A stretch of 34,391 nucleotides of DNA from Ignavibacteria bacterium (GCA_037441245.1 JBBISM010000002.1:1-34391), one strand, 5' to 3'. Shown: positions 1 to 34,391, counted from the stretch's first letter. Notes: generated by a model from the sequence alone, not told the origin. Numbers and translations: made by a program.

Positions 1-357
1 AATCTTTTGGGGCTCGTTTTCTTTTTCTGGTTCTTTTGGCAGAAATCTCACTTTTACCATTGATTCAATTTGCATTTTTGATAGTCTTGAATTAATCTTA
101 TCAACTTCCCAGGTTTGTTTTGGTGGGAATAATTGAATTGAAGGATATGCTGAAACATATTTATATCGAGAAATATTTTGTACTAAAGCAAGTTCAAATT
201 CCTGTCTTAACTTTAAATCTTCCTCTTCGAACATCACGCATATTTTCTTACTCGATATTGGTGTTTCATTTTTATATAATATAAAAAAATCCATTGCATT
301 GAGACTTGATGTTATAAGCATCAGTAATAGGGATATTTTTAATATTTTACTCAACAT
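1..357 (-). CDS. hypothetical secreted protein, partial (3' end runs off the window; not in the supplied ORF track)
   Basis: Manual translation of the minus strand from the ATG at 357-355 gives 119 codons with no stop down to position 1. The N-terminus MLSKILKISLLLMLITSSLNA looks like a signal peptide. No family was recognised. Confidence 0.4.
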   Translation of the reverse strand, partial: MLSKILKISLLLMLITSSLNAMDFFILYKNETPISSKKICVMFEEEDLKLRQEFELALVQNISRYKYVSAYPSIQLFPPKQTWEVDKINSRLSKMQIESMVKVRFLPKEPEKENEPQKI

Positions 358-477
358 TGCTCACCCAAATATTATTTTACATTGCAATATGATAAATTTT
401 ATAAAATGGAAAAATTAAACTCATAATTTTGATAAAGTAATTATCGGTAATAAAGTATTAACCTTGAAAACCAAGTG

Positions 478-1260
478 CTATATATCAGATAATACACTAA
501 TTTCAGGTATCTCATCAATATACTGATGATAATATAAAATTTTCAATGTTTGCTCCAAAGCATTCTTAATTTCAGAATTCCATTGATAAATAATTCTACC
601 TCCTCTCGGTTGATAGTTTCCAGCAGAAGTATTATCCTCGACTATGTCCACTTGTGGAGCTAAATCCGCCAATACCATCTCTTTTGTAAGATTTAGCAAA
701 TCATTATTATTTTCTTCATCCCTACAAACCCAAAAAGCTATTGGTAAAATATGACCAAAATGCAAGAACCATTCTTCGCTAATATCAAGGGTCATCTCCT
801 TCTGAGGAGCAGTTCCCCAGGTTAATACTATATCGGAACTTTCGAGCAATTCCTTCCAATCCCCTTTTACTTTTTTAACCTCAGGATGTATTCCGTAAAG
901 TTCAGCTAATAATATCTTCCCGATAATCATCACAAAAGTATCAGGGTCATTCGATGAGCAGGTTAATTCCTTTCGATTAGTTTGTTTGAAAAAGAAGGAT
1001 GCAATGCCTGTATAACCTTCCAAAGCTATAATCGAGGTCGGTAGAATGATATAATTAGACAACCCAACACCTTTCCCAAACGAAAAAGGACTCATCAAAG
1101 CTAAATCAACTCGATTATCCAACATTAAATCAGACAAACGAGCTTCCGAAACAGGTAAAATTTCATACCTTGAATTATCTTTCTCATCAATTCCTTTAGC
1201 TAATAAATTAAGGAATATTGGATTATCTGGAACTGCTATTTTATAAGGCATTTCATACAC
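478..1260 (-). CDS. menaquinone biosynthesis protein, MqnA/MqnD family (futalosine pathway, chorismate dehydratase-like)
   Basis: 260 aa. The layout resembles the periplasmic-binding-protein-like MqnA fold family: RVDLALMSPFSFGK, YIILP, LDISEEWFLHFGHILPIAFWVCRDE. Recognised by eye only. Confidence 0.55.
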   Translation of the reverse strand: MYEMPYKIAVPDNPIFLNLLAKGIDEKDNSRYEILPVSEARLSDLMLDNRVDLALMSPFSFGKGVGLSNYIILPTSIIALEGYTGIASFFFKQTNRKELTCSSNDPDTFVMIIGKILLAELYGIHPEVKKVKGDWKELLESSDIVLTWGTAPQKEMTLDISEEWFLHFGHILPIAFWVCRDEENNNDLLNLTKEMVLADLAPQVDIVEDNTSAGNYQPRGGRIIYQWNSEIKNALEQTLKILYYHQYIDEIPEISVLSDI

Positions 1261-1301
1261 TTCGCTAATTTTTCATAATAACGTTGCAACAAATTTAATA
1301 T

Positions 1302-1847
1302 TTATGTGTTAATACTATTGAACCAAATTTTAATGGCTTCGAAAACAGCAATACCAGCTGCAACGCTGACATTTAGCGAGTGTTTTATACCAAACATAGG
1401 TATTTCGATGGAATCATCGCATAATTCTAAAATTTTGTCATCAATTCCAGTTAACTCGTTTCCTAACACAATGCATACGGGAAATTCTCCCCGCTTGAGA
1501 GAATAATATGGTCTGCTCGAATTTGTTATTTCGAGTGCTAAAACTTTGATTTTACGTTCTTTTAAATACAAAATTGCATCGCTGGGCTCTTTGAAATATC
1601 GCCAAGGCACTGTTTTATCAGCACCAAGAGCTGTCTTCTCTATTTCTTTCCGTGGAGGATATGGGGTAAACCCTGTTAATAAAATTTCGCTGATAAGGGC
1701 TGAATCCGATGTTCTAAATATTGAACCGACATTGTATAAACTGCGAAGATTATATAATAAGAGATAAACCGGATTTCGTTGAATATAGCTGAGTTTGTCT
1801 TCTTTCAATCGTAATTGCAATATTTCTTGATGTAGTAACTTTCGCAT
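1302..1847 (-). CDS. TrmH/SpoU-family RNA 2'-O-methyltransferase
   Basis: 181 aa with SPOUT motifs: NVGSIFRTSDS, IVLGNELTGI, IEIPMFGIKHSLNVSVAAGIAVFE. Confidence 0.75.
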   Translation of the reverse strand: MRKLLHQEILQLRLKEDKLSYIQRNPVYLLLYNLRSLYNVGSIFRTSDSALISEILLTGFTPYPPRKEIEKTALGADKTVPWRYFKEPSDAILYLKERKIKVLALEITNSSRPYYSLKRGEFPVCIVLGNELTGIDDKILELCDDSIEIPMFGIKHSLNVSVAAGIAVFEAIKIWFNSINT

Positions 1848-3446
1848 ACTAAATAAAAATCAAAAAGATAATTATAACAATATATAAAATATGTTTCAAT
1901 AATAATTGTCAATTATTAATAAATTAGGAATCACTAAATTCCACCAATAATGAATGGTATTATGAAAAATTTAAACTTATTATATACAAAATTAATACTA
2001 TTTATTTTCTTGTTCATAATATTTGCTTCTGACTGCTACCCACAAGAGTATGCTGATAGTAAAGGTCAAGATTTTTGGGTTACTTTTATGCCCAACTATC
2101 ATAATAATCGAAGAAGCAGTAGTAACACCCTTAAATATGGTGATTCTCTTTATCTATTTATTGTTGCTTACGAGCCAACTACAGGAACAATAAAATATAG
2201 AAACCGCAATAATAATTTATTTACCCATAATTTCACAATTACTAATATAGACCAAATCTATATTTTTAAAGTATCATACTGGGATTTTGAGTTATTGGGA
2301 TTTAATGATAGTCGTCAATTCAATGTTCCCCATCAAAATGAAAAAGTCAGTCCACAATACTTTCACATATCAAGCGATAAAGATATAACTGTTTATGCCC
2401 ATTCGCAGTCAGTTATGACCAGCGATGCATTTCTTGTTCTTCCAACTGATGCATTAGGAAATGAATACTTTATTTTGACTTATAATAGTGACGGCTCAGG
2501 CACAAGCACATTTGTTAATTAGAGTAGTACACCATCCCAATTTGCTATAGTCGCAACTCAAGACAGTACTAATGTAACCATTATCCCCTCAACAGAAACG
2601 CACGCAAATGATAGAAATACGCAAAGAATAGTACTAAACAAAGGAGATGTTTATTTAGTTCAAGCCAAAATTGACCGATTCAATTGGACTCGAGACCTGA
2701 CGGGTTCACAGATAATTTCTAATAAACCTATTGCAATTTTTGCAGGTCATCAAAGAAGCACAATACCATTAAATCAAAGTGCTGCCTCACCCTCAAGAGA
2801 TTTCATTTGCGAGCAAATGCCTCCCACTAAATCTTGGGGCAAAAATGCGTTGCTCGTGCCATATCCACAATCGTCAACAATTACAAATCCTGATAGAGAC
2901 ATTTATAGGATATTAGCATCTTACGACGGTACTGAGATTTTTATTGAAAATCAATTCATAAAAAAGCTCAATAAGGGCGAATTTTATGAAGACAAACTCA
3001 TCCAACCAACTGTTGTAACATCCTCTGCTCCGATACTTGTTGCACAATTTAAAAAGACCTCACAAACTCAATTTGATTCTACAATTAGCGATCCATTTAT
3101 GATGATAATTCCACCTGTTGAGCAATTTGGCAATTTTTACCGTTTCATAAATATTCAAGCTTATGAATATGATACTGATTATAATAATTGGATGAAAGTA
3201 TATACCGAACAGTTCCTAACAGTTGTTGCACCGACAAGTACTATCTCAACAATTCGATTGAACGCTTCACCGATACCTCCAGCTAACTTTAAACCGATAC
3301 CCAATACCAACTATTCTTATGCTTGGATTGCTATGGAAGATGGTCCTTCGACTATTTCTGCTGATGATAATTTTGGTATTTATGTTTATGGATATGGAGT
3401 TGCTAATTCCTACGGTTATTTTGGGGGTATGAATTTCAAGAGACTT

Positions 3447-4640
3447 GATTTTAAGCCACCCGAAATTACATCCAATATAATTTGTTACTACCTTGAAGGA
3501 ATAATCTATGATACATCAGCAAATGATTCAAAAATCAGGGAAGTTTATTCCCCAGCTGAGTCAATTGAAAACGTTGCTGTCAATATTGAAATCTTCACTC
3601 CATATAAAGATATAGTAAAGTTCAATGCTTGGTTAAATGATATTTACAACGATGGCAGATTTACAATAATTGCCACCGATTCTGCTGGCTTATATTCTAA
3701 ATCTGATTTTGATATCCCCGGCTTTACTTTGCGTCCAACTCGAATTGAGCAATCAAACCTAACTTTGATTGATACTACAGTTAGAACTAAATTAATCCAC
3801 TGCTTTGATATTGAAATCGAAAACTATGGAAATTTCAATCAAATTCTAACAGAAGCAAATTTCAAATCAGAGACATCATCATACTTTTGCCAAAATCAAT
3901 TCCCCATAAATATTAAGCCTGGTGAAAAAGCTAATTTAAGAATTTGTTTCTCAAGTAATGCTACTGGTAAATTTCTCGATACTTTAGAAATTATTAATTA
4001 TTGCGGTGAACGCGATATAGCTATTTTAATATTCAACGTATTAGATGATGATCAGCCTCCAAAAGTTTCTGTTTCAGAAGATCCATGCAATCGCGAATTT
4101 ATATTGACAATAACCGATTCACTTAGCTATGACTATGGGATTGAAAATATTGATATTATCGAAACCATCAATTGCACAATTACATTAGAACAATTCTCAT
4201 CGCGTCTAAGCCGTTGCAAGGTATTTGTAAATGCCCCATCATTCGATGCATACTACAAAATTTCAATATCCGATTCAGCAGGTCATATTACAACAATTGA
4301 AAAGGATATACCTGGTTTTACTATTGATATTTTGGGTATTAATGAATCAGTTCGTAAAAAAGATTTCGCAAAACAACGAATAGGTTCGATTTGGTGCGAT
4401 TCTATTTTAATTTATAACTATGGTAACTTTCCTTTTACGTTAAATAAAACTCAGCTTTATCGAAATATACTGTTTTCAACTCCATTATCACAATATCCAA
4501 TAATAATTGAACCAGGCGATACTTTAAGTCTGCTAATCTGCTATCATCCTGTCAGTTCAGATACAATTCCAGATTTAGACTCCCTATATTTTGAATTTAA
4601 TTGCAATTTCAAAACTCTTATACTATCAGGAGAAGGTGAA
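3447..4640 (+). repeat. internal tandem duplication (2 x ~199 codons) inside the adhesin gene
   Basis: Unit 1 starts DFKPPEITS and unit 2 starts DDDQPPKVS. Both contain DSAG..(K/D)DIPGFT followed by a beta-sandwich module with I(E/Y)NYGNF...I(K/E)PG...(R/L)IC(F/Y). The similarity is at protein level; the DNA has diverged. Confidence 0.55.
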
Positions 4641-4714
4641 GAACTGAATTATCAAGGCAAATCTCGATGCGGTTTATCGCTCAAGTTGGACATATCCAAT
4701 GTATCAAATTCATT

Positions 4715-4967
4715 ACATATAGAGCCATTTGCACCAAACCCTACTACTACAATTATAAGCTCATTAATGACTCTTCGAGGAAATGAATCTATACAAGTCA
4801 GGGTCATCAATACTGTCGGTAAAGTTGAATTTAGCGATTACTTCACACCCAAAACCGATGGCCTTTATGAATATTCTATAGACGTTAGTTCCATACCCCA
4901 AGGTATATATTTCATTATTATAAACAGCAATTCAAAATTGTTCTCCGAGAAAATCATCATTTCAAGA
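4715..4967 (+). other. T9SS type A C-terminal sorting domain (Por secretion tail) of the adhesin
   Basis: The last ~80 aa read FAPNPTTTIISSLMTL...IQVRVINTVGKVE...GLYEYSIDVSSIPQGIYFIIINSNSKLFSEKIIISR. This matches the PNP...G.Y...K pattern typical of Por_Secre_tail domains. Confidence 0.6.
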
Positions 4968-5050
4968 TAGTCTAAGAAAATTTTATTGTTTTCAAACGTC
5001 ATAGATTTAAGATTAAACTATATCTTAATCAAAATAGGATATTAAACATT

Positions 5051-6763
5051 ATGAAACAAAAATGGTTTTATAGCATAATGACAATATTTTTAGGCATTGT
5101 CATTGGTTTTTTGATGCATCCATTAATTTCCAGCGATAATATCTATGAACAAATAAAAAAATTCGAATTTGTACTCAATACTGCATTTAGAAATTATGTT
5201 GAAGAAGTTGATATTAAACAACTCACCGAATCAGCCATTAAGGGAATGCTCAATGAACTCGACGTCCACTCTGTTTATTTATCCGCTGAACAAATGAAAA
5301 AAGTTGACGAAGATTTCGAAGGAAGTTTCGAAGGAGTCGGAATCGAATTCGATATAATAAATGATACTATTGTTGTAGTTGCTCCAATCCCTGGGGGACC
5401 AAGTGAAGAGATTGGAATTCAATCTAATGATAAGATAATTAAAATTGACGATAGAAATGTTGTTGGCATAGATAGAAGCGAAGTTCCAAAGTATCTCAAG
5501 GGTAAAAAAGGTACATCCGTCGAAATAAGCATAAAACGAAGTGGAGAACCTGAATTAATAAAATTTGCTGTTACCCGAGATAGAATACCAAACGTAAGCG
5601 TGCAAGCATATTATAAAATAGACGGCACCAATATTGGCTTCATAAAAGTCGAACGATTTGCCGCAACTACTTATGACGAAATCTATACTGCCTCGCAATC
5701 ACTACTTGAACAAGGTGCTAAGCGAATCATTCTCGATTTGAGAGGAAACCCAGGAGGTCTTTACGATCAAGCTGTCGAAATGGCTCAATTATTTTTAAAA
5801 CATGGAGATACAATTGTTTACACAAAAGGCAGACGCCCCGGAGATATTAGCTTCTCAATTGCTACTTCAAACGGAATTCTTAAAGACCTACCATTAATTA
5901 TTCTAATTGACCAAGGCTCAGCTTCTGCAAGCGAAATCGTTGCTGGAGCTATTCAAGATTTAGATAGAGGATTAATTGTCGGCGAAACCTCTTATGGTAA
6001 AGGATTAGTCCAAAGACAATATAAGCCCGGAGATGGTTCTGCATTTAGAATTACAATTGCAAAATACTACACCCCTTCTGGAAGATGCATACAAAGACCA
6101 TACAAAGATAAAGAAAAATATAGAAGCTTAGTAGGGCGTTTTGAAGTCGAGGAAGGTAATAATCTCGAACATTCGCTCGATAAGATTACAAAAAATTTCA
6201 ATAAAGAAACTGAGATTATCGAAATCAAAAATAACAAACTAATAATTAAACACCTCGAACAATCACCAGATAAGTCAAAGAAATCACAATTTTCAACCAT
6301 AGATACTTTTGATATCCATCGCACACGAGCTGGTAGAATGGTCTTGAGCAGCGGAGGAATTATCCCAGATTACATAATACAGCCAGATACAATTACTGTC
6401 CTTTCCCGCAATATCAGGAATAAAAATGCATATTTCGAGTTTTCCGACTGGTATATGAATAAATATGGTAATCATATTAAACAAAAATATGCAGATAATT
6501 TCAAATCATATTTGAGAAACTTTGAAATAGATATGAAAATGACCGAGGAATTTAAAACATTCGTTGAATCAAAAGCTATTACTTGGAATGAAGAACAATT
6601 CCAGAAAGATAAAGAATTGATTGAAACTATGATAAAAGCAAATATTGCAAGGTCAATCTGGAATAGAAGCAAGTTCCTCGAAGTATTTTATTCGAAGAAT
6701 AAAATTGTAAAGCAATCAGTTGAACTCTTTCCAGCAGCTGAAAAACTTGCCAATCTAAAATAA
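5051..6763 (+). CDS. S41 family C-terminal processing (tail-specific) peptidase
   Basis: 570 aa with an N-terminal TM helix and a PDZ-like segment (GVGIEFDIINDTIVVVAPIPGGPSEEIGIQSNDKIIKIDD). The catalytic region reads ILDLRGNPGG and IDQGSASASEIVAGAIQD. Confidence 0.85.
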   Translation: MKQKWFYSIMTIFLGIVIGFLMHPLISSDNIYEQIKKFEFVLNTAFRNYVEEVDIKQLTESAIKGMLNELDVHSVYLSAEQMKKVDEDFEGSFEGVGIEFDIINDTIVVVAPIPGGPSEEIGIQSNDKIIKIDDRNVVGIDRSEVPKYLKGKKGTSVEISIKRSGEPELIKFAVTRDRIPNVSVQAYYKIDGTNIGFIKVERFAATTYDEIYTASQSLLEQGAKRIILDLRGNPGGLYDQAVEMAQLFLKHGDTIVYTKGRRPGDISFSIATSNGILKDLPLIILIDQGSASASEIVAGAIQDLDRGLIVGETSYGKGLVQRQYKPGDGSAFRITIAKYYTPSGRCIQRPYKDKEKYRSLVGRFEVEEGNNLEHSLDKITKNFNKETEIIEIKNNKLIIKHLEQSPDKSKKSQFSTIDTFDIHRTRAGRMVLSSGGIIPDYIIQPDTITVLSRNIRNKNAYFEFSDWYMNKYGNHIKQKYADNFKSYLRNFEIDMKMTEEFKTFVESKAITWNEEQFQKDKELIETMIKANIARSIWNRSKFLEVFYSKNKIVKQSVELFPAAEKLANLK

Positions 6764-6767
6764 CAAT

Positions 6768-6785
6768 AAGGGCTGTATCGCCCTT
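6768..6785 (+). terminator. weak candidate intrinsic terminator after the S41 peptidase gene
   Basis: AAGGGC-tgtatc-GCCCTT hairpin 5 nt after the stop codon. The following T tract is poor (TATGA). Confidence 0.3.
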
Positions 6786-7019
6786 TATGATAGTTCAACC
6801 ACGAGAAATCGGGAATCCTTAACAACAAATAAATTCCAAATTCCCTCGTTTGAGATAAGGATAATTCATTTCAAATATACTACTATGAGACAGCCCCTGC
6901 ATTACAACTCTTATAAGACCTCATACATAAGAACAATTTTCGAGTTGAGGATTGCATTTATCAAATAATAAATGCATAATTTTGTCATTCATTTAAATTT
7001 TAATTTTAAAACACATACT

Positions 7020-7817
7020 ATGTACTCTCTTACTCAAAAAATAAAATTTCCAGTATTCATCTCAATATTTCTTTTAGTAATATTGCAAGTAAATCGTCTC
7101 AATGCCAATATATATCAAGTAGGAGAAGAACTTGAATATGAAGTACGCTTTTTAGGGATTCGATTAGGAACAATTCAAATTATTTCAGAAGGAATAGAAC
7201 AAAATAGCGGGAAGGATGTTTTCAAAGCTAAGTCAATTATCAAATCCAGCGATGGGATACCATTTGTATCATTATACACAATATTTGAGAGTTGGTTCGA
7301 TACATCAATCACTCACTCATATAGATTTAAAGGAAATACAAAATTTCTGAGTGATAATTGGTCCTATCATCTTCTCTTGTTCGACTATAAAAGAAATCGA
7401 ATTATAAGTGAAAAATGGGAAAACAAGAGGTTTCTAAGCTCAGATACCATACAGACTCGAACAAAATGGAATGATGGTTTATCTCTATTTTTTTTAGCAA
7501 GACAATTTGTTGATGCCCGAAAAAACTATCGCATTCCAACATTTATGGGCGATGACACAACTTATACTGAATTAAATTTTCTTGGAAAAAGAGAAAATAT
7601 TAAAATCAATGCTGTGAACTACCCTGTTAAAACTATATTCTTCAATGGAAATGCCAATTGGGAAGGCGTTTATGGATTGACAGGAAGATTCGAGGGTTGG
7701 TTTAGTGATGATGAAGCAAGAATACCCATCAGAGCAAAAATGAAAGTCTTAGTTGGCAATGTCTCTATCGAACTTATTAAATGGAATAGAAAAAGTTGGA
7801 ATCCTACTAAATCTTAA
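7020..7817 (+). CDS. DUF3108-like protein (secreted)
   Basis: The pattern is typical of DUF3108: GEELEYEVRFLGIRLGTI, DGLSLFFLARQ, GWFSDDEARIPIRAKMKVLVGNVSIELIKW. I chose the start at the ATG at 7020 (MYSLTQKIKFPVFISIFLLVILQVNRLNA signal peptide) rather than the track start at 6972. Confidence 0.6.
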   Translation: MYSLTQKIKFPVFISIFLLVILQVNRLNANIYQVGEELEYEVRFLGIRLGTIQIISEGIEQNSGKDVFKAKSIIKSSDGIPFVSLYTIFESWFDTSITHSYRFKGNTKFLSDNWSYHLLLFDYKRNRIISEKWENKRFLSSDTIQTRTKWNDGLSLFFLARQFVDARKNYRIPTFMGDDTTYTELNFLGKRENIKINAVNYPVKTIFFNGNANWEGVYGLTGRFEGWFSDDEARIPIRAKMKVLVGNVSIELIKWNRKSWNPTKS

Positions 7818-7924
7818 CCCAAGTAAAAGAATTATCTATCTTTAATTTATGAAATAATTTTAACTTAAAAACTATCTGGCATAAATTTTGTTTTAATATT
7901 CTTTTCAAATGTGAAACTATAAAT

Positions 7925-8881
7925 TTGAATTTTATGAACATAAAAAATGAGCAAACGATTATAGGAATTGATGGAGGAGGAACTCATACCAGAGGCATTT
8001 TATTCAAGGATGGAAAAACTATTGCAGAATCAAAAGTCGGCACAACACGTATCGGAGCAGTCGGAGTGGGTGAATCTTGCGAAAGACTAATCAATGTAAT
8101 TGATGACCTATGCAAGCAAGTCAATATTGGTTCAGAAGAACTCGATGCGGTCGTCATCGGATTAGCCGGTGTATGGCTCGAAGAAGAAAAATTACGTTCT
8201 ACTCAATTATTAAAAACCTTAGCTCGTGGGCAGGATATAATATTAAATGATCTATTAGTAACGAGCGATGCAGAATTAGCGCTTGAAGGAGCCTTCCAAA
8301 ACGAACAAGGTATAATAATTATAGTTGGAACAGGTTCTATCGCACTCGGAAATACGAATAAAAAGAAGCTCGTACGCTGTGGTGGTTGGGGTATTGAACT
8401 AGACGACGAAGGCAGTGGTGCATGGATTGGAAAAGAAGGTATTACAGCTGTAGTGCGAGATATTGATAGACGAGGCAAAAAAACCCAACTAACTGAAATT
8501 TTCGCCGAAATGTACCCAAATATTAATGTCAAACAACCACGCACGATTGTCAAAGCTTTCTCTGAACGAGCATTTGAGTATCATATGCTAACACCAACTG
8601 TTATGAAATGTGCCGCTGAAGGCGATGAAGTATGCAATGAAATAATTCAGCGTGCTGCTTATCATCTAATGGAATTAATCGAAGCATTAAAAATACATTA
8701 TGTTATCAGACCTATTCCTGTTACTTTGCTCGGTGGAATCATCGAAGCTAAAACTTTATTATACCATATACTCGTTTCAAAAATAAAGAAACATCGAGAT
8801 TTTAAAATTGTTTCACCAAAAGGCAATGCTTTAGACGGAGCAATTTCATTAGCTAAAAAATTAATTAACGAAATGGATTAA
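7925..8881 (+). CDS. BadF/BadG/BcrA/BcrD-type ATPase, N-acetylglucosamine kinase-like
   Basis: ASKHA-fold motifs IIGIDGGGTHTRG, IIIVGTGSIALG and GGWGIELDDEGSGAWIG. The track start is a TTG at 7925; an ATG at 7934 is an alternative. Confidence 0.7.
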   Translation: MNFMNIKNEQTIIGIDGGGTHTRGILFKDGKTIAESKVGTTRIGAVGVGESCERLINVIDDLCKQVNIGSEELDAVVIGLAGVWLEEEKLRSTQLLKTLARGQDIILNDLLVTSDAELALEGAFQNEQGIIIIVGTGSIALGNTNKKKLVRCGGWGIELDDEGSGAWIGKEGITAVVRDIDRRGKKTQLTEIFAEMYPNINVKQPRTIVKAFSERAFEYHMLTPTVMKCAAEGDEVCNEIIQRAAYHLMELIEALKIHYVIRPIPVTLLGGIIEAKTLLYHILVSKIKKHRDFKIVSPKGNALDGAISLAKKLINEMD

Positions 8882-8953
8882 TCTTAATCTATTTTATTAA
8901 AAAAATTATTATATTAGTATTCAATTAATAAGTCTAACAAGATGATATAATTT

Positions 8954-9319
8954 ATGAGACCACTACAAATTACAATTGACGATAAAGAAGATTATGTCAT
9001 TATGCATTTGTCAGGAAGTTCAAGGGCAGTCAATAAGCAATCAGAAGAAGTTACAATCATCCGAGAAACTTTCCGTGTTTTAGCGAAACAAGGCAAATCA
9101 AAAATATTACTCGATTTAAAAGACGTAGATTATCTTTCATCTAATACAATCGGTGCATTTCTTTCTGGAAATTCCATTATTAAAAAAATAGGTGGAAAAA
9201 TAGTTATTTTCAATGCAAATGATTATATTATGAACATATTCAATATCGTTCAACTCTACAAAGTCATTCCTATAAGCAAAACAATAGACGATGCTCTCAA
9301 TGAAGTGAATATGATTTAA
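8954..9319 (+). CDS. STAS domain protein (anti-sigma factor antagonist-like)
   Basis: 121 aa. KILLDLKDVDYLSSNTIGAFL resembles the SpoIIAA/RsbV phospho-serine region. The size is typical for this family. Confidence 0.65.
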   Translation: MRPLQITIDDKEDYVIMHLSGSSRAVNKQSEEVTIIRETFRVLAKQGKSKILLDLKDVDYLSSNTIGAFLSGNSIIKKIGGKIVIFNANDYIMNIFNIVQLYKVIPISKTIDDALNEVNMI

Positions 9320-9530
9320 TTTAATAATCCCTATAATTTCACATCGAAAGTTCTATTAATCACAGAATGAGAAACTTTTGAACTTAAAAAGTTTTACAAT
9401 TCTTTTATTAATCTTTTAGCACTTATGTAAAGATATTTCAAATTTTTACGAAACTAAATATTGAAAATAGTCCAATTCAATTCCAATTTGAATTGTAATT
9501 ATATAAACAAATGTAATTTTAATAAATTAT

Positions 9531-11423
9531 ATGAAACTTGGTCAAATAAATAAAGCTATAAATAACAACCGAAATCTAGAAGATACGCTGACTGCTGATG
9601 TTGCAAATAAATTCAGCAAAGAAATAAAATCACAATTTTCGAGAGGTATCGCACTTCTAAAACAAGAAAGATATTCTCAAGCTGTTGAAATATTCGAGAA
9701 TATAATTTCTTATCAACCAGATTTTGCAGAAGCAATATTCAAATTAGCTTATTCAAACTCAAAACTCGATAAAATAAATGAAGCTCTATTTTATTGCAAT
9801 AAGGCTCTATCGCTTAAACCTAAATATCCTGAAGCACATAATCTACTCGGTGTTATTCAAGAAACAATGGGTGATTATGATAGTGCTATTAAATCCTTCA
9901 AAAGAACAATATCATTAAACCCGCAATTTTTAGAAGCATATTTCAATTTAGGAATGTTGTATTCTTCTAACGGTAAGTTAGATGAAAGCAATGACTACTT
10001 CGAACACTGCATAAGAATTGATACAAGCCACGCTCTTGCACATTTCAATCTCGGGATAAATTACTACACATTGAATTATTACGAAAAATCAACAGAAGCA
10101 TTCAATAATTGCCTGAAATTTCAAGGCAATAATGTAGATGCTTTAAATAATCTTGCTGTAATTTACTACCACATCGGTGATTATGATAAATCAATAGACA
10201 CATTAACCAAACTTTCAGCAATCAATTCAAGTTATCCAGGTCTTGCATATAAATTCGGAATAAATTACTATCAGAGCGAAAGATATAACGATGCAATTAC
10301 CTCGCTTAAGCAATCAATCGAACAACACCCTGAAGCAGAAGAATCTTATCTTATGCTCGGCAAATCATACCACAAAACGGGAAAATACGATGAAGCAATA
10401 GAAACGTTCAAACAATATTTCTCGATAATGCCCGATGCAAGCGAAGGATTAACAGAACTGGGCACTTGTTATTGGCATCTACTAAATTTCGATAAAGCAA
10501 TTGATACATTTAACAATTTATTAAGAATTAATCCTGACGATTATTCTACATATATCTGGCTTGGCGTTATTAACATTAGCCGTAAAAAATATGACCAGGC
10601 TATAGAAGCATTCAACAAAGCCAAAATGATTGACCCAAATCTTGTTGATAGTTATATTGGGCTTGGCATCATAAGTATCTCAAAAGAAGAATATATAGAT
10701 GCCATAAGGTCTTTTCAGTTTGCAACTACTTTAAAACCCTATTTACCAGTTGCATATTTTGGTTTGGGTGAAGCTCATCTAAGACTTGGCAAGCAAACTA
10801 AATCCAAATATGAATGCTCAGTTGCAATTATCGCTTTCAAAGAGGTTATTAATCTAAAACCAGATAACGAAAATGCATATATAAGAATCGGCATTGCTTA
10901 TGATGTATTGGAACAATATAATAAAGCAATAGAATACTTCCTAAGAGCAAAAGAAATCCAACCCAAATCTTCCGAAGCAGATTTATACTTGGGATTAAGC
11001 TGTGCCCATAACGGTAGATGGCAAGCTGCTATTCGCTATCTGCGAACAGCAGTAGAAAATAACCCCAACCTTGCATCAGCCCATTTCCATTTGGGATTGC
11101 TCTATGCTTACCTCGAAAGAAACAAAGAAGCAATTGCTTCTTTAGAAAAATGTTTGAAAATTATGCCTGATTTTGCAGAAGGATATAATTGTCTTGGTCA
11201 AATTCTTCATAATAGTGAGGATTATGACGAAGCTATAAGTTTCTTCGAAAAAGCAATTGAATTGCAACCAGATTTATCTCTTGCACTTTACAATCTCGGT
11301 GTGGCATATTTAGAAACTGAAAATTACCAGAAAGCTGAAGAAATTTATTCTCAGATTGTTGAGCGTGACCCACAAACCGCCTCACAGTTATTGACCCGAA
11401 TCAAAGCTAAAAAGATAAAATAA
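9531..11423 (+). CDS. tetratricopeptide (TPR) repeat protein
   Basis: 630 aa made almost entirely of ~34-aa repeats with the recurring pattern A...Y/F..A/G....G.Y..AI..F..AL.L.P. No signal peptide. Confidence 0.85.
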   Translation: MKLGQINKAINNNRNLEDTLTADVANKFSKEIKSQFSRGIALLKQERYSQAVEIFENIISYQPDFAEAIFKLAYSNSKLDKINEALFYCNKALSLKPKYPEAHNLLGVIQETMGDYDSAIKSFKRTISLNPQFLEAYFNLGMLYSSNGKLDESNDYFEHCIRIDTSHALAHFNLGINYYTLNYYEKSTEAFNNCLKFQGNNVDALNNLAVIYYHIGDYDKSIDTLTKLSAINSSYPGLAYKFGINYYQSERYNDAITSLKQSIEQHPEAEESYLMLGKSYHKTGKYDEAIETFKQYFSIMPDASEGLTELGTCYWHLLNFDKAIDTFNNLLRINPDDYSTYIWLGVINISRKKYDQAIEAFNKAKMIDPNLVDSYIGLGIISISKEEYIDAIRSFQFATTLKPYLPVAYFGLGEAHLRLGKQTKSKYECSVAIIAFKEVINLKPDNENAYIRIGIAYDVLEQYNKAIEYFLRAKEIQPKSSEADLYLGLSCAHNGRWQAAIRYLRTAVENNPNLASAHFHLGLLYAYLERNKEAIASLEKCLKIMPDFAEGYNCLGQILHNSEDYDEAISFFEKAIELQPDLSLALYNLGVAYLETENYQKAEEIYSQIVERDPQTASQLLTRIKAKKIK

Positions 11424-11493
11424 TTTCATCCCTCTTTTGATTATATTGAATTGGATTAGTTAAATTTGGAACAATAATCTAAACAAATTTATT

Positions 11494-12240
11494 ATGAAGA
11501 TTCCACACATACTGATTCCACTTCTGTTGTTATCAAGTTGCACAATTGTTAAAAAAATAACAGGCACAGATATTGACCCAGTAAGATTCGAAAAAGCCCG
11601 AGAAGCTAAAATGTTAGAAATTAGAAGCGAATTCGCTGGAAAAATGGCAAAAAAGATAATTGACAGGACATTTGATAAAAGCGATATAACTATTTCAATA
11701 AGCCAATCATTTATCAATCAAATTGTCAAAGAATATATCGGTTCGACAGGTCAGCTTGACCAAAACACAAGCTTTGTTATCAATAATATCACACCAACAT
11801 TAAACTACGGCTCAGCTATAATATCTATTGAGTTAGAAGCTTTCAATTCTTCTCATAATGTTACTGTCTTTCTTGCTATGGATTGTATTTTAGCTTTCGC
11901 AACCGATAAAAACGAAATCAATATTAGGTTCGAACCGTTTAATATTGCGCCTGTTGCAGTTACTAAAGGTTTGTTATCTTCAGCAAGCGAAATAATCGAA
12001 AATTTGATTAAAATCAATTTAGCTGATTTAAGTAAAAAATTTCCACCCATCACACTTCCAATTAATTTCAAAAACAATTTCGAAATAAAAGAAACAAATA
12101 CAAAAATCAGTGATAAAATAAACCTTGCTATTAAAGTACCAGAAAGGAAAATTAATTATACCGTATCCATAAACGATATTTTTATTTTTACTGATAATAT
12201 ATTAATTGCTTTAAACATTGATGAAATCTCGGTTAAGTAA
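11494..12240 (+). CDS. hypothetical lipoprotein
   Basis: Signal peptide with lipobox LLLLSSC. No family recognised. The stop overlaps the next start (TAATG at 12238-12242). Confidence 0.6.
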   Translation: MKIPHILIPLLLLSSCTIVKKITGTDIDPVRFEKAREAKMLEIRSEFAGKMAKKIIDRTFDKSDITISISQSFINQIVKEYIGSTGQLDQNTSFVINNITPTLNYGSAIISIELEAFNSSHNVTVFLAMDCILAFATDKNEINIRFEPFNIAPVAVTKGLLSSASEIIENLIKINLADLSKKFPPITLPINFKNNFEIKETNTKISDKINLAIKVPERKINYTVSINDIFIFTDNILIALNIDEISVK

Positions 12241-13076
12241 TGAAAATTTATAATTTAATATCAATAGCATTTTTAGCTGTTGCTTGCAAATCAATAGATT
12301 TACCAACAATAGAACAGTCAGAAAATTTAATAAACCAATATAAATCAAGTTTCGAAATGGCGGAAAAAGCAATTATTTCCAAGCAATACAAAATTCCAGT
12401 AGGAAATGATTTGATTTTTCGCACCCAACATTATGCTTTGAATAAAATTTTCAATACAATCGCAAACCATCATACTGAAGATGTGTACATACATTTCGAA
12501 AATTCCCCCAATTTTTTTAGCGAAAAGAAAACTGTAGTCGGTATTAGCTATACCAATTCAATCAATACTGACTCGGGTTTAATTAAAATGGACATAAAAA
12601 AGTTCAACCTCAATAGAATTCATAATAACACAATTGATTGTGATATAAGTATTTCTGGAACTGGGAAAATCTCAATTTCTGGTGTATATACTGGGGTCAA
12701 AGCAAGGGCAACCCCTGAAATAGAATTAACTTTAGATGAAAATTTAGCATTTGAAATCATACCTGGAATGAATGACCAAATTGTTCTCACCCCAAAACCA
12801 AAATTATTGAATATGAAAACCAAATTCACAATTAATCTTCTATCGTGGAAATTGCCTTATTCAAAGAATTTCGCATTTCAAACAAAAGATTTACTCAAAC
12901 CAATAGCCCTACCATTGATTTTTACTACTGAATTTAATTTACCTCCAATCAGTCAATCAAATAAAACTTCCAACTCACCTGCAAAAACATACCGAATTAG
13001 AATGAATAACTCAAAAATTAATGCACAAAACAATACTATTGAATATAGAGCAGATATAAAGCTGGATAAAAAATAA
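12240..13076 (+). CDS. hypothetical lipoprotein
   Basis: Signal peptide with lipobox FLAVAC. Translationally coupled to the preceding lipoprotein gene. No family recognised. Confidence 0.6.
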   Translation: MKIYNLISIAFLAVACKSIDLPTIEQSENLINQYKSSFEMAEKAIISKQYKIPVGNDLIFRTQHYALNKIFNTIANHHTEDVYIHFENSPNFFSEKKTVVGISYTNSINTDSGLIKMDIKKFNLNRIHNNTIDCDISISGTGKISISGVYTGVKARATPEIELTLDENLAFEIIPGMNDQIVLTPKPKLLNMKTKFTINLLSWKLPYSKNFAFQTKDLLKPIALPLIFTTEFNLPPISQSNKTSNSPAKTYRIRMNNSKINAQNNTIEYRADIKLDKK

Positions 13077-14522
13077 TTATTTTTTCCAAAATGAAGGGGC
13101 TAATAAGATAATCACAGTAAAGACTTCCAATCTACCAACGAGCATCAAAAACGATAATATCCATTTACCTAAATCAGGAATAGTAGCATAATTTTGAGTC
13201 GGACCAACCATTCCAAAACCAGGACCGATATTACCCATTGTTGTTGCAACGCATCCAATCGAAGACCAAATATCTAATCCAAGTAATGACATAGCCACAA
13301 TACCCAAAATTGCGAGTAATAAATATGCAATAAAAAAAGCTAAAATATTCGATACGATAGACTTTTCAATCACAATATCGCCTATCTTCAAGGTGATAAC
13401 AGCGTTTGGATGTATTAATTTTGTTAATTCTTGGAAGATAAATTTTATAATAATTATTACCCTCAAAACTTTCAATCCACCAGCAGTTGAGCCAGCAGAA
13501 CCACCAATAAACATCAAAATTAACAAAATTACATTAGTACTCAAATGCCAACTTTCGTAATCAGCTGTTCCAAAACCAGTTGTAGTCATTAGCGATACGA
13601 CTTGAAACAAGACGAATCGGAAATTATCGAATATATCATAATCTTGAACAATCAAATTGTTAATAAAAATAGCGAGAAAAGCAATAAACATAATATAACA
13701 AAAGAATCTAAACTCAGAATTTTTAAAATAACTCAATAAATCCCCTTTTATAAATCTATAATGTAATGAAAAGTTAGTACCAGCGATTACCATAAAGAAG
13801 ATAATAATAAACTCAATTATAGGAGAATTAAAATAAGCTATACTTTGATTCTTCGTAGAAAATCCACCTGTCGCCATAGTAGCAAAAGAATGACATAAAG
13901 CATCGAACAAACTCATCCCAGCAAATTGAAGAATGATAACTTCTAAAGCTGAAATAGTAACATAAACTGTCCAAAGGATTTTGGCTGTTTCCTTAATTCT
14001 CGGTTTTAATTTATCTGTCAAAGGACCAGTCACTTCAGCTTTAAACAGTTGCATACCACCAACACCTAAAAAAGGAAGTATCGCTAATGAGAGCATAATA
14101 ATACCCATACCTCCAAGCCAATTAGTCATTGAACGCCAAAGGAGTATTCCATTTGGAAGAACCTCAATATCTGTGAAAATAGAAGCTCCAGTAGTTGTAA
14201 ACCCAGACATAGTCTCAAAAAAAGCATCTGTATATGAATCAACTACTCCTGTGATTATATATGGCAAACTGGCAAAGATTGTAAGTACAATCCAGCCAAA
14301 AGTAACAATTGCATATCCTTCTTTATATCTTATATCATCTCGATTGCGGAAAAGCAATACTAATGACGTCCCAACGATTAAAGATAGGATAATAGTTATT
14401 AAAAAACTTATAGAATCCGCTTCTTGATATACAAGCGAAAATATGAGTGGAATGATTAAGACAGCTCCTAAAAAAATCAAAAGAAAACCTATAATCCTCA
14501 AAACTGGTTGAATTTTTATCAT
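13077..14522 (-). CDS. trkH: TrkH-family potassium uptake membrane protein
   Basis: 481-aa polytopic protein with TrkH-type pore-loop segments (TTTGASIF, MTNWLGGMGII, TTTGFGTAD, GSAGSTAGGLK). It lies directly downstream of trkA. Confidence 0.85.
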   Translation of the reverse strand: MIKIQPVLRIIGFLLIFLGAVLIIPLIFSLVYQEADSISFLITIILSLIVGTSLVLLFRNRDDIRYKEGYAIVTFGWIVLTIFASLPYIITGVVDSYTDAFFETMSGFTTTGASIFTDIEVLPNGILLWRSMTNWLGGMGIIMLSLAILPFLGVGGMQLFKAEVTGPLTDKLKPRIKETAKILWTVYVTISALEVIILQFAGMSLFDALCHSFATMATGGFSTKNQSIAYFNSPIIEFIIIFFMVIAGTNFSLHYRFIKGDLLSYFKNSEFRFFCYIMFIAFLAIFINNLIVQDYDIFDNFRFVLFQVVSLMTTTGFGTADYESWHLSTNVILLILMFIGGSAGSTAGGLKVLRVIIIIKFIFQELTKLIHPNAVITLKIGDIVIEKSIVSNILAFFIAYLLLAILGIVAMSLLGLDIWSSIGCVATTMGNIGPGFGMVGPTQNYATIPDLGKWILSFLMLVGRLEVFTVIILLAPSFWKK

Positions 14523-14528
14523 TGCAGA

Positions 14529-15869
14529 TTAAAATAATTTTTCAATTTCTTTAATAGCTGATGATAGAGCCAAAACCACAACTTTATCACTAGCTTCAAT
14601 TATTGAGTTTCCTTTAGGAATAACAATATCATCACTTTGCTTAATGATTGCACCAATAATAGCACTTTTTGGTAAATTCAAGTCCTTGAGCTGCCTACCA
14701 ATAATCTTTGACCTTTTGCTTGCAGTAAACTCAAAAATTTCAGCATCAATACCAGGAATTTCGGCAAAATACGATAATTGGCTACTATGTATAAATTTTT
14801 GAATAGCATTAACAGTTATCAATTGCTTGCTGACAACAGAATGAATTCCAATAGCAGGCATAAGAGAAGTGTATTCAGATTTTTTAATAAGAGCAATTGT
14901 TCTTTGCACTTTAAGATGATTAGCGACCAAGCAGGTAATAATATTTACTTCATCATCACCGGTTACAGCAATAAATTCATCCATATCAGTGATACCTTCA
15001 TAAGCAAGCAAATCCAAATCACTGCCATCGCCATTAATGACTAACGAACGCTTTAACTCGGCAGAAAGTTGGTCGCACTTACGCTCGTCTTTTTCGATAA
15101 TCTTGATATTTACTTGATTCTCTAATTCCTTTGTAATATTTTTACCAACGAATCCACCACCTATAATCATTATATTAGTTAGACTTCTTTCTGATTTACC
15201 GAGCAATCGCATACCTTCTTGCAAATAATCTCTTTGAAGCATTACAAAGATTTGATCTGTATTCAATAATCTATCTTCGCCACGTGGAATAATAGTAAAT
15301 AATCTTCTTTTTATAGCCACTACGTTGAATGGGGGATTATTAAATTTTTTGCCCAGATCCCTTAGAGGAATATCTAAAACTTCAGCTTTTTTATCCAATC
15401 TCAATCCTACAATAAGCAATTTACCATTTTCGAGCTCAAGCAAATCAGTAGCATTTGCTTGCTTAATTAATCGGACAATTGTGTGCGTTGTAATAAGTTC
15501 GGGCTGGATTAGATAATCAACCCCCAACTCACTTTTCGTTAATACAAAATTTTTTGATAAAAATTCAGAATTTTTAACACGGGCAATAGTTAATGGAACA
15601 CCGATTTTCTTTGCAATCTGACAAGCTATAATGTTACTTTCATCAGAATTAGAAATAGCAGCTAAAATATGAGCTTCTCTAATATTTGCATTCTCTAATG
15701 TTCTCAAACTCGAACCATTACCTTCGATAATCAGAGCATCAAGATTTTCATTGGCTCGCTTGAATCTTGAATAATCTAATTCAATAATTGAAATATTATG
15801 TCTTTCTGGTGTAAGCTTCTTCACTAAATTATACCCAATATCACCAGCTCCGATAACTACAATGTTCAT
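14529..15869 (-). CDS. trkA: Trk system potassium uptake protein TrkA (two RCK/NAD-binding modules)
   Basis: 446 aa with two Rossmann motifs (IVVIGAGDIGYNL and IMIIGGGFVGKNI), each followed by an RCK_C-like segment. There is a 6-nt gap to trkH. Confidence 0.85.
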   Translation of the reverse strand: MNIVVIGAGDIGYNLVKKLTPERHNISIIELDYSRFKRANENLDALIIEGNGSSLRTLENANIREAHILAAISNSDESNIIACQIAKKIGVPLTIARVKNSEFLSKNFVLTKSELGVDYLIQPELITTHTIVRLIKQANATDLLELENGKLLIVGLRLDKKAEVLDIPLRDLGKKFNNPPFNVVAIKRRLFTIIPRGEDRLLNTDQIFVMLQRDYLQEGMRLLGKSERSLTNIMIIGGGFVGKNITKELENQVNIKIIEKDERKCDQLSAELKRSLVINGDGSDLDLLAYEGITDMDEFIAVTGDDEVNIITCLVANHLKVQRTIALIKKSEYTSLMPAIGIHSVVSKQLITVNAIQKFIHSSQLSYFAEIPGIDAEIFEFTASKRSKIIGRQLKDLNLPKSAIIGAIIKQSDDIVIPKGNSIIEASDKVVVLALSSAIKEIEKLF

Positions 15870-16102
15870 TTTTATCCATAATAATAAATTATTTGCAAAA
15901 ATAAAATAAAATTAAAAACACAAACGTTTATAAAAATAAATTAAAATTCTCGCAATATTCACAAAACTTTGAAAAAGACGATAAAATTTGTTATTTTGCC
16001 AAGTGAAAATTAAAGTCCCAGCAAAAAAATGGAAATCTAACAATTTGCATACCCTCTCAAAGGCTTTTAAATTCTAAAAAATTTGTCCCAATAAAAAAAT
16101 GT

Positions 16103-16125
16103 TTGCAATTATTATTGAATTGCAA
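16103..16125. promoter_or_regulatory. candidate operator: perfect inverted repeat TTGCAATT-N7-AATTGCAA
   Basis: Read directly from the sequence. It lies ~120 nt upstream of the 16246 start, inside the 376-bp trkA/16246 divergent intergenic region. The AT-rich context raises the chance expectation. Confidence 0.25.
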
Positions 16126-16245
16126 TAAATTGTATGTTTAAGCAATTTTAAAATAGACAAATATTTTAAAAAATATTAAAGCAAGAAACAAAAATTCAAA
16201 TGAGACAAATCAATAATTCCAGAAATATAAATAAGGAGAACTCCA

Positions 16246-18528
16246 ATGAGTAAGGGCGGCGGAACAGCGAAAGTATATTTCATACTTTATTTAGCAGTTG
16301 TACTCGAACTGCTTATAATTATCGTCGAACGCGACGAAGCCGAAGAAAGCTTGATGAAAAAACAAAAGGAGACAATGAAGATTGTCGAAAGCATCTTATC
16401 GCAATTACAATCAGGCGCTGGTACAGAAGGCATTAATACAAGACCCCAAGACGAAATAACACTGCCACCTCCAGGAATTGATATCAAGCAAGTTATGGGT
16501 GCCGATATCAAAACATACAGACGATACATAGTCGAAGTCGGCGTTACAGATATTTCTTCCGCTCTTAAACGGCTTGAAGACGAAAATGAAAAAGACTATA
16601 TACAAAGATTGAAAAAATTAATCGAGTTGGGAAATGTCGAAGAAATCGAATATCAGATATTCTTCAATCCGAGTGATGACCCTACAAATCCTCCAGAATT
16701 TTTGACAAATGAGGAAATTCTCAAAGGCAAACATGATTATACAACCTGGACACCAGGACAAAGAATTACTACACAAAGTGGCGTTGAATGGGAATTTCTT
16801 AGCATTAGGAAATTAAAGCTCGACAAAGAAACAACATTCAATAATATTCATCTTGATAATATCAAAATTGAATTAATACAACCGATATATCCCCGAGAAC
16901 TTCAAATAGCCACCGGTCCTGCCTTCAATCCGAAAGAAGTTCACGAGGATAGTGCATTTTTTTATTCCGTATTTGAAAGTTTACAACCAGCTATTTTCGT
17001 TGGTGGACAGGAATTACTAAAACGTGCATTTGTTGTTAATTTCCAACCCCCCGACAGAGCCGGCTGGTATAAATTGAGATTTAGTTCGAGGACAAATAGA
17101 ATACTTGGAGTTCGCTCCGATCAAAAAGCTGATGAACTCGATGACGAAACTACAATTAATATTGGAACTGTACAACTCACAGTCAAAGATTTGAGAAAAG
17201 TCAGAAAAGAATTGCTATCTAGATTAGAAAAATACTCACTCCCAAGCTATGAAGATTTAGCCAAAACAGGTGATATCGAAAAATTCGATGAAGGTTTACG
17301 TAGAGCTGTTTCTGAGGCTTCAACCGAAGAAGACGCAGCCGATATCATCCGCAAAATCCGCTTATATGGCTATATATCGAAGCTATTAGCACCCGGTATG
17401 TCCATCAATTTCGCTCAAAACCGAGGAGCAATTGAATTTAACGTTCGTGTTATCACACCAAAACCTCCTATAGCAGAACCGACGGTTACGTTACCAAATT
17501 ATACACCAAGCTTTGATAAAATACCTGCAGTTTTTGAATTTACAATTAGTCCATTTCAAAGTGAAGCTACCAATTTCGTAGAAGGAAAAGTAACCGATGT
17601 GACTGGTGCCACAGTCGCTAGAATTGAGTTCAGACCGTTAGATAAAATAGCTGGCTTAGACATTGCTCCGCCTGTTCAAGGCGGCAGACGAGAATACAGA
17701 GGCATAATTGACCAATCCCTACCCCCTGGAAAATATAGAATTGATGTTACCCATAAATTAGGGAATAAGTTTAAAAATGAATCTGCTGAACTCGAGATAT
17801 TTAGCACTGGATTAACAGGTGAAAGTCGAAATGCAATAGAATCACGAATGAACGCACTTTCATTCTATGGCTATCCTGTTTCCATCGAAGCAATACCAAC
17901 TTCTGGTGGTAAAATTCGACCCAGTCAATTTAGACTTTATATGTTCACAGACAACAATCTACAGGTAACTCCTATCGAAGGATTGACAAATACAGATAAA
18001 ATTCTGCAACTATATTGCGATGCAAAAACAGTTAGCTTAAGAATAACCTGGATCCAACCATACACGAACACAGAAGTTGATTTATTCCCACTCAAAACTT
18101 ATGAAATTCAACAAGAAGCCCCAGAATTTACTTCACAACCACAAATTGACTATTCTGGGAGTACAAATAAATTCCGAGTGAGAATATCCGGATTAAACAT
18201 TTCGCTTCCAACTGCAGGATGCCAAGATAGACCTGCAACCGTCAAATACAAACTTGGCAAGTTGGATAAAATTGACGGCCTCAAAACCTATGACCCATCA
18301 ATCGAACCAACTATTGAACCAGAAGGAGATGGCTATTCGATACTTCTAGAATTATCAGGTAGATTAGAAAGAGGCGAAAGGAAAATTTCCGGAACACTCA
18401 ATTTGCCCATAATCGCTTGGGCTATAAATCCAAATGGAAAAGTTTCTGAAGAAACAACATATCCTTTGACAATCAGGATAAATTGGGAGCCAGGCCAAGG
18501 CGATAGACCTCGTCCCAGAGCAAGATAA
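16246..18528 (+). CDS. hypothetical single-pass membrane protein with large extracytoplasmic multi-domain region
   Basis: 760 aa with a strong SD (AAGGAG) 7 nt upstream. It has a short basic N-terminus and one TM helix (VYFILYLAVVLELLIIIV). A helical region follows, then beta-rich segments rich in P/T/G, ending in the tail GQGDRPRPRAR. No family recognised. Confidence 0.7.
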   Translation: MSKGGGTAKVYFILYLAVVLELLIIIVERDEAEESLMKKQKETMKIVESILSQLQSGAGTEGINTRPQDEITLPPPGIDIKQVMGADIKTYRRYIVEVGVTDISSALKRLEDENEKDYIQRLKKLIELGNVEEIEYQIFFNPSDDPTNPPEFLTNEEILKGKHDYTTWTPGQRITTQSGVEWEFLSIRKLKLDKETTFNNIHLDNIKIELIQPIYPRELQIATGPAFNPKEVHEDSAFFYSVFESLQPAIFVGGQELLKRAFVVNFQPPDRAGWYKLRFSSRTNRILGVRSDQKADELDDETTINIGTVQLTVKDLRKVRKELLSRLEKYSLPSYEDLAKTGDIEKFDEGLRRAVSEASTEEDAADIIRKIRLYGYISKLLAPGMSINFAQNRGAIEFNVRVITPKPPIAEPTVTLPNYTPSFDKIPAVFEFTISPFQSEATNFVEGKVTDVTGATVARIEFRPLDKIAGLDIAPPVQGGRREYRGIIDQSLPPGKYRIDVTHKLGNKFKNESAELEIFSTGLTGESRNAIESRMNALSFYGYPVSIEAIPTSGGKIRPSQFRLYMFTDNNLQVTPIEGLTNTDKILQLYCDAKTVSLRITWIQPYTNTEVDLFPLKTYEIQQEAPEFTSQPQIDYSGSTNKFRVRISGLNISLPTAGCQDRPATVKYKLGKLDKIDGLKTYDPSIEPTIEPEGDGYSILLELSGRLERGERKISGTLNLPIIAWAINPNGKVSEETTYPLTIRINWEPGQGDRPRPRAR

Positions 18529-18577
18529 ATTTGGAATAATTTTTGATAAAAATTAATAAAATTAATAGAGGAGAAAA

Positions 18578-20329
18578 ATGTTAAATCTAAAAGTTAAGAA
18601 GATATTAACAATCATACTGGGGCTAACAATATGCTTGCCTTTGTATGTTCAGACATCATCAGATGAATCATTCAGAATCAAACTCGAAAGCACTTTATTC
18701 CGCTTTAAAAATTGGCGATTTTCGAATATTTCTCTCTATCAACTCAAGAGTATCAGCGATGTTACAAAAGCAATTCAAACAAAAGACACAAGAGCTCCAG
18801 GAGTTGAAACCGACACACCTACTGAAGGAGTACCCGAATGCGTCAAAAATGCTGACGAATTAATCCGCAACAATTATCAAAGAGGCGTTCAAAACAACTT
18901 GTCACAGAGTCGTATTGAAAGGGAATTAGTTTCTCGTAATATACCCCTTCCTGAAAAACCAATAAGAGATTGCTTATTCGGTTACTATCAATCTATTAAA
19001 ACTATTGGAATAAAAAGAATCAGAAATTGCTATATTATAACAACTCGTGTTACTAGGGGGGATATACTTCCAAATGTCATTATTGGAATGATTGTATCAT
19101 ATGAGGATGAAGAACAAATCGAGAGAAATATTGATAGAGCAAGCCCAAGCGATATTTATACTTATGATGAGTTAAAGCAATTCGATTTAGTAGACCCAAA
19201 ACAATTTGGTGCCGAAACTCTATATAATTTATTAATGAATGCTTTTATGCAAAATAACGTAATTAATAGAACACTCGAAGCTCAAGGTATCGGCACTTTA
19301 TTAACATTCGCTCCGAAATCTTTCGGTGTTACCAAATCTCTAATTAGAGAAGAAGCTAATGCCCTTTCGGAAGACGTTCAAACATTTATGCGGATTTCCG
19401 AGGGGCAACCGAACGATATCGTATTGAAAGAACACGAAGTAATTGTAAGCCCTGATTATATCAGCTGGCGACGCTATGAGCTTTTCGTTATTGAATACAG
19501 CCCTGGCGAGTTCGATACTGTGAGTTTCATTACCAATCAGGGATTACCCAAATACGGAGTAGAACTCCGCTATGGCATCGAGGATATTAATTATCCGTCC
19601 CTATGGAGCGAAAGAATGACTATACGCGCACTTTGGGAAAATGTAAAATTAGGATTAGTACTGCCAACAAATGGTTGGGCATCAATCAGTAAAGACGCAT
19701 TCAATATTGACCGCCATCTCACATTTGGCGGATGGGGTGTTTCGGGAGAAGCAGACTTCCCATTCAAAGTAATACGAAATAGCGGTGTCTTCAAAGTCTC
19801 AGGTGCATATATTTTTGGCGATGCAAGAGAAGCAGATTATAAAAACCGCGGATTAAATATTGACAATTATGAGACTGTTTATCCATTTTTAGATGATTAT
19901 AGAAAATATGATTACTTAATCCGAGCAAATGGCCAATTGCATTATACATTTGGCGTAGCAGTTGATGAGGATTACTTGCTGAGGTTCGGTATAGGTGGAA
20001 CCATATATAACGCTGAGCAATGGACTATAAAACCCAATGACAATAATGATAAATTAATTATGACCCAAGTTGGTGATGAAACCCTTGGCGGTATCTCTGG
20101 CAAAGTTGAATTTATGTCTCGTAATGCTGTTACGCCCTATGGGGGTAGTTTGCAATATTTCGATGAAGCCATTATGGCTAATGTTTGGTTACAAATACCA
20201 GTAGTTCAAAATACATTTGCTCTAAAGCTCGATGTCAAAGGATATTGGACTGCTTTCAGAGACAAGCTTCACCCCTGGGAAAAATCTAATGTATTTATCC
20301 CAATGGTCAGAGCAATTGTTAATTTTTAA
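18578..20329 (+). CDS. hypothetical exported protein, N-terminal soluble domain plus C-terminal outer-membrane beta-barrel-like region
   Basis: 583 aa with an SD (GAGGAG) 4 nt upstream and an N-terminal signal sequence. The C-terminal ~250 aa has alternating hydrophobic/aromatic strands and a terminal Phe (AIVNF), as in OMPs. Confidence 0.65.
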   Translation: MLNLKVKKILTIILGLTICLPLYVQTSSDESFRIKLESTLFRFKNWRFSNISLYQLKSISDVTKAIQTKDTRAPGVETDTPTEGVPECVKNADELIRNNYQRGVQNNLSQSRIERELVSRNIPLPEKPIRDCLFGYYQSIKTIGIKRIRNCYIITTRVTRGDILPNVIIGMIVSYEDEEQIERNIDRASPSDIYTYDELKQFDLVDPKQFGAETLYNLLMNAFMQNNVINRTLEAQGIGTLLTFAPKSFGVTKSLIREEANALSEDVQTFMRISEGQPNDIVLKEHEVIVSPDYISWRRYELFVIEYSPGEFDTVSFITNQGLPKYGVELRYGIEDINYPSLWSERMTIRALWENVKLGLVLPTNGWASISKDAFNIDRHLTFGGWGVSGEADFPFKVIRNSGVFKVSGAYIFGDAREADYKNRGLNIDNYETVYPFLDDYRKYDYLIRANGQLHYTFGVAVDEDYLLRFGIGGTIYNAEQWTIKPNDNNDKLIMTQVGDETLGGISGKVEFMSRNAVTPYGGSLQYFDEAIMANVWLQIPVVQNTFALKLDVKGYWTAFRDKLHPWEKSNVFIPMVRAIVNF

Positions 20330-20374
20330 ATTTGATAAATGAAATATGTAGTAAAATAAATATAAAGCCCTGAT

Positions 20375-21805
20375 ATGAAAAAATATTTGTTATTTGCATT
20401 AATACTGTTTGTTGCTTGGTTCGACTCATACTCGCAACCGATTAACAGAAAAGCAATCTATGATTCACTTACAACCCTCAATCCTGAAATAAAGCAGTAT
20501 TTCCCAAGGTGGAAAATTTGCGAAAGAGATCTTCAAATACAAATTTATCAAACATTTTTAACCTTGGGCTATGATAAGGAACAATTAGATATGCAAAATG
20601 TTGATGTTTTGGCATCGCCAAGAGCCGCAGATTATTTGCCATTCGAAATTCTTTTATTAACTTGTGGCAAATCTTCAATGAATTCCGTTGAAATCGAGTC
20701 AAATATGACCTCGCTACTTATCGGATTTATATCTGGCGAATTATATTATAGCGGAAGGGATAGAGGTTATCAAAAAGATAATGCCTATCGTGATTATTGC
20801 TATAACGATTTACCGATTGACCTACCTTTCTCCGATGACCAGACAGCAGCAATTACAAATTATCTATTACCCACGAATGTAACACACGCATTCACTGTCT
20901 CTTTATTTGAGCAATCCCTGAAATTTGGGGAAACAGGTTTCTGGATTCGTTCTAAAATCGGTACCGACCAAATTGGCTATCATTTTTGGTCATCGGGCGA
21001 ATCTAAAATTATCTTGCAAAGACCTTTGTATGTTAATAATGATACCGAAAGCCGTTCAAGGATACCATTTTTGATTAATGCATATTTTGGTGGGGCATAT
21101 AGAATCTCTGGTGGAATCAATGAACAAAACAATATGCTCAGTTGGGTCAAAAGCAGAAAACTAAATACTGGACCTGGAGGTAAACTTATCGCAGGGCTCG
21201 ATTTCCATATACCAATACTCCCAGAAGCAGGCATTTCACTTAATACTGAAATACCATTACAAGTACTCAATACTAAAGCAATTGATGATGGTGCTTATTC
21301 ATATTATCCAAACTCAAACGAGGTAGAAATCAATCCTGAAAATCCAAATTCTGTTTACCCTGTTGAGAAAATTGCAGCTTTGCTTCGAGCTACTGGCCAA
21401 ATTACTGTATTTTATAACTTTTGGCTCGACAAGAGCAACCCAGAAAACTTTTTTAGATTTGACTTCGGATTGAATTATAGCGAAGTTCGTGAAATGGCTC
21501 ACTTTCGTAACACTGCATCAGCAATTTCATATTTAACGAACGACGCTACTAATCTAAACACATATAAACCTAATGAGTTTGGTGATTGGGTATTCGCAAA
21601 AATCGAATATCGCAACCAAAGGACTTTTCCTTTCGGTGCAAGTATTCAATATTCCAACCAGATTCTTCTCGGTAGAGTCTATATTCCATTATTCGGCAAT
21701 TGGTTTTATATTGAAGCTAAGTATGCTCAACCATTACGTTCAGTTAGACCTTTTGAGTCTGAACATTTCTTCGTTGTTTCGCCTGTTTTGAGATTGACTA
21801 TTTAA
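20375..21805 (+). CDS. hypothetical exported protein with C-terminal barrel-like region paralogous to the preceding gene
   Basis: 476 aa with signal peptide MKKYLLFALILFVAWFDSYSQ. The C-terminus GASIQYSNQ...PFESEHFFVVSPVLRLTI aligns by eye with GGSLQYFDE...PWEKSNVFIPMVRAIVNF of the upstream protein. Confidence 0.65.
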   Translation: MKKYLLFALILFVAWFDSYSQPINRKAIYDSLTTLNPEIKQYFPRWKICERDLQIQIYQTFLTLGYDKEQLDMQNVDVLASPRAADYLPFEILLLTCGKSSMNSVEIESNMTSLLIGFISGELYYSGRDRGYQKDNAYRDYCYNDLPIDLPFSDDQTAAITNYLLPTNVTHAFTVSLFEQSLKFGETGFWIRSKIGTDQIGYHFWSSGESKIILQRPLYVNNDTESRSRIPFLINAYFGGAYRISGGINEQNNMLSWVKSRKLNTGPGGKLIAGLDFHIPILPEAGISLNTEIPLQVLNTKAIDDGAYSYYPNSNEVEINPENPNSVYPVEKIAALLRATGQITVFYNFWLDKSNPENFFRFDFGLNYSEVREMAHFRNTASAISYLTNDATNLNTYKPNEFGDWVFAKIEYRNQRTFPFGASIQYSNQILLGRVYIPLFGNWFYIEAKYAQPLRSVRPFESEHFFVVSPVLRLTI

Positions 21806-21825
21806 CAATGCGTATATATTTAAAA

Positions 21826-21858
21826 TACCCTTCTAACATTTAGTTGTGTTAGAGGGTA
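21826..21858 (+). terminator. candidate intrinsic terminator or attenuator between 20375-21805 and 21899-23242
   Basis: TACCCT(T)CTAACA-tttagttg-TGTTAGAGGGTA forms a 12-bp stem with one bulged T. It is followed by TATATTTATAAT. Confidence 0.4.
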
Positions 21859-21898
21859 TATTTATAATCAAACATTTTTAACGCTTTAATAAATTAAA

Positions 21899-23242
21899 AT
21901 GATGCTATTCAATCCAAAGATAAAATTCTTACTTATTTTAATTTTTCTTTTTATAATTAACATTCACCTCTCAGGAGATGACAAACTCATTGACACATCT
22001 GCAAAAAAGAAAGAATTATTGAAAGAAGCTGAAGTACGAGCAGCACAAAAAGAAATCGAACTTACAATTCGAAGCGTTGACATTTCTAAATTTCCAATTA
22101 TTAAAATTTTTATTGAAGCATACAATAAACTTGGTCAGCCTCTTGATACTATTAAACAAGAAAATGTTTTAGTATATGAAAAAAGCATCCCACGTAATGT
22201 AATATCTGTCGAAAAAGTTCCAGTTAGTGATGAAATTATGGTTGACTTTGTATTTCTTATTGACATCACTGGTTCTATGCAAAAATACATCAATTATGTT
22301 ATTAGGCACACTTCAGGATTTACAAGTAAATTAGTAAAAAGAGGAATTGACTATCGTTTAGGATTAATATTATTTACCGATGATATTGAAAAAATCTATC
22401 AACCCACAAAAACTGTCAGCGAGTTTCTTGGTTGGCTCGAAGGTGTGCGTGCCCGAGGTGGAAGCGATGAAAAAGAAAATGCTCTCGAAACTTTGGAAGA
22501 AGCGGCATTGACTATTAAATACCGAAATGCTGCTAATCGCGTTGTAGTTCTTATCACCGATGCACCTTACCACCAGAAAGGTGAAGATGGCGATGGAGTT
22601 ACTAATCAAACGACTGAATCCATCATTGATTTATTGATTAATAATGAAATTAGAGTCTTTGCTATTACTCTGCCCCGTTTAGAAAATTATAAATTAATTT
22701 CTCGAAAAACACGTGGTAATTTCTTCGATATAGAATATCCTTTTTCAACAATACTGGACAACTTCTCTCAACAATTGACAAATCTATACTATATTACTTA
22801 TAACTCTGATTATAAAACAATACCCGATTCAATTGATATAGCTGTATTAAATGAATTTACTGGCAAACTTGTCCGCAAAACCATCCCAATTATTGAACTT
22901 GGTAGAAAATTGATTATCGAAAATCTACTTTTCGAAACTAATAAAGCTGAATTACCTGAAAAAGTTCCTGCTCTTGATATACTTTCTGAATATATGTTGA
23001 ATAAAACTCAAATCAAACTGCTTATAGAAGGACATACTGATAATATTGGTAGTAACCAGCTAAACGATCGTTTATCGCTAATGCGTTCAGAGAGCGTAAA
23101 AAATTATCTGATTAAGAAAGGAATTCAAAACGATAGATTAAAATCTATTGGCTATGGCAAACGAAGACCGATTGCAAGTAATAACGATGATTTCGGAAGA
23201 CGACTCAACAGAAGAACTGAGATTGTCATTATGGAGAAATAA
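21899..23242 (+). CDS. vWA domain protein with C-terminal OmpA-like peptidoglycan-binding domain
   Basis: 447 aa with a signal peptide and a vWA MIDAS-like motif (DFVFLIDITGSM, VVVLITDAPYH). The OmpA_C motifs are LLFETNKAEL, IEGHTDNIGS, NDRLSLMRSESV and NRRTEIVI. Confidence 0.8.
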   Translation: MMLFNPKIKFLLILIFLFIINIHLSGDDKLIDTSAKKKELLKEAEVRAAQKEIELTIRSVDISKFPIIKIFIEAYNKLGQPLDTIKQENVLVYEKSIPRNVISVEKVPVSDEIMVDFVFLIDITGSMQKYINYVIRHTSGFTSKLVKRGIDYRLGLILFTDDIEKIYQPTKTVSEFLGWLEGVRARGGSDEKENALETLEEAALTIKYRNAANRVVVLITDAPYHQKGEDGDGVTNQTTESIIDLLINNEIRVFAITLPRLENYKLISRKTRGNFFDIEYPFSTILDNFSQQLTNLYYITYNSDYKTIPDSIDIAVLNEFTGKLVRKTIPIIELGRKLIIENLLFETNKAELPEKVPALDILSEYMLNKTQIKLLIEGHTDNIGSNQLNDRLSLMRSESVKNYLIKKGIQNDRLKSIGYGKRRPIASNNDDFGRRLNRRTEIVIMEK

Positions 23243-23257
23243 AACTACATCGGGTAA

Positions 23258-23779
23258 TTATAAAGACTTTAATTCGTTCATTGTAAATAGTGAATAAAGA
23301 GCAATTGAGTTTTCAGCCAATCTTTCCTTACCACCAGCTCCTCTATCAATAACACAAATTGCACAAACAATTTTAGCACCTTCATTTATTAAATCATTTG
23401 CACTTAAAATAATCTGCCCCCCGCTTGTAACTACATCTTCAATTAAAACAACTCTTCTACCCTCTAAATCCAAACCCTCTGCTATTTTGCAAGTTCCATA
23501 GGATTTAGCTGTCTTTCGCACAAACACAACTGGTTTGTTAGTATGCAGAGACAAGGCAGTAGCTAATGGTATTCCACCCATCTCCAATCCTGCAAACAAA
23601 TCAAAATCTGTTGGTAGCAAACCGGATAAATGTTCCGCAATGGAGCGTAATAAATATGGTTCGCTTTCGAATCTATATTTATCGAAATATTCATCACTAT
23701 AATCACCAGAGCGTAATAAAAATCTCCCTCTCAAGTAGGATTTCGCAAGTATTTCTTTTCCTAATTCAGTCTTATTCAT
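23258..23779 (-). CDS. pyrE: orotate phosphoribosyltransferase
   Basis: 173 aa with the PRPP-binding motif RVVLIEDVVTSGGQ, plus N-terminal FLLRSGDYSDEYFDKY typical of short PyrE proteins. Confidence 0.8.
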   Translation of the reverse strand: MNKTELGKEILAKSYLRGRFLLRSGDYSDEYFDKYRFESEPYLLRSIAEHLSGLLPTDFDLFAGLEMGGIPLATALSLHTNKPVVFVRKTAKSYGTCKIAEGLDLEGRRVVLIEDVVTSGGQIILSANDLINEGAKIVCAICVIDRGAGGKERLAENSIALYSLFTMNELKSL

Positions 23780-23792
23780 AGAATTCTATATT

Positions 23793-25187
23793 TTACCTGC
23801 TTATAAAATTTGGATTATCGAATTGTGATGGCAATTTCATCGGTAAACCATCGTATAAATAGATTGCTAAAGCAATCGCTGCTACACAATTATTCATATC
23901 TTTGGGGTCAATTTTATCGGGTGTATCTTTATCCGAATGATGATACCAAAAATACTTACCGCCATCACTTGTATTCAATGACATTCCTGGTACTCCAAGT
24001 TTCATCATTGAGGATATATCCACTCCTCCACCACCGCCAGTAATTGAAATATTGGAAATTTTTTGAAATAAGGGAAGGAAATGATTGTATAATTTCTGAA
24101 CCGTATCAGGTGCAGTTAATCTGACTTCCGATGGTGCAAATACGCCAGAATCGAATTCAAACATTAAAATATGGGGAACATTTTTATGCTTTTCAGCATA
24201 CATTTTCCCTCCTTCAACACCATTTTCTTCATTTGTCCAAAGAACAACACGAATAGTATGTTTAGGTTTCAAACCAAGTTTCATAAGTAATTTCGCCGCT
24301 TCCCAAACAGCCACACAACCACCGGCATCATCGTGGGCAGCCGTTCCAATATCCCAAGAATCTATATGCCCACCAATCGCAATTATCTCAATGGGGTATT
24401 CGCTTCCTGTAATTTCAGCTACTAAATTGTGAGAAATAACATCAGTAAGTGTTTCAGCTTCCATATATAATTTGATTATGGGTGTAATACCTCTATTTTG
24501 AATTCTTTCTAACATCATAACATCTTCAGCTGATAAACTTGCATGAGGTATTTTCTCGACCGTATCAGCATAAATCATCATACCTGTATGGGGATGTCCC
24601 ATACTCATAGGGCTAACTGCTCTGCATAGAGTTGCTACTGCCCCTGCTTCCGCAGCTTTAATTGCTCCTCGAAAGCGATATTGAACCGATTGACCATAGC
24701 TTATAAATGGTTGATTAAATACAACAATCCTACCTTTTGCTTCTTTTTTCCTTGATTCTAATTCCTCAAAACTTCGAACAACTAATACTTGTGCTATGAT
24801 ACCTTCGCGGGGTGTGCCGATACTTCCTCCAAATGCTTTGATGGGCATCTTATGCATTCTTGGCTCAATCATTTCGCAATACTCATTGCCTCTTACCCAA
24901 TGAGGAACGGTAACTTGTTCTTTTCTGACATTACTAAACCCATCTTTAATCATTTCGGTCATTATCCAATCTATAGCATCCTCTAAATTCTTGGAACCAG
25001 ATAATCTCGGACCGAACATATCACATAAATAAGCCATTCTCTCCCAAGCCGATGAATCTCGATTTGAATGCTTGATTATTTGCTCTACGATTGGATGATA
25101 CTTTCTCAGTACATCATCCTCAGAAACTTGGGCGGTTGTCATATACATTATTTGCAACGATATAATTAATATATAAATAAATTTCAT
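23793..25187 (-). CDS. M28 family metallopeptidase (secreted aminopeptidase/carboxypeptidase-like)
   Basis: 464 aa with a signal peptide. Zinc-ligand region GGHIDSWDIGTAAHDDAGG, then VLWTNEENG. Confidence 0.75.
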   Translation of the reverse strand: MKFIYILIISLQIMYMTTAQVSEDDVLRKYHPIVEQIIKHSNRDSSAWERMAYLCDMFGPRLSGSKNLEDAIDWIMTEMIKDGFSNVRKEQVTVPHWVRGNEYCEMIEPRMHKMPIKAFGGSIGTPREGIIAQVLVVRSFEELESRKKEAKGRIVVFNQPFISYGQSVQYRFRGAIKAAEAGAVATLCRAVSPMSMGHPHTGMMIYADTVEKIPHASLSAEDVMMLERIQNRGITPIIKLYMEAETLTDVISHNLVAEITGSEYPIEIIAIGGHIDSWDIGTAAHDDAGGCVAVWEAAKLLMKLGLKPKHTIRVVLWTNEENGVEGGKMYAEKHKNVPHILMFEFDSGVFAPSEVRLTAPDTVQKLYNHFLPLFQKISNISITGGGGGVDISSMMKLGVPGMSLNTSDGGKYFWYHHSDKDTPDKIDPKDMNNCVAAIALAIYLYDGLPMKLPSQFDNPNFISR

Positions 25188-25201
25188 AATTAACCCATAT
25201 A

Positions 25202-26653
25202 CTATTTAGCTATAATAACAAACATTGTTCTACGATTCAAAGCTCTACCTTCAGGCGTATCATTGGAGGCAACAGGTTGAGAAAATCCGAATCCTCTATA
25301 TCTCAATCTACTTGGTTCTATACCACGCTCAATCATAGCAAGCATAACATTCTTTGCTCTCTCATCAGAAAGTCTTTGGTTATATTCAACAGTTCCAATA
25401 TTATCCGTATGCCCTTGTATTTCTAATTTTAATCTTGGCATAGTTTGCATTATATCAACTATTTCATCTATAATTGGAAAAGATTCTTTCTTGACAACCG
25501 CAGAATCAAAATCAAATAATATTGGTCGTTTGAAGGCATCATATAGCTTTTTCCAAGGGGCAGTGAGTTCATCAGCTGTGCCATATTCACCTCTTGCTGT
25601 CAATATATCGCTCCGCCCAGGTACATCTAAATCTACAAACACCTCGTGATAACCCCAATATTCAGGTGGTACATAAGTGATATAATAATAATACCGCAAT
25701 GACATATAAATATCTCGAATAATGCTGATAAGCTCAGATTTTGAATATGCCTTATAAAATTTTCCACCAGAATTTTGAGCCATATATCGCAAATTATCAT
25801 CTTTCGAATAACCAAAGGCAACCGCAAAAATATTGACTTTCAATCGTTTAGCCCGAGAATACAGAGAATCCAATTCGACCTTAGAATAATTGTCATCACC
25901 ATCAGAAAATACGACAAGTACACGTGGAACTACTTCGGGAGTACGTTCTAAAATATTCATCGAACTCATCATTGCATCGTACATCGCAGAGAATAATCCA
26001 AAACCCTCATTTTTTTTTGCCCCATATAGCTGTAGAATCTTTTCTTTATCATTACTTAAAGGAACTTTTAAGTCATAGTCTCGATTAAAAGTATTGATTG
26101 CTATATAATCATAAGACATTTTTAATGAAATAAAAATTTCGATACCTTCTTGAATAATTTCTTTCACACCTGTCATCGAACCACTATAATCTACAGACAA
26201 AACGATATTATAGGGTATTGAATCATTAGCTCCAAACTCTCTAACGTTGAAGATTTCAATTGGGGCTTCTTTGCGATTGCGATGCTTACCTAAAAATTCA
26301 GTTACTTTTGTGAAATATTCTTGTGTTGTATCTTTTTTATACGGTTCAGCCATATTCGTTACAAAATGACCTGCAGAATCATACACTCTTGAATATACTT
26401 TCAAATTCTCCGGATATTCATCTGTTTCAATCCTGAAAATATCAAATATTAGCTTATTTACATCAATTGAATCTATGGGTTTTGTGCCGGTTATATATAT
26501 CTTTTTTGTTGTATCTTGGCTGAAATCTTCTATCCATAATTGAGATTGTAACTCATAACCTCTGGGTCTTTTGATAGAACAAGAGGATAAAAAAAGCCAA
26601 ATTGAAAAAATAGAAAATAAAATTAGCTTGATATTTAATGTACTATGCATCAT
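25202..26653 (-). CDS. vWA-OmpA lipoprotein (paralogue of 21899-23242)
   Basis: The canonical MIDAS motif VDYSGSM is followed by VLVVFSDGDDN. The OmpA_C motifs are ILFDFDSAVV, IQGHTDNIGT, NQRLSDERAKNV and NRRTMFVI. I chose the start at the ATG at 26653 (MMHSTLNIKLILFSIFSIWLFLSSC, lipobox) because it forms a TAATG overlap with the upstream stop. The track start at 26701 would overlap the neighbouring gene by 49 nt. Confidence 0.8.
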   Translation of the reverse strand: MMHSTLNIKLILFSIFSIWLFLSSCSIKRPRGYELQSQLWIEDFSQDTTKKIYITGTKPIDSIDVNKLIFDIFRIETDEYPENLKVYSRVYDSAGHFVTNMAEPYKKDTTQEYFTKVTEFLGKHRNRKEAPIEIFNVREFGANDSIPYNIVLSVDYSGSMTGVKEIIQEGIEIFISLKMSYDYIAINTFNRDYDLKVPLSNDKEKILQLYGAKKNEGFGLFSAMYDAMMSSMNILERTPEVVPRVLVVFSDGDDNYSKVELDSLYSRAKRLKVNIFAVAFGYSKDDNLRYMAQNSGGKFYKAYSKSELISIIRDIYMSLRYYYYITYVPPEYWGYHEVFVDLDVPGRSDILTARGEYGTADELTAPWKKLYDAFKRPILFDFDSAVVKKESFPIIDEIVDIMQTMPRLKLEIQGHTDNIGTVEYNQRLSDERAKNVMLAMIERGIEPSRLRYRGFGFSQPVASNDTPEGRALNRRTMFVIIAK

Positions 26654-27324
26654 TATAATTTCAATGAAAGAATTAATCCATCTCCGATAGTTAACAAACA
26701 AGTATAATAATCATTCTGATTTATGAGATACTCATTAAATTCTCTAATTGCCATTACTTCTCTTAAATTTCTATTTGGATTATCTTCAACTATTTCGCCA
26801 AAAGCCAATCCATTATCAGCAGAAAAAATACCACCTTGCCGCAACAATTCTCGAGATTTATCGAAATAAAAACGGTAATTGATTTTATCGGCATCTACAA
26901 ATATCAAATCATAATAACAATCGGGCTTGAAATTTGATAAATAATCTTTCGCATCAGCATTTACAACCTCAATCTTGTTTTCTAATCCTGCATTTGATAC
27001 TTGCTTGCGGATAAATTCTGCATAATTTGAATTGATTTCAATAGCAATCAAGTGACCATCATCGGGCATAGCTCGAGCCATTGATATTGCTGAATATCCA
27101 CCCAACGAACCGACTTCTATAATATTTTTGAAATTTAATGCCCTTATTAAAAACTGAAGATATCTCGCTTGGTCTGCTGAAATCGTTATCTCTGGCAACC
27201 CTTTGGCAAGCGATTCAGATTTAAGTCTTTTTAAGAAATCATCTTCAGGTGCAAAGTTTGATTTTATATAATTAAAAATATCTTCTGTTATAGGTGTTGG
27301 ATATGATGACATCTCGAAATCCAA
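26653..27324 (-). CDS. class I SAM-dependent O-methyltransferase (caffeoyl-CoA OMT-like, family 3)
   Basis: 223 aa with IIEVGSLGGYSAISMARAM, LIAIEIN and DLIFVDADKINY, which are characteristic of this family. Confidence 0.75.
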   Translation of the reverse strand: MDFEMSSYPTPITEDIFNYIKSNFAPEDDFLKRLKSESLAKGLPEITISADQARYLQFLIRALNFKNIIEVGSLGGYSAISMARAMPDDGHLIAIEINSNYAEFIRKQVSNAGLENKIEVVNADAKDYLSNFKPDCYYDLIFVDADKINYRFYFDKSRELLRQGGIFSADNGLAFGEIVEDNPNRNLREVMAIREFNEYLINQNDYYTCLLTIGDGLILSLKL

Positions 27325-27356
27325 AATTATTTTCTTAAAACGTTTTCCAACTGATG

Positions 27357-28253
27357 TTATTTTTCATAGACTGCTAATATATGAGCGGGCTTTCTAATTA
27401 TTAAGTTGAACAATTTGTCAACAAATTTCCATACAATAAATGGCAAGTATTTCAACAATAAATAAGTTCGAGCAATTATCAGAGCTTTATTTCCTGTTTT
27501 ATAAAATTTTAACGCTTTACAATTGATTTTCTCTGAAAATTTTGTAAGACATTTTTCATCAAAAGAATGAAGATGAGCATTTTTTGGAGTGAGTTTCCCG
27601 CAATGAATACATTGGGAATAGTGCAATACTTCCTGGTAAGGCGTACTTATTATTAGCTTCCCACCAACTTTTAGCAAAGAAAAAAGTTTTTCAATAAAAA
27701 GTTCTGGTTCAACTATATGTTCAATCACCTCAGATGCTATTATAACATCGAAAGTATTCTCCTCAAAGGGCGGTTGCAAAGCATCGCCAACAATCCCATA
27801 ATGATTTATGTTAGAATGCTTTTGCAAAGCTTTGTTTACGTTTTCAAAAGCAATATCGAATGAAATTACCTTAAATCCACGTGGACAGAAATAACTCGCA
27901 ACCCACGCCGAACCAGAGCCAACATCAAGAATAGTAGCTTCAGAATAATTCCCAACCAATGAAGTTATATACTCTCGCAAACGTCGCTCATCATCTTCAG
28001 TTGCTTTGCAAACCCTTTCCTCGAAATAATTGAATAATTGAGCATCCTTTCGATAATGCTCAATATAATTCATATTGTAAATATTATCCAATCCTGAATC
28101 TGGTAGTAGAATTGGTATCGAATCAAGTACTTGATATGCTACATTGCTCGAGGGAGCTAAATAAAAATCATCTTTGAATATCAGTTCTTCATTCGATTTA
28201 GGACAAATTAATTTGATTGGTTTCAAGGCAAAATTGTTTTGATTTGTCGGCAT
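27357..28253 (-). CDS. class I SAM-dependent methyltransferase with N-terminal Trm112-like segment
   Basis: Motif I is ILDVGSGSAW and post-I is VISFDIA. The N-terminus has LICPKSNEEL...VLDSIPILL. The ATG at 28253 overlaps the mlaD-like stop (TGATG); the track start at 28256 is a TTG one codon upstream. Confidence 0.7.
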   Translation of the reverse strand: MPTNQNNFALKPIKLICPKSNEELIFKDDFYLAPSSNVAYQVLDSIPILLPDSGLDNIYNMNYIEHYRKDAQLFNYFEERVCKATEDDERRLREYITSLVGNYSEATILDVGSGSAWVASYFCPRGFKVISFDIAFENVNKALQKHSNINHYGIVGDALQPPFEENTFDVIIASEVIEHIVEPELFIEKLFSLLKVGGKLIISTPYQEVLHYSQCIHCGKLTPKNAHLHSFDEKCLTKFSEKINCKALKFYKTGNKALIIARTYLLLKYLPFIVWKFVDKLFNLIIRKPAHILAVYEK

Positions 28254-29197
28254 CAAGGCTTGCGACCAAATGAAACATTTGTATTTACACCATATTTTCT
28301 AATTTGCTTGATTAGCTCGTTTATATTTTTCAAAGATGTATCTAATTGTGCGGTAAATGCTTTATCATAAATAAGTTTCGATGCTAATCCATCGCCTTTG
28401 CGGATATTTTCTGTAATATCCTTTAAGTCCATTATCATACTATCTGCTTTTGCAATAGTTTGATTAGTTTGCTTGATTAATAAATTTGTATTCTCGGTGG
28501 TTTCTTCGAATTTTTCGACTAAATTATTAATTTTTTGTTTATTATCTGAGATTAAAATTCTAATATCTAAACTCAAAGTTTTCAGATTTTGAATCGTTAA
28601 CTCCAATTGTTTATCATTGTTTTGAATTAATTCATTCAAATTTGAAGCTAATATTTCAGTATTGGTTAATATTCTATTTATACTTGCGACGTTCCCTTCA
28701 TTCATTACTAAATTTAAATTTGTCGCAATTGTATCAATTCTTTTGAATAGCAATACCGCTTCTGAGCTGATATTCCCGAAAATCGCAACTAACTCTGGAA
28801 GGTCTGGTGGAGTTGCTCCAATAATCTCTTGGTTTATTTCGAATGGTTTATCGGATGTGCCAGGCATTATTTCAATTTTCTTCCCACCGGTTAGTTCTAA
28901 AATTGTTATGCGAGCAGTGGCATCGCTCTTTAAATCATCGGTCTTATTAATCGAAGCTGTTATCAAAACAGAGCCATTATCGCTTTGCACTGATAAGACA
29001 ATTCCTCTCTTGACACCATTAACAACCACTGGAGCTGATTGCTCAATACCCCCAGAATTTTGAAATCTCAATTTGATTGTTCGGCTCGATATTGCTTCGT
29101 GGTATCCTCTGCCGAGTGTAATACCAATTATCAGCACTATTACACCCAAAAAGGTAACAATACCAACTTTAATTTCATTAGCTCGTTGGGAACGCAT
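28253..29197 (-). CDS. MlaD/MCE family protein with long C-terminal coiled-coil
   Basis: 314 aa with an N-terminal TM helix (VGIVTFLGVIVLIIGI). The MCE domain contains IKLRFQNSGGIEQSAPVVVNGVKRGIV and ARITILELTGGKKIEI, followed by ~170 aa of N/L/I/K-rich helix. Confidence 0.75.
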   Translation of the reverse strand: MRSQRANEIKVGIVTFLGVIVLIIGITLGRGYHEAISSRTIKLRFQNSGGIEQSAPVVVNGVKRGIVLSVQSDNGSVLITASINKTDDLKSDATARITILELTGGKKIEIMPGTSDKPFEINQEIIGATPPDLPELVAIFGNISSEAVLLFKRIDTIATNLNLVMNEGNVASINRILTNTEILASNLNELIQNNDKQLELTIQNLKTLSLDIRILISDNKQKINNLVEKFEETTENTNLLIKQTNQTIAKADSMIMDLKDITENIRKGDGLASKLIYDKAFTAQLDTSLKNINELIKQIRKYGVNTNVSFGRKP

Positions 29198-29213
29198 AAA
29201 TTATTTCTGATTA

Positions 29214-29693
29214 TTAAAAGTTACTTTTATCATCACCACTTAACAAAAAGTCGTCAGGTTCATCGAACTCACTTGTATCTAAATCCATCTCTAAAGGCAA
29301 ATCAATACTATCGAAATTATCAGCATCCTGGCTCGTTCCAGTAACTTTATTTTTCTTATATTCAAGCATTAACATATTATCAGCAAGAATTTCAACAAAT
29401 ACTTTCTTTTGCCCTGATTTATCATCATAAATACGGGAATGTATCTTACCTTCAATATAAACTTTCGCTCCTTTTTTAACTATTTTGTGGATTACTTCTG
29501 CTAATCCCCTCCAGGCTACAATTGTATGCCATTCGGTATGTTCCTGCACATTACCATCCCTATCTTTCCACGTTTCAGTCGTTGCTAATCTAAATGTTGA
29601 AACCGGTATTCCACTCGGTGTATATTTTATCTCGGGATCTTTTCCGACATTTCCGATAAGCATCGCTTTGTTCAAAGTTCTGGTCATTCTCAT
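29214..29693 (-). CDS. ssb: single-stranded DNA-binding protein
   Basis: OB-fold signature LNKAMLIGNVGKDPEIKYTPSGIPVSTFRLATTE...TEWHTIVAWRGLAE. The tail is acidic and ends in Phe. Confidence 0.9.
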   Translation of the reverse strand: MRMTRTLNKAMLIGNVGKDPEIKYTPSGIPVSTFRLATTETWKDRDGNVQEHTEWHTIVAWRGLAEVIHKIVKKGAKVYIEGKIHSRIYDDKSGQKKVFVEILADNMLMLEYKKNKVTGTSQDADNFDSIDLPLEMDLDTSEFDEPDDFLLSGDDKSNF

Positions 29694-29849
29694 AGGGCAC
29701 TCGCTTTACTGTTCATAATTAACATATTATTGTAAACACAAGTTACAAAATTTTTTATCTAATACAAAAAGTTAACTTTTTTTAATCTAAATGATAATAT
29801 ATTATAGGTTCGCACTTGTATTGCATACAAATGAAAAAAGAGGTTGGCA

Positions 29850-30125
29850 TTATTCGATATTTTCCCCTGTTCCTAAATCATAGGAAATGCGTTTAGCTAT
29901 TTCCCTCATAATTTCTGGCTTATCGTAAAACCCATCATTAATCCTTGTCATTATCGGAGATAATCGTTTGGCTCCCTCTGAGATTTCCAACGAATCTGTT
30001 TTTCGTTGGGTAACTTTCTCGTCATTTTGCTGGACTATCTCTTCCTCATATTTCTTTTGCTGAATCTCATAAGGATTACTTGCGGGGAAGATTCGGTTTT
30101 CATTATTCAATGAATCAATACCCAT
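29850..30125 (-). CDS. FlgM-like anti-sigma-28 factor
   Basis: 91 aa. DSLEISEGAKRL and RINDGFYDKPEIMREIAKRI resemble the FlgM C-terminal sigma-28-binding helices. It is the last gene of the flagellar filament operon, and its start overlaps the upstream stop (TAATG). Confidence 0.55.
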   Translation of the reverse strand: MGIDSLNNENRIFPASNPYEIQQKKYEEEIVQQNDEKVTQRKTDSLEISEGAKRLSPIMTRINDGFYDKPEIMREIAKRISYDLGTGENIE

Positions 30126-30481
30126 TATTGCATCTCTTTACTATAAATTAACAATGCTTTATGTTTCGTTATTTTTTTCAATTCCTCAGCAGTATTGTCC
30201 AATTTATTCTTTAATAAGTCTATATTATATTTTTCAAGACGTAGTAATTCTTGATAAATTGAATCCCATTGAATTTGTTGCTTTTTATCTAATTTACTAA
30301 GTCCATTGTTTTCGAGCCATTTCTGTATTTCGACCAATTTATCTGTTCTCTTTTCATAAAATAAATCAAGCTTAGAGAGGGAATCCTCAGCTAATTTATC
30401 TTCTTGATTTAAAATTTCAGAAATAGATTTAGTATCTATTACTATTTCCTCCAACAACTGCAGTTTATCATATCCGGGCAT
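30125..30481 (-). CDS. hypothetical helical protein; possible flagellar export chaperone (FliT/FlgN-like) by context only
   Basis: 118 aa, predicted all-helical and charged. It overlaps flaG by 14 nt at its start and the flgM-like gene by 1 nt at its end. No motif recognised. Confidence 0.45.
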   Translation of the reverse strand: MPGYDKLQLLEEIVIDTKSISEILNQEDKLAEDSLSKLDLFYEKRTDKLVEIQKWLENNGLSKLDKKQQIQWDSIYQELLRLEKYNIDLLKNKLDNTAEELKKITKHKALLIYSKEMQ

Positions 30482-30893
30482 TCGCTAATTGACCTTGTTC
30501 TGTAATTATTCTTGCAATCTTTAAAGCTACTTCAGGGGGTATTTGCCTGATAACTTCCTTAGTTTCATCATTAATTATTTTAATTACCATCTTCTGAGAT
30601 TCAACATCTTTAGTAAATTGAAGATATAAATTGTTATTATTTCGCATTTCATCGAAAATCCCATTTATAACTTCTAATTTTTCATTATCTGCTATATTAA
30701 CTTCTATCCCATCAGAGTTTGATTTTTTCTCGCTAATTTCTTCCTTGATTATACCTTTAAAAGATTGTGTTTCGCTCGAATTTTGACGTATTCCAGTCTT
30801 TAGCTCATCAAAATCGTGAACTACTATTGGAGGAATTCCCTGTGTTGTAAATATCATAACTACCTCCATTTGTTTATAAATAAAATCACACAC
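30468..30893 (-). CDS. flaG: flagellar protein FlaG
   Basis: LQFTKDVESQKMVIKIINDETKEVIRQIPPEVALKIA is the hallmark FlaG C-terminal motif. The true start is probably the internal Met of MIFTTQG, which has GGAGG 5 nt upstream. The track start is a non-ATG codon 12 codons earlier. Confidence 0.8.
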   Translation of the reverse strand: MCDFIYKQMEVVMIFTTQGIPPIVVHDFDELKTGIRQNSSETQSFKGIIKEEISEKKSNSDGIEVNIADNEKLEVINGIFDEMRNNNNLYLQFTKDVESQKMVIKIINDETKEVIRQIPPEVALKIARIITEQGQLANARI

Positions 30894-30915
30894 ACTATAA
30901 TAGCTAAATAGCTCA

Positions 30916-32358
30916 TCACCGATTAGTGAAAGAATTCATAGAATACATTGCATAATTCGAAATTATGCTAAGTTGATTTTGCGCCCGAATAAATAATTCT
31001 AATGATTTCTCATATTCCTTGCGGAGTATATTGGCTTGCTTATCAATTCGAGCTTCTAATTCAGTTTTACGCTTTGCGGTTGCATCAATCTGTTGATTTA
31101 ATGTTTCATTCCTTGAACGTATTAAACCATTATTACCCGTTAAATTTGTTATAACTTTATCTATTTTAGCTGCAAACCCATCCTCTGATGTAAATAGTTT
31201 CGCCACCTTATCAGGATCATCTTTCAAAAAATTTTCAAGTTTTGTTTTATCGCTTAATGATAAAGTACCATCATTATTAATTTTGAACCCAATTTCTGTG
31301 AGTAATGTAGGATAACCTTCATCCAAGCCTTTAACTGCCTGTGATCCTATTGCCCTTAAATTTGCATAAAGTGTGCTCATTGCTGGGTCTTGTCTTTGTA
31401 TTGACTTACTATCCCTGATAAACGACATAATTGAATTATAACTATTAATCAGAGGATTTATCAAGCTCTCCACTTGAGATACATCTATATTTGTAGCAAT
31501 TGAAACAGGTGTTTCACCTGACTCTTGAGATTTTTTTAAAGTAATAGTTAATCCATCAAGCAGGTCATTAATTGTATTACTACTCCGAGTTACAGCAATT
31601 CCATTGATATCAAGCTTAGCATCGAGTTCTTCATAGTTTGAAGTCTTAAATCCAGCTCCTGTACCACTAATAACTGTTCGGGAAGTACTATCAGGATTTA
31701 GTTCATTAGTAATAAAGCCGAGCCTATCGAATACCGATGAATCAGCGAAGCTGATCCTATTTTCTGTTCCAGTTTGCTCTGAATTCAATGATAATCTGAC
31801 AGTATTCGAAGTATCTTTTACCAATGAAGCTCGGACATTTACATTTTCCGTATTATTTATTGCATTAACAATCTTTTGCAGAGCTTGTTGATTCGTTTCT
31901 GTTCCATCGAATTCAACTTGAATGTTTTTTGTTTCACCCCCAATTTGCAGTTGGATTGTTTTTTGACCTGCTGATTCTCCAAATGAATCACTCAAATTTA
32001 ACTGTTTAGATATAAGAATATCATTTTTTGCAATACGCTCAACAAATATCTCATTTACTCCAAGAATGGCATTTTTATTTGCTGAAACTGTCAAAATAGA
32101 ATTATTCGAAGAAGAAACCGCACGAGTATGGAATTGTTGAGATGCATTATCTATTTTAAATTTATCCAAATTTGAGATTAAACTGTTCAGTCGGGTATTC
32201 AAATTATTATAAAACGTCCTCCTCGATTCCAAGCTGTTTTTTTTACTATTTATAGCATCAATACGCGATTGCTGAGTACGTTTGTATGCATCTACCAACA
32301 ATTCCGAATCGGATTTGTTGGTATTATTAGTATTCAATATGCTCGATATATCTGCCAT
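30916..32358 (-). CDS. fliD: flagellar filament capping protein FliD
   Basis: 480 aa with N- and C-terminal coiled-coil FliD segments (IDAINSKKNSLESRRTFYNNLNTRLNSL and LNQQIDATAKRKTELEARIDKQANILRKEY). It lies between fliS and flaG. Confidence 0.85.
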   Translation of the reverse strand: MADISSILNTNNTNKSDSELLVDAYKRTQQSRIDAINSKKNSLESRRTFYNNLNTRLNSLISNLDKFKIDNASQQFHTRAVSSSNNSILTVSANKNAILGVNEIFVERIAKNDILISKQLNLSDSFGESAGQKTIQLQIGGETKNIQVEFDGTETNQQALQKIVNAINNTENVNVRASLVKDTSNTVRLSLNSEQTGTENRISFADSSVFDRLGFITNELNPDSTSRTVISGTGAGFKTSNYEELDAKLDINGIAVTRSSNTINDLLDGLTITLKKSQESGETPVSIATNIDVSQVESLINPLINSYNSIMSFIRDSKSIQRQDPAMSTLYANLRAIGSQAVKGLDEGYPTLLTEIGFKINNDGTLSLSDKTKLENFLKDDPDKVAKLFTSEDGFAAKIDKVITNLTGNNGLIRSRNETLNQQIDATAKRKTELEARIDKQANILRKEYEKSLELFIRAQNQLSIISNYAMYSMNSFTNR

Positions 32359-32369
32359 TTTTTAATTGA

Positions 32370-32720
32370 TTAATCTAAATTAAAGGCAACCAACCAGGTA
32401 TCTCTTAATTCTTGAATAATATAAAGCGCTTCATCATATTTTTTTTGGAAAATACACCTTTGACAATATTCATATAAACGATATAATCTTGTCGCAGTAT
32501 CTTCATATTCAAAATTGAGTGAACCCATTAATTCAATAAGAATTCGACTCATTTTAGTGAGGTCTTTTCTTTTGCAACTTACAATGAAAAGATCATACAT
32601 TTTGAGAACTAATTTTTCTTTCGACCAAGACAGAACCTCCTGTTCAAGATAAGTAGGGAATTTTCCATCTGTTTTATTCCCATAAGCTCTGCTTGCCGCC
32701 AATTGTTGCACCGATGTCAT
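32370..32720 (-). CDS. fliS: flagellar export chaperone FliS
   Basis: 116-aa four-helix pattern: KLVLKMYDLFIVSCK, ILIELMGSLNFEYEDTATRLYRLYEYC, IIQELRDTW. Confidence 0.8.
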   Translation of the reverse strand: MTSVQQLAASRAYGNKTDGKFPTYLEQEVLSWSKEKLVLKMYDLFIVSCKRKDLTKMSRILIELMGSLNFEYEDTATRLYRLYEYCQRCIFQKKYDEALYIIQELRDTWLVAFNLD

Positions 32721-32749
32721 ATCACTTCCTTGTAATATTAATAATCTAT

Positions 32750-32782
32750 GGCAAGGCGAAAAAATCCATACTCCGCCTTGCC
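32750..32782 (-). terminator. GC-rich hairpin between fliC and fliS (candidate partial terminator/attenuator)
   Basis: GGCAAGGCG-N15-CGCCTTGCC forms a 9-bp perfect stem. It starts 49 nt after the fliC stop. On the minus strand it is followed by AUAGAUUAUUAAUAUU. Confidence 0.45.
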
Positions 32783-32830
32783 TAAATCTAAGTCCAAAAT
32801 GTCAAATTCACTCAAAACCATTCAAGGGTA

Positions 32831-33763
32831 TTATCTAAAAAGAGCCAAGAATGATTGTGGATTCTGATTAGCTTGAGCTAACGATATTATTGAGGTTTGA
32901 AGCAAAAATTGTGCCTTAATTAACTCTAATTGCTCCATCGCAACATCTGCATCTTCTATTCTGGATATAGCAGCACCATAATTTGTAATCTGTGATTTTA
33001 GCAATTCTTCTTGTGAATTCAATCGAACTTGAATACCACCAAGATATGATGCAACTTTATTAACATTATCTACTGCTGAAGCTAAACTTGTCAATGTAGT
33101 TGCTATATTAGCTTGGCTGAAGACACCGAGATCACTTGTGCTTACAGTATTTAATGATGCTAGGTCTAACCCTGAAACACCAGCAAAACTGGAAGTTGTT
33201 GTTGCATTGATATCAAAGTTATTGCCGGCAATATTGAAATCACTATTATTAGTGATTAAATCAATGCCTATCTTGAGCAAGTTATTATTAGCTAAGTAAC
33301 CTATTGTCCATTCACCGCTGAATGTACCATCTAATAATTGCTTACCGCCAAACACCGTTGAGTCAACAATAGTTTGTACCTGTTGGGCAAGTCTATAAGC
33401 GCCTTTTGCGAGTGCTATTTTCTCGTCAGTTCCCAAAGCTCCTGATGATGCCGAGGCAGCAGAATCTTTCATCTGAGTCAATAGATTGTTGATATTATCG
33501 AGAGCGTCTTGAGTAATAGCTGTTACGTTTCCAGCGTCGCCGACTGAATTCAAAGCTGTCTTTAATGCTCCACTGCGAGCTCCCAAAGCTCGAGAAGTAA
33601 TATATCCAGCCACATCATCTGCTGCTGAATTAATTCTTTTGCCTGTGGTTAGTCGCAATTGTCTTAATGCTATGTTGTTCGTCGTGCTTTGGAGTGCGTT
33701 ATAAGCGTTTAGTGCTGGAATGTTTGTTCGGATTCTGCTTCCGCCCGAGATTGCTACTGGCAT
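32831..33763 (-). CDS. fliC: flagellin
   Basis: 310 aa. The conserved N-terminal D0/D1 region reads IRTNIPALNAYNAL...LTTGKRINSAADDVAGY. The C-terminus reads RIEDADVAMEQLELIKAQFLLQTSIISLAQANQNPQSFLALFR. A strong SD (AAGGAGG) lies 5 nt upstream. Confidence 0.92.
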   Translation of the reverse strand: MPVAISGGSRIRTNIPALNAYNALQSTTNNIALRQLRLTTGKRINSAADDVAGYITSRALGARSGALKTALNSVGDAGNVTAITQDALDNINNLLTQMKDSAASASSGALGTDEKIALAKGAYRLAQQVQTIVDSTVFGGKQLLDGTFSGEWTIGYLANNNLLKIGIDLITNNSDFNIAGNNFDINATTTSSFAGVSGLDLASLNTVSTSDLGVFSQANIATTLTSLASAVDNVNKVASYLGGIQVRLNSQEELLKSQITNYGAAISRIEDADVAMEQLELIKAQFLLQTSIISLAQANQNPQSFLALFR

Positions 33764-33799
33764 AAAAACCTCCTTGTAATAATTAAATGAAATTTTTCG

Positions 33800-33810
33800 G
33801 GCATCCTGCC
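33800..33810 (-). promoter_or_regulatory. GGA-loop hairpin in the fliC 5' leader (candidate CsrA-type binding site)
   Basis: The minus strand reads GGCAGGAUGCC: a 4-bp stem GGCA/UGCC presenting GGA in the loop. A second GGA lies in the SD AAGGAGG at 33769-33775. Confidence 0.35.
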
Positions 33811-33841
33811 TAAACCATTTTTGAATTCCTATTTAACGGAA

Positions 33842-33868
33842 TATTCGACAATATGAAAATAAACTTTA
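33842..33868 (-). promoter_or_regulatory. sigma-28 (FliA)-type promoter of fliC
   Basis: The minus strand reads TAAAGTTT-N11-GTCGAATA, against the enteric consensus TAAAGTTT-N11-GCCGATAA. The -35 matches 8/8, the spacer is exact, and the -10 matches 5/8 with the CGA core kept. Confidence 0.6.
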
Positions 33869-33877
33869 GACTTTTTT

Positions 33878-34390
33878 TTATTCGAGGTAAATTGGTTCGG
33901 GAACTAACTCTTCAGCGGTTCTTGATAATGGATCTGCATAAAGGATATATGTGAAATCTATTCCATAAAGGCGGGCATAAGTATCTTCTAAGCATTCTAT
34001 TATGATATGTTCTGTGGCTGGTAATTTGGTTTTACCCCAAAAAACTATTTCGCAGTCCACTTTTATTTTTAATAAATCTCCATCATTTTCGAAAATTATT
34101 TTTGTGGGAGTATTGTATTGAGCTTTTAAATTATTGCCGTGTTTGACCAAATTCCCATTATGGCTAATTGAATACCCTTCAGTTGTGAAATCCAATGTAA
34201 TTGATGGATGCTTGGGATAATTGTTAGTAGTCGAACGCAAGGCAAACCTCAATCCTTTTCCACTTTTTAGATTCATTGTAAAGTCTGCACTAAATTGAGT
34301 TAAACTTAATGAACGAAGTGAAACTATAGCACCATCAAATAGCTCGATAGCATTGTCAGCAACGATTTCGACTCCATCTAAATTATTCAT
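33878..34390 (-). CDS. hypothetical protein, possibly 5'-truncated by the window edge
   Basis: A 170-aa open frame reaches the last nucleotides of the window. It is predicted beta-rich and no family was recognised. Its stop lies 10 nt upstream of the fliC -35 element. Confidence 0.5.
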   Translation of the reverse strand: MNNLDGVEIVADNAIELFDGAIVSLRSLSLTQFSADFTMNLKSGKGLRFALRSTTNNYPKHPSITLDFTTEGYSISHNGNLVKHGNNLKAQYNTPTKIIFENDGDLLKIKVDCEIVFWGKTKLPATEHIIIECLEDTYARLYGIDFTYILYADPLSRTAEELVPEPIYLE

Positions 34391-34391
34391 T

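What the first reader, a model, noticed from the sequence alone, without database searches (positions are those of the whole stretch)
16246..23242. Unrecognisable four-gene envelope cluster: single-pass membrane protein, two paralogous barrel-like proteins, vWA-OmpA anchor
Four same-strand genes are separated by only 49, 45 and 93 nt and follow a 376-bp AT-rich control region. Together their products appear to span the whole cell envelope.
- Gene 1 is a 760-aa protein with one N-terminal TM helix and ~730 extracytoplasmic residues.
- Genes 2 and 3 are signal-peptide proteins whose C-terminal ~250 aa look like outer-membrane barrels.
- Gene 4 has a MIDAS-bearing vWA domain fused to an OmpA-type peptidoglycan-binding domain.

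I cannot place the first three in any family I know. They are not recognisably Por/Gld, Bam, Lpt, Tol-Pal, secretin or flagellar ring components. The first two genes carry the strongest Shine-Dalgarno sequences in this part of the window. An IM anchor, a periplasm-spanning body, OM barrels and a PG tether form the logic of a trans-envelope machine or tether. That makes this the best candidate here for an undescribed system. The function is pure inference.
Basis: partly seen in the sequence, partly recalled or inferred. Interest (0 to 1): 0.8.

Follow-up and report, generated by a model that had tools for sequence, protein, structure and literature searches.

The report
Uncharacterised conserved cell-envelope gene cluster
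Four neighbouring genes, kept together in every sampled genome of an almost uncultured bacterial class (Kapabacteria), encode an inner-membrane-anchored rod, two related outer-membrane barrels and a cell-wall-binding adaptor; three of them match no known protein family, so this is probably an undescribed envelope-spanning complex whose function is still only inferred.

Summary
Four same-strand genes lie at 16246-23242 with gaps of 49, 45 and 93 nt, behind a 376-bp, 21% GC spacer.

**Proteins**
- g1 has one N-terminal membrane helix. Its model (pLDDT 84) continues as a long helix, alpha/beta domains and about three Ig-like domains.
- g2 (pLDDT 83) has a signal peptide, an N-domain and about 16 beta-strands. 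It gives only weak, generic outer-membrane-barrel fold matches and ends in Phe in 55 of 56 relatives.
- g3 shares the C-terminal ~190 residues with g2 (hhalign E 1e-5).
- g4 is a soluble periplasmic vWA protein (MIDAS variant DxTxS) fused to an OmpA-type peptidoglycan-binding domain.

**No known family.** g1-g3 hit nothing in Pfam, NCBIfam, PADLOC or PDB.

**Distribution.** The g1 family is narrow: 210 hits among 1.84 billion representatives, all labelled relatives being Kapabacteria-type MAGs. Gene order is invariant (69/69, 63/63 and 59/59 eligible loci) and persists in relatives with only 26-30% identity.

**New findings**
- g1 residues 9-34 are nearly invariant on every helix face, including a Glu inside the membrane.
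- A terminator-like hairpin sits between g3 and g4 in about 87% of loci, so g1-g3 is the core transcription unit.

**Verdict.** This is most likely a lineage-specific trans-envelope complex. Its function is inferred, not shown.

The parts
15870..16245 (.). 376-bp AT-rich (21% GC) spacer between divergent trkA and g1. It is the presumed promoter and leader region of g1-g3. The SD TAAGGAG lies 7 nt before the ATG.
   Evidence: No promoter was mapped; the sigma-70 consensus scan found no more sites than in shuffles.
16246..18528 (+). g1: a 760-aa type-II (N-in) single-pass inner-membrane protein. The TM helix continues as a long helix (residues 8-57). Alpha/beta domains follow (~60-390), then about three Ig-like beta-sandwich domains (~393-750).
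   Evidence: AF2 pLDDT 84; Foldseek returns only generic tandem-Ig arrays; a single hydrophobic segment; homologues. No Pfam, NCBIfam or PDB hit.
16270..16347 (+). g1 residues 9-34 (KVYF[IV]LYLAV[VI]LELLII[IF][VI]ERDEAEE): the TM helix plus an acidic juxtamembrane motif. It is nearly invariant on all helix faces and includes the intramembrane Glu21 and Arg29-Asp30.
   Evidence: In 70 representatives clustered at 50% identity, positions 17-34 are 90-100% identical, apart from the V/I/L swap at position 19, while the rest of the protein falls to 26-30% identity.
18578..20329 (+). g2: a 583-aa secreted protein with a signal peptide, a helix-rich N-domain (~30-280) and a predicted ~16-strand outer-membrane beta-barrel (~286-582). 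The C-terminal residue is Phe.
   Evidence: AF2 pLDDT 83; Foldseek: AlgE, porins, OmpA-TM, KdgM, FadL; weak; C-terminal F in 55/56; signal peptides.
20375..21805 (+). g3: a 476-aa secreted protein with a signal peptide and an N-domain carrying three invariant Cys (C49, C97, C142). Its C-terminal ~200 aa are homologous to the g2 barrel, and the C-terminal residue is Ile or Leu.
21829..21856 (+). Hairpin (11 bp, 6-nt loop) followed by a T-rich tail, 24 nt after the g3 stop codon. It is the local copy of a terminator-like stem-loop conserved at this position.
   Evidence: median z -3.7 in 62 loci against 0.2 and 0.65 for the other two spacers; 20/62 against 2/56 and 0/57 under strict criteria; 80.7% of cells paired against 42-61% when slid; 0 of 500 shuffles reach it.
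21899..23242 (+). g4: a 447-aa periplasmic protein. It has a signal peptide, a beta-rich N-region, a vWA domain (residues 116-265, nt 22244-22693) with MIDAS DxTxS...S...D, and an OmpA_C peptidoglycan-binding domain (residues 344-438, nt 22928-23212).

Best explanation
The cluster encodes a lineage-specific, constitutively needed structural complex of the diderm envelope.

**Shown**
- g1 is anchored in the inner membrane by one N-terminal helix. It projects a ~730-residue multi-domain rod, ending in Ig-like domains, into the periplasm.
- g2 and g3 are secreted proteins with related C-terminal outer-membrane-barrel-type domains and distinct N-domains.
- g4 is a soluble periplasmic protein with an intact metal-ion-dependent adhesion site and an intact OmpA-type peptidoglycan-binding motif.
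- The gene order is fixed across the whole class.

**Inferred**
- The distal Ig domains of g1 dock on the periplasmic N-domains of a g2/g3 barrel pair.
- g4 uses its MIDAS to grip an acidic residue of one of these partners while its OmpA domain clamps the assembly to peptidoglycan.
- The result is an inner membrane-peptidoglycan-outer membrane connector, that is, a tether, spacer or platform.
- g1-g3 are made from one transcript. g4 is made at a different, probably lower, level by read-through of the conserved hairpin or from its own promoter.
- The all-face invariance of the g1 membrane helix means that it is buried in a protein partner or tight oligomer inside the inner membrane, not merely in lipid.
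For: - **Topology and domains:**
- **Co-function:** the order g1-g2-g3-g4 is found in 69/69, 63/63 and 59/59 eligible loci. The flanks are not conserved. The same four genes occur in ~60% GC relatives (L084, L085) and in L086, where the gaps are only 24, 11 and 6 nt.
- **Strong purifying selection:** about 50% identity over full length across the class.
- **High-expression signals:** rare SD sequences on g1 and g2.
- **Functional motifs in g4:** the MIDAS and the peptidoglycan-binding residues are conserved in 61 orthologues.
- **Outer-membrane targeting of g2:** the barrel has a beta-signal-type terminal Phe in 55/56 relatives.
- **Rod-like g1:** its tandem Ig-like tail resembles rod-forming Ig arrays.
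Against: - No protein-protein contact was tested, because no multimer prediction was available.
- The barrel fold matches are weak (TMq 0.15-0.22), and barrel closure could not be inspected.
- g3 was not modelled, and it ends in Ile/Leu rather than an aromatic residue.
- g1 length varies from 541 to 790 aa among relatives with no compensating change in g2 or g3. That fits poorly with a fixed-length periplasmic ruler.
- g4 is absent beside the triad in L082/L083, and one g1 relative stands alone (L087).
- A passive tether does not obviously need an invariant intramembrane Glu.
Confidence: 0.45

Rival explanations
1. Motor-coupled force transducer. The g1 membrane helix is the inner subunit (in the manner of MotB, ExbD, TolR or GldM) or a TonB/TolA-like client of an ion-driven 5:2 stator encoded elsewhere. 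g1 would transmit torque or pulling force through its rod to the g2/g3 barrels, and g4 would act as the peptidoglycan-fixed reference point.
For: - Residues 9-34 of g1 are invariant on every helix face, with Glu21 inside the bilayer and Arg29-Asp30 at its edge. The rest of the protein diverges to 26-30% identity. Such a pattern is expected for a helix fully enclosed by protein, as B-subunit helices are.
- The overall plan is a short cytoplasmic N-terminus, one TM helix, a helical stalk and then Ig-like domains, like GldM/PorM (the comparison rests on my own knowledge of the GldM/PorM structures).
- TonB genes are often unlinked to exbBD (own knowledge).
Against: - No MotA/ExbB/TolQ/GldL-like gene lies in or near the cluster in any of 87 loci.
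- No sequence match to the ExbD, MotB or GldM families or to PDB chains was found, even for the N-terminal 77 aa alone.
- Glu21 lies nearer the periplasmic side, unlike MotB Asp32 or ExbD Asp25 (own knowledge).
- A homo-oligomeric bundle could also explain part of the conservation.
Confidence: 0.2
2. Outer-membrane export or uptake channel with a periplasmic scaffold. g2/g3 would be conduits for a polymer or other substrate (AlgE/BcsC/PgaA-like logic), and g1 and g4 would hold the channel in register with the inner membrane and the cell wall.
For: The best Foldseek hits of g2 are the alginate exporter AlgE and general porins. g2 also has a helix-rich N-domain ahead of the barrel.
Against: - No synthase, glycosyltransferase, ABC transporter or other energising or cargo gene is conserved next to the cluster.
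- The fold matches are generic for any large barrel (TMq about 0.2).
- No TPR or other known export-scaffold family was detected.
Confidence: 0.12
3. Accessory scaffold of the flagellar motor (the logic of H-ring/T-ring/basal-disk structures: outer-membrane proteins plus an OmpA-type peptidoglycan binder plus an inner-membrane-anchored spoke), specific to flagellated Kapabacteria.
For: - The window encodes flagellin, FliD and FlaG 7-10 kb away.
- The OmpA domain of g4 scores against MotY and MotB-type models.
- The SD strength of g1 is matched only by the flagellin gene.
Against: - Flagellar genes are not linked to the cluster in the other loci: 0 to 2 of 80 loci hit for the window's four right-hand ORFs (FlaG 0, FliD 0, flagellin 1, the unassigned ORF 33878-34390 2).
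- The OmpA hits cover only the generic domain and lie far below the family cut-offs.
- A phyletic correlation with flagella could not be tested.
Confidence: 0.08
4. Four independent envelope proteins that are merely co-inherited neighbours, with no common complex.
For: - No contact has been shown.
- g4 has a paralogue elsewhere in the window (25202-26701), and vWA-OmpA proteins are common.
- A terminator-like hairpin separates g4 from g1-g3.
Against: - Order and orientation are invariant in every eligible locus while both flanks vary freely.
- The order is retained at 26-30% protein identity and across 33-62% GC.
- The genes are packed tightly in L086, with gaps of 24, 11 and 6 nt.
Confidence: 0.1

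Closest known systems
Type IX secretion / gliding trans-envelope core (PorL/GldL-PorM/GldM motor and rod, PorK/N ring, PorP barrel, PorE OmpA-type peptidoglycan binder)
   Same: It occurs in the same phylum. It also has an inner-membrane-anchored protein with one N-terminal helix followed by a stalk and Ig-like domains (as in GldM/PorM), an outer-membrane barrel partner, and a periplasmic protein with an OmpA_C peptidoglycan-binding domain.
   Different: - No sequence relationship was found to the GldM, PorP/SprF, PorK or PorE families.
- There is no GldL/PorL gene next to g1 and no FGE-type lipoprotein.
- g4 carries a vWA domain instead of PorE's TPR and beta-propeller domains.
- The organism appears to have a separate T9SS, because a CTD-bearing cargo gene lies at 2817-4970.
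Tol-Pal system
   Same: A single-pass inner-membrane protein reaches across the periplasm (TolA) towards an OmpA-type peptidoglycan-binding protein (Pal). It serves envelope integrity and is a conserved housekeeping cluster.
   Different: - There are no TolQ/TolR genes and no TolB beta-propeller.
- g4 is not a lipoprotein, and it scores 68 bits against the Pal cut-off of 125.
- g1 lacks the TolA/TonB SHLS motif, as read directly from the sequence, and is built of Ig domains.
- Two dedicated barrels are present.
Myxococcus Agl-Glt gliding machinery (outer-membrane platform GltA/GltB/GltH barrels, vWA adhesin CglB, single-pass inner-membrane proteins GltG/GltJ)
   Same: Both combine paralogous outer-membrane barrels, a vWA protein with a MIDAS, and single-pass inner-membrane proteins with large periplasmic parts. 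For CglB see PMC9946355, of which only the abstract was seen.
   Different: - CglB is an outer-membrane lipoprotein exposed at the surface, whereas g4 is soluble, periplasmic and peptidoglycan-bound.
- No TolQ/R-type AglRQS genes and no other Glt genes are present.
- No sequence similarity was detected.
- The phylum is different.
OmpA_C / MotB-type peptidoglycan anchors and bacterial vWA (MIDAS) proteins
   Same: g4 is a true member of both domain families. The conserved TD..G..N..LS..RA and NRRTEI motifs and the MIDAS residues are present.
   Different: The fusion of vWA with OmpA_C in a soluble periplasmic protein tied to this triad has no characterised example that I could find.
Large outer-membrane barrels such as AlgE, general porins, FadL and KdgM
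   Same: They are the only structural matches of the g2 C-terminal domain. g2 also has a signal peptide and a terminal Phe beta-signal.
   Different: Matches are weak (E 1e-4 at best, TMq 0.15-0.22, 6-13% identity). g2 adds a ~250-residue N-domain. No family-level sequence hit was found.

Membership tests
T9SS/gliding core (GldLMNK / PorLMKN-PorP-PorE) | Rod protein belongs to the GldM/PorM family (Pfam GldM_N/GldM_C) | tested here: not met
   No Pfam hit at E<=1 for g1 or for any of 51 homologues. No PDB sequence or profile hit. GldM/PorM are not among the top 50 Foldseek hits.
T9SS/gliding core (GldLMNK / PorLMKN-PorP-PorE) | GldL/PorL stator gene immediately upstream of the rod gene | tested here: not met
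   The upstream neighbours are divergent and variable: trkA here, and the best flank cluster is shared by only 20 of 80 loci.
T9SS/gliding core (GldLMNK / PorLMKN-PorP-PorE) | PorP/SprF-family barrel and PorE-family peptidoglycan binder | tested here: not met
   g2 and g3 have no Pfam or NCBIfam hit. g4 scores 67 bits on NF052230 PorE against a cut-off of 600, and only over the OmpA region.
Tol-Pal | TolQ/TolR stator genes and the TolB beta-propeller in the cluster | tested here: not met
   Only four genes are conserved, and none has MotA_ExbB, ExbD or TolB domains.
Tol-Pal | Pal: an OmpA_C lipoprotein reaching the TIGR02802 cut-off | tested here: not met
   68 bits against a cut-off of 125. 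The orthologues have SPase-I signal peptides and no lipobox.
5:2 ion-driven motor inner subunit (MotB/ExbD/TolR/GldM-like) | Single N-terminal TM helix with a conserved charged residue, buried in a stator pentamer | tested here: inconclusive
   The TM helix is invariant on all faces and Glu21 is 100% conserved. However, no family-level sequence match and no stator gene in any locus were found.
5:2 ion-driven motor inner subunit (MotB/ExbD/TolR/GldM-like) | Physical partner: a MotA/ExbB/TolQ/GldL-type pentamer | not testable with these tools
   This needs whole Kapabacteria genomes and multimer prediction. Only +/-10 kb around the cluster was available.
Outer-membrane beta-barrel proteins (g2) | Signal peptide, C-terminal aromatic beta-signal, amphipathic antiparallel strands forming a barrel | tested here: met
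   Signal peptides and terminal Phe in 55/56 relatives. About 16 strands in the AF2 model at pLDDT 83. All significant Foldseek hits are outer-membrane barrels, though weak. Barrel closure itself could not be inspected.
Outer-membrane beta-barrel proteins (g3) | Same features as for g2 | tested here: inconclusive
   A signal peptide is present, and the C-terminal ~190 columns are homologous to the g2 barrel (hhalign probability 82%, E 1e-5). The terminal residue is Ile/Leu, and no model was made.
vWA domain with MIDAS (g4) | Pfam VWA above cut-off, and DxSxS...T...D metal site | tested here: met
   VWA_2 42.7 bits and VWA 41 bits, above cut-offs of 27 and 23.8. D122-x-T124-x-S126, GG(S)189 and T220-D221 are conserved at 70-90% or more in 61 orthologues; the first Ser is replaced by Thr.
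OmpA_C-like peptidoglycan-binding domain (g4) | Pfam OmpA above cut-off, and conserved peptidoglycan-contact motifs | tested here: met
   65.3 bits against a cut-off of 27.2. EGHTD..G....N..LS..RA and NRRTEI are conserved.
Myxococcus Glt outer-membrane platform with CglB | vWA protein is an outer-membrane lipoprotein adhesin; AglRQS (TolQR-like) motor and other Glt genes are present | tested here: not met
   g4 has no lipobox and carries a peptidoglycan-binding domain. No TolQ/R-like genes are in the cluster. Direct comparison with GltA/B sequences was not possible.
Anti-phage defence systems (e.g. Zorya ZorAB) | Match to PADLOC models beyond a generic domain | tested here: not met
   g1-g3 have no PADLOC hit. 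g4 hits ZorB only over the OmpA/MotB domain.

The most novel reading that the evidence does not exclude
The cluster is the periplasmic and outer-membrane half of a new ion-driven trans-envelope machine. The all-face invariant g1 helix, with its intramembrane Glu21 and Arg29-Asp30 collar, plugs into an unlinked 5:2 stator. It converts ion flow into movement of an Ig-domain rod that acts on a dedicated pair of outer-membrane barrels. The vWA-OmpA protein fixes the assembly to the cell wall. That would be a fourth kind of periplasm-crossing force transducer beside TonB/TolA, GldM/PorM and the Myxococcus Glt system, and it would be confined to one little-studied class of Bacteroidota.
Probability: 0.18. 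Interest if true: 0.85.

Novelty: categorically new. Interest (0 to 1): 0.62.

Why it matters
Known connections across the diderm envelope fall into a handful of families: Lpp, Pal and OmpA tethers, Tol-Pal, TonB, GldLM/PorLM, Lpt, Mce/Let and the secretion systems.

This cluster has the parts list of such a connection, yet three of its four proteins belong to no described family. It is fixed in every sampled genome of a whole class.

If the proteins do form a complex, it would be an independently evolved solution for linking the inner membrane, peptidoglycan and outer membrane. If the invariant membrane helix engages a motor, it would also energise the outer membrane.

It offers concrete, testable handles:
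- an intramembrane Glu in g1;
- a MIDAS in g4;
- a conserved intra-cluster terminator-like hairpin that may set subunit ratios.

The caveat is that the lineage is almost uncultured and everything functional is inferred.

Tried and rejected
**Family and sequence searches**
- Pfam and NCBIfam on all four proteins, and Pfam on every member of the three homologue alignments, gave nothing for g1-g3. The only faint recurrences look like noise: DHHA2 in 7/51, CDC48_2 in 6/51 and DUF6850 in 3/55 members, all at E above 0.01.
- PDB sequence searches with single sequences, with profiles and with the g1 N-terminal 77 aa alone gave nothing.
- PADLOC hit only the generic OmpA/MotB region of g4, so a defence-system reading was rejected.

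**Structure searches**
- Foldseek of the whole g1 model was swamped by generic tandem-Ig hits.

**Genomic context**
- Clustering of flanking genes found no further conserved member of the system and no stator, ATPase, synthase or regulator.
- Linkage to the flagellar genes of the window was not reproduced in other loci.

**Other readings considered and dropped**
- A prepilin-type signal in g1 was considered and rejected: Glu is at +14, not +5, after the Gly run.
- An FtsZ-like/vWA/OmpA membrane-remodelling operon (PMC2875224) was considered and rejected, because the cluster has no FtsZ-like gene or GTPase.

**RNA and literature**
- RNAalifold on the MAFFT alignment of the g3-g4 hairpins predicted no structure, because the alignment register was poor. 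Counting pairs for a hand-specified helix worked.
- Rfam found nothing in the window.
- Literature searches found no description of the cluster. A search for the cultured genus Eximiradius also returned nothing.

Full report
**1. What is there**

The window has four + strand ORFs: 16246-18528 (g1, 760 aa), 18578-20329 (g2, 583 aa), 20375-21805 (g3, 476 aa) and 21899-23242 (g4, 447 aa). The gaps are 49, 45 and 93 nt. The spacer to the divergent upstream gene is 376 bp at 21% GC. That upstream gene is trkA, followed by trkH. Downstream, on the other strand, lie a phosphoribosyltransferase and an M28 peptidase.

g1 is preceded by TAAGGAG and g2 by GAGGAG. Among 27 genes in the window, only these two and the flagellin gene have a Shine-Dalgarno match of five or more bases.

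**2. The genes are real and belong to no described family**

Each of g1, g2 and g3 has hundreds of full-length homologues at about 50% identity. All are unnamed or 'hypothetical' and none has a precomputed Pfam domain.

The following searches gave no credible hit for g1-g3:
- Pfam and NCBIfam scans of the window proteins;
- Pfam scans of all 51, 56 and 55 aligned homologues;
- PADLOC;
- PDB sequence and profile searches.

g4 is different. It has VWA (residues 116-265) and OmpA_C (residues 344-438) above the Pfam cut-offs. Its matches to named OmpA-type families (Pal, PorE, MotB, MotY, YiaD and others) cover only the OmpA domain and lie far below each family's cut-off.

**3. Structures**

*g1.* AlphaFold2 with a 51-sequence alignment gave pLDDT 84. 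The model has:
- one continuous helix over residues 8-57, which is the membrane segment 10-27 plus a 30-residue stalk;
- mixed alpha/beta domains to about residue 390;
- about three beta-sandwich domains to residue 750.

Hydropathy finds only that one membrane segment. Lys residues before it and the acidic run ERDEAEE after it argue for an N-in orientation, read directly from the sequence. Foldseek against the PDB returns only generic tandem Ig/FN3 arrays such as titin, ICAM and contactins, so the distal part is a rod of Ig-like domains.

*g2.* The model has pLDDT 83. It shows a signal peptide, a helix-rich N-domain and about 16 strands between residues 286 and 582, the last seven of them long. 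All significant Foldseek hits are outer-membrane barrels (AlgE, porins, OmpA TM domain, KdgM, FadL). They are weak, with best E 1e-4 and TMq 0.15-0.22. g2 ends in Phe in 55 of 56 relatives, which is the usual outer-membrane insertion signal.

*g3.* It shares its C-terminal ~190-200 residues with g2. BLASTP gives E 8e-6 and hhalign gives probability 82%, E 1e-5. In distant relatives the g2-position protein hits g3.

*g4.* Its orthologues have cleavable signal peptides (..AQ..SQ) and no lipobox, so the protein is soluble in the periplasm. The MIDAS variant D122-x-T124-x-S126 with GG(S)189 and T220-D221 is conserved in 61 orthologues. So are the peptidoglycan-contact motifs EGHTD..G..N..LS..RA and NRRTEI.

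**4. Distribution and synteny**

A scan of one genome per species found 291 genomes with a g1 relative. The 80 loci that were fetched are all metagenome-assembled genomes. They are labelled Kapabacteria, Kapaibacterium, Ignavibacteria, Chlorobiota or Bacteroidota, with a few evident mislabels. The closest, at 86% identity, is a Kapabacteria MAG. NCBI places Kapaibacterium in Bacteroidota, class Eximiradiia.

A full HMM search of 1.84 billion representatives found only 210 hits, 102 of them at E<=1e-30. The family is therefore narrow.

Gene order is fixed wherever enough DNA is present:
- g2 follows g1 in 69 of 69 eligible loci;
- g3 follows in 63 of 63;
- g4 follows in 59 of 59.

By contrast, no flanking gene is shared by more than 20 of 80 loci, and the upstream neighbours are mostly divergent.

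Distant g1 relatives of 541-716 aa share only 26-30% identity outside the N-terminus. Their contexts are:
- L084 and L085 (~60% GC) and L086 carry all four genes. In L086 the gaps are only 24, 11 and 6 nt.
- L082 and L083 carry the triad, but no vWA-OmpA gene follows it.
- In L087 one divergent g1 relative stands alone next to mraZ.

The conserved module is thus g1-g2-g3, with g4 nearly always attached.

**5.

*(a) The g1 N-terminus is extraordinarily conserved.* In 70 representatives clustered at 50% identity, positions 17-34 are 90-100% identical. These positions were not used to select the sequences; the one exception is position 19, a conservative V/I/L swap. A17, E21, L22, L23, I25, R29, D30, A32 and E33 are at 100%. 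Every face of the membrane helix is fixed, including a Glu in the bilayer.

A lipid-exposed anchor would not show this. It implies burial in a protein partner or a tight oligomer. No partner is encoded nearby.

*(b) The g3-g4 spacer contains a conserved stem-loop.* In the window it is an 11-bp hairpin at 21829-21856 with a T-rich tail. The evidence across loci is:
- Across 62 loci the spacer folds far better than shuffles, with median z -3.7 and 87% of loci below -2. The g1-g2 and g2-g3 spacers do not (z 0.2 and 0.65).
- Under strict terminator criteria, 20 of 62 loci qualify, against 2 of 56 and 0 of 57 for the other two spacers.
- Hairpins with the CCCTCT...AGAGGG core occur only at this position in 1.39 Mb of related DNA.
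- For a hand-specified 10-bp helix, 80.7% of cells pair, against 42-61% when the partner is slid. Seven pairs show changes on both sides, and 0 of 500 shuffles reach the observed covariation.

g1-g3 is therefore probably the core transcript. g4 would be expressed by read-through or from its own promoter, which could set a different stoichiometry.

**6. Interpretation**

Shown:
- the topologies;
- the domain content;
- the intact binding motifs of g4;
- class-wide fixation of the gene order.

Inferred: the four products form one assembly that links inner membrane, peptidoglycan and outer membrane. In this picture g1 is the inner-membrane-anchored rod and g2/g3 are a barrel pair with periplasmic docking domains. 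g4 is a MIDAS-dependent adaptor clamped to the cell wall.

I rate this at about 0.45. The rivals are:
- a motor-coupled force transducer, driven by the invariant helix (about 0.2);
- an export or uptake channel (0.12);
- independent neighbours with no complex (0.1);
- a flagellar accessory structure (0.08).

The points that weigh against a simple fixed-length tether are:
- the 541-790 aa range of g1 lengths;
- the absence of any tested contact;
- the weakness of the barrel fold matches.

**7. Comparison with known systems**

In logic the cluster resembles the T9SS core (GldM/PorM rod, PorP barrel, PorE peptidoglycan binder), Tol-Pal, and the Myxococcus Glt platform with its vWA protein CglB. 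It fails the defining membership features of each:
- no family-level hit to the component families;
- no stator genes;
- no lipoprotein Pal- or CglB-type protein.

Only g4 is a member of known domain families. An earlier report of vWA and OmpA genes beside FtsZ-like genes (PMC2875224) concerns a different gene set. No paper describing this cluster was found.

**8. Verdict**

The cluster is a real, strongly conserved, lineage-restricted envelope module with no described counterpart. I file it as categorically new at the level of families and system composition, with the explicit caveat that 'trans-envelope complex' is an inference. Interest is 0.62.

Noticed in passing
window 30468-33763 (minus strand): A flagellar gene group: FlaG (30468-30893), FliD (30916-32358) and flagellin (32831-33763). 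The flagellin gene has the strongest Shine-Dalgarno match in the window (8 nt). The organism is therefore probably flagellated.
   Followed up: partly
window 1950-2522 and 2817-4970 (+): A T9SS cargo gene (IgGFc_binding plus a Por_Secre_tail C-terminal sorting domain) appears split. The upstream 190-aa ORF ends with the first 31 positions of the same IgGFc_binding model, while the 717-aa ORF begins at model position 118. This suggests a frameshift, an assembly error or a pseudogene. It also shows that the organism has a T9SS.
   Followed up: no
window 25202-26701 (minus strand): A second vWA-OmpA protein (499 aa) that, unlike g4, has a lipobox (LSSC). An orthologue lies within 10 kb of the cluster, mostly 2-4 kb downstream on the opposite strand, in about 10 of the 80 related loci. 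It may be functionally connected or simply a paralogue.
   Followed up: partly
proteins P0476, P0481, P0501: The central domain of g1 (residues ~244-381: a beta-hairpin pair plus helices, with motifs NIGTVQLTV and KI.LYGYI.KL) also occurs in 600-800-aa proteins that end in a T9SS C-terminal sorting domain. It is therefore an autonomous module that is also used in secreted proteins.
   Followed up: partly
L087 10001-12223 and neighbours: A divergent g1 relative (740 aa) keeps the invariant N-terminal module but stands without g2, g3 or g4. It lies directly upstream of mraZ-rsmH, the start of the cell-division/cell-wall cluster. Two unassigned ORFs (94 and 297 aa) precede it.
   Followed up: no
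L082 14858-16364 and window 28253-29197: Mla-type lipid-transport genes lie near the cluster in two contexts. mlaF/mlaE lie directly after the g1-g2-g3 triad on the opposite strand in L082/L083, and an MlaD-domain gene lies 5 kb downstream in the window. This may be coincidence.
   Followed up: no
window 20375-21805 (g3 residues 49, 97, 142): Three invariant cysteines lie in the N-domain of g3, an odd number for a periplasmic protein. This hints at one disulfide plus a free or intermolecular Cys.
   Followed up: no
window 11494-13076 (+): Two adjacent ORFs (248 and 278 aa; the stop and start codons overlap) have no Pfam family. The second has only a sub-threshold Toastrack/DUF4097 hit. They lie just before the trkH/trkA pair.
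   Followed up: no
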